Shown here: positions 1 through 64,000 of the stretch, one piece after another
How positions within the stretch are numbered: the stretch's first letter is position 1
How the letters are laid out: every line of letters starts with the position of its first letter
From: Asterias rubens
Taxonomy: Eukaryota
NCBI RefSeq assembly: GCF_902459465.1
Contig: NC_047068.1
Span: 17,980,001 to 18,044,000 of the forward strand
Direction of reading: 5' to 3'
DNA length: 64,000 bases
Program-made: the position numbers and the translations under genes
The notes under the pieces: generated by a model
Told to the model about the DNA's origin: nothing
Database searches by the model: none
The model's input: the letters and a program-made list of their open reading frames with translations, nothing else

Positions 1-1853
1 TGACAAACCGATCATGTACATGATACCAAAGACAGATCAGTACCTCAAAATGGCCGTCAAAATCTCGTCCTAGTTGCAGACTTACGCTGCCCTTTGATCT
101 TCATCAGGCTACGTCCAATTAAACAATGATAACTCCATTATAACGACGTTAAGAGTGCGTTCGTCGTGGCAAAGCAGTGATGCAACTAATCTTGTCTTGA
201 ACGGTAGAGGCCGGCTGACCAAATACGCGTAATTCAATAGAGTACCCTCTCTACATTTTAGTTTAAAAAGGCCAGTTTGATGGAATCGAACTTATGCTCT
301 TTTTTAGCTGTTTTCAAGTACGGGTTCCATGTTTGCATACGAACCACTGTACTAGCAAGGTACGGGTTGATGCATGTACACGATGTGGCTTTAAAAGTTG
401 TTCTGCATGCTCTGATGAGAGTATGTTCCTTATTGCATTGACTGCATTTTATTTAATAATTTACACTATAATTTTACACTATCACAGAGATGTTTTCAAA
501 ATCAATACATATACGAAACTTTGGTTTACTTTGGTTTCCTATGTTTCAAGGTCAGGGGCAACGTTTCGGCACTGCCAATCAAAGATAAATTCATTATATA
601 TTTAACAACATGGAGTTTGTCAGTTATGTAAACTGAATTGGTAATATTCTCAACTTCACAACAGGTATGCCAGTCTGCCGTATTTCGTTTAGTATCTAGA
701 TGAAGAAAAAAACAACCATAATGTGAAGTGAAGCAAAAAGTGGGTTAAAATGCAAACCGTCAATTGATATCGGTAGATCGGTCCGTCTTCTCGAAACACA
801 GTGGAATATGTTTTTCTCTTAGATCGCCCAAACGTTCATATTCATTTGTAGGATAACATTGTAATCCATTTTCACGCGATAAAAAGCAAGCCTCCCTTGA
901 GAAACGTTATCGCGCCTGAGAGCAGCATAACTTAAATATGCTCCCTTTTCCTTTTGGCCCATCAAGATGATACATGCCCTGCACTCAAGCATTCTGGTAA
1001 AAATCTGTTGGATATTATCTGAAGTAAAAATACAGTGATACTCCCTGTGGGAGACGTTTGCGTAAAAGGGTCCCGTGAGCTAGCCGTGCATAGTGCGGAT
1101 GGGTCTGTCCGTCCGCTGTGTACGGGCACGTGGAGGTGCGCACAGAGGTACATTGAAGCTAAGTTGGTAGATTGCCATGCACTAAAAAATTCTGGTCAAA
1201 ACTGCCATATCTGGAATCGAAGGTAAAACAGTGACGTTTGCGTAAAAAAGAGTCACATGACCTGTGCACTGTGCGGATGGGCCTGTCCGTCCGCTGTGCG
1301 CGGTGCGGATGGGCCTGTCCGTCCGCTGTGCCCGGGAACGTGGAGGGTGCACAGATACCTTGAGAGTATTATTTTACCTGAACGATGATGATTATGGCGC
1401 AATTCAAACGCGTGTGTAAATTTACCCATCTGTTGCCCGCCTTCGCTCGCGGGCGAAGCAATAAATGTCACGCGAACGGTCGTGTTCGGAATTCAAGGTA
1501 GCGAATAGTGTTGGGGGGGGGGCAGGCTATCCAGATTTCCCTAAAACTGTGAACGTTTTTTTTACGATAGCCTGGCCGTTGTATGCTCAGGCTTAGACGC
1601 ATGGTTAGTGAATGATATTGAAGAGGGACAGGCCGTCAAGAGTTCCCAACAAAATGTGCGCTTTTTCTACGATACCCTAGCCATTGTATGCTCAGGTTGA
1701 GATGGACGATGCATGTAATGTATTTACATTTAATCAAAGACGGAACACGAGAGGTGAAATGCCGCATGCATGCATTGGCCGATATAAAACTCAAGCCAAC
1801 TCTCTGTAGAGGAGAGAACTGACTCGGGGTGAAATGCAAACAGATAAACGATC

Positions 1854-2456
1854 AGGGCCCAATTTCATGGCTCTGCTTACCGCCGAATTATGTGCTTACG
1901 ATCACAATATTCACTGCTTACTGTGCAAGCGCCGAATTTCTGTGTAAGCGTAGAATGCATAACGTGGAGTTCGCACATGCACAACCCAAAATTTGCCGAT
2001 AACCCGTGAAATACGCTTGATAATTTGGAAGAAAACATCCACTCAAACCGACAAAGTTTTTCAAATACATCCCTAAGTATCGCACGCTTATTAACTGGAA
2101 CCGTGTACAAAAGATAATTGTTTATTGTACTATGATATGCCCTCGATGCTTCAATGCTAGAATTAAATTATATATTCAGCAAAACAAATAATAATTATGT
2201 CCACTCAAATATTTATATTATCATCATACGCATATGGATACAAATTAACAAGGCCTAGTTTCATAAATCTGTTAAATGTTTAGCAGAAAATACTTCTTCA
2301 CAAATATCTTTGCTAAGCGAAAAATGAGTGGTGCACCGGTCACAACATTGTACACTATATGGAATGTTGACTAGTAGCTTGTTGCTATAAAACAAGCTTG
2401 CCCTGTGCTTAGCAGGTTTGTGTGCCTAACTGTACTGCTGCATGAAAATTAGGCCC
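1854..2456. mobile_element. GGGCCC-ended MITE-like element(s), probably composite
   Basis: Starts agggcccaatttcatgg and ends catgaaaattaggccc (inverted). An internal end-like motif lies near 2251. The internal segment resembles 34410-34644. Confidence 0.6.
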
Positions 2457-4988
2457 ATGTCGCTTTGCGCAGTATATGATAGGTTTACACTTTCAAATTA
2501 GAAGTAATCACTTCATTTTCTGCTCTTAAATCATTCGACAAATAGTTTTAGTCATAACATCTTCATCATCATTGACCTCAGGTGCATTTTCATAAATATT
2601 ACAGTATCACTATAAAGAAACAACGTCATTTCAAAGTGATAAGTTATTCAAAAGCTCTGGTGATATTTACATGAAAAAACAAATTACAAACCATCATTAA
2701 ATCAGTGCTTTATGATCTTTAGGAGGTGAATGCTAGAGATTTACTCATCATACTCTTTTATTTATGTTATTCAGTTTAAAAAGTGGAAATGCCTTCTCGT
2801 GACCCGGGCAAAAACCGGGGGGTTAAATTTACACAATGGAAGTTGTCATGCAAATCAACATTTTCATCACAGATTAGTTGTTTTTTGTGGGGGGTAACTT
2901 TTTACATGCTATCAGTACCAATTTGTCCTGCAAAACACTTAACGATGTGCAATGAAAAATTTTAGTTTTTATTTTATTATTACAAACTAATCGATAAGTT
3001 TTTAACAAGCCAAAGATGATCAGCACGATCACTTTTACTGAGTGTGATTTTTGTACAATTTGTTTGGTTCTTGAAAACTAGATGTTTGTCAAACCACCCT
3101 TCAAAGCAAAACCACACTGATGTACTTGCCCTTTATTCCTGTAATGCTAATATCAAATTGATCAGTGTATCTTCTGGCGTCGGCACTTCATCCAATATTG
3201 ACACATCCGTGTCTGGAAGACGTAATGTGCGTATTTAATGTTACCGTACACGTTTTCAAAGCTACAACTTGCCGAACAATGTTTTTCCCAACTTGAAAAC
3301 AAGTACTTGTACATCTTCATCGTTATGTCAACAAATATGCCTAGTCTGCCACTGAAAGTGTTATTTTACAACAAGGAAGATAATATTGCTGGTTTATTTG
3401 TTTATAGGAGATCGATAGTTTCAACCCAAGGGCCCAAGAAATAACACCTCCGATGCCTAATGCGCTGGTGCTTATTACCATACACAACTACAAATTCCAG
3501 CACAAAAACATTTTTTTTTTCCAAGTATGGTTTTTAATCGTGTGTACAATAATAACATCTGGAAATTTTGTCGCGTTTTTTAGATACCGTCGAAACTTCG
3601 AAGCAAATTATGTCCACGCAGGAAGAAATTGAATACACACTCAAAGCATGGCAGCGTTGCTGTGGAAGTAACGCTGCTTAGATTTTTTTTATTTTTTTTA
3701 TTTCTTTCTTTTTTGGAAGGAGGGGGCATGACAACTGAAGTTGGTGTTAGGGTTGGGATAGGGTTTGGGTTGCGGTCCGGGTTGAGAGTATAATAGTCTA
3801 GCATGCAAGAAGCTTGCAAGTAGCTTGTTCAGAGCATTCAAAAGCCTTTACCGATATCGTCTTTTCAAAAGGAGTATACGTTCTTCAGTGTTTTAAAATG
3901 TGTATTTAGAAGATCATGTTAACGAGTGTTGATAAAACAAAAAGTGTCAACCTATTGCATCGGGTAATATAATTCACATTTAACTTTTCCCGTCCTGAAG
4001 CAACGTCCACACGCGTCTATTTGAAAAACCTCGGTGCTCTTTTTATGTGGCACAATATAATTTCCAACCACGTGCAGTGTTTGCTTGTTTACCCGTTTCG
4101 CGCCATGGGCAAACAAAAGCATGCTCTCAATATCGGGGCACCGTGCATGTGTAGAATACTAACTAAAAACACTTAGGTATATCATCCAGGGTTTGTGATC
4201 GGGACAGACTAAAATCACCAACGTGAAAGATAGGCAGGTACTAACATCTTGAGAAATATCTCTTTAGATGAAATACTAAGTTACGCAGCACCATTCTTAA
4301 TTTTGATTTGCCAAAGTCGTCGAAATAAGCACAAACTGTTTCGTTGTTTCCGACAATTCGTGACCACGTTAAGCTTGCATTGATACCGTTTTCACAAGTT
4401 GGTTGTATAAATCATTAAACAAACAAAAAAAAAGGAGAGAAAAGGGGATGCTCCTGTAAACAAAATGATGCTATGCACCTTAACAACCCAATACACAATA
4501 CATTGCATCCAGTTAATTTTGATCTTTATGGAGTCACCTATAGCTTTTCGAAAGATGTAAAACACAAAGAACAAAGGAGGCACTGGGTTAAAATCCAATT
4601 TAAAATCATCATTCATGGACGATAAGTAGTAAGTTGTTCACATTCAACGCAAATGAATACCAAAATCAGCACTTGGATTGCCTGTTAATAACTCTATTAT
4701 AACACTTTCCGATTAAATAAGCCCATTTCAGATGGGACCTACGGGGCGCCATACAAAGACCGAACATTATGATTCGTGAAAAACAACTCCAAATAAGGAC
4801 ACACTTTTCTAATAAAAATTGAACCGAAGATACATAAATATCTTAAAGGTCATTATTGGATCATTAATCATTTGAAAGCTTAATTGAGTTCATGCCACAG
4901 CAATTTTTTAGAGGAATGTTTCCGTCTGAATTTTGGTAAAAACAGGTTTGTGACATATTTACAGTCCGAATATATCAACGTTGCTTAA

Positions 4989-5356
4989 AGATGCTATGTC
5001 AGATTTTTGGCCCCAAACATAAAAAATAGGTTTTTTTGAGTGAATGGTATTTCAAAGAGTATCACCCGCTCTAACGAAAACAAGTTTTACTTTTACTTTT
5101 AATGGTCACAATAATGACAATAATTTAAAACGTTTCTTTTAAAACACATAAGAATTGGTCACGTGATATATTGTCGGGATCCCGACAAAAAAACTAATTT
5201 TGAGCACTTTATTTCACTGCTACTAATAATTGGCGGACCTTTTCGAGCAATGGCTCAAATGAAAGCTTGTAACTTTCTCGACCCCCATCAAAATACCTAT
5301 TGAATTTTAAATCAAAATATTTGGGTCAAATCGACCAAAAATCTGACATAGCATCT
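4989..5356. mobile_element. Non-autonomous TIR element, Kolobok-like
   Basis: Perfect 22-bp TIR agatgctatgtcagatttttgg / ccaaaaatctgacatagcatct, flanked by ttaa (left) and ttta (right). No ORF. Confidence 0.8.
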
Positions 5357-5537
5357 TTTACATTCGACTGCAATATTGAAATAATTCTGGACATAACGAA
5401 CATGCACGAAACCCCTGAAAGTGATGATTAGGATATAAAGTTGTTTTATATTTTATTTCATAAACCAGAATTTACTGAATTTGATGAAACATCTCAAGTT
5501 GTTTTATGGTGATTTTCTTATAAAAAAGGGATGTTTG

Positions 5538-5880
5538 CACTGGACAGCTTTGGTAATTGTCAAAGACCAGTCTTCTTACTTGGTGTATCTCAACATAGGC
5601 CCTGTGCATAAAATAAAAAATAAAACCTGTGAAATTTGAATTCAATTGGTCGTCGGAGTTGCAAAAGAATAGTTAAATAAAAAACACCCTTGTCGCATGT
5701 TGTGTGTTTTCACCTCAGCTGAGGTCTTGAATTCAAATCAAATAATTCAGTGAAAAATAACTTTTTTTCTCAAAAAGTACGTTACTTCAGAGGGAGCCGT
5801 TTCTTACAATGTTTTAAACTATCAACAGCTCTCCATAGCTCGTTACCAAGTAAGTTTTTTATGTCCAGTGTCCAGTGCCT
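5538..5880 (-). mobile_element. Copy of dispersed TTAA-flanked MITE family A (Kolobok-like), partly deleted
   Basis: Colinear (reverse orientation) with 9200-9581; right end ccagtgcct|ttaa. Confidence 0.8.
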
Positions 5881-6995
5881 TTAAGTATAGATATAAAATC
5901 TGACAAACAGACCTGGCATCTGTAGGCGCCTTCTGGTCTAGAGGTTGGAGCCCCCTGGACCCTCTATGTATAACGTGTTACGGTATGGTTGGAGGTTTTA
6001 TATGCTCTCATTTTACCGGTACATCAAAACACATAAGCGAAAGGTGATGTTCTGCATACCCCCCCCCCCCACTCCCAGTGGCGACCGCTTTAAAGCAAGG
6101 GAAAGTTTGTGTTTGTTTAGATGTTCTCGCATCTAGAACAGCGTCTTGAGAAATCGGTCAAACTATACAAAAAATGTGCCGGAATAGATATGGCATTAAA
6201 ATTATCTGTTTATATTTGATTTTTGGTTCTTCAGTCCTATACAGTCAGTGGGGTAAACGTAAACAAAATCAGTTGTTTTGTGCAGTAGGTTAGTTTTAAA
6301 ATTAAAAGGGACAGGATCCGCCAATTTCTCATTCACGCATGATACTTGGTTCTTTCCAAAAAGCAGGAAAATGTTATTGGTACAAGTGCTGACCTGTATG
6401 TACATTATAAGTTATATTATATAGATTTTATTAATTGTTTTTAAACTTTACTTCATTACAATTTTTGGTGATTTTTCTGCGGGTCAGATCGAAAATCAGA
6501 CTCAAGAAGGAAGAATATATTGCATGCTCATATCTTTGTGATGAGTAATGTTTACTCAAAATTTCTCATCAAACGCAGGGTGTATAGCTAACTCAAATGG
6601 TGCCCTTGATCCCTTCAAAGCATGGCAGCCCTCCTATCCCAACCCCGGAAATACCTGACCATTCCCATTTAGGCATGCCAATTTAGGGATCCGCAGGTGC
6701 ATAATCATAATGGGCCCCTTTAATATAGAAGTCATACTCAAGAATGTACCTGAATATCTCACCTGACTTATAATGACTGAATGTCTGCCGAAAAGGATTA
6801 AAATATTCGCATGCAGGTGATTTTTTATCCACATTTTGGTGTTTTTTTAAGGGTGGGGGAGCTGAAGTATTTTTCGCCGAGTGTGTCAGGAATACTCCAA
6901 CAGAGAAAATTGGGATGGTTCGGTGCATGACGGGGATGAGTCAAGGAAGGGGATTTATCTCAAATCTGAATTTTTTTGAGCCTTTTCAAATTATC

Positions 6996-7109
6996 AGGGT
7001 CGAATTTCATAATTTGACAAAATTCTTTGCTAAGCAAAAGTTGAGTTGGGCACCAACCTAAACAAAGCAAACCATGTAGTTTTGTGCTTGGCTTTGTGAA
7101 ATTGGGCCC
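6996..7109. mobile_element. Short GGGCCC-family MITE
   Basis: agggtcgaatttcataa ... tttgtgaaattgggccc inverted ends, the same ends as 28643-28780 and 35052-35309. Confidence 0.65.
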
Positions 7110-8582
7110 ACAGTTTGTAATGGAACCTACTCACTAGACAATGTTAATGCAATAGCTTCAGTGTGTCAAATTGCATTGAGAATCTGTATTATTTGTAAAT
7201 AATTGTATAAATTTAATGTGGGACTTTTGGGAGTGCTAGGTGGCAGCAGATTTACACTGTTCTCGGTAGTGTGCGTGCTCAGAACTATGTGGAACAGTGG
7301 AAATTATTTACCCGAATCAGATGTGACCTAGCATTTCAAAGTCTCCCACTGATGTTGAGTATGAAATGTACATGTTCAATATGTTTATTATTGCCTATTG
7401 TTAAATTGTCTTAATGTAAAAACAAAATCCATATTTTGATTGGAGTGTAATGTTTAACTTATTGTGAAAAAAGTTAAGTTTTATGTTTCTATATAAAGTA
7501 TAAATAAAGTAATATAAATGTAATGTCTGATCTATATCATGTTGAATGGATGCCCTGTCGAAACTTGGTTTTGATAAAATATATTTAAATACACACATCA
7601 ATAACATTAGTGTTATATTTAAATTGTTAATGTTAAACTATTGTTTCATACTTATCTCAAACCTGCATACTATTGGGAAATGTTAATATTCAAATATAAT
7701 GTCAAAAAGGTGTATTTTTGACTTGCAAACGTGTCTTTGATTGCACACTTTTTAAGATTCAATTAAAGTTATACAACACAGTTGAGAAATTAGAACAAAA
7801 TATGTAAATGTTGTCCATGTTTGCTATACTCTTGAAATTCGACATTGACACAAGTCCTTTCAGTTTGTGAATATCAGAAGATCGACGCATCCATATAAGG
7901 CAAAAGCAAATGTGTTTATTTTTCCTCATTCTGTCAGTCTTCGGACAATAAAATAAATCAGTCGTTAATTTGAAAGACACTTAAACGGATTTGTTTCATT
8001 TCATTCCCCAGCTACTTACGATTTATTTTACAAACGGATTGATTAAAGAAAATCTCCTTTTAGTGGCCCTTACATAAGGGCCATCCGAACCCCTTTAAAC
8101 TTTCAAAAAAGAATTCCACCCTTGTATAAATTAATTTCGAGTTGTTTAAACATGAGTCTACAATAGACGCTTTACATCCAACAAACATCTGAAAACCTCT
8201 TCTTGACAAATTTATGTTTCTCAAGTCGGGAGATAGTATAGAACGATAACAGTAAAATATTTAAAGAACCTTTGAGTGTAATGGGATACAGCCACCACAT
8301 CTGGCTCTTGCATGAAAAGATACGTTTTTATTGTATAAAGAGACTCAGTAATTTGATGAGCTTGAATTCCCAAGAATGAAGTGTGCTGATGTTATTGTAA
8401 GTCAACATCACTGAAAGTCCTTTCTTATTCTTCATTTTAATCAAAAATACTCCAATCCCGACGAACTAACACGGGTTATCGATGCGGTTTCTTATTTCAT
8501 TAGTTTTGTTGCTACTCAGGGGAGAGGAGGGGCAAAGTAAAGGGTTTGTTCTTGCATCGGGGAAAGGAAATTCTGCGATCGT

Positions 8583-8965
8583 AATTATCTAAACAAGACT
8601 ATATTGTTTGTTATCTAATCCAACTTTGCTTGTGTGTTGCACATTTTGAAGAGTTCGATATGAGCTTTGCATTACCCGGACACAAGAGCAAGTGACTGGA
8701 GTAAGGCTGGTTTCTAAGGCTGGAAGTACGGGTTATTATATAAATATAAAATTACAAACCTAATTATCTATGTTATTTATTATATGTTATCTAATCCCAC
8801 TTTGCTTAATGTGTTGAACATTATTTGACGAGTTCGGTACGTGGGCATTGTCATTCTTCAGACATAAGAGCCAAGTATACATGACTGAAGAGGGATGGCT
8901 GGCCTCCAAAGAATACGGCTTGAAATATGATTGTTATATAAATATATAGATCCAATTACAAAAGT
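8583..8965. repeat. Diverged tandem duplication, about 180-200 bp x2
   Basis: 8583-8760 and 8761-8965 share taattatct..gttatctaatcc(a/c)actttgctt..gtgttg..gagttcg..cA(c/t)aagagc..ttatataaatata..attaca. Confidence 0.7.
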
Positions 8966-9199
8966 AATTATTGGTTTTGTAATGGGAAAGTTCAACGTGT
9001 TCACGTACATCTAATTATTTAAGAAAAGGGCATGCATTACATTCGATTCCAACCCCGCATAGACGTTCTACACTGCACATGATGTGGGGTGTTAATTTAC
9101 ACCATGGCCATGTGTGTTGTCAAATATTGATACCAAACAAGAAACAAAGTTTTTTATTAAAAAAAATAGGGTGTTGAAATAACACTAACTGCATTTTAA

Positions 9200-9581
9200 A
9201 GGCAGTGGACACTATTGGTAATTATTCAAAATAATTATTAGCGTATAAAACCTTTCTTGGTGACGAGTAATGGGGAGAGACTGATGGTATAAAACATTGT
9301 GAGAAATGGCTCCCTCTGAAGTGCCATAGTTTTGGAGAAAGAAGTAATTTTCCACGAATTTGATTTCGAGACCTCAAATGTAGAACTTGAGGTTTCGAAA
9401 TTAACTACCTAAACGCACACAACTTCGTTTGACAAGGGTATTTTTTTTCTTTCATTATTATCTCGCAAGTTCGATGACCGATTGAGCTCAAATTTTCACA
9501 GGGTTGTTATTATATGCATATGTTGAGATACACCAACTGTGAAGACTAGTCTTTGACAATTACCAATAGAGTCCACTGTCT
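9200..9581 (+). mobile_element. Full-length MITE family A (Kolobok-like, TTAA target duplication)
   Basis: ttaa|aggcagtggacactattggtaatt ... aattaccaatagagtccactgtct|ttaa: about 24-bp TIR with TTAA on both sides. At least five further copies in the window. Confidence 0.9.
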
Positions 9582-11906
9582 TTAACACCGTATAAATATG
9601 GTGTTAATTTGAATGTGTACTGGTGTCTTTGTTTTGTATTATTAATTTACGAAATATATACACAAGTCATGTGTGTTTTAAGATGCTGCAACTTAAACTT
9701 TAAAAAAATAACCAATGGCGCCAGAGTGGTTGAATGCTGTTTGTGCGGGTTATAGCATGGGCTAGACTCTTTCACTATACAGGTAATAGTTCGGCTTGCT
9801 TGATGTTTGATGGTTCTTACGTTGATAGAGGCTAAAAGGCTTTCTATTTAGATTGGGTTTTGCCATGTTCCCATGGTTGCTAATTAGTCTGTGCTCATTA
9901 TAGATACCAATGTAGGTCATCATGTCACCTTTTGATTGTTAGACTTGGTTCAAGTCCCGTTCTCGTGCAAGAGGTCACCATATATAGCCATTAGTTTTCT
10001 TGCGCTGGCACGGGATTGGGACTTGAGACAAGTCTGCTATTGAGTTCACTCGTTGCGATCCCATTGTTTTCAGTGCCACTGGCGTGGAGGGAACTCTGTA
10101 TGTGTAATTGAGAGGGATTTTGGAGGTGCTCCATTTTAGTTGTTCAATGTCAATTTAAAATGCATTATACAAGATCATATTCGGACGACCGGAACCCTGG
10201 CGTGGATCTTTGTCTTATGGACCAGCGTTTGCTAGGCTTTCTAATCATCGTTTTAACGAAGAGCAATACGATACATTAAAGGTACTGATTGCAACGCGTC
10301 TAGCTTCGGTTTGGAGCGTGGGTTTGTTTTGAAGAAAAACAAAAGACCTTCCATCAATTTAAATCTCTACTTGAAGATACAGGAATGCATGCATGCTCGA
10401 CCATATTGCCTTCCGGACCAGCGCATAATGGACACTACGGTTTCTACCTAAAAGCGGATTTAGACCTAATTCTCCCAGGTGACCCATCTGCCGTCTATCC
10501 CCATGCTTATGAGGCAGTATTGGGGATTTCCCTTGTTGGGTGTGGACAGTGCAGAAACCCAAGGGATATTTAAACGATGACTTTAAAGATGTGGTATAAG
10601 CAGCTGCAGCATTTTGGTTGTCGGTTCAAATAACCAAAACATCTTAATTAAGTTAATTCATCCACTGTTAAAGATCAAGCATCGCAAGAGAAAGACAAAA
10701 CTTACATATTATTATTTCCAGTGATGACCAAGGGCCATTTTCATTTTCATGTATAATTTGTGGCTGGTATCCTGCTCATTTCTGCTCACAAAGCACAACG
10801 ATTCATCTTCACAAAACTTGTCAGTATAGTGATTTGTATTTTGACATCACACGTTGCTTAGCGTTTAAGATATATAATTGATACAAATCGTTAGTTGTTT
10901 GTGAGATCAGTCTGAACCTATTATTACTTGAATTAAAACGTCATGGGGATCCTATTTCAACGCATATAATGTTCATTTTAGTGTAGTTTTTAAAATAGTG
11001 TTTGAAACAAGCGTGTGATATTACCTTTGTATCTTCATGTACAAACAAAAATGTATAAGTGACCAAACATAAAAATAATCTAAAAACACGCATCAAGGGT
11101 TAATTGAACAATCATTAAACTTTGTATTATATTTAGGGTGAAGGTAATAAATTATTAAAGTGATATTATCTGAAACCAACAATTGAATATCTGTGCACAT
11201 CAGGATCGTATGCACCTTTAATCTTATGGGCCTACGCCAATTTGTTTCTCTGTAAGAGATGGCAAAAAGCATCGTAGAGATAAAAGGACATCCCGATGTA
11301 GCTTGTGGACAACTCAAATCTACCGGGAAATGTAAAACTGAAGCTGTCACAATAAATCCTGCGGGTATCGGATCCCATCAGATGGACTCAACCTGAAAGC
11401 TTCTTTGGAGTTATGTGTGTTGAGTTTTTGGTCCAAGGGGAAATTATCACTTAATCGTTAGTCCAAATAGCAAGCATTTCATAAAAATTTGAAGATCGGT
11501 CTTCACTGATCATTATAAGAGAGGACAGCACTCTCTTTTACTTTAGCCCTGTTCCTGGTTTAAATGGCATGAAGTGAATTCAGTTTCTATTTTTGAAATA
11601 ATGTTAAGAGATAAGCTTACATATAGCCATGGTTTTATTCGGGAATTATGCCTGTATATAAAGCCCATGGGCATCAATTTATTTTAATGCACTGTTAACC
11701 CGGTAGCATGGGTTCAATAACGGACAAGTATCGGGCGTTTAGTATTTTATTTTTTTGTAGGCCTATTATAATTGTGAGATGGCGAGAAGCATCGTACATA
11801 GATAATAGAACATCTCAGTGTATCTTGTGGAAAACTTAAACTACAAATTACTTCAACGCGCTTTAAGATAATTAAATTTACAACACTGTGGTATGGGTGT
11901 CATTAA

Positions 11907-12280
11907 AAGCCATTGGAAACTTTCGGTAAAAAGTATTGTCCAAAGGCCCACACTTCGTGTATCACAACTTATATATATAAAATAACAAACCTGTGAAAAT
12001 TTATGCTCAATCGGTCATCAGAGTCGGAAGAAAATAACGGGAAAACCCATTCGTGTTTCCACACGTTTCGCCGTGTCATGACATGTTGTGTTTAAAATAA
12101 ATCCGTAATTCTCGATATCGAGAATTGATAAAATGTTTAAATGTTTTCTCAAAAAGTAAAGCATTTCATGGAATAATATTTCAAGAGAAGTCTTTCACAA
12201 GTACCTTATGTAAACCCTGTAAGTTATTTGTTAATCTGTGAATTTTTGTTTTCTGTTCCGAAATTAGTGTCCAATGGCTT
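11907..12280. mobile_element. TTAA-flanked MITE, related family B
   Basis: ttaa|aagccattggaaac ... gtgtccaatggctt. Shares the aaataacaaacctgtgaaaatt block with family A. Confidence 0.75.
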
Positions 12281-13290
12281 AAACTAACAACTATCGGAAT
12301 TTCCGGATTAAATTAATGAGCAATGAGCAATGAGCAATGTACAAGTTCTACAACCATGCACACCATGCACACCATGCACAAAGCTTCCGATATGCATATT
12401 ATAATAGGCATGTATACAGGCAAAATACTTTTATTGTTAATATCCTATAGTGCCTCTGCCGGGACGGGTTGTTGAAGTTCCAACTTTGAGCACTTGGGGA
12501 GGGGTAACAAAATTGCTAAAAGAAGTACCATTTTTTCATGAAAGAGTTAGCAAGCCTTTGTCCTGCCGGCGTGTGTTTCTATATGAGCCTCTCAAAAGTA
12601 AAACTGATCTACCCCAAATTTGAAAGACAAAATATTGGTGCACCAAACTGAATTATTTGGGGAAAACAGCGCGCGTGTATTCTATTATAAACATATTTAA
12701 AAGCCAAATAAACGGATACGGTGTGATAATTTTCTCCAAATCATGTGACCAGTGGTGTTGTTCTCCAACTTGGTGTTTTGGGGTGACAGTGTTGTCATAT
12801 TATTAACTTTTGTTTAGGGGTGATGATCGATGCTCGGACCGTTTAAAAATACACCGGTGGGTGCTTTTATTTGGAGGGAGAATTACTCGACGGACCTTGG
12901 GACTTCCCGCACTCGAGCAGAGAATAAAGGCAATGAATACATTCCCATTACTGTTAAAAGGTGTAAGACTTCGAAGTACTTTTGTTTCCATTGAATGATT
13001 ATTAGACATTTGCACTGATGCTGTGGGAGTTAAGATTTTAGGGACGGTGTGCACCGTTTGATGGTGGTAGCGCCCTCTATAGTCGGGTGGTCGGAGTACT
13101 AAAGCGTAACCCAGACGCGTCAAACGTTACATTAAATGGTTAACGGTACACATTGCAAGTAGAACCCGACTATTTCATTAAAAGTGACAGTTTTTGTAAA
13201 GTTTTGAAGTTGTTTGGACCCTTTTCTCACGCATAGATTGATTTTGAGCAGATAAAGCGTAATCAAATTAAGTTTTTGAAAGATATTATA

Positions 13291-16200
13291 ATGACATCCC
13301 TACGAGTGGCTGTGGTAAGTAAAAATATTTGGTACTGAATGACTCACTGTCATGGAGGAAGAAATCTATTTCTTCCTCCATGCTGTCTGCAACACTCCTC
13401 GGGACCTCGGGTGGGTCGTTGATTTGTTTAAATAAACTTTGTGTGTCCTCTGCTTACCAGTTTTCACGCTATTATGCCTTTTTCTTTGAATTGGGAAAAA
13501 AATAATGATGCTATATATCAACCGATGCCCCAATTATCTTCATTTGTTAATATGAAGTATGCAAACATGTATTAAAACTTGATTGATGGACATTGAAATG
13601 TTCACACCACCTGACCACACACCGATCTTCAATGACTTCAACTGGCCCCATGTGAAGTTAGCCCAGGTGGGACTCCTCCGTTCAGGCTGAACTTCAGTGC
13701 AGTGGCACTGACTGACATCCTGTAAGGGCTAGCGTGAAGTGATATTTTTCATGGCAGGGGCAATGAAGGCGATTGCGCCCTGGTCATTGCCTTCTTGGTC
13801 TGGTGCCCATGAAATGCTCTTAGTCTTACTTAAGTTTAGTAGAAGTCAACAATTTCCTTCTTGCCCTTTCATCGACAGCGAAGCATACAGGCCTGGGCTT
13901 TAGCCTTCCCCTTACACTTTTAAATGTGGCCATGAGTTGATGGCTTACTTACTTGATCGAAGCAATCTTTAAAGTTTTAGGCCAGTTACTGCGACTGGGG
14001 ATCTGTCGTACTCTTTTTCCCCCTTTTTTTTTCGATAACGATAAATTCTCGGGGGGAAAAATAGTACAGCAACAGCACCCCAGTAACTGGGGTCTATACT
14101 TAAGTAGGCCTTTAAGCATACTTAGGCATACTTAAGTATACTTACTTAGGACTACTTAAGTATACTTAGGCCTACTATAACAAATGTAGCCAGTTTTAAA
14201 AATGTGTTACATGGAGAGTGTTCAAAACCAAACTGCTTAAACAAATTCAACTAATTGCTTTTTTAGGTTACAGGAAGTAACAAGGGTATTGGTTTTGGCA
14301 TCGTGCGAACACTATGCAAGCAGCTTGAGAACGGAATCGTCTACCTCACTGCAAGAGATGAAGGGAGGGGTAAGGAGGCCGTGGCTAAACTCAATCAAGA
14401 AGGACTCCAGCCTAAGTTTCACCAATTGGATATTAACGATGGAGAAAGCGTGGCTAGACTGCGAGAACACCTTAAGACAGTGTATGGAGGGGTGGATATT
14501 CTGGTGAATAATGCAGGGATTGCATTCAAGGTATTATGCTGTCTAGCCTATCTATCAATAGTGTCACCAAATCTTGAAACTAACAGTTAAAAAAGGCTAC
14601 AGCTTTGGTTCAGATTAGGACAATCCGAAAGCTCTAAAAAAATTGTTTTCCATTGATGTGATGAATACTTTAGTCCTGAGCTCATGGAATTTTTTTCCAG
14701 AAACACAGTTCTTATTTGTTTTAGTTGGAATACACTGCTTTAAATCATTGGGGGAAAAAAAACGGGTTTTAAAAAGTTTTCTTGAAAAAGCCCAGAATGG
14801 GGAAAACCCACACAATTAGGTAGGACCTGAGAACCCAATCTGCAGATGGGATTCCAACAGGAACATTTATGAGCAAATGTTATCAATGTAATCAAATACC
14901 AATGACGTATATTTAAATTAAGAAACAAATAACAACAGTGTCCTTTACACTTGTACGCCTTGTAGAGCTTTTCATTAGACAAATTGTTGCTTTTGAAACC
15001 TGATCTGTTTCCTTGAAACTCAATCTTTTCACCATAGGGAATGAGATCTGTGTAGGAGTGTATCATTATTTACATTTTTTTTTCTATTTGTTGTCAGCGA
15101 GCCTCTACTGAGCCCTTTGGAAACCAAGCAGCTATTACTATGGCAACTGACTACAGGGGGACTCTGGATGTGTGTCATTCTTTTCATCCTATACTAAAAC
15201 CCCATGGCAGGTATGTTTAGCAGGGCTCAACATTTACATTGGCCTTTAGCTACCGGGCAATCTCAGTGGTATAGATGGTAAGACGTTGATCTAGAATGGC
15301 AAAGGTTGTGGGTTTGAATCCCATATCCCTGAGTAATTTTGCCTGTGATATTTTTTCTACGAATTCAGGAAAGTACCAAGTTAACATTGCTTACACTCAA
15401 TGGTGTCAGGGTAAGTTATGGGTTATTAAAGATGAGTTGTAAGAGTTGCAATGTGAATACAAGATAAGACCTTGGTTCTTTTATTGACATCTTGCATAGT
15501 AAATTGTCAACAGAGGGCGCTATATAGATGTTACGGTATGGAGAGTTGACCACATAATAAATTGAGGAAATACGTTTGAAGAAGCCTTTTATACCATGCA
15601 ATAAATATTTGCAATAGACTGTTTACCCTGTTGGCCTTGGAGTTTATGCAGTTCAAAACACACAAACACATAATTAAGACAAGGAGCAATGTTCCCTCCG
15701 TCAATCCAGTGGTGTTTATGGACATTTCGTTTTTCATGTGGAAGGGATCATTGCCAATAATCAAGACAAAATGAAATTAACCAACAGACTGATTTAAGTG
15801 CACTTTCTTCTTATGCACACAAATGTTTCCCATACTTTATGATCCCTGATTCCCATTATTTTATTTACTACGATGAATTCCGTTCATAATTTTTTTGTTT
15901 ACAGGATTGTAAATGTTTCCAGCATGAATGGAGTGAAAGCGTTTGATGAATTGAGCGAGGAGAACAAAGCTCATTTCAGAGCCATCAAAACAGAGGAGGA
16001 CATCAACCTTTTGTTGAAAGATTTTATAGAGTGAGTATGTATTGACATTGACATTCAACTCTGTATGCATCCCACTCGGCTGAAGACAAAAACCAACATG
16101 CAGTACAGTAAATGCCCCAACCTTTCCTGGCCTGGAAAGTCATCTTTGAGATGGCAAGGCCATTTTAAATTTGCAAAGGGCACTTCCATCGGAAAATTTG

Positions 16201-18088
16201 AAAGTCTATCCGAAACATTTGAAGGGACACCAAGGCCAAGACCAGGGGCAACAGAGCCAAGGCCTCTGTGTAGTTCAAGGCCTGCCATACCCCGGAAATG
16301 CCACCATACTGGCACTCAAGAAAAATTACAAGACAACTTCATACTTTTACTGGAGAGGGAAAACAGTGACTCTTGTAAGGAACGTGCCAAAATCCAATCT
16401 CGCATTGGAGTCTTCCATTTCACTAATTTTACATTATTGAATTATAGCTCCTGAATAATGTGCTCAATATAAATTATTTCTGGATTTCACCAATGGAGGA
16501 CGCTAGCGCGTTTACACAGTGTGAGTGAATGCATTACACAAAATGGGTATCTTAAGAAATTGCATAGCAGATGCATCATGGTGTATAGGCAAACATATTA
16601 TATGCAAAGATAAAAGGGTAATTGTCACAAGAGAATTATATACTCTTGTCACACTCGAAGATGTTATAAAATTGAAACATAAATTGTGGAGATAACTTCC
16701 CAGGGATATGTGTTCATTTGGCATTGAAAATAACTAAGGTCTGTGATTTCTCCACCATTCTCTCCAGAGCTGCCAAAGAGGGTGACCACAAAAGTAAAGG
16801 TTGGCCCAGCTCGGCATATGGAACAGTTAAACTTGGATTAATCTGCGGAACTAAACTATTGGGAGAGGCTGTGCAGAAGGACAGGCCTCAAGATGATATA
16901 CTCATTATGGCTGTAAGTGCTTGAGATTTGTCTCCATTAAAGGAGCAACATAATTAATGCAGGTGTGTTTTTAAAAAAGTGTTTCAAAAAAGTAGGGATC
17001 AATTCAGAACAAGGCTAAAGCTAAGTAGCTAGACTTTTTTAGTGGTGGGTGCTAATATGCAAAGTCATTCACGTTTACTAGGGCCAGCATTGTTGGAGTG
17101 ACAGGTTTCCAAACTGTTCATGTAATGGAGCCATTCAATAAGTTAAATGGCCTTTTGACTATGTTCTTTCTCTGTGACATTTTATACACCTTATCATATC
17201 TTTACTGCGATAAATGCACAGTGGACAATAATTTGGGGTAAATCTATGCTGGGTGGCACAGTGGATTCTGCTCACTGTGCTGCTGGGCAAACATTTTGAG
17301 CTGTGTGCAGGCCCGCCTGGCGCCGTCCAGAGTGGCGGAAATAACTCGGACTACTAGTCTCTCTGGAACATTGCAGTGTTTCAGAGATGGATTGGCAGAA
17401 CAAATAGTGGGAATTATGATCAATTATCCATATCGTCACCAGTTTTCAGTATAGTTAATAACAACCTATACATGCTATTGTAGAAGTCCCAGCTGATTTT
17501 CTACCTTCTGCCCAGGTACATGTAGCTGTTAAAAAGCAGGACAGTTCTTTGAGAATTGAGAATTGAGAAGTCTCCAGAAAATCTGAGCAATCTACTCCGC
17601 AGTTGGTAGAATATATAGCAAGACAGTTGTCAAAGAAACAAACTCTTCCTTGAAAGTAGACACACAAAATCATGGTTTTACCGCAAACTCATTGTTCAAG
17701 TTACTTTTCCACCACATTGAAATAGAAAAGGTTAATACAAATTGTGCCCTGTGGGGTTGAACAACATCTTCCCATTGAATTCAGTAGTGAATACTTCACA
17801 AGTTCCAGAGTCAATTTTTAGTCAGCTATTTAAACATGGATTGGCAACTATAGTTGGAAGAATATCCCCCTCTAGTGGTGATTACATTACATATGTATAA
17901 CTTTCAAAAACTTTGTCTCATTGCAGTGCTGCCCTGGTCATGTTAGAACAGACATGAGCAGTCAACAGGGAGTGAAGACAATCGATGAAGGGGCTGATAC
18001 GCCAGTCTACCTTGCCCTACTGTCGTCTGGTTCCACAGAGTTCAACGGAAAAATGTACTTCGATAGAGCACTGGTTGAATTCATGTGA
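13291..18088 (+). CDS. CBR1: Carbonyl reductase 1-like SDR, 277 aa, 6 coding exons
   Basis: Exons 13291-13314 (MTSLRVAV), 14267-14530, 15098-15210, 15905-16030, 16768-16912, 17927-18088. All junctions GT-AG with matching phases, total 834 nt. Motifs: TGSNKGIG, TARD, NNAGIAF, VNVSS, YGTVK, CCPGHVRTDM. CBR1 vs CBR3-type orthology is not resolvable by eye. Confidence 0.93.
13724..13895 (-). mobile_element. CAGG-ended MITE family C copy
   Basis: Reverse copy of the ggcaccaaggcaatgaccagggg/ggcaatcgcc core seen at 42253-42428; ends caggcctg. Confidence 0.6.
15256..15430 (+). mobile_element. tRNA-derived SINE in CBR intron
   Basis: A-box-like agtggtatagatggtaag and B-box ggtttgaatcc (15311-15321), followed by a non-tRNA body. 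The cloverleaf is degenerate. Confidence 0.7.
16126..16284 (+). mobile_element. CAGG-ended MITE family C copy
   Basis: Core gaagggacaccaaggccaagaccaggggcaac; ends aaggcctg. Flanks cctttc/ccatac may be a decayed 6-bp TSD. Confidence 0.65.
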
Positions 18089-20648
18089 GCAGGTTATCTG
18101 ACTGATTTTCACTCAAGTTCTAGCCCATAAAGTATTATTCTGGTCTCTCAGATGGTTGATATTTTTTAAGTATTTAAATTCATTTTGGGATTTATTCAAG
18201 CTTATCAGCACATAAAGTATTATTCTCTCTGGTTGTTAGTATACTTATTTCTTTCAGTTCATGTTTGTAATAAACATTCATATCATTATTATTATTATTA
18301 TTATTATTAAAGATGGAGTTTTGATTATCAAATAATAGCTTTCAACTCGTAGTGGGATTTTCAAGCAATAATTCAGTGAATTTTCAGATTTTCAGTTTGT
18401 TGACATTGCTGTTATATTTATGAAATATTTACACAACTGTTCAAGGAGAACTCACTGCTTCTTCAAGCCCTATGAAATTTTGGGGAACTTCACTTGCCTT
18501 TTTGTTCTTGTCGTTAAGTAAATGTGGGGGGAATAGGAACGTGAATTTTTATAGTTGTCAACAAGATAAAAATTCTAACATGGTATTTTCTTAAATATTT
18601 AGTATACAATTATTCGTAGAGAACTCCCACTGCCTCTTCCAGCCCAATGAAATTGGTGATATTTTTTAGCACTTGCCCTTTGTGTTCCTGTCATGAAATG
18701 ATTGGGGGAATTGAACTAAGATCCCCACCCAGAGGTTAAAGGGACTCGACAATTTATTGAAAAAGCAACATTATATTTAATACACAATTATTTATAATAT
18801 ATAAATACATGTATAGCACACACCTTTAGAAGAAAGACTCTAAGTGCTAACAGAGAGTTTACCTCAGCCCAATGAAATTGGGTTGTTGGCTAGAGTTGGG
18901 GGGATAAATGGACAGTTTGCTGACCTGTGAGACCGAAACTAACACTTATGTGTAAACTTAAAAAGTTGAGAACAAAGATACAATTTGTTATTTGATTTTA
19001 AAACCAAAGTACATATATAAAGAGTGAAGGGAATAACTAAAGATACATCAACTCCTGCCATGTTTATTTTTTTATTGTAGCTGAATCTAAAGGGATCATG
19101 ACGAAGGACTTACATAGTTCTTGTGAATTTTGTTTTTTTACAATTATTTTAAAATAAATTCTGACAGAAAAAAACATTAAGTTTAATTTCTTTGATTTAT
19201 TTTATGTGCATTCATTCAAAGTAACACCAAAGGATGTTGTTAAATTCCTATGAACTTAAGTTATAATTTTGTCTCATATTTGGTGGAATAAATAAATTGT
19301 GATATTTATTGGGCCTAAAACTAAAAACAAGAAATCCTTACGGAATATTGTTTTATTGGTTCCATGTAACCTTTTGCTACTCCCGGTGCCACCCCCCCCC
19401 CCCCTCCCCCCACCGAGAAACCGTCCCTTATAGGGCATGGGCTGCATGAGGGGGCGTTATCAGGAAAAGAGGGTGCTGTCAGTGTGTACACATTCACCCA
19501 ACTTGTAATAAACTCCCTTAGAATAGTGGAAAATGCTAAATATTCACGTAAGGCTGACTGCTGAGTATGCTTCGGTTTTTGTGTGAATATTTAGCATACT
19601 GACTCTTCGGAACTACTATCCTCTGCTACAGTTTATGTGTGAGGCCCTGAGCCCGTCGAGTTATTTCCCTCCAAATCAAATTACATAACAAGCGTCCGAG
19701 CAGCGAGCACCAATCTCATCAACCAGAATAATAATAATGTCCCTACACATCTCGACAAAATATGACCATTTTTATGTCAGGGCCAGTCAACCAAATACCT
19801 CGAATCAGAGTTCAACAACCGCATGTCACAATTTATTGAGCACAATATCCCATTGGGTGGGGGGGGGGGGCTCTCAAGTAGGTTCGAGACGTGGGGCCAT
19901 TATACAATTGTTTTCTTTTTTCATTAAACGTGAAAATACTGCTTAGCAAATTTCTTTGTTAAGCAAACAATAAGTGGGACACCAGTTGCAACAATGCAAA
20001 CTTTATGGAATTTTGGTTGATATAACCAGTCAAGTTATGTTATGCAAGATTTGTCTGTGCTTAGTAACAGGCTTTTTAAAAATTGGGTCAATGACCCGAT
20101 TTCATTAAAATAATATTTTATTGTATGACTGGTAACCATTGTCCAGTGAGCAAGTAATATTTATATTATGCTTGGCGAAGCAAGTCCAGCTCTTGTCGCT
20201 GATATTGATAATAATGAGGATGACCCATTTAGTGGGACGCCGCTATATCGTCTCAAAAGTCTCCCATTGTTGCTATGCAGAGTATTGTTTCAAGGTTCAA
20301 GGTTCATTTTATTTCCACAGTATCAAAAGACAAAAAAACAATATCAAACAGCAGTCAAAAGAAATCATTACAACAATAAAAAATAATCGTTTCACAACAT
20401 AGGTTTGAAGAAATAGATGCATAACAATGTTGACACTGCGGAGGGATCCATTTAAGAAGCAAAGCGTGTAGGCAATGGTCCCTTATGACATGCATATGCA
20501 TTGAGATTATAAAATAATGTCAAGTGAACCGTAGAGGTCCGTGGACGAGTTGAGCCACCAATGAACAAAAAATAACAGCAGGTCTCAATGCATATGCATG
20601 TTGTTTCAGTAAATGGTAGGCCTATATAGGGGCATACTGACTTATTAA

Positions 20649-21013
20649 AGGCACTTACACTATAGGTGATTACTCAAAATAATTATTAGCATAAAACCTT
20701 ACTTGGTAACAAGTAACGGGGAGGGGTTGATAGTATAAAACATTGTGAGAAACGGCTCCCTCTGAAGTAACGTTGTTTTCGATAAAGAAGTAATTTTCCC
20801 GGAATTAGATTTCGAGACACCGGATTTAGAATTTGAGGTCTCGAAATCAAGCATCTGAAACAACACAACTTCGTGCGACAAGGGTGTTTTTTATTTTATA
20901 TTATCTCGCAACTTCGACGACCAATTCATAAGCTCAAATTTTGACAGGTTTGTTATTTAATGCATAAGTATGTTGAGATACACCAAGTGAGAAGACTGGT
21001 CTTTGAAAATTAC
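20649..21013 (+). mobile_element. MITE family A copy, right end truncated
   Basis: ttaa|aggcacttacactatagg...; colinear with 9200-9581 up to gaagactggtctttga. Confidence 0.85.
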
Positions 21014-22033
21014 TGTTTCTACCTTCATTAGGTCCCCTATCGACAGAATTTATGTTTTTATTGCCGCCGTAAGCGTTACAGTAATATTGGCGAGACATGT
21101 ACAAACCTTAAAGGAAGTTTGCATCTATTTTTGTCCAGTCAGCCCCATTGACGAGACAAGTGTGACGTAACAATTATTGACGTTTCTATGTGATTGTGCG
21201 ACAGCGCGTTAGCGTTGCTATTGGTAGCGTTGCTATAGATAGTGCATTATGCAGAAGCGGCCATGTTGGTACTCTTTTCACCACCCGACTGACATAAACG
21301 GCCTTAACAAAGGCATATTATATTAACGGTAAATGACTTGACGATTTTTAGCAGTCAGGAATTGCAGTGTTGGTGCGCAATGGAACTGAACAGACAGGCT
21401 GTGTATCACACTATTACCTAGACGAGCTGAAAGCAGAATAGGGCCTCACCACACATCGGCACAAATGAATTGCGATCGTTCAGATGAAAAAGGTGAAGGT
21501 ATTCCTGTCTCAAGAATGGTTGATTTTCACCTGAGATTTTCCTCTTTTTTTTTCAACTGGTCATCATTAATCCTGTAATTAACGCGGTCATCTGGTTGTA
21601 AAAGAGATATCAATCCAGGTTGGACTCTTCCGTTGCAGACACCGACGTTCTACCAGGGACATGTGTATACTGGATACTTCTACCTGTTGCTCTACAAATC
21701 ACTTGTGCAGAATGAAAGTGGGAACAACAATGAGCATTTTGTTTTTTATTTATTGACATATAATCGTCTACGCACGAGAGAAAACTAACGACAATTTTAG
21801 GCAGCAGACCTTTTGAAACTCGTCGTACCTTTTTTTTGTACATCTATACTATTACTAAGGAATTGCAGTGACTCACTGTGCGGCTAAAGAGTTGCAGTTT
21901 GTACTACCAAACACCAAACACTTAAGGAGGCAACTAACATCCTGAACTGTATGCCAGATAAGTATACCCATCGCGTTGGTTAGCAGCACTATTTTGACAA
22001 TCTTGTAAAACGACTTTAGAGTCTACGTGCAAT

Positions 22034-23866
22034 ATGGGAGGACAAGGGGGACGCAGGGGAGGTGGGAGACGCCGGGCTCACCGTACTGGGGCCAGGCATC
22101 GTCATCGGGGTGGTGGAGGTCGAGGCTTGAACATATTTTTCCACGGGGGTGGAGGACCGCATCAAGCCCTCATCCAGCGCCGTCTGGTCTCCATTTTAAT
22201 TAGTTTCGGATTCGGCATTGGGTTGATGCTTTATGGTATAACGGCGGTTCTCATCTACCCAACTTTTCCATGGCAAGGGTTTAGCTTCATTGGTATAGGG
22301 ATTATGCTGATATTGATTTCAGTCGTTGGTATTTGGAAAGTCAAACAGCTTCGCCAACACCAACAACAACATCAGCAAGGGCAAGAAGGAACAGTGCACA
22401 TTCCACCAGGAAACATTGGATCACAAGTAACAACACAACAGCAGCAACACATATGGACAACAGAGCAGAATATGACAGCAGCCCCACCTTACGGTGCAGG
22501 ACAAGAACCCCCACCTGGGTATGCAGCAACAGTGGGTCCGATGGGACACTCTCAACCACCCTACCCCCAACCAGGAGGTACTGTACCGCCCTACACCCAA
22601 CCAGCTGGACAGCCCTACCCACAACCAGGAGGTCCAGTGCCACCCTACCCACAACCAGGAGGTCCAGTGCCACCCTACCCCCAACCAGGAGGTCCAGTGC
22701 CACCCTATACCCAACCAGGGGGTGTGGCACCTTATCCTGAATACCCAGCACCACCTGGAGTTGTGCAATCCTCACCTCCACAAACCATCGCTAATCAGCC
22801 ACAACTGTATCATGTGCAGCCGTACTCAGCATCAGATGGGTATGTACACGAGTATACATAGACATAGATAAAAACGAAATCGAAAATTTTGTACCCATCA
22901 GTGTTATGATATTAAACAAATCACATTAGATATTAGGCCTGTATTGAAAGGTTTTCGGTAACACCGTAAGATGACTATCTCTGAGTTGGGGTGGTTCTGA
23001 AAACAACCGTTGGTTTCAACTCGATATTTCGATCAGTATGCTCTGATTGTCTTCTGGAGAAAGCTGCCTTCCGTGATCTTTTTCTGGAGAAAGCTTTCTC
23101 CAGAAGACGATCAGAGCATACTGATCGAAACATCGAGTTAAGAAACCAACGGTACTTTTTAGAACCACCTAACTCATTAGAGATAGTCATTACATGGTGT
23201 TACCGCAAACTGTATTCCATATCGTATTTCCACCATGCAAAGTTACAAATCCTACATTAGATATTCATGTGTCATTGTTATAGTGAAAATAATTTCATCC
23301 AGAAATCAGAGATACCAACTTAACTGCAACCCTTTTAAAAGAGGAATGTCGGAAAATTCACCACTTCAAACACATGAAATGGCCGGGGAACACTTATGTT
23401 CTGAATAAGCAGGACACGGGTGTAATTTTAAGTGAATGAAAGCGTACAATTTGACTAAACTCTTGTTTATTTACGGAAAATGTTCCGAATGTATAAGCTT
23501 TTATTAATTTATACAAAAGTCCTAGGTTTAAAGAAGAAAAAGGGGGAAACTAAAATAATTCTGGCAAACGAAATCTACTGTTAAAATGCTACTCTGTTAT
23601 AGTTTTATCAAAGTTAGCCTAACATTTAAAGTGGTTAGAGCGAGGTTGTACAACCTTTTGTGGCACTGATTTATTTGTATGTCTTTTTCCTGTGTTGTTA
23701 TCCTTAAATTGACGACATCATTTTCCTTTCTCCACCATACAGAAACACACAGGCACCCTATCCACCCGGCGACCCTTCCCAGGGACCAGCACCAATTAAC
23801 CCACCAGTGACGGAACCACCGCCACCATCTTACGAAGTGATTGTTATGAATGAGCAGAATAAGTGA
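22034..23866 (+). CDS. Unnamed 2-TM membrane protein with Gly/Arg-rich N-terminus and Pro/Tyr-rich PPxY tail (paralog 1), 309 aa
   Basis: Exon 1 22034-22839 ends gg|gtatgt. Exon 2 23743-23866 follows catacag| in phase 2 and encodes ...EPPPPSYEVIVMNEQNK*. Two hydrophobic segments (LVSILISFGFGIGLMLYGITAVLIY; FSFIGIGIMLILISVVGIW) and 30-nt PYPQPGGPVP repeats. Confidence 0.85.
22934..23256. mobile_element. Foldback element with about 110-bp inverted arms, in intron of paralog 1
   Basis: Arms 22956-23064 and 23093-23205 are near-complementary. A half copy lies at 61434-61574. Confidence 0.8.
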
Positions 23867-24899
23867 CAATATCATCAACCCCTACTTAGATTAAATATCC
23901 AATCTTAACTGCCTCGATTGTTTTCATTGTTGGACTTTATTATTATGGTAAAACTCAAATTTCAAAGGTGTGAAATATCCACGTTGTTTGAACATTTTAG
24001 TACAAAGCTGAATTCCGCTTGCAGTGGTCTATTTCCCACAAAAACACAATGAATTAATGAAAGTTAAGAAAGGTGTCATTATCCATGTCTTTTGTCTTCT
24101 CTAAAAAAAAATCGGGTCATCTTCAAAATGAATAATTTGTCAGCACCCCTGCGCAATTTATTATTTTCGTAACTCTGTTTTACTCATTTCCCAAAAACTA
24201 CAGCACCTCAGCACGTAATTTTTCAGGGAAGCTTTCTACGTTCATTATTTTCAAACTGTAAGTTTAGTGTAAATAAGTGGACACTGTGTTTTTTGTCCTA
24301 CAAAAGTTACATAGACTCTATAATAATAGTAGCAAAAAAATGTTTTTATTTTTAAAAAATCTAATAACAAGAATATTGATTTATTTGTTCCTTTTTGTAT
24401 GTTTTTTCCACCACACTGCCTTTTAACATTGCTCAACGAGTATTTTGTTTTATTAAAGTAGTGTCTTTATATCTCATGTCATTGCTATCAAAGTGTCATT
24501 TATTTTATTGGTTGTTATTGTTAATTGTTTACAACCACAATGGTTGTCACAATACATGGTATTCTAAGTAGTAACAATGGGTCAGGTTTTTTCTCACACC
24601 CTGCCTCGTTTTCGTATTATTTTGAAGTACCAAGATAAGAGTTGACATTGTCACTAACAAAAAGTCGCTTCCACTTGATATGTAATTTTACCACTATGCA
24701 CAAAGCTAGCTGCACTTTTCCTATCAATGTATCACATACAAACACACAGACTTTGTTTAGAAGTGATTCGAGGTTTGTATATGATCTTCTTCCTCCATGA
24801 TCTACCAGAGTTATCACAACCAAATGGATTTTGTATGGTATATTCGCTGTTATCACACAAGAGCAATAGATAAACTGATAATAAGTACATGGTTACCGT

Positions 24900-25198
24900 A
24901 AGTTTCATAGAGCTGCTTAAGCGGAACATATTGCTTATACCAATTTTTTGCTTAACAGAAATGAGCAAGACACCAGTCACAAAGTATATTGTACATGTGT
25001 GACATGGTAGTTTGTCTGCCAGTTTGGTAAGCATAATTTTGTTGTGGTTAGCTACTTTGTGTTTAAGGAGCCGAATTAACACACACACACAAAATCATCG
25101 GAGACAAATAGTGATTTTTCTTTTGACATCACACTCACTTAGCGACTACGATTGATTTACAGTTCAATAGATCTTAGTTATTTTGTGAAATTGGCCCC
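24900..25198. mobile_element. GGGCCC-family MITE, left end eroded
   Basis: tttcatagagctgcttaagc ... ttttgtgaaattggcccc, matching the ends of 35052-35309. Confidence 0.6.
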
Positions 25199-25750
25199 TT
25201 ATGACGTGTCACCGACCCCCTTTCGATTCATTCATACGTCACGCTGCAACGGGTTTCATTGTGACATTTTACATAACAAAACAGTGTCCTTCAACCCGTA
25301 ATAATGGGCAGTACACATCATTGACCTTCATATCACCAATACAGTAGCCAATATCCAAACGGGTGCTTTACTAGACGAGTCACAGTTGTAATGTGAATTT
25401 CAAGTGCATTCTGATATAGGCTATGGGGTGTCAATTTCATGCACAGTCATCTACATTATCATCATTGGTGTGGTAAAAAACATGGTATCTATGCCTTCTC
25501 TTTAGAAACAACAAAGGCTGGATGTAGTGAAAACATGGCATATTAGATCTTCTTGCTGGGTGTGTCAGTACTGTGGAATGAGTTAACTGAACTGTTTCTT
25601 GGTGTACAGATGCATGTAGGGCACTCATGACATCCATGTTAACTGCTTCAGTTTAATTCATCAATCAGTTTTGTTCTCGCCGTAGTGTGCGACCGTCTTT
25701 ATAAACGAGCTCACTAGTGCATTGGACTTAATGTGGGCCTACCCGTCGGA

Positions 25751-25758
25751 TATATAAA
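25751..25758 (+). promoter_or_regulatory. Candidate TATA box of paralog 2
   Basis: TATATAAA about 160 nt upstream of ATG 25915, in a CpG-containing context. Confidence 0.4.
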
Positions 25759-25914
25759 CGTGTCTCTTATATTATTGCTCCGTGAAAATATTGTGTAAAC
25801 ATTGACATACTCGGGTTAAATAACACTACAGGGGAGAGCCGTTTTATTTGGAGAATCCTCTATTACAACAAGAACGTCATCAAAAGGATAACTGTACAGT
25901 TATTGTTTATTGTC

Positions 25915-26981
25915 ATGAGAGACGCAGGAGGACACGAAGGAGGCTCCCCAGATGGTGTCCGTAACCATCACGATGGAAACACTGGCTTTTGCAACTTCCT
26001 CTGTGCCGCCAAGCCTCTCATAAACAGGTTTTCTTGCAGTTTGATATGCTTTGCTGCTGGTTTCGGATTAATAATTTATGGGATAGTGAGCTACATAAGT
26101 CTAGCACATGTGAGTCCCGGTGTAGCTTGGCAGCGTTTTATGTATATCGGCATCGGTGCTTTGACGATAGGAACCGGTGCTCTTGCTTTAGGGAGACTGT
26201 GCTGTCTTTACCGAACGTATCGACGCCATGAGCAGACAACGCCAAATGTTGCCCTACATGGGAACTTGGGCCCACGACAGCCACAAGTATGGATAGCCGG
26301 TGGACAGACGACACCCAACCACCCTTACGGACCTGGGCAACAACATCCCCAACATGGGTGTCCTCCAGTAGGTTCGCAGTATCCTACAGGGGCATACCCT
26401 CAACAACAACCCCATCCCCAAGCAGGGGGTGCGGTGCCGACACCCAACCTACCTTACGGACCTGGACAACAACAGCCCCAATATCCTCCTCCAGCAACAG
26501 TGGGTCCGCAGTATCCTTCAGGGGCGTACCCTCGACAACAACCCTATCCCCAAGCAGGCCTGGGAGTGGTGCCGCTCAATCAGCAAAACACACCTGTACA
26601 GACAGGTGTATCATATGGGTATGTGCATTATAAAGTGTAAAAGTATGGTGTTTGTGCTAAGTATTTAGCAAAATCCTGTTTTGTGCATGTTTTAAAATAT
26701 TATACAGTTTCGCCCACGCCTCCCCACGGCAACAGATATAGCCAAAGTTTGTGTTTGTTTGTTTATTTTTGGTATGTTGTTTGTTTAGTTTGTGTGTACA
26801 ACTATTACTGTAAGTAATGTTGAACATTGATTCAAGCAGTGTCTGTTTTGTGCTTTATAGGTACTCATCACATCCAGGGTACCCGCCCAATGCCCACCAT
26901 GCGCAAGAGCCACCACCTACACCATCATCACCACCTCCTGCTTATGACGATGCAGTTAAAAATGAGCAAAATGAAATATAA
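25915..26981 (+). CDS. Unnamed 2-TM membrane protein with Pro/Tyr/Gln-rich PPxY tail (paralog 2), 274 aa
   Basis: Exon 1 25915-26618 ends gg|gtatgt. Exon 2 26861-26981 follows tttatag| in phase 2 and encodes ...SSPPPAYDDAVKNEQNEI*. The TM region aligns to paralog 1 (FAAGFGLIIYGI / FGFGIGLMLYGI; WQRFMYIGIG / WQGFSFIGIG). Confidence 0.85.
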
Positions 26982-28642
26982 ATCACGTCATTTTACGCCC
27001 CTCTTTATGTACATAGGGAAAGTGCGCCGTTTTAATTACAGAGTAAATTTATTAACTCATGTTTCCCTTGTTTTCAAAAAGCAACACCCAGTCGACAAAC
27101 CGTGAAAGTATGTCATCATCGCTCAAGTTTTACTGGGGAAACAAATGTTTGATTAGAGGGTTTTTATAAGACGCTCGTCACCGCAACAATGGAAAGCAAA
27201 TCTTCCTACAACACTATCGGGGGAACTGAAAACAAACACAGCTTTTGTCTCCTGTTGCAAAAACATTGCGCCCTCTCCTAGTATTTCTTTTGACGACGAT
27301 GTATACCATAGGCCTACTGATTGAAACGTAGAGTTCTTGCACATCTGGTTCTTTTCAAAACCAACACAGCTTATAAAATGATAACATGAACATTAAGTCT
27401 TTATATAGTTTTGATTCCCAGATTACCATGCTAAAAAAACCACATAAAACTTGATCATCTTCCTATACCCCAGGTACTATAGCCTAATGACTGTTATCCC
27501 AAAGACTACATCAACATAACCATGTTCAAAAGAAATATTTTTGAACTATTGTTGTTGTTTGTTCAGTTAAACATTGTCAAGCATTTTCCCACATCCTACA
27601 ATCTGTCTTGGAGAATGTTCTCGAAAGCATTCGCTTATTATTTGCAATTATAGGCAATTCACAAACGAAGAAAACATAGCATTCCTTAGTTGCTATTTAG
27701 CCATATCTACATAGTTCTGTTCAACATGTTTATTTTTTTGTCCTATAACTAAAAATTTATTTGCAATTACGTGTATTGTTATCGTGCTTTGTGACATTGC
27801 CGAAAATAATGTAATTCTTATGATCTCTATTGCTCGTAGATTCGTGTGTGTTTATACACCAAGGCATTACATGTATACATGTACATGTTGCGGATGACAA
27901 GTGTACAATTCCTATAAATTTTCTTTGACAATCAAAGAAATTAGCATACCAATACACGCTCGTTGACATTGTATAACAGATGTTCCAGACAGAGAGTTTA
28001 CATAATATTAAATGAGTGTTAATCCGAAGGCTTTAGTGAATGGCATTGTTTATAACAAAAGGCAACGTTCACATAGTTTGGAGTTCATAAGCACTACCAT
28101 GGAGCTATAAAAAGGAATGCTCATGTGAGACTGGAGGAGTATAGAAACATTTTGCATGTGTCCTAACGCGACACATGTAGAAATCAGAACTTGTACACTC
28201 AATATCTCAAGACTAAAATGAATAATAATATTTTCTTACCGTACCCTCATCATCCAGCAACGAGCTTCATTTTCGTTATGTCAGCCACTTCCAAAGACAA
28301 CAACCAGCACAACCAAAATGTCTCTTGAATAATAATTATTTGACCTGAGCCGTTGTTGCTGCCGTTTCAAGCTGTGGGCTCCTGTCCAGTTTCAGTTCCG
28401 TATGTCTTTGATGCTGTTCACCGATACCTTTTGACACATGGGAGTAACACAATTATTACATTTTATATGGAAGAATAAACAACAATGTTACTAAATAATT
28501 TAAAGGTGAATAAATTATCTTTGTGTGGTAATTTTTTATGTGTCTTACAATAAGCTTGTTGTCACCATAAAATATTTAATTTAAGGAATACATGTAGTTA
28601 GAAACCAGTGTTCACTTGAAGTTGTGTACGCTAATGACCATC

Positions 28643-28780
28643 AGGGTCCAATTTCTTAAAGCATGTAACGGTAAGAACAAAACACAGCTTAGCACAGAAA
28701 AGTATCGCTTAACACTGGCGACTGACTGATGCCCCAATAATTTTATTATATGCTGCTTCAGCTTTATGGAATTGGGCCCT
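28643..28780. mobile_element. Short GGGCCC-family MITE
   Basis: agggtccaatttcttaaagc ... gctttatggaattgggccct inverted ends. Confidence 0.7.
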
Positions 28781-29978
28781 ATACTGGGTCAAAAATGTTT
28801 TCATTTTACCACTCAAGTTCGAGAAGTTTATCTGAAAACAGTGAACACTGGAGCGAGAAATGTGTCTGGGCCTACACAGTACACAGACACTCATTCATAA
28901 TTTACACAATGGAGCAATATTATGCTTACACACTGAGCAAATGGTAACAAACACCATTGGACGACGAAAGTTGGTTGTTACTGAAAACTAAAATTAATGA
29001 TACAAAAACGAATGTTTATGGGCCTATCTATAGACCTACTCTTCCAAAATAATGTGTCCCACTTGTATTACACCCATCCTGTCCATGCACAGAGTCTGTA
29101 CCGCTGTAGACTCATGTCACTCGACCATCGAATTCCGGCTCCAAATACCGGCGAAATTGGTTCAGTATTGCCCCTTACAAAGCCCCGTGTAAGACTGCAG
29201 GGAGAGAAACAAAGAACTCACATAAACTTACTTTGTGAAAATCTTGGTTTCCCGTTAAGAGCTAGAAGAAATTTTGTCTCCTTCGTTCCCGAGTAATTGA
29301 TTTAAACTTCACTGAAAATTGCGCACTTCTTCTTCACGGTCAAGTTGCAGACAACATAAGAATGTAGTGCGAGAACCGTGTCACTCTTGTGTGATTGCGC
29401 CGTAAAACTATGCCTAATTATGAAGTTGGAGTCAAAGTAAAGATGGTTAGATAATAATCTTGTTTGAAATTCTATTTAGGAAATAATTTGCAAAGAAATT
29501 AGTAAAAAGGTCTTCTATGTGATATTTTAAGAAACTTCGTAGAGGCACTACTTACCAGTATGAGCGGATGAATAAGCCAAAGGAGTACGGTAAACACACG
29601 AAAGACCTTACACTGGTCCCCTGTCTCAATCCGTACTACTTTCCACTTAACTTTGAGGGACTACCATGCACCTGTTGTTGATTGGTCGACGAAGATGGTT
29701 ATTTTGTTTTAGTAAACATTCAGATTTGTTCTATTATAAGTGCAAATACAAAATGTCCCCTCCTTTTACACTGTACACATCGGAGGTAGATTTTATTGTC
29801 GATAAACGTGCGATAAAAGTAATACAAACGGGAAGATTCTCAACATTATTTTGTGTAAAGTGCGCCCTCAATCGAGTAAAAGAATTCCCTTCCCATCATG
29901 CAGTGTTCTGACGACCGCCATTTTCAATTCGAGTTTCTAAACAAACACAGGGCAGTGTAACAAACTATTGTTTTGAAA

Positions 29979-31893
29979 ATGAGTACGCCTAGTGAAGTTT
30001 CAACCCCCGCAGGGGATAATAATGCCAAGGAGTTAAACGATTTCCTCATGAATACAGAAGAGCAACGGCTGGCATCTTTTTCAGACTGGCCGTTTGAGAA
30101 CGACTGCAACTGCATCCCGAGCAAGGTTTGTTATTTTATGATTTTTTGTTTTGAATTCGAATTCATGAATTCTGAATAATTGTGATGTCTGAACTGACCG
30201 CTGTCTGTGATTCTTTTTGTTGACACGTACGACTGTCCGACTGTCATGAGTGTGACTGACTGTAGAATGTATAGTGTACTGAAGTTTATTTTTATTTCAA
30301 ACAACAATTTGTAAACCTCCACATGTGGCACAAGTCATGTATATTGTATTCTGGATTTCTTCTAAGCTGTAGCGATTAGGCTTAAGTTTCAAATGTTATT
30401 GTTTGGGTAACTGTATTGTGTATGGATGCTATTGTATTTAGCGCCATGGATGAGCACTTTCATCCTGTTCATAGATTTGTGTACTTCATAATTTTATTTT
30501 ATTTTATTATTAACTATCTCTATTGATTTATCTTTCTAGATGGCAGCAGCTGGGTTTTACCACAGCCCAACTCCTCAAGAGCCAGACTTGGTTCGATGCT
30601 TTATGTGCTGCAAGGAACTTGACGGATGGGAACCATCAGATGATCCGATGTTAGTATAAAGAATATGTGAAAATCTGAATGTGTCTGACCATTATTTTAA
30701 TTTGTTACTTGTTTATTTATTTATCTATTTATTTAGTTTCTATTTTGTAATGTTTTGTGGAAGGTTAAGATTGTGAATTTGTGTCATATTAAGAGAACTT
30801 AGAGAAGTTGTGTTATAAACAGCAATGGTTGTTGTTAAGCAAATGTAAAACAGGTGGAAGTATAGGGATCTGGACAGGGCTCAAATTTGAGAGGAAAATA
30901 AATCACAAATTGTGTACAAAATTTGATTAACAATCGTAGACCAGATTCAAAATGACTTGAACAAGCTCTGCTTCAACACTCCAGAGAATGACTTGACAGA
31001 TGTTTTATCAGAGTCATTGTTGAAATTGTTTACAAAAATATTACAAAACAATGATTAGGTCTAATGTTAAACATGCTAAAAGGCCCAATGCTAAAAGTAC
31101 TGACATCGGGCCTGTGGTCCAGTGTTAATCTCAAGCCCTGAGATCACTCCACTAAAAGTGACCGACGATAATAAAACATACCTACAGAATCCGCTCTTAA
31201 TATATCTTCATTCTATGCTTTCTTCTTATACAGGGAGGAGCATAAATCCCATGCTCCGAAGTGTGCCTTCATTAACATAAAAAAGGACAAGGATATGACA
31301 ATTGCAGAGTTCTTGAAGTTAGAATCGGCTAGACAGCAAAACAGGGTTGTAAGTACATACAGAAGAAATCTCATTGGGGAGCGGGGCTGCAGTCTGCCAC
31401 ATTTCTTTTAAATTTTAACTGAATTAGATGGCTTTAAGCAAGGAGGCTTGAGGTTTAGGCAGGGCAGCTTTCTTTGTAAAGAGCTGGACACTATGTAAAA
31501 TGTACAATTTTACGTTACAGGTTTTATGGCTTTTGTCTTGCACCCTCAACGAAAGATATTGGCAAAATAGGGAGACCACTTTCAAAAATGGTCGATTGGT
31601 CGGCACCATCAGTTTCCCAAATATAACTTTTGCAGTGTCCGTCGTACCTCAAAATGGGCCAACTGGCTTAATGTGTAGAGCACCAGCACATTAATACAGG
31701 TGTCTCAGGTTCAAATCCTGCTGTTGTAATAGACTTTATTTCTTTGTTTAACCCAGAAGTCTGGAAGTGTCTCATCCCTAGAAATGGTTGTTTTTTGTTG
31801 CAGAAAGGAGGGGTTGAGAGTCGGAAGAAAGAGTTCAGTTACGAAGCACAGAAGACAAGAGAGGAGATTGAGAACATGGCTTGCATGAATTGA
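29979..31893 (+). CDS. BIRC5: Survivin (single-BIR IAP), 153 aa, 4 exons
   Basis: Exons 29979-30125, 30540-30649, 31234-31348, 31804-31893; phases consistent. BIR motif [44 protein letters not shown] with CCHC zinc ligands, then a C-terminal helix. Confidence 0.95.
31658..31745 (+). mobile_element. tRNA-derived SINE head in survivin intron 3
   Basis: tggcttaatgtgtagagcacc (A-box-like) and ggttcaaatcc (B-box, 31708-31718); stems degenerate. Confidence 0.6.
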
Positions 31894-33364
31894 ATGTCTA
31901 CACCTTTGCCATGAGGCGGCCATCTTGCGTTCTCCCATTCAAATCAATGTAACCAAACTGAGGCTGGCAGGAGAAATAGTCTGGTTCCTTTTTGTACATG
32001 TAATGTCAGCATCAATTACTGTATGTGATACAGGGGAAATGACCAAGATGGTGCCAGATAAGTGTCATGGTCAAGGGCTGCAGAATTTAAGTTTATATCT
32101 CAATGGAGTATTTTTTGTGACTCTTATTTTTGAACTATTTGTTGTCTCTTGCAGATTAAAAACTTGTTTGTTTTAACTCTGCCATTTTATATACACATGA
32201 ATCAAGCAAATCTGTTGGTTCTGCCGTGTGTTTTACATTTATTTTAATTGTGTTAATTTTATATTCAGTAAACTAGATTTATTCAAACCCTAATAAATTT
32301 GGTGTAAAAAGTCCCCCCCCCCCCCCATTTAAATATTTATAATTAGCTGGGAGACTGTAGTGGGCAGTTTGTTACTCTGTCATGTATAATTGTTAATTTT
32401 GAGGATGTTTAGGTCACTGTCACTAAACCTAACCCTAACCACACTGTAAGCGATGCATTTTTGTAGGCGAGTTGGCTGTTTGTAGTTAGAAGTTGGCCGA
32501 TACCAAATTTGAAAAAACCAGTGATTTCATTAAAAAAACATCTTTTTGTAAATAAGAAGCGTGTGGTTTGATGATCTTTTGTAGCGTTTGTCATGTTTGC
32601 AATGCATTGTCTCTTTTGTTTAACCTTGTCCTTTTGGTCTTGCCTGTTTTTTCAAAACTAACTACCCAAAACAAACACAAAAAGACATTCTGTGTGATGT
32701 TGAATTATTAAAATTTTATTTACTGTACAGAACTCGGACTGATGTATTACTTGCTTTGAAGTCAGTGAGAGTCATAGTAATTGCTTTCAAAAACTGACGG
32801 CCAAAAGTACTGAGTGCTTTCACTCATGGAAATTACAACCAAACAAAGTTAAATATCAACATGTACTCCTTTCTGTGCCCATACTTGAAGACATAACATA
32901 TAACAATCATCTTGGCTGTAACTGCAGATTGAAGAAACATAAGTATCGTTTTGTTTACATTCCAACTTGAGAGATCGATTAAATTCAACTCTATATAAAA
33001 ATGCCCCAATTCTGATGTACTTTCATTATAGAAAAAGGACTTAATTTACAATAGGCAAAAGCTCAAGTTATGTAAGCTTGAAATCAATCCAGTCTTATAT
33101 CACAGTATACCTACAATGTATATGGTTTGGGTAAATTTGTCTGTGGACAGCCAAACCAAACGGCGCTCCCATAATGTACACCATACCTCAGAGACTGGTA
33201 TTGCCCAAACGCAGGCCTGATAACATATGATAAAAGACACTTCAAAGTACATTTAAAAAGATTGCATACTGTAAGATAGTGGCACTTTCGGAATACACAA
33301 CGTAAATCAGATGTTCCACCTTTGCACTAAAAGAGTTTGTACTGATTTTCTTAGATGATATGTT

Positions 33365-33510
33365 CAAGCCTGGTTTTTCATATGTGAGAGGGCAGGGCAT
33401 CATTATTGGAAAATCTGAAGTCCATTGGAAACCTTTTAAGGGGCACCAAGGCCAAGACCAGGGTAATAAAGGCCATGGACTTTTGCTGTTTCTGTGTAAT
33501 TCCAGGCGTG
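33365..33510 (+). mobile_element. CAGG-ended MITE family C copy
   Basis: caagcctgg...aaggggcaccaaggccaagaccaggg...aattccaggcgtg. Confidence 0.65.
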
Positions 33511-33571
33511 GCACTCCACTCAATATACATGTCAATGTGTTTTTAAATATATAATATTATCTCAAGATCAA

Positions 33572-36500
33572 TTAACTTCTGCCAGATCTAGCCTCATCAA
33601 TTTTCCGTCGGACTCCGGAGCATGTGAGAGTCAGCTCAGCGTGTTGGCGCTTCAAGCTCTCCAGTTTTCCCCTCAGCTGGTCACCTTCATCCTTACGATC
33701 CTCAAAGTCACGTAGTAACGGCGTGTTACCGAGTAGTCCTGATTTCTGTCTGAGCTTTTGGTTATCGATTCTCAGGCTGTCTCTCGCCTTCTTCGTCCTG
33801 GATAGAACGTCTCTTTTCTGCCGAGGAGAAATATTTTTGAATTACTGAGGGTTTTAATTGAAACTGAGGAAAAAATGAGTGATGAGAGCTCTGTGACTTT
33901 AAGGGCCTTGTCATAGGAGGTAAATTTTCCAGCAATCAAGATTGATTAGCAGTTGAGATTGATACACAGTTAAGCCCAACCTTAGCTTTTTGTGAAATAG
34001 GCCCCTGGGCTTATGAATGCTCCCAAAAATAGGAAATAGGAAAAAGTAGTTTGGGACCAATTTGATCCCACGTACATTATTTAATGCGTGAAGGAAATAA
34101 TACTTTGCTTTTGGTCCCAATGTTCAAAGACATGCAATCCTCTTATGCAAATGAGAGGCTGTTGAGTTTTAACCCCTGACCTACCTGAGCAACCAATGAC
34201 TCTACTTCCTTCAGTTTGCCCTTTTGAACCTGGTTCTCGGCCTGTACAAACTGCAGTTTCTCCTTGACGTGGGTCAGCACCTGGACTGTGCTTGTAATCT
34301 TCTTGCGAAGCTTCAGAAGTTCCTAGTTATACACGAACAATAAATACAACATTTAAGTACCATTCATTCACATACATGTGCATGAATATTATAACACAAG
34401 GCAATTTTGTGTGTATAAATGCCCACAAGCCAAGTTTCAAAGCTCTGCTTACCACCCAATTTCGCACTGTCAATCACCATATGACAATTCTCCGCTTACT
34501 GCGCGTATTAGCGAAGCATGTCTAGTAGCTTTGAGTATGCACGCGAGGAAGCGAAAATTCCCTGCTTACCTGTGAAATACGCTTGCATAAATGTGGAATT
34601 CCATCCGTGCTTTCATAAGCGCCAATTTTATGCTTACGGTCCAAAACCATGAAATTGGGCTCTGTTTGTAAGTCATTGTTATTCAACGTTGCTACTTTGA
34701 TGCAGTGATTTCACACTAAACCTACCTCGTTCCTCTCTTCAATCTTCTCATTATACGTCTGGTTCTCAATCTTAAGCTGCTCAAAGTCAATAAGATGCAG
34801 TCCTTCAGCAAGCTCCTCCTTAGCCTTGAGCTGCTGCTCGCGCTTCCTCAGTCGATTCCTCAGCTTAATGTTCTCCAGTCTTACTTGCTTGACCTCCTCC
34901 TCCTTCCGAGCCTCATTCAAGAGATACTGCTCTGTATCCTGTAAAGCATCGAGAAAATAATTTAATTTGTAATCTGATAAACGGGGTAATGGAACCAGGC
35001 CTGGAATTACACAGAGGCCACTGAGGGAATGCCCCTGTTCGTGCTGTGAACAGGGGCCAATTTCATAGAGCTCCTTAGCACAAGTAAAAGCAAGATGCCA
35101 GTCAGAAATGGTACAGCGTCATGGTGCTTTGGCTGGGAAGTTTACAAAAAAACTGCTCAAGTACAAAACAATCCTGCTAACTTGAAAAAGGTTATTAAAA
35201 CCAAAACCCCATATTATGCACCATTTGGAACTGGTAGCCTGCTTATTTTTGCTTAGCAAAAAATTATGAAGGAAAATATTCTGCTTAAGTAGCTCTATCA
35301 AATTGGGCCCAAGGTAAGAAGTTGTAAGAAGTTGTTTGCTCTAGGTCTGCTTGCCAAAAGTGGACGCCAACGAACCTTTGGAGTGATGGCTTTCCCTGTG
35401 CGGCTATTGATAGCGATTTCAGCCGACTGTTGTTTGAGCACGGTGAACTGATTGGTCTCATGCTCCACAGCATCCAGCTTGTCTGTACGACGTTCCTTCA
35501 GGTCCTCCAGCTGGAGGCTCAGGTTCTCACGCTCTTCTTCCTCTTGCTTCCGAAGCTCTTCAAGATTCGCTGTTGGGGAAAAATGCTGAATGGTTTTTAT
35601 GGAAGCAGGGCCGGAATTTGAGAGAAAAAAATACAAGACCACAGGGCTTGTTCCTGAAAATGTTTACTGGACTAAAATTGTTTTTTCAAGACCCAAATTA
35701 TAATGATGGCATAATTTTAAAGTGAGAGATCTCCTGCACTATGCATTTAACTCTTCCATGCACCATTTTAGTGATAAATTGTTCATATGGATCAAAAGTT
35801 GTTTATTTATTTTTTGCTTATGACGACCCCAAAAACACAAGTCGCAAAGGCATCACCAAAGCGTCCTCATTCTAAAAACTGTGTGGTCGTGCAATCTTTG
35901 TTTTTCGTTTGACAACCTTTTTTTAAAAGAATTTTAAACTGGCAACTGTCATCAAAAGCAATGACTTCCAGTGGCTCTTCTCAGAACCGCCACTCCTCCC
36001 ATAAAAAATGTCAACAATTTACTGCTATTGACCCCTTGCTCGCGCGTCACACGCAGTGAATGATCCGTGCTCACCTAAAACTCCTAAAACACACACTTTC
36101 ACTGCATTACGCACATAATAGAGTTATATATAAAAACGTACAGTGAAATTGCCCACCAGTGTGGCGCATTCAAGACTTTTTTTGATGATGACATCAGGTG
36201 AAATGGGTCAATAGGCCCTAGTCCTTTTAATGAATTGCAGTTTCGGCAAAACAGATAACTATTTTTTTTTGCAAGGCTGTTGTCAACCAGGAAGGTTGTA
36301 CACTCACACATATATTTCAGATATCGCTGTTCCTGGTCTGTGACGTTCTTATCCATGTCTTGGCGTTGATCATCAGTCTTCTTTTTTCGGAAGTACTCTG
36401 CCAACTTATGTTGGAGCTGAACGTTCTGGCCATGTAGCTGCTCTCTGTCACTCATACAGGCCTGAGAAAGAAAATAAATTAGTTAGTCATTCAGATACCC

Positions 36501-39500
36501 ACTTTGTATCAGACCTTGAACTTTGTTCTTTATTCGAGGCATAGCCAGGAGCAAAGCAACTTGAGGAAAGTGTAATGTATTGAACCCTATGAAAGTACAA
36601 ACTTCACAATGACTTAAATAAGTGTTGTCATAGAATCACAACTTCTTGATTTGTGCAATTCATAATCATAGACATTAACCCAATGTTTGTATGAGAGAGA
36701 TGTACTTATACCAGCTTGGTTTTTACATCCCCAGCTGGAAGTTTGCAGAGTTCCCTTGAAGGGAAGATCTTCTAAACAAAGAAACAAACAAACAAACCTG
36801 GTACATCTCGAGGAGTTCTTCTCTGGTCATCCATGGTTCCTCCTCATCGTCATACTCTTCCTCCTCTTGGGGGGATTCTACAAATAAACAATTATCAGAA
36901 AAGTACAGTAAATCTACTAGAATTTTACAACATTGGATTTTGAAAGAGTACATGTATATTCATTCCAATTTTTCAGCTGTGAAAAATAACCAATGTCATC
37001 AATTTTAGTTTTAAAGTTAGTAAAAAAAAGTTTAAAAAAAGAATGTTCTCGTCCTCTCCTGAAGACGAGTATACTGTTCGAAATGTCAAGACCAAACCGG
37101 CTCTTCTCAGAGCCAACACTCACACAAAAGCGAATTACACATGGTTGTACCCGCAAGTTTAATATTATTTTATACTTGTTAGGGTTTGTCTCTATTAGAG
37201 CAAGTGTTTAAAAGTTTTGTGCATTTTCTTTATTTTAATCAGTACACAGTCAATGGTTGCAAACCTCCACATGAAGATTTTGTCTGTATGTCACTTTGCA
37301 ACCTTTCAGTTTTCAACAGCTATATCCAAGAGCAAATAACCAAAGACTGTAATCCTCAAAACTTGGCACTCATATCTAAAAACAAACTTGCAAAGCTTCA
37401 AACTGTACATTCATGCAACTTTGAATTTGATGTTACAGAACTTACCCATTCTTTCTGGTGTGCCTGCTTCCAGCTGTTCTGGCTCCCCAGCCGGACTCCC
37501 CTCTCTAGATAATGGTTCAGTCACAGCTACCACAGGAGTCTCTGGTCTCTCCCCCTCTGCGAACGTATCACTCTGTGGAAGAGGGGAGGCTGGTTTCTCT
37601 TGTTCTCCTTCCTCTGGAGGGGCTTGTTCACCTCCTTCTGCATCTTCTCCTCCTTCTTGTTGCTCTTCTGTCTGTGTTGCTGGGGCGGACTCTTTACCCT
37701 CCTCTTCTACTTCTCCTTCAGGCTTCTCCTCCTGTCCATCTGCTTCATCACCTTCTGCTCCTTCTGTAACAGCTGATAGACAAATAACAGAAAATCTAAA
37801 TTTTTGTCCATAAACATTCATTTCAATGGCTTCCACCGGACATTTGTGGTGGCTTTGCTTGCTAAATGTGATTTAAAATACATAAAGACCAGCTAAATAT
37901 CACTTCAAGTGGTCTTGCTGGCTAGTTCAGTGTTGAATATGAAATAGGACTAAGGAAACAGCTAAAGGACTAGTAAAATGACCAGCTAACTGGTCCTGCT
38001 AACCAGTCAAAATCAAACCTTGGTCCAAAACCTTGTTGCAGTAAACAGGCATGAAAGCCGACCATTGGAAAGAGCATCGATTTTATTGAGCATAAGGACT
38101 GACCTAGATTTTTTAGGCCATTTAATTCATTTTTTTTAGATCTAAGAAAATCAGACTGAAGTAGGAAGAACAGTCCATGCCTGAGTAAAGAAAGTCACAT
38201 ATTTTGGCACTGTTGCTCTAACCTTACAAACAAGTTCGAAACAGATGACAAGAAATAAAGGAAGAAGACCCTAAAGAGATGGAGCACAGATCCGGCTAAA
38301 AAACATAATCTAACCGATCACCAACCTTCAGCATCTTCAGGTACATCTCCAGCTGCCTCTCCTTCCCCTTCTTTCTGCTCACCATCACCTCCCTCCCCCT
38401 CCTCACCACCTTCCTCCCCTGTCTCCAGTTTCTCTCCAGGCTCCTCCCCCTTCTCCGCTCCCTCTCCACCCTCGGCTGGATTCTCCGCATCTGGAGCTAC
38501 CTCTCCTTCCACAGCAGGGGCACTTGGCTCTCCATCCCCTGGAGCAGCTTCTTCTGCTGGGGGTGCATCTGTTGATGTTTCCTCTTGTGTCTCAGTAGGT
38601 GCATCAGGCTGAGCAGCATCTTCTGTTGGTGCTGGTGCTTCTTCTTTAGGTTACAAAAAAAGCAGGTTAAGAAAGTATTTAAAGCATTGTATCAAAAAGC
38701 TGAATGTTATTATATAGAGAGTAGATAAAAGCAATCCCCTTTTATAATGTCAAACATCATCTTAAAGGACACCCCTCAAAAGGCAAGGGCATCTATGCAT
38801 TTTCTCATTGGTATAGGGCACCCTAAGAGGAAACTGTAAACTTCTACTGGAACATTTCAAGGGCATGGAGTCAATCATTGTCTCTGAAGTATCGAGCCTG
38901 ACCCCTTTTCTATCAGTGCACAAGTTGTTACTCTTTAAAATATGTTGTTTTGAGTTGTAAATCTGGTTTCTAGCAGGGTTTTATCCATGATATGAAAAAG
39001 GGTGTCAAAAGGCTGGCCCAGGATCCTACACTGACATTGTCTCATGACAAAATCAAGTATTTGTACTATGGCCAACCTGTAGCAGCCTCTTCTCCAGCAG
39101 TTGGTTCAACCTCTGCAGCTCCCTCTGCTGATGGGGCTGTTTCTCCCTCAGCTGCTGGTGCAGCCTCAGTTTCAGCAGCTTCTGGTGCTGGAGTCTAGGT
39201 AGAAATAAAACGACAAACAAGGCAACAGTTAATTTCAAAGTCAGCCAACCACACAGACACTCAGTCAGTGAGGACTGAGGGGAATCTAAACAATCACGCA
39301 TTTTTTATTTATTAAAGGGAAGGTAGTACACGTTTGATAGTTGTCATAGACCAGGGTATTTGCATGACTTGGTTGTATTTACTATTAATAATTAAATTAA
39401 GTTTATTTTGAAACCACTTACAAATAATAGCATATTAATTACTGATAAGGATTTCCACCGATAGTGATTACTGATAGTAACAAGTGGTTTCAAAATTAAC

Positions 39501-39931
39501 TTAATTTAATGATCATTTAAATGGTCTGGACAATTTAGATTTAGAATACATGACTTAGCCTACTACATTAACAACATGAAAGTAAAATCTTTAAATGATT
39601 GAAATATGTATGAAAAAACAACACAAAACCATCAATAGAGCTTGTCTCGAAGTGACAACTAACACGCTAACATTCATCACCACCTGATCAGACATAACAT
39701 CTAAAAAATACAAAATGTTGTTTATTTTTTTTAATTGAATTGAAGGACTTAGTAACCATTGTTGTTTATCATTATGGTCACATTCAATGCATAAGGTATA
39801 AAAACAACACTTGGAAATGATAAAAAAAAACGCAGGTCTTTCAAAGTTACAGTGTGATATCAATTCGATACATTTTACAAAACAACTCTGACAAGTTGAC
39901 TAAATTTATTTACCTCTTCTGCATCGGCCAT
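33572..39931 (-). CDS. CCDC96: Coiled-coil domain-containing protein 96 (CFAP184), 601 aa, 10 coding exons
   Basis: Exons 39931-39914, 39194-39077, 38643-38326, 37772-37446, 36877-36798, 36461-36308, 35569-35376, 34938-34726, 34322-34185, 33817-33572; phases consistent, 1806 nt. Acidic N-terminus plus the signature LHLIDFEQLKIENQTYNEKIEERNEEL. Confidence 0.93.
34410..34644. mobile_element. GGGCCC-family MITE in CCDC96 intron
   Basis: gccaagtttcaaagctctgcttacc ... ccatgaaattgggctctg; internal similarity to 1854-2030. Confidence 0.65.
35052..35309. mobile_element. GGGCCC-family MITE, complete
   Basis: About 25-bp imperfect TIR ggggccaatttcatagagctccttag / cttaagtagctctatcaaattgggccc. It abuts a truncated family C copy starting at 34996. 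Confidence 0.8.
38745..38900 (+). mobile_element. CAGG-ended MITE family C copy
   Basis: ggcaagggc..agggcaccctaagaggaaactgtaaacttctactggaacatttcaagggc..gaagtatcgagcctg matches 42253-42428. Confidence 0.7.
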
Positions 39932-40233
39932 GTTGTTTTTACGTCGTCTCCTTGGAGTTTTAAAGTCAGTGCCATACCCTGACTTAGCTATACAAACACT
40001 CACATAACATTTGCGGCACCAGTCTACGTATTTCAACCTCGTGCTGAGTTAACACTTTTTAACGTTTAGAGTAATAGTGTTAACCTGAATACGAGGTTGA
40101 AGCTGTACCCGCGAAATTTTAAGCAAAATTGGCGCAAAAACAAAAAACGAACACAGCAGTTCATTCGTTGTTGTGTGACTGGAACAGCTGGCTGTGTAAG
40201 ACCAGAACTTGAAAAATCTTCTAACAACAAAAC
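39932..40233. promoter_or_regulatory. Bidirectional promoter region CCDC96/TK1 with E2F-type sites
   Basis: The two start codons are 302 nt apart and divergent. TTTCGCGG on the minus strand (40109-40116) and TTGGCGC (40129-40135). Confidence 0.7.
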
Positions 40234-43200
40234 ATGGATAGAAGACGACTGTCAAATGATATTTCTTCAAGCCATAAAACGGGTCAAATCCAGGTAAGCT
40301 TATCCATTGTATTATAAAAACTAAAATAGAAAGAAAAATGAAACTGATGAATGATTGAAAATGAAAGAAAGAAGAATTGCACACACACTTACTGACACAC
40401 AGTGTCAGTCAGCAGGACAGTGGTCAGTGCACACTGACAATGGACACAGCCATGATGGGAAAGTTATCCAAATTTGTATTAATTATTATTATATTAATTA
40501 GTTAATTCTGAAGAAAGTAAATTATATAAAGAAAAGAAAACTTGGGTGTCAGAACCCCATAGCTCATCGCCATCGTCGGTGATGAAATTTTGTAACCCCC
40601 CATGTCATCCAATCCATCCTAAAATTGTAAAGATCATCACATTCAGTTCACTGTGCGGTGGCATGGATGATGGGGGGAAGAACTGATCATGCCCATCAAT
40701 CCATCATCAATGGTGCCAAATAAGGGGACGGAGTCCAGCCTATTTGCACGATTTAAATTGGATTTTTACCATACACTGACTCGGGCAATTTATTCCTCCA
40801 TGCTCAGGCACACACTACCAATACCATTACCAATGCACTACAGTCTTTTTTACAGAGTAGGTAGGGTAGGTCCTCGGCTCAGTGCTGCTTGCAAAATCAG
40901 TGATACTGATTATAGTTTGTTTATCAGATTTTGCAAGCAGCACTGAGGACCTACTCTATCAAAAGCCCCTTTCACACGAGAGCAATTTAGCAAGGGTCCC
41001 TTGCTAAATTGTAGCATGGTTGTAAGCATTTACAAAATGCACCTTGTGTGAAAGGAAAATAATTTTTGGAGTGTCCGGGGTCCCTTGTCAAATCTTGTCC
41101 AACATTGCTACATTTTGTCGGAGGTCCGGACCTACGACAAAATCTTACACTAACGGAAGTTTTGACCAAGGACGTGGGCTACATCATCGTGTGAAAGGAA
41201 TCCTTGTTTATTGAACGACGTCCTAGGTGAAAATGCCCATACAGTGCATGCTATTGTGGGTACTATCTTGTCCAATCAAGGTGATCAGGATTACCAATTC
41301 GTCATATCACTCTCATGTCACACAAGGGTTGTTAGTTTTTTAACTTTGCAGTGGGAAAGCTCACAAAATCAGTCAAACACGGTGATAACAAATAAACAAT
41401 CCACGCTCGTAAATTTTGTTGCAAGGGATCCTGGCTACATTTTGGCCGTGTGAAAAGGGCTAAAGTAAGCTTAAATGTATATATAACATTACTCATTAAT
41501 TTTGTGTTTTATGGCAAAATACTTTTAAAATTAGTTTTAAACCACTTTTCATTTTCTTGCAGGTGATCTTTGGACCAATGTTCTCAGGGAAAACGTTAGT
41601 ATTTGGGTTTTTTTTTCGTTTATACCACAATTTCCTTCAAGTTTATACTTCAATTCAAACTGTTACAAATGGTAAATTTGTACATAAATTAAGATTTTGT
41701 GCAGAATATTTTGCATTCTGTACATGTGTTTCATTTTTTTAAGGTCCTTTGGAAAAAGCCAACTCTGTGCCATCCCATTACTATTCAAAATCTTGTTTAC
41801 TTTTAAGTAAACTCTGATTTTGAAATAATCTTCTCGATCTAGATCTAAATAAACCCATCACTGTCACCAATCTGGTTTAATTATTTGTATTATTTTAACT
41901 TATCAGAACCGAGCTTATACGACGCATCAAACGCTATGAAATCGCAAATTATTCCTGTCTCCTCATCAAATACGCCAAGGACGATCGATATGACAAAGAT
42001 GGCGTGGCCACACACGACAGGTAAAATGTTTTTAAAGTTTATTTTGTCTAGGTTTCTTAGACAACTACTGCTTTCTCCTGTCTTTTTGTTTGCTTACGTG
42101 TTTTAAAGACAGTGGACACTATTGGTAATTGTCAAAGACAAGTCTTCTCACTCAGTGTATCTCAACATATACATAAATAACAAACCTGTGAAAATTTGAG
42201 CTCAATCGGAGGTCGAAGTTGCGAGATAATAATGAAAGAAAAAACACCCTTGCAGGGCTGTTTGCTTCGTTTTTGAAAGGGCAAGGGCACCAAGGCAATT
42301 TTCTCTTTGGCAAGGGCACCCTATGAGGAAATTGTAAATTTCTACTGGAGCATTTCATGGGCACCAAGGCAATGGCAAGGGGCAACGGAGGCAATCGCCT
42401 TCGTTGCCTCCGTGAAGTATCAGGCCTGCCCTTGTCACACGGAGTTGTGTGGTTTCAGATGCTTGATTTCGAGACCTCAAGTTCTAAATCGGAGGTCTTG
42501 AAATCAAATTCGTGGAAAATTACTTCTTTCTCGAAAACTACTCCACTTCAGAGGGAGCCGTTTCTCACAATGATTTATACTACCAACCTCTCGCCATTAC
42601 TCGTTACCAAGTAAGGTTTCGTGCTAATAATTATTTTGAGTAGTTACCAATATAAAGTCCACTGCCTTTTAAGTCCTTTTTTTTCTTATATTTTCATTTT
42701 CCAATATCAGTCTTTGATTTTCAGTGTTATACATTCCATATTTTGATCATTTTATTTCAGACAAGTTACTAAAGCAGTGGCAACAGAAATGCTGTACAGT
42801 CTTGCTGACATGACAGAGAAACATGATGTCATAGGCATTGATGAGGGTCAATTTGTAAGTACAGGCCAAATTAATTTCCTGATTTTCGAAACTAATTTTT
42901 GTACCATCACCTCTCGGCGATATTGAATTGCATCAAACTTTCTATGCTTCAGAAAAGTGGTGGCATCTTGCTTTCAATCTGTATCATTTCGCAAATTATT
43001 TTAAAGCTAATACCAGCCGACAAAACTACTTCAGCCTCTGCCATTTATGAACCAACTCTTTTCCATATTTCATTGTAATATCTATAATGCAGATACCACC
43101 TTTATTGTTTAGTAATTCATAGTTTCATACTGACTATTATTTGTCCTCACTACTTTACACTTATTGGTTCATAGCCACACCATCGTTTGTCAATTAGTTA

Positions 43201-44760
43201 TTTTTATTTGCTATTTAAATCTCCTGGGTTTTTTTCCCGGATACCTTCCCTTTACCCTTTGCTCCTCTTTTTGATTTAAAGTGATATGTTTATATTTTGT
43301 ACTTGTTTATGCCATTGCCTTTAAGGTCCAATTTCGATCAAAAGTATAATTTACCACCTTCCTACTACTAGTTTGTAATTATTTACACATGTATTTTTGC
43401 CATTTTGAATTTGCAGTTTCCAGACTGCGTTGAGTTTGCTGAAGATATGGCTGACCGAGGGAAGATAGTTATTGTAGCTGCTCTTGATGGAACATTTCAG
43501 AGGAAGGTGAGAAATGCTATGATTCATTTAATTTCCAAAGTTTCTAATCGGCAATTTAAATTGTTCAAAGGGTGACTCGCCCTTTTAGTTGCTGTGTACA
43601 GCGCAATGTGCGTCTAACACTAGTGGCCTATTCATTTGAATGCCAGTCATGACTTATGTCCTTGAGCAACAAAATTAACTATAAATTGCTTTCCTCACAC
43701 CAGGTGAATGATTGGAACCTTTGAGGGCTGCATTTGTGTTATGTTGGATTAATTCCTTTAGCTAACGAGCTGTTTGAGGTTGTAACATAAGCTCGTCAGG
43801 GACTTATGAAAGTTTGAGAAACGGTCAGATATACCTGCTGAGCAGGGATAATGGATGTTCTTAAGTACCTTGATCTAGGTACTAGCTTTACCAATACGCA
43901 AAGATAAGTTGAAATAAATACATTTCTGACCATAAAAATGTATTTTATGTTTGAATTCCTCCTTCAGGGCTTTGGAAGTATCTTAAATCTTGTTCCACTA
44001 GCAGAAAACGTCATCAAGTTGAATGCAGTTTGTATGCATTGCTACCAAGAAGCTTCGTACACTAAGAGGATGGGCATGGAAACAGCGGTAAAATTAAGAC
44101 CAATTCATTTGAATTAACTCTGCATTTAATCTGCTGTCATTTTCTTCAGATTTAGATAAATCCTGCTCTTTAAAATGAAGGTCAATATTTGGGATGGCTC
44201 TTAAAAATAATTTTAAAAATTTACAGTTATGAAAAGTACACAGCTTTCGATAGTATAAAGCATTTTGAGAATCATTCCACTTTGAATTAATGTGGTTATG
44301 GAAAACGATAGCAGGTTTTGTGCGACCAAATTTGAATCTGAGAACATCAGGACCTGTAAAGTCTTAAGTTAAAGCAATCTACATTATTCATCATGCGACC
44401 CGAAGTCGTCCGAAAATGTTCAAATACACACAAGCTTGCACAGTCTACTGTACACTTTTGCTCCTCAATTAAAGTTATAACAAAACAAAAAAGTCAACAA
44501 GTGTTTTAAAATCGAAACTGTATGTATACTTTGTGGTTATTTATCAGGTGGAGATTATTGGTGGAGCTGATAAGTACATGGCTGTCTGCAGAGAATGCTT
44601 CAAGAAACCATCATTCTTATCAACAACAACACCAGAAGAAGTCAATGAGGACGACGCCCTTCACACCCCAACCTGTGAGGAGACTCTTGCACATTCCAAA
44701 ATCCAGGGTAGAAAGTTATTCCCAACGTCAAATAATAACGCCGTAGCTCAGATTAGTTGA
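40234..44760 (+). CDS. TK1: Thymidine kinase, cytosolic, 240 aa, 7 exons
   Basis: Exons 40234-40293, 41563-41594, 41907-42020, 42761-42854, 43417-43506, 43968-44087, 44548-44760; phases consistent. [16 protein letters not shown]-loop, [28 protein letters not shown] zinc site, EIIGGADKY lasso. Confidence 0.96.
40854..40957. repeat. Small foldback in TK1 intron 1
   Basis: gtaggtcctc..agtgctgcttgcaaaatc / gattttgcaagcagcactgaggacctac inverted arms. Confidence 0.75.
40965..41460. mobile_element. Harbinger-like MITE
   Basis: gcccctttcacacg ... cgtgtgaaaagggc TIR; internal palindrome tttagcaaggg-t-cccttgctaaa. Related copy at 44839-45055. Confidence 0.7.
42107..42668 (-). mobile_element. MITE family A copy interrupted by a family C element
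   Basis: ttaa|agacagtggacac ... ccactgcct(t)|ttaa. The host sequence resumes exactly after the insert. Confidence 0.9.
42253..42428 (+). mobile_element. CAGG-ended MITE family C with perfect 6-bp TSD
   Basis: cccttg|cagggctg ... caggcctg|cccttg. Empty-site copies (9200-9581 reversed, 47814-48190) carry cccttg once. Confidence 0.9.
43600..43900 (+). mobile_element. Decayed SINE-like repeat in TK1 intron 5
   Basis: tatgtccttgagcaac..ttcctcacaccaggtg..ggaacctttgaggg matches the central domain of 54614-54935. Confidence 0.5.
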
Positions 44761-44838
44761 GTGAGGTGAACATTTTAATAAATGAATTTGCACATAGTTT
44801 GGTGCTCAATATGGGGAATGATGGTACATTTTCTATAG

Positions 44839-45055
44839 CCCTATTCACACCAAAGCAATTAAACAAGGGTCCTTTGCTTAATTTTTAACATGTTATATCA
44901 TAAAATGAAGCATTCATCAAGATTTAACAAGCACAGGACTTTGGACAGTACAAAATTGGTTGTCCTTTCACGCAAGGTACATGTTGTAAACAATTTTAAC
45001 CCTGTTACAATTTAGCAAGGGACCCTTGCTAAACTGCTCTCGTCTGAAAGGGGCG
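44839..45055. mobile_element. Harbinger-like MITE, second copy
   Basis: gccctattcacaccaaagcaatt ... ttagcaagggacccttgctaaactgctctcgtctgaaaggggc. Confidence 0.7.
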
Positions 45056-46855
45056 CCGATGGCGGTACTGGTTGGATGACTATGAATCAAAAGTATCACT
45101 TAATAGTCTTTATCCTCGAAAAATTTAACGTGCATTTTATATCATTGGGGCACTCACCAAAACATAGAGTCGAACTGCCTCTAGGTGGGGGGGGGAGTAC
45201 ATTGGTGTTTTGGTAAAAAAAAAACATTCTTTATCCCGATGCAAAATTTAACATCTATTATATCACTTATTTTCAAAATTTTAATATCTATAAAATAAAT
45301 TGTCAGAAAAAAGACTTTGTCTAAAACTTTTTTATAATTATTATTAGGATGTCAGTTTTAATCAAAACAATTGTCTCAGACAATAATAATGTTTAATCTG
45401 CTATTCAAATCTTTAGTTCTTTTTTAAGTAAAGCATTTGTATAGAGACTGCTTTTAATGTTATGTCAAGGCTGATTTAAATTAAATTCTACCTTTTAACT
45501 TAAATGTTTCAAATCAACTATAGGAATGTGACTGCTGTTAATGAACTTGTACTTTTATAGCTCTAAAACTGAATTTATTTTATGCCATTCACAACTACCA
45601 CCCAACTGAATAGTAAACTATGAATTGTTATTTACCTTTTTGTACAAATTTTTTAGATTGTGTGTAGTCGTTTTTAGGATACATGGTTATTCGTTGTCAT
45701 TTACACTGTCCAGTGCTGTACTTTTTAGATTGACCATTTACAACCATGTTTAGCTGAATGTTTGTTTTTAACTATCTACAGTAAAACTACCTCATTATGG
45801 AGTAATTGAAAATAAAACCTGTGTTTTGTGCTGTCTTTATTACAGTAGAATGGAATCGTCATTCCATATTGAAAAAAAAAAACTTAATGAATTTATTATG
45901 ATTCCCAAACAGTTTTGGAAACTACCTGAATACTACAATTCATGGACGACGCGAATACAGATTGCAAAAACTTTTACTGTGCTGCATGTGAGTGATTGTA
46001 ATCCAAAATGGTTACAGACTATTTATTTATCACCTTCGTACACGCAACGGGCGTCTGGGTACTGCACGCCGTGTGATAGTCTTCGGACTAGCGCACGGCA
46101 ATCCGATGCACTATCACACGGCTGTCGTCTAGTAGAACTAAGACATATCATGTGATGCGCTCTAAACCAATGAAAAGGCAGAATATTGGTAAGGGGTGTT
46201 ATAAACGTAAATATCACATTATATTTTTATAGCAATGAACGATCACATGCAAAAGTGCATGACCAAGAACATCCCCAATCAGTGATATGACATTATTCCC
46301 TTTTTGGCGTTCCATAGCTATACGACTTCTGCTGCGTACTAGACTGGTCCCCAGTCTTATTTATTGCATAAACCCATGGTGTAATGCGCGGCGGACACTG
46401 GCCTTGAAAAAAAAAACGCCTTCACGCACACGCACGCACACACAAGTGCAAGCTGTTTTCTTGATAAAAAGTAGACGAAAGTAAACGGTAAGCAAGCCAA
46501 TTTTGTACAGTAGTATCAGAAAATTCAAGCTCCCAAACTAGTTCGTGTTCTACGTCACACCATTGGTGTGATCAGTTGTGTGTTTATCAAAAGAGAATTC
46601 GTCCTTAAACTGTTTTTGTTTGCTGGTTCTTTCGCTTTCGGTGGCGTTGCTTGTTATTGGAACATTTTGACGTTGTTTGTACACACGAATATGGGATGCA
46701 TCTGGGGTGTGGCGGAGCATGGGAATATGGGTGAAAGTTGAAGCTATGCTATGTCTTATGGCTATGCCAGAAAAAAATGTGCTACTAAAAAGCCTGTCCT
46801 CTTAGTCTTAAATTCTTATCCTCTATTAAAAATTTATGGATTTTTTGTCAGACCT

Positions 46856-47574
46856 AGACCCAGTATTCAGTAACTGGGGCACTTTTTGTATACCTTTTTC
46901 AAAATTTTGACATTCTCGGGGTCGCACTAAATACCGACAACTCACGACAACTCTAGAAAACAATTTTTAAATGCACTTAAACAAAACATTTGAACATAAG
47001 TCAACCGTTAATTATATGCACAAGGGTCATTTTTGAATGTAAAAGAAAGTGTTTTTTACCCGAATTTAGTAATGAATGGTAATATCCGCCATGTTGTCTT
47101 TAAACGCTGGGGTGATACACATGTTGTCTATTATACCGCTGGGGTGATACAATATGCAAGATCAGAAGATGATTATTTACAATTTTTTTTTTAATTATCT
47201 CAAGGAGTTTAAATAAATCTTTTGTAAGTTTCCCCTTTAAACTTCGATTCCAGAGTGGCGGGTTAGTTACTGACAAGAAAGAAAAAAATCAGCAGCTTTT
47301 TTATTTTTTATACAGTTTACAGTTAGAAAATGATTTAGATGCATATGACTCTTGTGCACATATGTAACGATTGATTATGTTCAAATAATCTGTTAAAACG
47401 CATTTAAAAATTGTTGTTGTGAGTTGTCGTGAGGGGTCGTGAGTTGTCGGTATTTAGTGCGACCGCATTATCGCCATCATCGAAAAGATCATTATTAATT
47501 ATGAGTGTTATGAGTAATGACCGGTAGTGTCAAAATTCTGCAAAAAGGAATACAGCGCTCCAGTTACTGGGTCT
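46856..47574. mobile_element. Nested TIR elements (outer 46856-47574, inner 46919-47465)
   Basis: Inner: long TIR ggtcgcactaaataccgacaactcacgac, flanked by cattctcg/cattatcg. Outer: arms agacccag..cagtaactgggg..ttttgaca / tgtcaaaatt..ccagttactgggtct. Confidence 0.8.
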
Positions 47575-47813
47575 TGATTCTTTCGTATTTCGTTTTTAAA
47601 AACTGCATGTAAAATAGATTAGAGATTTTGTAATGTTCATTTTTCAAGAGAAGATGTCGTTTATTCCATTACAGTTAATTTTGAATTAATTATACGGCAC
47701 ATAACTCTATGATATAATTGAATATAAATAAATGAATTTGTGCGTTTCTGCCTCTCTATTGAAATTACGATTCATGTACATGTATTTTTACTGAATGTCC
47801 TGCTAATGTTTAA

Positions 47814-48190
47814 AGACAGAGGACACTATTGATAATTGTCAGTCTTATCACTTGGTGTATCTCAACATATGCATAAAATAACAAACCTGTGAAAATTTGA
47901 GCTCAATTGGTCATCGGAGTTGCGAGATATCTATCTATGAAAGAAAAAACACCCTTGTTACACGAAGTTGTGTGCTTTCAGATGCTTGATTTTATGACCT
48001 CAAATTCTAAACTTGAGGTCTCAAAATAAAACTTGTGGAAAATTACTTCTTTCTCGAAAACTACGTCACTTCAGAGGGAGCCGTTTCTCACAATGTTTTA
48101 TACTATCAACCTGGTCATTACTCATAACCAAGTGAGGTTTTATGCCAATCATTATTTTGAGTAATAGTATACCAATAGTGTCCACTGCCT
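47814..48190 (-). mobile_element. Full-length MITE family A copy
   Basis: ttaa|agacagaggacac ... gtgtccactgcct|ttaa. Confidence 0.9.
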
Positions 48191-48588
48191 TTAATCCCTT
48201 CCTACATTATGTACCTGTTTATGACTTTGAGACTACCTAGAATGCTACCCAAAGTATTAAACATAGGGTTTAAACACCAGGCAACATGTATGACCATCTA
48301 ATTGCATATATACAAATTTAATTGAATGGTAGACTGGTTGATTTTGCGGATTTTGCTAAATGACCAAATAGGGACTGTTGTTGTGGGACGGAAGTGCCCC
48401 TTTTTCCTTCCTCAGTGTTTTTCCATCCCACAATACCTTTTTGGCATTCAACAAAATCAACCAGGCAAATCAGTCACTGAGAAAGTCTTTGTCAAAAGTG
48501 CATTTTGAGTTTGACTTTAACATTGTAATTTTTGGGGGGAAATTGAGTCTTTCACAGTATGTCACACCATGGAGGAACGGTCACACAC

Positions 48589-48661
48589 TACTCCTAGAAC
48601 TATGAGGTTAATTCCGCTATCGTCTCCTGTTAGCAGAACGAACCTCATAGTTCTAGGAGTA
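48589..48661. mobile_element. 73-bp mini-MITE with 21-bp perfect TIR and 9-bp TSD
   Basis: gtcacacac|tactcctagaactatgaggtt ... aacctcatagttctaggagta|gtcacacac. Confidence 0.85.
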
Positions 48662-49663
48662 GTCACACACAGTCTTAGAAAAGATGCTAGTTGTCAACTA
48701 GAGAAAAGAGTAGAGTGTTAACTGGTTACTTACTTTTTTTAATGATAAAATAAACGAATGAGTTTTGGATTGTCAAATAGTATTTTATAGGCTATTTAAC
48801 CAATAACTGAAATAATTGGTAGCAAACAGGGATAAAGTTAGGCCTACCGTAGTTTTTTCCTACATCGATGTGATGGTGTTGTTACTGTTAGCAATAAATG
48901 GTGTTATTTTAGTGTAGACCCAGTTCAGTAAGAGTAACCTTAGGTGATGTATTCGTGTGTTTTTTTAAATTGAGATCTACAAAGTGCTTCTCAAATTGTG
49001 AAGTTTTATCTACCTATTACTAAGGATTATTCTCCCAGCGTAGACATGGATTGGCCCTGGGTTTTTGGCGTAAACTAAAGATAGTGACCACATTTTGATA
49101 TGAAACTTTCTCATGTTAACTTTATTGTACACTTTTATTTACAATAGGATTGAAACAAACAAACAAACAAATGGTTCAAAGACCATAGTGTACTTTACCT
49201 TTAAATAAGGGAATCAACTAGTGGTTTAATCCCAACGAGGCCTGGTTCTTGATAATTTTACCAAGACAAAGTCGAGGTAAATTATCAAGAACCACACCTT
49301 GGCGGGTTTAAACCACGTTGAAACCAATTCAACACACTTTGATTCCCATTCATAAATCCCTTTTCGGTCAAAAAAAAACAACACTTATGGTCTAAAAGTA
49401 ATTAAATGCAAAAATTATAATTTTTCAATGATTTCTTTCAACACAACATCCCTCCAGCTATGAATTCGCGCGTATCGCATGATGTGGCACAACTGTCTCG
49501 GCCGTGTCACGCCCATGTTTGAACACTTTTTACTTGTTATAAACAAAGGTTTATACACACCCACGTGATGCGCTCTCCACCAATAGGAATAGCGAAACTG
49601 TCTTGGTCTATGAATGTTATTTATGTCATTTAATATTTGACCCTTGACCTTTGCAGATAAACC

Positions 49664-52600
49664 ATGAGTGACCCAGTACAACCTCCGCCCCCATATCCTG
49701 CATCAGACTTCAAAAGCCCTGGTAAGACAACAAACTATTATTTATTTCAAGCTATTTTTATTTTATGTATTTATTTGTTCTGTTTGGAAATTTCAAGGAA
49801 CATTACAGAATTGTTTCTTTTTCTAACAAAACAGTTGATGGCAGTGTAAGCACTTGATGTCATCCACCATACATTTATAAAGTTCTGACAAACTTGTACA
49901 AGTTTGAGATCGATCGCCCATCTGGGTCATGAGAAAATAGTGGAAAAAAGATTACACAATTTGCATGACATTGATTCAAATCAAAAATGAATGCGGTCAC
50001 TGAGTGATAAACTTCAAACAAGAAATTAATTTTATTTATTTTTCATCAAATATGACGTTTCAGACAGAAACACTTCATGGGATGTTTTTTACTATCATCA
50101 TTATTAGACCATGAAAAATTTATGTAAATCTGTGATCTTAGACAAGTTTATTTTTCTCACCAATTCAGTCTGTAATGTTCCTTTAATCACTATATTAGAA
50201 AGTGTGTTGATTTGAAAGAATGTGTTGATGTATGTTCAATAAACAACTAAACTCTAAACCCCCTTTGTCACAGTTCATTCTTTTACATCTCTCTGTGTTT
50301 CTACTTTCACAACTTTTTAAACCAAAATTGGTATCAACATGGGGTCTGTTAAAACAGTGCCCCATTAGAGCATAGATTATGCTCTTTTCAAATGAAATAA
50401 TAATGAAATACCAAGTATGAAGTATGTCATGAAAGAAATGATAACCTGAGTCAACAAACGATTTGTTTTGCTTGATCGCATCACAAGCTGTTTATATTTG
50501 AACAAGCACTCTCATTAGGTAATCTCATTTACATTGTATCTGTTGGGTAAGTATACTTAAGTAACCCAACAGAATTAAAAGGCATTTAGCAAACATCATT
50601 TATTTAAATATATTTAGATTTCTTTTACACAGAGAGATATTGAATTGAAAAACACAGTACTTGCTGGACTTGTCCTGTGGTTAGTTTACTGCTATGACGC
50701 TAAATTCTTGCCTCGGGGTCGGGGGCCCCAGTCCATTGTGAAATTTAAGCCCTTTTTGCTTTGAAATGCCCACTAAGAAGCGCATAAAATAAATGTAGTC
50801 TACAATGTCTGTGTCTGTCTACCATCCTTAGATGCATTGTACGTGTACATATCTAGGCATAGTGGCACCTTTTCTTGGCTAGTTGTTTGTATAGCATGTA
50901 TAGGCAGATGTTATAGTAGTTGTGTGCTTGTCAGAACTAACAATATTGTTAGTTCTGTACATTGTGCCACTATGTATTTATAAGAGACCTAGACACTACA
51001 TCAATACTTCACTCCCATAAAGCTATTTGTCAGGAAAATTAATACTAACTGGTACAATGACAATTCACAAAATGACTGCTAAAGTTAGAATTCGAGACTA
51101 TCATGTTTAACTCTTTGTTTACAAAAGAGTGTTTTTGCATTTTGTTTACATACCACACTGGTCATGTGGGAACTTTTATTTTGTGTCTTAATTTGCTCAG
51201 AATTTTCAAACACTATAAAAATGAACAAGTTTTGAGATGTTCGTATCAAATGTTGATACTGAACAAGTGAGATTCTCAAGAAAGTTTGGAAGCTGGAGAG
51301 AATTTTTACAAGTCTGAAGTTCACAAGCCATTAGCAGAAGCCATTCCCAACAAACTAAAGTGTACACAGGCTGTTTTTTTATACTTTTTTCTGTCTAATG
51401 TGTTCAAAATGGATAGTTACCTGCAACAGGGGCAGGCTGGGTACCCGCCAAAGGGTCAACCTTGGTACCCACAAGAGGGTCAACCTGGGTACCCTCCAGA
51501 GGGTCAACCTGGGTACCCACCACAGGGCCAGCCTGGGTACCACCACAAGGCCAGTCTGCATACCCACAACAAGGCCAGCAGCCTGGGTACCCGTCACATG
51601 GCTAGCCTGGGAACCAACCACGGGGCTTGCTTGGAGCCACCCAAACCATTCCCAACCAATTAAAATGTTAAGTTTTAACAGCCAGTATATGTTTCTGTCC
51701 AATTTGTTTTAGATGGGAGTTACCCACAACAGGGGCAGCCAGGGTACCCACCACAGGGGCAGCCCGGGTACCCGCCACAGGGCCAGCCTGGGTACCCTCC
51801 AGAGGGTCAACCTGCATATCCACCACAGGGTCAACCTGCGTACCCGCCTCAGGGTCAACCTGGGTACCCGCCTCAGGGTCAACCTGGGTACCCGCCTCAG
51901 GGCCAGCCCGGTTACCCACAGGGCCAGACTGTTGTCGTCAGTCAGCCAACCGTCACCACAGTGATTCAACAGATGTTTCGGGAGTTTCCAGTGCAGTGCC
52001 AGTGTCCCAACTGCCACAATCAAGTGACATCCCAAATGACTTATGTAACTGGCTCGCTGGCCTGGCTGCTGTGTGTAATCATGTTCTTCTGTGGGTAAGT
52101 TGGAACAACCAATAGAGGCAGGCAAGGTTTTAGACAGGAAAGGGTTCAAGGGTGTCCAAATTTGCTGGAAACTGCGTATCCGAATTGTTCACTTACAATA
52201 CATTCACATGTACATGACAGATTAAAGAGTGTCCAAAATTTCAAACAGGGTGTCCAAAAGACACACAGACACCCCTCTGGATAGCACTATGGAGGCAGGA
52301 TTTTATTCCAAATTTGAAATGGGATGCCAAGGTTGATGTTATCATTTTAAAAGCAGGGCATCAGAATCACTCTCTTTAAATAGGTTTTAAAGTAAATTAA
52401 GTGTTCATGTTTGTATTGATGATACCAAAAGCGGTATCATTGAAAACCATGTGGATGATAATTATATTGAATGGTCAGGCCTGGTCAATGCCCCTACCCA
52501 TCGAGCTGTGTAACCCATCTGTGAGTTCAGGACCATAACTTCTGGGTTTTTTTAAAGGAAAAACATGCAAGCAACCAATTAAAAACAAGCAAACAAACAG

Positions 52601-52961
52601 ACATGCCCTGTAATTACACAGAGGCCAGGCCATGTTGCCCCATGTCTTGGCCTGGCTCTGTTGTCCTGGTCTTGGCATTGGTGCCCCTTTAAAAGTTTCC
52701 CATTGACTTTAAGATTTTCTAATAGAAGTGCCCTTTGTAAAATGAAAAAGGCCTTGCCCTCTCAAAGATGAAATTGCAGGTCTAGCTTTATGTACATGGT
52801 ATGTTTGTATCCCCTATTATTAATATTATGTTTTCTCTTCCACTGCTCTGTGTAGGTTGTGGCTGTGTTGCTTCTTGCCATTCTGCATCGATGGCTGCCA
52901 AGACGCAATCCACAACTGCCCAGTTTGCAAGTACCAGCTGGGCGTGTACAGTCGCCTCTAG
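49664..52961 (+). CDS. LITAF: LITAF/CDIP1-family protein, 181 aa, 3 coding exons
   Basis: Exons 49664-49721 (PPPPY), 51713-52094, 52856-52961; phases 1 and 2 match. YPPQGQPG repeats, then the LITAF domain CQCPNC-hydrophobic segment-HNCPVCKYQLGVY. Confidence 0.93.
49796..50182. mobile_element. TTAA-type MITE, further Kolobok-like family, in LITAF intron 1
   Basis: aggaacattacaga / tctgtaatgttcct|ttaa TIR. Confidence 0.75.
51385..51640 (+). pseudogene. Decayed duplicate (pseudo-exon) of the 5' part of LITAF coding exon 2
   Basis: Homologous upstream intron (ttctgtc-aat-tgtt) but acceptor tag replaced by aaa. A 1-nt deletion follows the repeat unit ending near 51540, and CAG>TAG occurs at 51603 in the repeat frame. 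Confidence 0.75.
52605..52783 (-). mobile_element. CAGG-ended MITE family C copy
   Basis: gtcctggtcttggcattggtgccccttt..gtgccctt..ttgccctctc..gatgaaattgcagg. Confidence 0.65.
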
Positions 52962-53543
52962 GCTAACACCCAAAACGAGGTAACCCCTTGACCCTTCACC
53001 CCTCAGTTATACCCAGTGATACCCATTAAGGTGGCTTATGAGGTTATTACAAGTGTACTTTTAAAATAGTGACGTCATTTGGCACTTTCCTAGAGAAGTA
53101 AGACTTTCTATTTCTTAAATCCCAAGGTTATAGTCAAGATTTGGTAAAAATTAAGAGGTGTCGGGTTATTGTAAACAGCGTGTGTAAATTACTTGTAACT
53201 CTCTAACATGAATATTATAGGTTTTCTAATGTAAAATACATGTAAATGTTTATAGACTCCCTTTGGCTTACAGTAAAGCCCGGTTCATACCTTCTGCAAA
53301 TGCGAAGCATTTGCAGGAAGTACACTGTATGAACCTGGCTTAAAGGTGGGGGCAGTCTTGGGTCAGCCACTAAAAGCAAGAGTGCATGGGAGACCCAGGG
53401 CCGACTCGAGGTAAAGCAATATGGAATGTACCAAATGTTTGCTTCTCTCAAAATTTAATTGTCTCTCTTTTACCAACAACTTGGAGGAGTTGCAGGTACC
53501 CAAATATGTTGCTAATGTACCCAGCAATGTTGCATTATGTGGA

Positions 53544-53967
53544 GGTACATTTATCCTGTTGCCTACATGTAATAGATGACAGGGTACATTTAACCTGTTG
53601 CCTATTAGGTATTAGGTGTACATTTAACCCATTGCCTACTAGGTAAGGTGAACATTTAACCCATGCGTAATACACTGTAGGTGAGAAGGTACATTGAACC
53701 TATTGCCTAATAATAGGTAAGGGGAACATTTAACCACTTGCCCTAAATGTACACTTAACCTGTTGCCTAATAGGTAGTTTTAAGGGGTATATTTAACCCA
53801 TTGCCTAAAATGTGAGTGTATGTACACTTAACCCGTTGGCTTATAGGTAAGGGGTACATTTAACCTGTTGACCAAATAGGTAAGAAGTCATTGAACCCAT
53901 TGCCTAATAGGCAAGGGGTGCGTTAACCCAGTGCTAATAGGTGAGGGGTTCATTTAACCCATTGCCT
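53544..53967 (+). repeat. Minisatellite, about 13 units of about 32 bp
   Basis: Consensus approximately taggtaaggggtacatttaacccattgcctaa, with variable spacers. Confidence 0.85.
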
Positions 53968-54613
53968 CAAAGGTACCCAGATAATTGTGAAATACTGCAT
54001 GTACCCCTATGACAAAAAGGTTTAACATGTGGCATTTATCTTCTTGTATAAGATCAAGCTATGATATTACTTTATTGTAAACTTGTATTTTTACCATTTA
54101 ACTTTTAGAACTTTTTACTTTTAGAAATAAATTATGTAACATCATTTCCAACAATTATTCCATTGTGGTCGCAAACTTTGATGCAACTGCGTGAGTCCAC
54201 AAGTGGCCCAAATTTTGCAATGAAGGTTGCACAAATGAACTATACGCAGTGTGAACATTTGCGAGCTGCAAGCTGACGTAAAGAGGCTTCGAAGTGGCTG
54301 CAGAATTTTTTTTTCAAATATCTGTATGTAGTTAAACATTATCAGTGTCAAGAATAAATGTGGTATTTTAGCATTATACATGTACGTAATATTAAATGGA
54401 TTTTTAAAAAAAATAGCTTAGCCATTTTATTTTATGGGATTATTTTCTGCATGCTTTTTAGTATATTTTTTTTACAGAGTTTCGTGTATTTAAAGTTCAT
54501 GTATAAGTATATCATAATACACTAACTCAAAAACTAGGGATTTTTTTCTTCATGAAAACACTTCTAACACTCCTGCACAACTCCTAAAATATTTGTAGAT
54601 AATAAAAAAAAAA

Positions 54614-54935
54614 GTGGCCAAGCGGTTGATAGCAAGTTCTGGTGGTTAAGTCATCGGAGTGTCTGTTCAAATCCCGGTCGTGACATTTGTGTCCTTGAGC
54701 AAGATGCTTTTCTATAGTATGGTGTAATTGTTTCTCTTCACCCAGGGGTTTAAATGGGTACCTTTGAGGGAGGTGTTGATATTTTGTATGAAAAAGGCTT
54801 CTCAGAGCTGAGAAAGATTAAAAGGATGTTATTGGCCCAATGACCAGGGCACAAAAGCGCATTGATATGGTCATTGTATAATGCATGATATAAGAACTAG
54901 TTATTATTATTACACAAGTATTATTATTATTGTAC
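54614..54935 (+). mobile_element. tRNA-headed SINE with CORE/V-like central domain and (att)n tail
   Basis: gtggccaagcggtt (A box), gttcaaatccc (B box), tgtgtccttgagcaag..cttcacccagg..aaatgggtacc, tail ttattattatt. Confidence 0.7.
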
Positions 54936-56866
54936 TTAGCTTCTATTTGTGTGCTTAAGCAGCTTCTTGAGGGTTAGGCCTAACTATTATCATTGGTAAA
55001 TGCAGCTCAATTTGAACCAGTTACTCAAACAGAACATTCAATTTAATTTTGAAAGGGTTAGTTCCTTTTAAGGCAGTATTCAATTATAAGCTTTTTTTCC
55101 CATGAAGTTTTTGTTGTTTTTACTTTTAAATCAGATCATTAATTTAAAGTTACAAATTAGGAGCTAGTTAAACGAACATGTATACATCAGTTCATCAGTA
55201 CACATGTATACAGGGCTTTACACATCTATGTAAGGAGAAAATCCAAAAGTTTTGTTTTATCCCGAAGCAGAAAACTAACAGCTGTATGATTTTTTTATGC
55301 TGCTTGCTATATTTTGTTCTTAAGTAGCCCTATGAAATCATTGCCTTTGTCCTCATTCCACTTTGCTGCACTTGTCAATGTCATTTTATCAAAATGTTTA
55401 CTTTATTTAACTGTTTTATTTTCACTTGGCACATCGGCTGCACCTACCAAGGTCATTTTACCGCAGGGTCATGCATTCAGATTTATTGTCAAACTATATT
55501 TTATATTTTATTGATAGTTTTATTTTTAGTACAGTTTAGGATAGTTTAGGGTAGTTTTATTTTTAGTTATCAGTACATACAAATTAGTTTTACGAATTGT
55601 GGTAAAAAAAACTTAACAAAAGTAAAGCTCACATTTTATCGATAGATTTTGTGGAAGTTCAACAATTTTTTAAAACAAAGTGATAGTATCTCTTATAGTC
55701 TCGTTTGGCACTGCCCAGGATGACCAACTTCAATAATATTATGATGTTTAAAGGGTCTGTATACGTTTGGTAATGAATTAATGACAATAACAACTTTTGA
55801 TTAGAAGCATACAGCAGCTTTCCATAGTAAAAAGCTGAGAATTTTTTTTTTAAATACATTTTACTTAGAAGTAATGTGGTTAAGGGAAATTACATGTACA
55901 GTGTGTATATCAGTTTTAAGCCCCAGAATGTGTAACTGCAGTAACGCTTCTCAGATTGTGAATCCAATTGCAGATTGTTCTTTCTGCGAGGACATAACCT
56001 CTCCAGATTTTCGCCAATATCTCAAAAATGCTATTACCTTTTGAAATGAAATTTTCACAGGTTTAGTTCTATGGTATCTACAACTATATGTTGGATTAAA
56101 ACAAACCATTTGTTCTAATTACCAAGCGTATTACAATCCCTTGAACGAAATGAAAGTAAAAAATGTGTGTCCGAAGTTGTTTCCTGAAGCATTGGAATTG
56201 TTTTTATTTATTTCTTATTAACTAAATGAATGTACTATAACGTAGTCTCTTCAGATTGTGTGTATGGTTTTTCGAAGTGCATACCATGGTGTGCTCCTCC
56301 CTTTCGGAAAAAAACTAATTATATCCTTCGTACTTTCGAACTAATACATGTATATCTATAATTAATGTAGTTATTGGGCTTATGAAAAAGTACTGTGGCT
56401 ATATACAATGTAAACAGTGAGTGCTTTATATTTGAACTGATCTTTGTCATTTTTTCTTTTTTCTTTTTTTTTTTTGGGGGGGGGGGTTAAACTTGTTTTA
56501 TCTCGTAGATTTCGTTCATGCACGCCAAGGAGATACCCAGTCTGCACTGCACAAACTTGGGTGTTAAAAATCGACACAATGTAATCAAAATTTACCATAC
56601 ATGGTGTAACAAAATAATAGTCATTTATGTCATCAAAATTACATTGGTGTGACTTTAACACCCCTTAAAAGTAACACCCCTTTAAGTCAATTTCAGTTCT
56701 CTCTCCGGTACATCATAATGTATGTGTCACCACGCATAGTGTCAATTTTAATACCCCAGTTTTGCAAGGCACAGTTTGTAGGGTCAGACGTAAACGTTTC
56801 AAATAACATTCTGATGACATAAATTTACTTTCAATTGTTTGTGTGCTTATTTTGATATTGCAAACC

Positions 56867-57037
56867 CAGGCCTGAAACTATCACAGAGACCCCGGAGATG
56901 GCCTCTGTTGCCCTTGGCCTTGGTGCCCCCTCAATATATTCCCATAGATAGTTAAGATTTCCAAATGGAAGTACCCCTTTTCAGAATTAAAATGGCCTTG
57001 CACTTGCACTGTTATTCAAGATGAAATTCCAATCCTG
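56867..57037 (-). mobile_element. CAGG-ended MITE family C copy
   Basis: caggcctgaaac ... gatgaaattccaatcctg; flanks caaacc/caatac. Confidence 0.7.
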
Positions 57038-58184
57038 CAATACTTCAAACCAAAGGCTATCGTACCTGTAAAACAATATGAGCAAGAATTTAAATCAAAT
57101 GAAAGGCACGTGACCATACAGTTGGTTAGTTAAATAGTATTCCTTGTTTTATTTGTTTACGTTAATTTAAATAAATGGCACCAATGGAATCAACAAGATC
57201 AAAATAATTAAAGCTATTTAGCGCCACAAAATACTTTCACATTGACATATCTATACAAACGCTTGTAATTAATTTTTACATTTTTTTTGCTGATACAAAG
57301 CATGTTATGGTGTTGCTTTAAAAAGCATCCCAGCAGTAAAATCTCAAATTTAAATAAGTCTGTTATTCTTCGATTGTGCCTGTTCCAGTATCATGTATGT
57401 GCTTCAAAAAGTGATATGAAAACCAATAATGTCTGTTAATGAGTTTTCAAGGACAAGCAACAAAGTTAAAAAGTTGTGCATATTTATTTTTAAAATTTAT
57501 GGTGAAAATGGATTTACAACTACGTTTTGTCGTATACATGCATGCTGATCTACAGTCTAGAATCTTTGTCTAAGTCTTAAATTGTTATACTCTTTGAAGG
57601 TGACGGTTCTAATGCAAAAACATAGTTGAAGGCAATTACAAAAAAAACTCTAAAGTTCCCACTGATTTCGAAGATAATGTACAAGTTTACTGTTTAAAAA
57701 ATGGCATTACTTTGTAAAAAAGGTACTAACTGATTGGGATTAAGACGGTGGGAACATACATACTTGCACCCACAAATAATAATACGTCGACAAACTGCTA
57801 CATGTACCGGGTGAGCGCTGCTGTAAAACTCCTATTGCACCTTTGAAATCTTTGGCAATCATTTTAAAATATGAGGTTCATAGTTTGGTTTTGGCAACGG
57901 GAATGCAGATATATTGGCATATCAAGAAATGTTCAGTTTAATACAGTTGTATTTACAGAATTTACATTGGTTATTATCACATCGATTTGGTTGATGGGTT
58001 AAAACATAATTTATATTCTTTATTTCCTATGCAAAACTAACGTACTGCAGCAGTGCCTAATGTTGTTTTATTGATTTATAATAAACATCACAATTTCTTA
58101 CCACAAGTTCCGTATATGCGACTGCAGATTTGTACACTATGACACCAACAACCAGAAATTGAGACATGGATGAACTTTTTCTTA

Positions 58185-58342
58185 GGCCCTTTTCGAAAGC
58201 ACGTATTCGGCTCAGGCTAGCTTGTCATCGCGGTTGTGTTGATAATTGCGCGTGCTTTGCGTTTGCGCTTTTCGGGCTATAGGCTCTAGACGAGAGGACG
58301 GAGCCTGATGCAGAATCCAAAGCCGTGGCTTCGAAAAGGGCC
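58185..58342. mobile_element. Harbinger-like MITE
   Basis: tta|ggcccttttcgaaagcacg ... cgtggcttcgaaaagggcc|ata. Confidence 0.7.
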
Positions 58343-58908
58343 ATAGTAGGGCCTATGCCTACTACTACCATTACTATTTTTAACAATCTTTTGGATAGAA
58401 ATTTAAGTTTATGTAAGGGTCATAAGTGCGACTCTAAAGGCACTACGTTTGAGAAAGGATTAAGGCCCGAAGTCTGTCTCAGATTCAAATGCGAAGTTAG
58501 AAATTACCTCTTTCTCCAGAAATGTTACTTCAAATGTAGTTGTTTACTTTCTCACATGGTTTATTTATATGTACAAGTTCGTCCCAACAAGGCTAAAAGC
58601 CACTCTTGGTATGGGGCTACAAAGAGACAAATTATTTGTCTGCGAAAAGAACTAGGGGAGATGAAGGTAGGAATCGATATTCCTCAGTCTAAGATGTATT
58701 TGATGGAGGGAAACATGCACCAGGCAAGGAGTTCCAAAGAGATGCAGTGCGTGGAATTAAGTTATTGGAATGGCTAATAATTGTCCTACATCTACATCTT
58801 ATACTATCAATAGCTCTTTGTTGCCCATTACCAGATGTTTGTGGTGATATATATTTTTAGTAATTTCCCAACATGTCCAGTGTTGAACGAGTTGTCATCT
58901 TTACTGCA

Positions 58909-61324
58909 TTAGATGGTGGGTTCATTTGTTCCGGAAATCGCCCTGGCTCTGCCGGAAGCCACAAGGCTCGGATTGGGAGGTGCTTGTGGTTGGTTCCTCC
59001 TGCCGCACAATCTTCGACACATTGTAGGGATCGGGAGAATCTTCCGGAAGGCGGTCTTAAAGTCGTCCCTAAGAATGGAGTAAACGACAGGGTTGCAAGA
59101 TGGATTGACAAAGGCCATCAAGGACGCAACTGTGTTCACATAAAATGGTACAGCAGAATTATCCTCCGAGATAACCTTAATGAGTTTCGTGAGAGAGAAT
59201 GGTAAGTTGGTAATGAGGTAGATGCTGATGATGATTAGGATCGGCTTGATTGCCTTGGAGTAGCTCGGTCGACCGCTCGATGACTGCGAAGAGAATCTCC
59301 GATCTGCGCTTGAACTTGACTCCGGTGATGTGGATATCGTAGATGGTGTTAAGCTGTGCCTTGATGGCTGGTGTTTCTTAATTGAGTTAAGTTGCCGTGG
59401 TGAGACGTGTCTGTTGTTGATTACTTTCAGTATGCGACTGGGAGTATCTGATGACGAACTGTCGATCAACCCCAAAAGTGTTGGAGTGATCCGTGCAGCG
59501 TGTCTTTTGGCTACTTTATAGATGCCCCAGTAGCAGCACATCATCACTAGGACCGGTATACCAAAGCAGACAACAAATGCACAGATCGTGTAGACTTGTA
59601 CGGGTTCTGTTGGCATCGTCTCCCAGTCTATCGTGCAGATTATCTCGCTGTTGTCATACCATACCCAACCGGTGGCAGACGGGATAACTGCGAAGATAAA
59701 CCCGACTACCCATGCTCCAATAATCAGGCCAATTGCGCGTCTGAACGTCACTATGATGTCGTAGCGAAGCGGGTAGACGACGAAGATGTAGCGGTCCACT
59801 GAGATCAAAGCCAGGGTCAACATGGAGGTGATGATGAACAGGTAGTTGAAGAAGCACACCGACTTGCACCAGAATAATGAAAATACCAATTCATTATACC
59901 ACACGGACACCAACGAAAATGGCATCACCAATACTGTAAAGAGAAATACAACGTGTGTTATCCCCAAGTAAATTTTGAAAGGGAAATTAAACTATCCGGG
60001 TAGAAAGTTCAGAAAATGGAGACAAATTGTAAAACCACTCTGGTAAGGGTTGGGGTTGATTAAACCCCCTGTTTTGCAGTTGCACAATGCCTAATCATTT
60101 CAATAATATTAATAATAATAATACAATTGGTATTTATAAAGCGCTCTAACTAACAGGGGAAAGTACCACAGCGCTGTACACACAAAATAAACAAAGAGCA
60201 AAGAATAAATAAAAGCAAGCAAATCAGTTGAACAGGTGGGTTTTGAGAGATTTCTTGAAGGCTGCTAGTGAGCTAGAGTGGCGGATGCTGTGAGGTAAAT
60301 CATTCCAGAGTTTGGGGGCAGCAGCGTGGAAGCTTTTTTCCCCAGTAGTGGTGCGTGTTTTTGGGATGGCAAGTAGTCTGGTGTCAGTAGATGACCGGAG
60401 GTGAGGTATCTGTTAGGTTTGTACAACTGAATGAGATTCGTTAGGTATGAAGGCGCAGAGGCGGTATTGAGACATTTGAAGACCAGGGTAAGTATTTTAA
60501 AGTTGATACGGTTGGAGACTGTCAGCCAGTGAAGATCGTGAAGAATGGGAGTGACTCTGTCATATTTCTTGGCCTGGTAGATCAGTTTAGCAGCACGATT
60601 TTGGAGCCGTTGAAGGCGTTGACAGTCAACAGATGATATTCCATAGAGAAGAGAGTTAGCATAATCGAGACGAGACGTTACAAGGGCTCTAACAGCAGCA
60701 TGGCATGTAGGCTTATCAATGTACATTCTTATCCGAGAAAGGTTGCGTAGACTGAAATTAACGGATCGGCAAATAGAAGTGACTTGGTCGGACAAGCATT
60801 CCAGACTCTCAGTCAGAGTGTCGATGTAACAAATACACTGTTTTTAAAGGACGGTGTGTATCATGTGTTTTCAAATTGTCAAATTCAATTTCTGCAGGCC
60901 TATTAAGTCGACACAACCTACAAAAGTGTTATTTAAATACCGGTCTTGCACACTCTTTGACAAGTGAATTATTCACCGTGTTTTTTGATTTAACACCAGT
61001 GTGTGTCTTACCAATTTAACACCGGTGTAAATATTGATTTAAGACCGGTAAGATTAAGTGTTGGTTTAACACTGTCAATTTAACACCCAAAGTGTCAAAA
61101 TTCGTTAAGTTACCAAGATAATTTTTACCTGCACAACCTAAATCAGTAATAGCCAGATTAACGATGAACACATTTGACACGTGGTTGCGCAGTTTCCACG
61201 ATTGCGTCACTGCTACGATGACCATGATATTCCCAATGACGGCCATAACCATGATGGGCAGAAGGGTGCACGCTAGGACGACTTCTACGGCTAAAAAACG
61301 GGTCTCCTCCACGCTGGCATTCAT
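58909..61324 (-). CDS. Orphan class A (rhodopsin-like) GPCR, 406 aa, 2 coding exons
   Basis: Exon 61324-61129 (TM1 GN, TM2 LAITD) spliced in phase 1 to 59933-58909 (TM3 C..DRY, W4.50, ECL2 Cys, TM6 P, NPVVY, helix 8 FKTAF). An acceptor just before the ATG implies an upstream non-coding exon. Confidence 0.93.
60102..60797 (-). mobile_element. 5'-truncated LINE (L2/CR1-group) 3' end in GPCR intron
   Basis: Post-RT C-terminal motifs SRLDYANSLLYG, LQRLQNRAAKL, TPILHDLHWL, FKILTLVFK, KLWNDLP..FKKSLKTHLF* (stop 60224-60226). A 5-nt duplication (60398-60407) shifts the frame. 3' UTR ends agcgctttataaata plus an (att)n tail. Confidence 0.9.
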
Positions 61325-61433
61325 GACTATAGAAATAATAAGAAAATGGAGGCGATTAAAACATAATACAAGGAACTTATATCATTCATAAGTCGATATC
61401 GATCAGAGCAGGGATGAACAATTATTTTCCTCC

Positions 61434-61574
61434 ACGATCAGAGCATACTGTTTGAAACATCAAGTTAAAACCAACGGTTCAAGTTTTTCAGAACCACTCC
61501 AACTCAGAGATTATCATTATGGTTTTACCAAACCTTCGTATTTCCACCATGCAAAGTTTCAATTCTAAAGCCTA
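61434..61574. mobile_element. Half copy of the foldback element at 22934-23256
   Basis: acgatcagagcatactg..gaaacatc.agtt..aaccaacgg..cagaaccac..aactc..agagat..cgtatttccaccatgcaaagtt. Confidence 0.8.
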
Positions 61575-61596
61575 CTTATGTAAATAGTTTGTTTTA

Positions 61597-61890
61597 AGGA
61601 ATGGACACATTTGGTAATTACTTAAAATATTTATAAGCATAAAACGTATTCGGCGTGAGCAACGGAGATCGGTTGATCGTATAACACATTTTGGAGAAAC
61701 AACTCCCTCCGAAATAACGTACGGTTGCGTTGAGAAAGAGATAACTTTGTATAATTTTAATATTTGTATACGAGAAAGACTTCAGACCTGAAGTCTTTCC
61801 CATCACACATTTGTGCAATAAGGGTCATTTTCTTTACATCACTTTCCTGCAACTAACTTAGATGACCATCTTAGCCCAAATTTGACACAG
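61597..61890 (+). mobile_element. Diverged MITE family A-like copy
   Basis: ggaatggacacatttggtaatt...aaacaactccctccgaaataacg...ttagcccaaatttgacacagg. Confidence 0.6.
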
Positions 61891-63949
61891 GGAACCATTA
61901 ACATCCAACATTTTTGCATAGCAAATATTTGGAGTCAAAGAAATTGTGCACTGAATGGTAGTATTATTGAGTAGCAAAATAAATGAAGATTATATAGTAA
62001 AAAAAGATAATTTTGCATTGGGCCTAGCATTTTGCTCTGCTATAAGGGAAATCGTTCACTTCGACATATTTATTTTTAATGTTGGGATACGCCAAGTGAG
62101 AATACTGGTTTTTGACAATTACCACTCATTTCATTTGCTCATCACATGAAACTTCAGATGAGTAGATCGGTCACTGATCTTCTACTTGGCGCGCTTTGCT
62201 CGGAGCTTCGTCCCTTTTCCGTGATGGAGCCTTCAACCATGGAGGTCTACCTCCATGCTTCAACTATATCTTCTTAAAATTGGTCAGCTATAGAGTTTCG
62301 TAGAATGATGGTGGATGTAAGAGCTTTTGCCTCAAGATATTATCAACTTTCCCGGCCGGATTACCGGCTAAAGTACCGAGAGGTAGTGTAAAGAAGAAAT
62401 GGGGGAAAAAATATCTTGTTTTTGACGAGAAACGGGTCGTATAGTTTTGAAGGGGTGAAATGGTGACATGTTTGCGTCGAGTGTATCTGGAAGGGATGTT
62501 TTTATTGAGTAGAAATTGAAAGGTTTTTGCTTCGTTCGTGAACCCGCTACTTTGTCAAAACGTAAGGCCTTTTTTTTTTTTGGGGGGGGGGCTGCTTGAG
62601 GCCCACCACACAAAAAATAGTATTGGGAACATGCTTTTTTTTTGGGGGGGGGGGTGCCTGCATTGGAAGGTTTGCAAAGTTTTCCTTTTTTATGGGATTT
62701 GGATTTAAACAGTTTTAAATTATTTATACTATTTTCAATAAATATTTGCCAGATCAAACATCTTTTTAATCACACTACCACGCCAGCTTTCAATTTCCGA
62801 TTCAAGATCAGCCGCAACGCGTGACGTTTCGACAAGTAAGAATTTTAGCAGTCTGATTGAATAATGCAAATGAAGTTTCTAGCAAAAAGCCAATTCCTAA
62901 AGCTGTTTTAGTGTTTATTAAAAACATCTGCTTGACGCCGCCGACAGGCTGAATTATAACACAGATTTACAATAAAAAATATAAAAGCACAGGAAATTAT
63001 TTCCATAAATAAAGTTCATTCAAAAGGAAAATATTTATTCCATAGTGGCTATTCCACGGTTGGCGATCATGGGTAAAAGCTCCTAATTAATGGTTTATTG
63101 TACATTTTCTCAAGATATAGAGACAAAAATAATAAACCAAAAGGGAAACTGATTTGGTGAGAATAAAATACATTCAGCATTATTACCCGAACAAGTTAAA
63201 TATCAAAGTTTCCATCGGGTTCCCCTTCCTGCTATCTTTCTTCACCCGACATTCTTACCTGACAACAGATGTGAGTCCACTAAAACGGTCCGGACAGCGA
63301 TGCTGAAAAATCGCAGGTCTGCAAATTGCCCCAAGGTTGAGGCGACTAGTTGTTGAAAAGGCAAAAGCTTTCTCTGTAATTCATCTCAAGATTGAAGAGT
63401 GCCAACTCGGACAAAACACTTTTATACCTGCAGCAAATAATGACGTGCCAGGATGGATTAATAATTTACATTGTGTCTCAAATGTCATCACGTAGCCTCG
63501 TATTTTTTAGCTCTAAAAAAAAAAAAGGTTGTTTTTCTTGTCAACGGGTGAGATCTAATTTGCACCCGCGGGGATAATAGAGAGATCCAATCAAACATCC
63601 AAGGCCCGATCAGAAAATTATTCCAAATCCAATTTTGTGATGAAAACAGATCATAACATCTACCTCTAGATGTGATCTGAAGCAGACACTCTTTCCATGA
63701 TTTGTTTTTTCTTAAAGTCACCTGGAAGTGGTATTTTGTCACTGAAATGTGTGTTTTGATGAGTGGAATATGAATAAACAATTAACTAAGGTTTAACAAA
63801 ATTAGCTTCCATTATATTTACAAATTTGAAAATAAGCCCGACCGAGAGTGCGCTGTTCGTTACGTCAATCGAGGAGCGATGAATCGCATGCAGTGCCAAC
63901 ACAAGATAGTGACGCTTGGCGCAAGCTACAAACATGCCCTCAAAGTTAA

Positions 63950-64000
63950 AGGAACACGTTGCCTTGGATCGGACACGTTGGTCTATGAAAAGCGTTTGAA
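63950..64000 (+). mobile_element. Start of another TTAA-flanked element, running off the window
   Basis: ttaa|aggaacacgttgccttgg; the same ttaa|agg terminus as the other Kolobok-like families. The second end is not visible. Confidence 0.4.

What the first reader, a model, noticed from the sequence alone, without database searches (positions are those of the whole stretch)
22034..26981. Tandem pair of unnamed 2-TM proteins with low-complexity PPxY tails: candidate new Nedd4-adaptor family
Seen: two adjacent same-strand genes with identical architecture (one large exon, a phase-2 intron, a 121-124 nt last exon). Both have alignable twin TM helices with a very short loop containing WQxF, then long P/Y/Q/G tails ending in PPSY or PPAY plus a shared NEQN motif. 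I recognise no named family. Established: PPxY motifs bind WW domains of Nedd4-family E3 ligases, and small PY membrane proteins (NDFIP, LAPTM, PMEPA1, LITAF) act as ubiquitin/endolysosomal adaptors. Inference: a lineage-specific, fast-diverging adaptor family with both termini in the cytosol.
Basis: partly seen in the sequence, partly recalled or inferred. Interest (0 to 1): 0.75.

Follow-up and report, generated by a model that had tools for sequence, protein, structure and literature searches.

The report
Sea-star two-helix membrane proteins, PPxY tails
Two neighbouring, transcribed sea-star genes encode small membrane proteins (two membrane helices plus a long floppy proline/tyrosine-rich tail ending in a conserved PPxY signal) that belong to no known family and seem confined to sea stars; they may recruit ubiquitin ligases, but that is untested.

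Summary
Gene 1 (22034-22839 + 23743-23866, 309 aa) and gene 2 (25915-26618 + 26861-26981, 274 aa) are same-strand paralogs. Each has a GT-AG phase-2 intron at the same aligned Gly codon. RNA contigs from two species span both splice junctions. The window is Asterias rubens. RefSeq annotates the same 309 and 274 aa products there and orthologous 313 and 274 aa products in A. amurensis. Gene 2 carries the automatic name "calcium-binding protein P-like", but no calcium-binding domain was found. Each protein has a basic N-terminus, a Gly-rich two-helix hairpin with an uncharged short loop, and a disordered P/Q/G/Y tail built by independent internal repeats. Each ends in a shared PPPxY[DE]..V.NEQN motif. 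Charge distribution puts both termini in the cytosol. Pfam finds nothing. An exhaustive HMMER search of 1.84 billion representatives found only the Asterias ortholog and one 241-aa gene-1-like protein of unknown source. Lineage restriction and fast divergence (dN/dS 0.33 and 0.45) are therefore supported. The Nedd4-adaptor reading is plausible, with yeast Sna3p as the closest analogue, but unproven. PPxY is expected by chance in such tails, and only its conserved position argues for function. Interest is modest.

The parts
22034..22839 (+). Gene 1, coding part of the large exon (residues 1-268 plus 2 nt of Gly269). It encodes an Arg/Gly/His-rich N-terminus, the TM hairpin and the P/Q/G/Y tail.
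   Evidence: ORF and hand-checked splice donor. In-frame stops lie upstream of the ATG. RNA contigs X1 rec1/rec2 and X3 rec15 cover it. RefSeq has a 309-aa product at the same span.
22184..22345 (+). Gene 1 TM hairpin (about residues 51-104): TM1 with GFGIGLMLYG, an uncharged loop YPTFPWQGF, and TM2 with IGIG.
   Evidence: Hydropathy, alignment to gene 2, charge counts 12 K/R before, 0 in the loop, 3 after.
22555..22723 (+). Gene 1 tail: 30-bp (10-aa, PPYPQPGGPV-type) tandem array, 5.8 copies. Copy content differs in A. amurensis.
   Evidence: TRF; ortholog alignment with indels.
22840..23742 (+). Gene 1 intron (GT..AG, phase 2). It contains a palindromic MITE-like repeat at 22951-23210.
23743..23866 (+). 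Gene 1 last coding exon (124 nt including the stop). PPSY lies at 23822-23833 and NEQN at 23849-23860. The 3' UTR runs on to at least 24204.
   Evidence: (X1 rec2 reaches 24204).
25915..26618 (+). Gene 2, coding part of the large exon (residues 1-234 plus 2 nt of Gly235). The 5' UTR is contiguous back to about 25386.
   Evidence: The model is identical to XP_033631171.1 (P0004).
26026..26208 (+). Gene 2 TM hairpin (about residues 38-98): TM1 with AAGFGLIIYG, loop SPGVAWQRF, Gly/Ala-rich TM2, followed by a juxtamembrane CC and four Arg.
   Evidence: AlphaFold helices 38-64 and 71-107 in the 93%-identical ortholog.
26309..26558 (+). Gene 2 tail: 132-bp (44-aa) unit duplicated 1.9 times at 83% match. 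This repeat differs from the one in gene 1.
   Evidence: TRF.
26619..26860 (+). Gene 2 intron (GT..AG, phase 2).
26861..26981 (+). Gene 2 last coding exon (121 nt including the stop). PPAY lies at 26934-26945 and NEQN at 26961-26972. The 3' UTR extends beyond 27100.
   Evidence: (X1 rec6 continues 1343 nt past 27100).

Best explanation
These are two real, expressed, tandemly duplicated genes of Asterias rubens. They belong to a small, fast-evolving, apparently sea-star-restricted family of hairpin membrane proteins. Each protein inserts as a Gly-rich two-helix hairpin with a very short uncharged lumenal or extracellular loop, so the basic N-terminus and the 170-200-residue disordered P/Q/G/Y tail face the cytosol (inferred from charge distribution). 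The most likely mechanism, which is inferred and not shown, is that the conserved C-terminal PPPxY[DE] motif is a class-I WW-domain ligand. It would dock a Nedd4-family HECT ligase on the membrane. The protein itself, and possibly partner membrane proteins held by the TM hairpin, would then be ubiquitinated and sorted into the endolysosomal/MVB pathway, as with yeast Sna3p or animal NDFIP. Shown: gene structure, transcription, splicing, paralogy, orthology, absence of a known domain, and motif conservation. Inferred: topology, WW binding and the adaptor role.
For: Gene models and splice junctions are confirmed by RNA contigs in two species. RefSeq carries identical models in A. rubens (309 and 274 aa) and orthologous ones in A. 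amurensis (313 and 274 aa). Paralogy is shown by E 8.5e-9 and 1.9e-5 and by the same intron phase and position. Topology: K/R counts are 12/0/3 (gene 1) and 4/1/4 (gene 2) for N-terminus/loop/post-TM2. AlphaFold gives a helical hairpin at pLDDT 75-81 and a tail below 50. Motif: PP.Y sits 10-11 residues from the C-terminus in both paralogs, although their tails were rebuilt by different internal repeats. Between species only the x residue changes (PPAY to PPSY), and NEQN is kept. The chance of a PPxY in the last 16 residues is about 0.05 per shuffled tail. Purifying selection is strongest on the hairpin (dN/dS 0.10 and 0.25). Sna3p is a precedent: two TM domains, a cytosolic C-terminal PPAY, binding to Rsp5 WW3, and PY-dependent MVB sorting (PMC2171029).
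Against: No experiment or interaction data exist. The tails are so Pro/Tyr-rich that at least one PPxY arises in 40-60% of shuffles. dN/dS of the last exon is not low (0.64 and 1.24, on only 2 and 4 substitutions). The last exon of the third homolog, P0003, could not be read, so motif conservation rests on one duplication and two closely related species. PPxY also binds non-ligase WW proteins such as YAP, WWOX and MAGI. The shared NEQN motif is unexplained by this model.
Confidence: 0.4

Rival explanations
1. The genes are fast-evolving orphan membrane proteins whose PPxY is a by-product of tail composition. They are real, but the tail acts only as a disordered, low-complexity cytosolic spacer or condensate-prone region, and no WW-domain partner exists.
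For: Shuffled tails give a mean of 0.5-0.95 PPxY, with at least one in 39-63% of shuffles. The tails are built by recent, independent tandem duplications. dN/dS is 0.39-0.65 in the tails and 0.64-1.24 in the last exon. Exon divergence is about equal to intron divergence.
Against: The PP.Y and NEQN positions align between paralogs that share only about 30-40% identity, and they survive in both species while neighbouring residues change. The short last exon aligns at E 1.9e-5, unlike the rest of the tail.
Confidence: 0.25
2. They are small two-TM auxiliary subunits that regulate a channel or transporter through the TM hairpin, as vertebrate TMEM174 (NaPi2a), PIRT and TMEM100 do. The tail would be a regulatory or scaffolding region, and the PY motif would be secondary.
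For: The language-model feature search repeatedly lists TMEM174, TMEM100, PIRT, TMEM51/61/139 and TMEM252 clusters (scores 0.6-0.71). The Foldseek top three Swiss-Prot hits are TMEM174 of mouse, rat and human (E 8e-3 to 6e-2). TMEM174 is described with both termini inside the cell (PMC3820833) and as a regulator of a phosphate transporter (PMC9012787). The hairpin is the most constrained part of the proteins.
Against: All these scores lie below the tools' own reliability marks (atlas below 0.8; TM-score about 0.2). None of these Pfam families matched at E up to 10. A two-helix hairpin with a disordered tail is a generic shape.
Confidence: 0.15
3. The tails are Ca2+-dependent docking sites for the penta-EF-hand protein ALG-2 (PDCD6) and ESCRT-associated factors, like the Pro-rich regions of ALIX, annexin A7/A11, PLSCR3 and Scotin/SHISA5.
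For: Gene 1 carries PPYP three times, including PPYPQPGGPVPPYP, which resembles the type-1 ALG-2 motif PPYPXnYP (PMC4346919; PMC5037681, which notes that the spacing may vary and that PYP or PxYP can substitute). Both tails have several PYP or xYP elements. A Shisa5-like cluster appears among the feature hits.
Against: PPYP is absent from gene 2 and from P0003, and the full PPYPx(3-8)YP pattern is absent even from the A. amurensis gene 1 ortholog. It is therefore not a conserved family feature. The spacing is 8 residues rather than the validated 4. Such motifs are also expected from composition.
Confidence: 0.08

Closest known systems
Yeast Sna3p (Pmp3/Sna family), an Rsp5-binding MVB cargo and adaptor
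   Same: It is a small protein with two N-terminal TM domains and a cytosolic C-terminal tail carrying a single PPAY. That motif binds a Nedd4-family ligase and drives endosomal sorting (PMC2171029). Gene 2 ends with the same PPAY tetrapeptide.
   Different: There is no sequence relationship: the Pfam Pmp3 family was not matched. Sna3p is a small protein, whereas here the tails are 170-200 residues of repeat-built low-complexity sequence and a long basic N-terminus is present. Sna3p belongs to fungi and plants, these proteins to sea stars.
NDFIP1/2, LAPTM4/5, PMEPA1 and LITAF (animal PY-motif membrane proteins)
   Same: They share the proposed logic: a membrane anchor plus cytosolic PPxY that recruits Nedd4-type ligases to endosomal or Golgi membranes (established knowledge; LAPTM5 and Nedd4 are cited in PMC2171029).
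   Different: They have other numbers and orders of TM segments: three C-terminal TM in NDFIP, four in LAPTM, one in PMEPA1, and a zinc-ribbon-flanked in-plane hairpin with N-terminal PY motifs in LITAF. None was matched by Pfam. A genuine LITAF-domain gene lies 25 kb downstream in this window and is clearly different.
Vertebrate TMEM174 (also TMEM51/61/139/252, PIRT, TMEM100)
   Same: They share the N-in/C-in two-TM hairpin near the N-terminus followed by a long disordered cytosolic tail and a similar size (243 aa). TMEM174 is the top Foldseek hit and recurs in the feature search.
   Different: No significant sequence similarity was found: no Pfam hit at E up to 10. Structural scores are in the noise (TM 0.2). 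A PY-motif role is not known to me for TMEM174 (own knowledge).
'Calcium-binding protein P' (the RefSeq automatic name of gene 2)
   Same: The only plausible shared feature is a P/Q/G/Y-rich low-complexity composition (inference).
   Different: No EF-hand or any other calcium-binding domain was detected in any family member. The name is most likely a compositional best-hit artefact.

Membership tests
Class-I WW-domain ligands (PY-motif proteins) | A PPxY tetrapeptide in a cytosol-exposed, accessible (disordered) region | tested here: met
   PPSY (gene 1 residue 296) and PPAY (gene 2 residue 260) lie in tails with pLDDT below 50 that are predicted cytosolic. They are conserved in A. amurensis as PPSY and PPSY.
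Class-I WW-domain ligands (PY-motif proteins) | Physical, PY-dependent binding to a WW domain of a Nedd4-family ligase | not testable with these tools
   This needs pull-down, ITC or co-IP with PPxY mutants.
Sna3/Pmp3 family (PF01679) | Sequence match to the Pmp3 two-TM domain | tested here: not met
   No Pfam hit at E up to 10 for six family sequences.
NDFIP family | Three C-terminal TM helices with N-terminal PY motifs, and a Pfam match | tested here: not met
   There are two N-terminal TM helices, the PY is C-terminal, and no Pfam hit was found.
LITAF/SIMPLE-like (PF10601) | A zinc ribbon (paired CxxC knuckles) flanking a hydrophobic hairpin | tested here: not met
   No PF10601 hit for genes 1 or 2, whereas the neighbouring gene's exon 51961-52098 hits it at 1.9e-9.
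TMEM174 (PF15029), TMEM51 (PF15345), TMEM61, TMEM252, TMEM100, PIRT | A significant match to the family profile | tested here: not met
   None was reported at E up to 10. The only signals are sub-threshold feature similarity (0.6-0.71) and Foldseek E 8e-3 with TM 0.2. A profile-profile test was not possible.
Shisa / VOPP1 / WBP1 (single-TM PY proteins) | A signal peptide plus a Cys-rich lumenal domain before the TM | tested here: not met
   The first hydrophobic segment starts at residue 38-51, after a charged N-terminus. The loop is 6-10 residues with no Cys-rich domain, and no Pfam hit was found.
EF-hand calcium-binding proteins (RefSeq name) | An EF-hand or other Ca2+-binding domain | tested here: not met
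   No such Pfam domain was found.

The most novel reading that the evidence does not exclude
A family that arose within sea stars has independently reinvented the Sna3/NDFIP solution. A glycine-zipper TM hairpin would select partner membrane proteins, and a rapidly evolving, repeat-built cytosolic tail would present a fixed C-terminal PPxY-NEQN module that recruits Nedd4-type ligases. This would give echinoderms a lineage-specific control over the surface abundance of receptors or transporters.
Probability: 0.25. Interest if true: 0.45.

Novelty: new variant of a known kind. Interest (0 to 1): 0.3.

Why it matters
If the PPxY tails do bind Nedd4-family ligases, this would be a taxonomically restricted adaptor family with no sequence relationship to the known ones. 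It would be a case of convergent invention of the anchor-plus-PY design. It would also give a handle on ubiquitin-dependent membrane-protein turnover in echinoderms, where such regulators are uncharacterised. Practically, the work corrects a misleading automatic RefSeq name ("calcium-binding protein P-like"). As it stands, this is a well-supported pair of orphan genes carrying a plausible but common short linear motif. That is useful annotation rather than a surprise.

Tried and rejected
1. Pfam scans of exon-1 translations, last exons, the full-length ortholog, its N- and C-terminal parts, P0003 and the A. amurensis gene 1 ortholog gave only noise (DUF7322 0.28, Trp_oprn_chp 0.016, DUF6458 0.029, all far below cut-offs).

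2. Word-indexed homology searches had little reach. Gene 2 found only its own 90% cluster. The gene 1 TM region found nothing, not even the annotated A. amurensis ortholog, so that blank is uninformative. The five-sequence alignment search was saturated by low-complexity words and returned only P0001.

3. The exhaustive HMMER search with the N-terminus plus hairpin profile returned P0001, P0003 and P0002. P0002 is an 899-aa protein with seven repeated Gly-rich TM segments matching only TM2. I rejected it as a compositional or TM match.

4. DNA for the P0003 contig (ENA ERZ26222911) could not be fetched. Its last exon, tandem partner and organism therefore remain unknown.

5. The JGI metagenome scan gave 600 pattern matches, none confirmed.

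6. Structure searches were uninformative. The Swiss-Prot AFDB search gave TMEM174 at E 8e-3 but TM 0.2, and the ESM Atlas shape search gave TM of at most 0.30, which is meaningless. The model itself is low confidence outside the hairpin.

7. Literature searches for TMEM51 with PPxY and for the RefSeq name in Asterias returned nothing relevant.

8. I recalled from memory that human TMEM51 has PSYEEV and PPPQYDEV-like motifs resembling the C-terminal module. It remains a lead only.

9. I considered a derivation of genes 1 and 2 from the neighbouring LITAF-like gene (similar GYPP composition) and rejected it. The domain order is opposite and genes 1 and 2 have no zinc ribbon.
Full report
**1. What is in the sequence**

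Two long + strand ORFs stand out from an AT-rich background. They lie at 22034-22861 and 25903-26640, in windows of about 50-52% GC (22000-22999 and 26000-26499) against 31-42% in most neighbouring windows.

I read the DNA by hand and translated the joined exons. This gives two models:
- Gene 1: ATG 22034, exon end 22839, GTATGT donor at 22840, CAG acceptor ending at 23742, last coding exon 23743-23866 (124 nt), 309 aa.
- Gene 2: ATG 25915, exon end 26618, GTATGT donor at 26619, TAG acceptor ending at 26860, last coding exon 26861-26981 (121 nt), 274 aa.

Both introns interrupt a Gly codon after its second base. The two positions align with each other (...SDG|NTQ... and ...SYG|YSS...). In-frame stops precede both start codons.

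**2. The genes are real**

Assembled RNA contigs of four public runs were laid on 21900-27100.
- One 600-nt contig of run X1 joins 22838 directly to 23742. A 2308-nt contig of X3 makes the same join.
- Contigs of X1 (2213 nt), X3 and X4 join 26617 to 26860.
- These are the predicted junctions within the 1-nt ambiguity of a repeated G. The GT-AG ends fix the + strand.
- Contigs of gene 1 carry 549-682 further nucleotides 5' of 21911. This is an upstream UTR, either contiguous or spliced at the CAG ending at 21897; I could not tell which.
- Gene 2's 5' UTR is contiguous back to about 25386. Its 3' UTR runs more than 1.3 kb beyond 27100.

Runs X3 and X4 belong to a second species. X3's 12-nt insertion after 22069 encodes the RGGN insertion seen in the A. 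amurensis ortholog.

My gene 2 product is identical to XP_033631171.1 of Asterias rubens (P0004). The locus is chromosome LR699098.1 of assembly GCA_902459465.3, where a 309-aa product is annotated exactly at the gene 1 span. A. amurensis has the same tandem pair (313 aa and 274 aa), between a short-chain dehydrogenase gene upstream and a BIR-domain (survivin-type) gene downstream.

**3. Paralogy and conserved parts**

The two proteins align along their length.
- N-terminal 125 residues: E 8.5e-9, 30% identity over 113 aa.
- Last exon: E 1.9e-5, 40% identity over 35 aa.

The conserved islands are:
- a basic N-terminus, extreme in gene 1 with 12 Arg/Lys and no acidic residue in the first 50 residues;
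- TM1 with G.G.GL..YG;
- a short uncharged loop ending in P..WQ.F;
- TM2 with IGIG;
- a mid-tail island, VW(T/I)(T/A)G...PYG.GQ;
- the C-terminal module PPP.Y(D/E)..V.NEQN.

The rest of each tail is P/Q/G/Y-rich (20-26% Pro, about 7% Tyr). The tails were built by different internal duplications: a 30-bp unit in 5.8 copies in gene 1, and a 132-bp unit in 1.9 copies in gene 2. The tails therefore expanded independently after the gene duplication, while the last exon was retained.

**4. Structure and topology**

The AlphaFold model of the 93%-identical A. amurensis ortholog of gene 2 gives two long helices (38-64 and 71-107, pLDDT 75-81) joined by a six-residue loop. The tail has pLDDT below 50.

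Lys/Arg counts for N-terminus, loop and the stretch after TM2 are 12/0/3 in gene 1 and 4/1/4 in gene 2. By the positive-inside rule (established knowledge), both termini face the cytosol. Gene 2 has a juxtamembrane Cys-Cys after TM2, which I infer is a possible palmitoylation site.

**5. Relatives and family assignment**

- Pfam gives no family for any member at E up to 10.
- An exhaustive HMMER search used a profile of the N-terminus plus hairpin against 1.84 billion cluster representatives. It returned three proteins at E of 1e-3 or better.
  - The Asterias gene 2 cluster.
  - P0002, an 899-aa protein with seven Gly-rich TM repeats matching TM2 only. I rejected it as a compositional match.
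  - P0003, 241 aa, E 2.5e-4, matched over profile positions 2-122.
- P0003 is clearly gene-1-like. It starts MGG.GGR, has the His/Arg-rich stretch, the VWTTGQ...PPPYGAG island and ...YQVQP. It shares 43% identity with gene 1's exon 1.
- P0003 ends by reading through into what would be the intron, so it is a one-ORF call on a 19-kb ENA contig of unstated organism. Its DNA could not be fetched. It lacks the W of WQ.F.
- The word-indexed searches and a JGI metagenome scan added nothing. One of them missed a known ortholog, so those blanks carry little weight.
- The language-model feature search and Foldseek point weakly and repeatedly to vertebrate two-TM proteins with long tails: TMEM174, TMEM51/61/139, TMEM252, PIRT and TMEM100. 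Every score is below the tools' own reliability marks (0.6-0.78; E 8e-3 with TM-score 0.2). The ESM Atlas shape search was meaningless.
- The RefSeq name "calcium-binding protein P-like" has no domain support. I attribute it to low-complexity similarity (inference).

**6. Rate of evolution**

I compared A. rubens with A. amurensis.

| Region | Gene 1 | Gene 2 |
|---|---|---|
| Exon nucleotide identity | 97.6-97.9% | 95.9-96.0% |
| Intron nucleotide identity | 96.6% | 95.9% |
| dN/dS, whole gene | 0.33 | 0.45 |
| dN/dS, TM hairpin | 0.10 | 0.25 |
| dN/dS, exon-1 tail | 0.39 | 0.65 |
| dN/dS, last exon | 0.64 | 1.24 |

The last-exon values rest on only 2 and 4 amino-acid changes. Those changes spare PP.Y and NEQN. 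In gene 2 only the x residue changes (PPAY to PPSY). The family evolves fast, the hairpin is its most constrained part, and the C-terminal motif positions are kept.

**7. How it probably works**

A cytosolic, disordered, C-terminal PPxY is the textbook ligand of class-I WW domains such as those of Nedd4/Rsp5 ligases.

The closest described analogue is yeast Sna3p. It has two TM domains and a cytosolic C-terminal PPAY. It binds Rsp5 through WW3, and its sorting to the endosomal/MVB pathway depends on the PY motif (PMC2171029).

I therefore rate a membrane-anchored WW ligand as the most likely mechanism, at confidence 0.4. It would be a Nedd4-type adaptor or a self-sorting cargo, with the Gly-rich hairpin as a possible partner-binding surface.

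The main caveat is statistical. Shuffled tails contain at least one PPxY in 39-63% of trials, and gene 1's second PPxY (PPGY at residue 160) is unremarkable. The argument rests on positional conservation, where the chance is about 0.05 per tail for the last 16 residues, and that conservation is sampled over one duplication and two close species.

Rival readings:
- The motif is a compositional by-product in orphan genes (0.25).
- The proteins are two-TM auxiliary subunits of a TMEM174/PIRT type (0.15).
- The tails are ALG-2/ESCRT docking sites through PPYP...YP-type motifs (0.08). PPYP occurs in gene 1 only, and the full pattern is missing even from its A. amurensis ortholog.

The shared NEQN motif is explained by none of these.

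**8. Verdict**

The statements "no named family", "lineage-specific", "fast-diverging" and "both termini cytosolic" are supported. "Nedd4 adaptor" is a reasonable, testable but unproven inference.

This would be a new, unrelated structural variant of a well-known functional kind. The genes are already annotated, uncharacterised in one species and misnamed in the other. Interest is modest at 0.3.

Noticed in passing
window 49664-53000 (+): This is a LITAF/SIMPLE-like gene. A first coding exon begins MSDPVQPPPPY (a PPPY motif) at 49664. A Q/G/Y/P-rich exon (GYPPxGQP repeats) lies around 51406-51560. An exon at 51961-52098 matches the LITAF-like zinc ribbon (PF10601, E 1.9e-9). A known type of PY-motif membrane protein therefore sits 25 kb downstream of the pair. 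I judged it unrelated to genes 1 and 2.
   Followed up: partly
window 22951-23210 (gene 1 intron); related copy near 61436-61457: A near-perfect palindromic, MITE-like element of about 260 bp has nested inverted arms of 48, 32 and 28 nt at 84-96% complementarity. It is enormously abundant in RNA contigs of both Asterias species (summed word depth 1e4-1e5, with many opposite-strand joints). Other high-copy segments lie at 24162-24335 and 24858-25205.
   Followed up: partly
window 58909-59967 (-): An intronless 352-aa ORF has the look of a rhodopsin-type GPCR: seven hydrophobic segments, a DRY-like motif (VDRY) and NPxxY-like (NPVVY). It was not searched.
   Followed up: no
window 60265-60795 (-): A 176-aa ORF resembles the C-terminal part of a non-LTR retrotransposon reverse transcriptase. 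It was not searched.
   Followed up: no
window about 29979-44760; L001/L002 downstream genes: A BIR-domain (survivin-like, 153 aa) gene and a CCDC113-like gene follow the pair in both Asterias species.
   Followed up: partly
seawater and marine metatranscriptome runs X6, X8, X9: Environmental RNA runs hold 5-8% of the sampled words of this locus. I presume this is Asterias material, such as larvae or shed cells, in seawater samples.
   Followed up: no

What the first reader, a model, noticed from the sequence alone, without database searches (positions are those of the whole stretch)
29979..44760. BIRC5 and TK1 are linked, one gene apart, as in human 17q25
Seen: BIRC5(+), CCDC96(-), TK1(+) within 15 kb. 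Established: in human the order is TK1-AFMID-BIRC5, with TK1 head-to-head to AFMID. In both, TK1 shares a divergent promoter with a middle gene and BIRC5 lies just beyond, but the middle gene differs and BIRC5 orientation relative to TK1 is flipped. Inference: an ancestral deuterostome linkage of two cell-cycle-regulated genes that survived local rearrangement, possibly because of co-regulation.
Basis: partly seen in the sequence, partly recalled or inferred. Interest (0 to 1): 0.7.

Follow-up and report, generated by a model that had tools for sequence, protein, structure and literature searches.

The report
Starfish survivin–CCDC96–TK1 gene neighbourhood

Summary
Hand-built GT..AG models give BIRC5 (+, 4 exons, 153 aa), CCDC96/CFAP184 (-, 10 exons, 601 aa) and TK1 (+, 7 exons, 240 aa). 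These lengths match the Asterias amurensis annotation exactly.

- **CCDC96/TK1 pair.** The two genes share a promoter of at most about 224 bp that carries an E2F-like site. The same divergent pair appeared in all nine other non-vertebrate genomes I could inspect: four echinoderm genera, two hemichordates, Nematostella and the sponge Oscarella. Vertebrates pair TK1 with AFMID instead.
- **Threonine aldolase (THA1).** It is TK1's other neighbour in brittle star, sea urchin and both hemichordates. In mouse it lies next to Birc5. This ties the ambulacrarian and 17q25 neighbourhoods together.
- **BIRC5.** I could see it next to this block only in the two Asterias species. The 10 kb flanks were too short in the other ambulacrarians. 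It is absent within 10 kb of TK1 in Fugu and Oscarella.

Descent from a deuterostome ancestor is plausible, at about 60%. Nothing supports retention through BIRC5/TK1 co-regulation.

No paper in the searched library pairs CCDC96 with TK1. Other notes of this scan flag many starfish–human microsyntenies, but none covers this locus.

The parts
29979..31893 (+). BIRC5/survivin gene, CDS in 4 exons: 29979-30125, 30540-30649, 31234-31348, 31804-31893 (153 aa)
   Evidence: GT..AG model with closed frame. Exon 2 has a Pfam BIR match, E=7e-11. Exon 2 aligns without gaps to human survivin residues 38-73 at 52 bits, against 33 bits for the next IAP. Exon 3 matches only survivin chains, residues 75-113. 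A. amurensis annotates a 153-aa BIR protein at the same place.
33572..39931 (-). CCDC96/CFAP184-like gene, CDS in 10 exons: 39931-39914, 39194-39077, 38643-38326, 37772-37446, 36877-36798, 36461-36308, 35569-35376, 34938-34726, 34322-34185, 33817-33572 (601 aa). It has an acidic N-terminal half and a C-terminal PF13870 coiled coil.
   Evidence: Model. PF13870 is covered at positions 2-176 of 177 by exons 8-10. Exon 8 scores 60 bits against human and bovine CCDC96 and 37 bits against CCDC113. Database relatives are named CFAP184-like or CCDC96. RNA contigs join 39077 to 38643. A. amurensis annotates a 601-aa product.
39932..40233 (.). Shared divergent promoter between the CCDC96 ATG (39931) and the TK1 ATG (40234). 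Transcript ends lie at about 39951 and 40175, so the distance between transcription starts is at most about 224 bp.
   Evidence: RNA contig X3 record 12 extends 38 nt into CCDC96 exon 1. TK1 contigs start at 40175-40182. Sequence.
40109..40116 (-). E2F-like site CCGCGAAA (TTTCGCGG on the minus strand), about 65 bp upstream of the TK1 transcript start
   Evidence: The same class of site occurs in the TK1 -250..+100 window in 7 of 9 non-vertebrate species, against 4.9% of control windows.
40128..40135 (.). ATTGGCGC: an inverted CCAAT box overlapping a second GC-rich E2F-like core
   Evidence: Also present in A. amurensis.
40234..44760 (+). TK1 gene, CDS in 7 exons: 40234-40293, 41563-41594, 41907-42020, 42761-42854, 43417-43506, 43968-44087, 44548-44760 (240 aa)
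   Evidence: Model. Pfam TK match. 97.5% identical over all 240 residues to A. amurensis 'thymidine kinase, cytosolic-like'. RNA contigs chain exons 1, 3 and 6. The tree places it with asteroid TK1s in species-tree order.

Best explanation
The window, from an Asterias starfish, carries three ordinary single-copy orthologs.
- Survivin (BIRC5) is a chromosomal-passenger protein.
- CCDC96/CFAP184 is an axonemal protein that with CCDC113 links radial spoke 3, dynein g and the nexin link (PMC7987202).
- TK1 is the cytosolic thymidine kinase.

CCDC96 and TK1 are transcribed divergently from one promoter of at most about 224 bp that contains an E2F-type site. This head-to-head pair is an ancient metazoan microsyntenic pair. 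It is most simply held together because any break between the genes would cut a shared promoter (inferred).

In the vertebrate stem the pair was dissolved. Human CCDC96 is treated as an intronless gene and lies elsewhere, and TK1 acquired AFMID as its new head-to-head partner (inferred).

BIRC5 lies tail-to-tail with CCDC96, 1.7 kb away. I read it as a passive remnant of an ancestral deuterostome neighbourhood that also held threonine aldolase (THA1). It has been locally rearranged, and co-regulation of BIRC5 with TK1 is not what keeps it there.

Shown: gene identities, the shared promoter, the phylogenetic spread of CCDC96<->TK1 and TK1-THA1, and BIRC5 adjacency in two Asterias species.

Inferred: that BIRC5's proximity to TK1 in starfish and tetrapods is by descent, and that the promoter is the constraint.
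For: Gene identity.

Shared promoter.

CCDC96(-)<->TK1(+) arrangement in other genomes:
- A. amurensis, gap 299 bp
- Patiria, 295 bp
- Acanthaster, 346 bp
- Amphiura, 9.6 kb
- Diadema, 270 bp
- Saccoglossus, 186 bp
- Ptychodera, 232 bp, partner confirmed by tblastn
- Nematostella, where an acidic CCDC96 exon lies less than 930 bp from TK1
- Oscarella, where the two genes abut

THA1 (PF01212) lies convergent just after TK1 in Amphiura, Diadema, Saccoglossus and Ptychodera. Mouse Tha1 lies between Birc5 and Socs3, with Tk1 and Syngr2 nearby (PMC555945).

Fugu has AFMID<->TK1. The literature agrees.

E2F-like sites are enriched in the shared promoter: 7 of 9 species against a 4.9% background.

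A preprint on human intronless genes lists CCDC96 among them.
Against: - BIRC5 beyond CCDC96 could not be inspected in any non-Asterias ambulacrarian.
- An unidentified ENA contig, whose CCDC96 exon is closest to the sea urchin Diadema among the loci I held, showed no BIR-annotated ORF within 10 kb past that exon. No DNA was served, so this is only weakly negative.
- BIRC5 is absent within 10 kb of TK1 in Fugu and Oscarella.
- THA1 is on the other side of TK1 in ambulacrarians than in mouse, and it is missing from the Asterias window. Several rearrangements must therefore be assumed.
- No protostome or amphioxus was examined.
- Promoter sharing as the constraint is untested.
Confidence: 0.6

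Rival explanations
1. One reading: BIRC5 and TK1 have stayed linked since the deuterostome ancestor because two cell-cycle-regulated genes benefit from sharing a regulatory environment.
For: Both genes lie within two gene positions of each other in Asterias and, by the literature, in human and mouse. The TK1 promoter has E2F-like sites. A TTTGAA (CHR-like) hexamer sits 2 bp upstream of the BIRC5 ATG.
Against: - The promoters are 10 kb apart and separated by a complete, unrelated gene.
- The intervening gene and BIRC5's orientation both differ between starfish and human.
- Fugu has CANT1, not BIRC5, beyond AFMID.
- A single hexamer is expected by chance about once per kb.
- By established knowledge the two genes peak in different phases (TK1 at G1/S via E2F, BIRC5 at G2/M via CHR).
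Confidence: 0.1
2. Coincidence or convergence. BIRC5 and TK1 belong to the same ancestral chromosome, and local shuffling placed them two genes apart independently in the Asterias lineage and in tetrapods.
For: - BIRC5 adjacency was seen only in one starfish genus.
- It is absent near TK1 in Fugu and Oscarella.
- Orientation and side relative to THA1 differ.
- With hundreds of windows scanned and about 85 synteny notes in this genome, a few chance matches are expected.
Against: - The neighbourhood as a whole is demonstrably old (CCDC96-TK1, TK1-THA1).
- THA1 independently links the ambulacrarian TK1 locus to the vertebrate BIRC5/TK1 locus.
- Rough arithmetic puts the chance of two given genes on an 800-gene linkage group lying within two positions at about 0.5%.
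Confidence: 0.28
3. One of the genes is not the true ortholog, for example another IAP or a TK paralog, so the comparison with human is void.
For: None found. Exon 1 of BIRC5 alone is only weakly similar to survivin.
Against: - Exons 2 and 3 match survivin specifically, and their ends fall at residues 38, 73, 75 and 113 of the human and mouse protein.
- The product is 153 aa with a single BIR domain.
- The TK1 tree follows the species tree with starred support.
Confidence: 0.02

Closest known systems
AFMID<->TK1 head-to-head pair of vertebrates (Li et al. 2006 as cited in bioRxiv 10.1101/169029; Davila Lopez et al. 2010, PMC2871058)
   Same: TK1 is transcribed divergently from a partner gene with less than 1 kb between starts. 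The pair is conserved across a whole clade. I saw it in Fugu with a 580 bp gap.
   Different: The partner here is CCDC96, not AFMID. The CCDC96 pairing is far older (sponge to hemichordate). The AFMID pairing is listed only for eight vertebrates.
Conserved ancestral microsyntenic pairs with bidirectional promoters (Irimia et al. 2012, PMC3514665), e.g. HSPE1-HSPD1
   Same: 5'-5' orientation, an intergenic distance well under 1 kb, and conservation across several animal phyla.
   Different: The two products are functionally unrelated (axoneme versus nucleotide salvage). RNA contig depths hint that they are not tightly co-expressed. The pair is lost in vertebrates, so human-centred surveys would miss it. 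I could not check whether it is in that paper's supplementary list.
Human 17q25.3 / mouse 11E2 cluster SYNGR2-TK1-AFMID-BIRC5-THA1(P)-SOCS3 (PMC555945; gene list in PMC9122507)
   Same: It contains TK1 and BIRC5 two genes apart, with THA1 beside them. TK1 has a head-to-head partner and BIRC5 lies beyond that partner.
   Different: The middle gene differs. BIRC5 is inverted relative to TK1. THA1 is on the other side of TK1 in ambulacrarians and absent from the Asterias window. SYNGR2 and AFMID are not in the window.

Membership tests
Survivin (BIRC5) | Single BIR domain with Cys-Cys-His-Cys zinc ligands | tested here: met
   Pfam BIR match on exon 2. In the alignments to survivin, CFMC aligns with CFFC and [10 protein letters not shown] with EEHRKHSPGC.
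Survivin (BIRC5) | Closer to survivin than to any other IAP BIR | tested here: met
   52 bits against survivin, versus 33 for BIRC1e, 25 for BIRC7 and 24 for BIRC6. Exon 3 hits survivin chains only.
Survivin (BIRC5) | Small protein: BIR plus a C-terminal helix, with no RING, CARD or UBC | tested here: met
   The product is 153 aa. The EFLKL linker/helix region aligns to residues 75-113. The A. amurensis annotation shows BIR only.
Survivin (BIRC5) | Chromosomal passenger complex function | not testable with these tools
   Needs localisation or knock-down experiments.
Thymidine kinase 1 (PF00265) | P-loop and zinc-binding lasso cysteines, with TK-family similarity over the full length | tested here: met
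   [12 protein letters not shown] and CREC are read directly in the model. Pfam TK match. 60-77% identical to animal TK1s.
Thymidine kinase 1 (PF00265) | One-to-one ortholog of vertebrate TK1 | tested here: met
   The tree follows the species tree and the window sequence nests in asteroids at 100/97 support.
CCDC96 / CFAP184 | PF13870 coiled coil at the C-terminus | tested here: met
   Exons 8-10 cover profile positions 2-176 of 177.
CCDC96 / CFAP184 | Closer to CCDC96 than to its paralog CCDC113 | tested here: met
   Human CCDC96 scores 59.7 bits against 37.5 for CCDC113. A 490-aa DUF4201 chain scores 77 and a 794-aa DUF4201 chain scores 62; I take these to be the Chlamydomonas and Tetrahymena CCDC96-type proteins. 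Relatives are named CFAP184-like or CCDC96. The test used exon 8 only, not a full tree.
Ancient microsyntenic pair with shared bidirectional promoter: CCDC96<->TK1 | Adjacency with conserved 5'-5' orientation in several phyla | tested here: met
   Porifera, Cnidaria, Echinodermata (3 classes) and Hemichordata, in 10 of 10 non-vertebrate genomes seen. Protostomes and amphioxus were not examined.
Ancient microsyntenic pair with shared bidirectional promoter: CCDC96<->TK1 | Intergenic distance under 1 kb | tested here: met
   186-346 bp in seven genomes, abutting in Oscarella, under 930 bp in Nematostella, 9.6 kb in Amphiura.
Ancient microsyntenic pair with shared bidirectional promoter: CCDC96<->TK1 | Co-ordinated (or anti-co-ordinated) expression from shared elements | tested here: inconclusive
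   The CCDC96:TK1 contig depth ratio ranges from about 14 to 0.3 across four RNA runs, but depth of assembled contigs is a poor measure. E2F-like sites recur in the promoter.
Ancient microsyntenic linkage: BIRC5-TK1 | Linkage present in several independent deuterostome lineages | tested here: inconclusive
   Seen in Asterias, two species (window), and in human and mouse by the literature. Not visible in five other ambulacrarians because the flank was too short. Absent within 10 kb in Fugu.
Ancient microsyntenic linkage: BIRC5-TK1 | Conserved relative orientation | tested here: not met
In Asterias, BIRC5 is on the same strand as TK1.

The most novel reading that the evidence does not exclude
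TK1's promoter may be an ancient two-way switch. For more than 600 million years it has faced a partner gene that is expressed in non-cycling cells. In most animals that partner is the ciliary gene CCDC96. In vertebrates it is AFMID, which the literature describes as anti-regulated with TK1. On this reading, E2F-dependent firing toward TK1 in S phase and firing toward the partner in quiescent or ciliated cells are mechanistically coupled. The partner would have been swapped at the vertebrate origin, when CCDC96 left as an intronless retrocopy.
Probability: 0.15. Interest if true: 0.6.

Novelty: new member of a known kind. Interest (0 to 1): 0.45.

Why it matters
- It adds a clean, very old example to the catalogue of gene pairs held together by a shared promoter. 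The example joins two functionally unrelated genes, a proliferation marker and a motile-cilium protein.
- It shows that vertebrates replaced the partner while keeping the head-to-head layout.
- It gives a concrete, short (about 224 bp) conserved promoter with an E2F-type site. That promoter could be tested in echinoderm embryos for directional switching.
The status of the BIRC5/TK1 linkage depends only on what lies beyond the 3' end of CCDC96 in a few published chromosome-scale genomes.

Tried and rejected
1. Spliced proteins have no reference and I did not paste them. All database queries were therefore single exons, so full-length BIRC5 and CCDC96 homologs, and their genomic contexts, could not be fetched.
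2. A TK1 exon 6 search of the representative library gave a coral TK1. That was used to list animal TK1s. No amphioxus entry was in the top 120.
3. The Gigantopelta (mollusc) look-up found no record, so no protostome was examined.
4. The last look-up went to an unidentified ENA contig whose CCDC96 exon is closest to Diadema's. It returned a gene table but no DNA.
5. A metagenome scan with CCDC96 exon 8 gave 80 loci, mostly short transcript-like contigs. None carried TK1 or BIRC5, and this says little.
6. THA1 was sought in the window with Saccoglossus exons and not found.
7. The Oscarella adh_short gene beside CCDC96 is not similar to the window's SDR gene, so that apparent extra linkage was dropped.
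8. No RFX X-box was found in the shared promoters.
9. No Rfam family matched in 29000-46000.
10. Supplementary tables were not held for the Irimia 2012 and Simakov 2015 surveys. The Robert 2022 tables do not mention these genes.
Full report
**What is in the sequence**

The window is intron-bearing animal DNA with no N runs. Stop-free stretches on both strands of 29.5-45 kb showed exon-sized pieces of three genes. I joined these by hand at canonical GT..AG sites. All three reading frames close.
- BIRC5 (+): four exons, 29979-31893, 153 aa.
- A CCDC96-type gene (-): ten exons, 39931-33572, 601 aa. It has an acidic N-terminal half of about 290 residues and a C-terminal coiled coil.
- TK1 (+): seven exons, 40234-44760, 240 aa.

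The models have independent support. Assembled RNA contigs from four public runs join CCDC96 exon 2 to exon 3 at 39077|38643 and run 38 nt further into exon 1. They also chain TK1 exons 1, 3 and 6 with spacing that fits the 32-nt exon 2. The Asterias amurensis genome annotation has the same three genes in the same order and orientation, with products of 153, 601 and 240 residues.

The window's TK1 is 97.5% identical over its whole length to the A. amurensis protein. Other notes of this scan name the genome as Asterias rubens.

**Are the names right?**

*Survivin.* Pfam on single exons gives BIR for BIRC5 exon 2. Exon 2 aligns without a gap to human survivin residues 38-73 at 52 bits. The next-best IAP scores 33 bits. 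Exon 3 matches only survivin chains, at residues 75-113, including the zinc-ligand His and Cys and the EFLKL segment. Exon 1 is weak on its own. With a 153-aa single-BIR product, this is survivin and not another IAP.

*CCDC96.* PF13870 spans exons 8-10 of the middle gene. Exon 8 matches human and bovine CCDC96 at 60 bits and CCDC113 at 37 bits. Two DUF4201 chains of 490 and 794 aa, which I take to be the Chlamydomonas and Tetrahymena CCDC96-type proteins, score 77 and 62 bits. Database relatives of that exon are named CFAP184-like or CCDC96. CCDC96 with CCDC113 forms an axonemal complex that links radial spoke 3, dynein g and the nexin link (PMC7987202).

*TK1.* Pfam gives TK for exons 6 and 7. 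A maximum-likelihood tree of 22 animal TK1s follows the species tree at its supported nodes and places the window's protein inside asteroids.

The refuting condition that a gene is a non-orthologous paralog is therefore not met.

**The shared promoter**

The CCDC96 ATG (39931) and the TK1 ATG (40234) are 302 bp apart on opposite strands. CCDC96 transcripts reach at least about 39951, and TK1 contigs begin at 40175-40182. The two transcription starts are therefore at most about 224 bp apart.

The interval contains CCGCGAAA at 40109, which reads as an E2F-type TTTCGCGG on the other strand. It also contains ATTGGCGC at 40128, an inverted CCAAT overlapping a GC core.

**Synteny in other animals**

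I could not paste spliced proteins, so I first searched the representative library with TK1 exon 6. I took a full-length coral TK1 from the hits and used it to list animal TK1s with their sources. I then read the 10 kb on either side of TK1 in eleven genomes.

| Genome | Upstream of TK1, divergent | Gap to TK1 | Downstream of TK1 |
|---|---|---|---|
| A. amurensis | CCDC96, with BIRC5 beyond it | 299 bp | LITAF-like |
| Patiria | CCDC96 | 295 bp | unnamed gene |
| Acanthaster | CCDC96 | 346 bp | unnamed gene |
| Amphiura | CCDC96 | 9.6 kb | THA1 |
| Diadema | CCDC96 | 270 bp | THA1 |
| Saccoglossus | CCDC96 | 186 bp | THA1, then CLEC16A |
| Ptychodera | CCDC96 (confirmed by tblastn) | 232 bp | THA1 |
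| Nematostella | CCDC96 (partial model; acidic exon under 930 bp away) | under 930 bp | no gene called |
| Oscarella | CCDC96 | abutting | CEP209_CC5-domain gene |
| Takifugu | AFMID, with CANT1 beyond it | 580 bp | SYNGR2, then C17orf99-like Ig genes |
| Gigantopelta | no record found | | |

Every non-vertebrate genome I saw has a PF13870 gene on the opposite strand directly upstream of TK1. THA1 here means the threonine aldolase gene, recognised by PF01212. It is convergent with TK1 wherever it appears. Fugu shows no BIR gene within 10 kb. The literature agrees that AFMID/TK1 is a head-to-head pair conserved from Fugu to human (bioRxiv 10.1101/169029). It is listed for eight vertebrates only (supplement of PMC2871058).

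**A second link to 17q25**

Threonine aldolase lies just downstream of TK1 in Amphiura, Diadema, Saccoglossus and Ptychodera. In mouse, Tha1/Gly1 lies between Birc5 and Socs3. In both mouse and human its near neighbours are SYNGR2, BIRC5 and TK1 (PMC555945). This independently ties the ambulacrarian TK1 locus to the vertebrate TK1/BIRC5 locus.

THA1 is not in the Asterias window or the asteroid loci. CLEC16A lies near TK1 in both Saccoglossus and Oscarella, and a LITAF-like gene follows TK1 in Asterias. From memory, both human orthologs are in 16p13.13, a region usually regarded as a whole-genome-duplication paralog of 17q25. I did not test this.

**What could not be shown**

BIRC5 itself was seen beside the block only in the two Asterias species. 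In Patiria, Acanthaster, Diadema, Saccoglossus and Ptychodera, CCDC96 fills the whole 10 kb flank. What lies beyond its 3' end is therefore unknown.

To look past it, I searched with the exon 8 stretch for short gene calls. I spent the last look-up on an unidentified ENA contig whose exon is closest to Diadema's among the loci I held. The table shows no BIR-annotated ORF within 10 kb downstream, but no DNA was served, so this is only weakly negative.

Oscarella has adh_short, Forkhead, GRAM and CLEC16A beyond CCDC96, and no BIR gene. A metagenome scan with exon 8 gave 80 mostly short loci without TK1 or BIRC5.

**Weighing the BIRC5-TK1 claim**

Rough arithmetic puts the chance that two given genes on a linkage group of about 800 genes lie within two positions at about 0.5%. 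This is inference, not a computed permutation. The scan has looked at hundreds of windows in this genome and holds about 85 synteny notes, so a handful of chance matches is expected.

Against chance stand two things: the demonstrated age of the neighbourhood, and the independent THA1 link. Against simple inheritance stand the different middle gene, the flipped BIRC5 orientation, THA1 on the other side of TK1, and the absence of BIRC5 near TK1 in Fugu.

I put descent from the deuterostome ancestor at roughly 60%. Independent juxtaposition within a conserved chromosome gets a little under 30%.

The promoters are 10 kb apart with an unrelated gene between them. By established knowledge the two genes peak in different cell-cycle phases. 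The only hint is a TTTGAA hexamer 2 bp upstream of the BIRC5 ATG, which is expected by chance about once per kb.

**How the block probably works**

The CCDC96/TK1 pair fits the class described by Irimia et al. (PMC3514665). That class has divergent orientation, an intergenic distance far below 1 kb, and conservation across phyla. The simplest reason for persistence is that any breakpoint would cut a shared promoter.

An E2F-type site (TTTSSCGS on either strand) occurs in the -250..+100 window of TK1 in 7 of 9 non-vertebrate species. It occurs in 4.9% of 350-nt control windows from the same loci. This fits an old E2F control of TK1 placed inside the shared interval. No RFX X-box was found.

RNA contig depths give CCDC96:TK1 ratios from about 14 to 0.3 across four runs. 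This hints that the two are not tightly co-expressed, but such depths are poor measures.

A preprint on human intronless genes lists CCDC96 among them, whereas the gene has ten exons in starfish and several in the sponge. I infer that the vertebrate gene descends from a retrocopy and that the original beside TK1 was lost, leaving room for AFMID. This needs checking in basal vertebrates.

**Novelty**

No paper in the searched library holds CCDC96 (or CFAP184/FAP184) together with TK1 or thymidine kinase. The pair is not among the thymidine-kinase entries of the 2010 gene-order survey that are held as text. It may still sit in supplementary tables I could not read.

It is a new member of a known kind, an ancient bidirectional pair. 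The BIRC5 part remains an open, easily settled question.

Noticed in passing
L004, L005, L006, L007 (downstream of TK1); absent from window 44760-64000: Threonine aldolase (PF01212) is the convergent downstream neighbour of TK1 in brittle star, sea urchin and both hemichordates. It is missing from that position in the three asteroid genera. In mouse the same gene sits next to Birc5.
   Followed up: partly
window 51270-52110 (+); L006 32800-34564; L010 1-3391: A LITAF-like gene follows TK1 in Asterias. CLEC16A lies near TK1 in Saccoglossus and in the sponge Oscarella. From memory, the human orthologs of both are in 16p13.13, a paralogous region of 17q25. A scan note places a 16p13.3-like pair on the same starfish chromosome.
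   Followed up: no
window 42100-42760 (TK1 intron 3), with copies at about 5538-5858, 9195-9588, 20661-21013 and 47809-48192: An interspersed repeat of a few hundred bases. It reaches summed contig depths around 10^6 in RNA-run contigs and has at least five further copies in the window and several in A. amurensis. A second repeat lies at 40820-41460 in TK1 intron 1.
   Followed up: partly
window 58912-61381 (-): A rhodopsin-type GPCR gene lies here: a 360-aa stop-free stretch at 58912-59991 and an N-terminal part at 61019-61381. A reverse-transcriptase fragment (60268-60843, minus strand) lies between the two parts.
   Followed up: no
window 29972-29977: TTTGAA, the consensus cell-cycle homology region hexamer, lies 2 bp upstream of the BIRC5 start codon. 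It is too short to mean anything without conservation in other genera.
   Followed up: no
window 33572-39931 and about 11.5 kb beyond the window's end: A scan note reports a DOK7-like gene just beyond the window. From memory, human DOK7 and CCDC96 are both in 4p16, which is odd if human CCDC96 is a retrocopy. Unexplained.
   Followed up: no
L001 1-24323 (-): The A. amurensis annotation has a 136-aa histone-fold gene model spanning the whole 24 kb locus over BIRC5, CCDC96 and TK1. It is probably an annotation artefact.
   Followed up: no
window 14267-14587 (+), 21998-22858 (+), 25786-26637 (+): A carbonyl-reductase-like SDR exon lies here, followed by a tandem pair of single-exon genes for two-transmembrane proteins with proline-rich PPxY-like tails. 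All lie upstream of BIRC5. The Oscarella adh_short gene next to CCDC96 is not similar to this SDR.
   Followed up: partly
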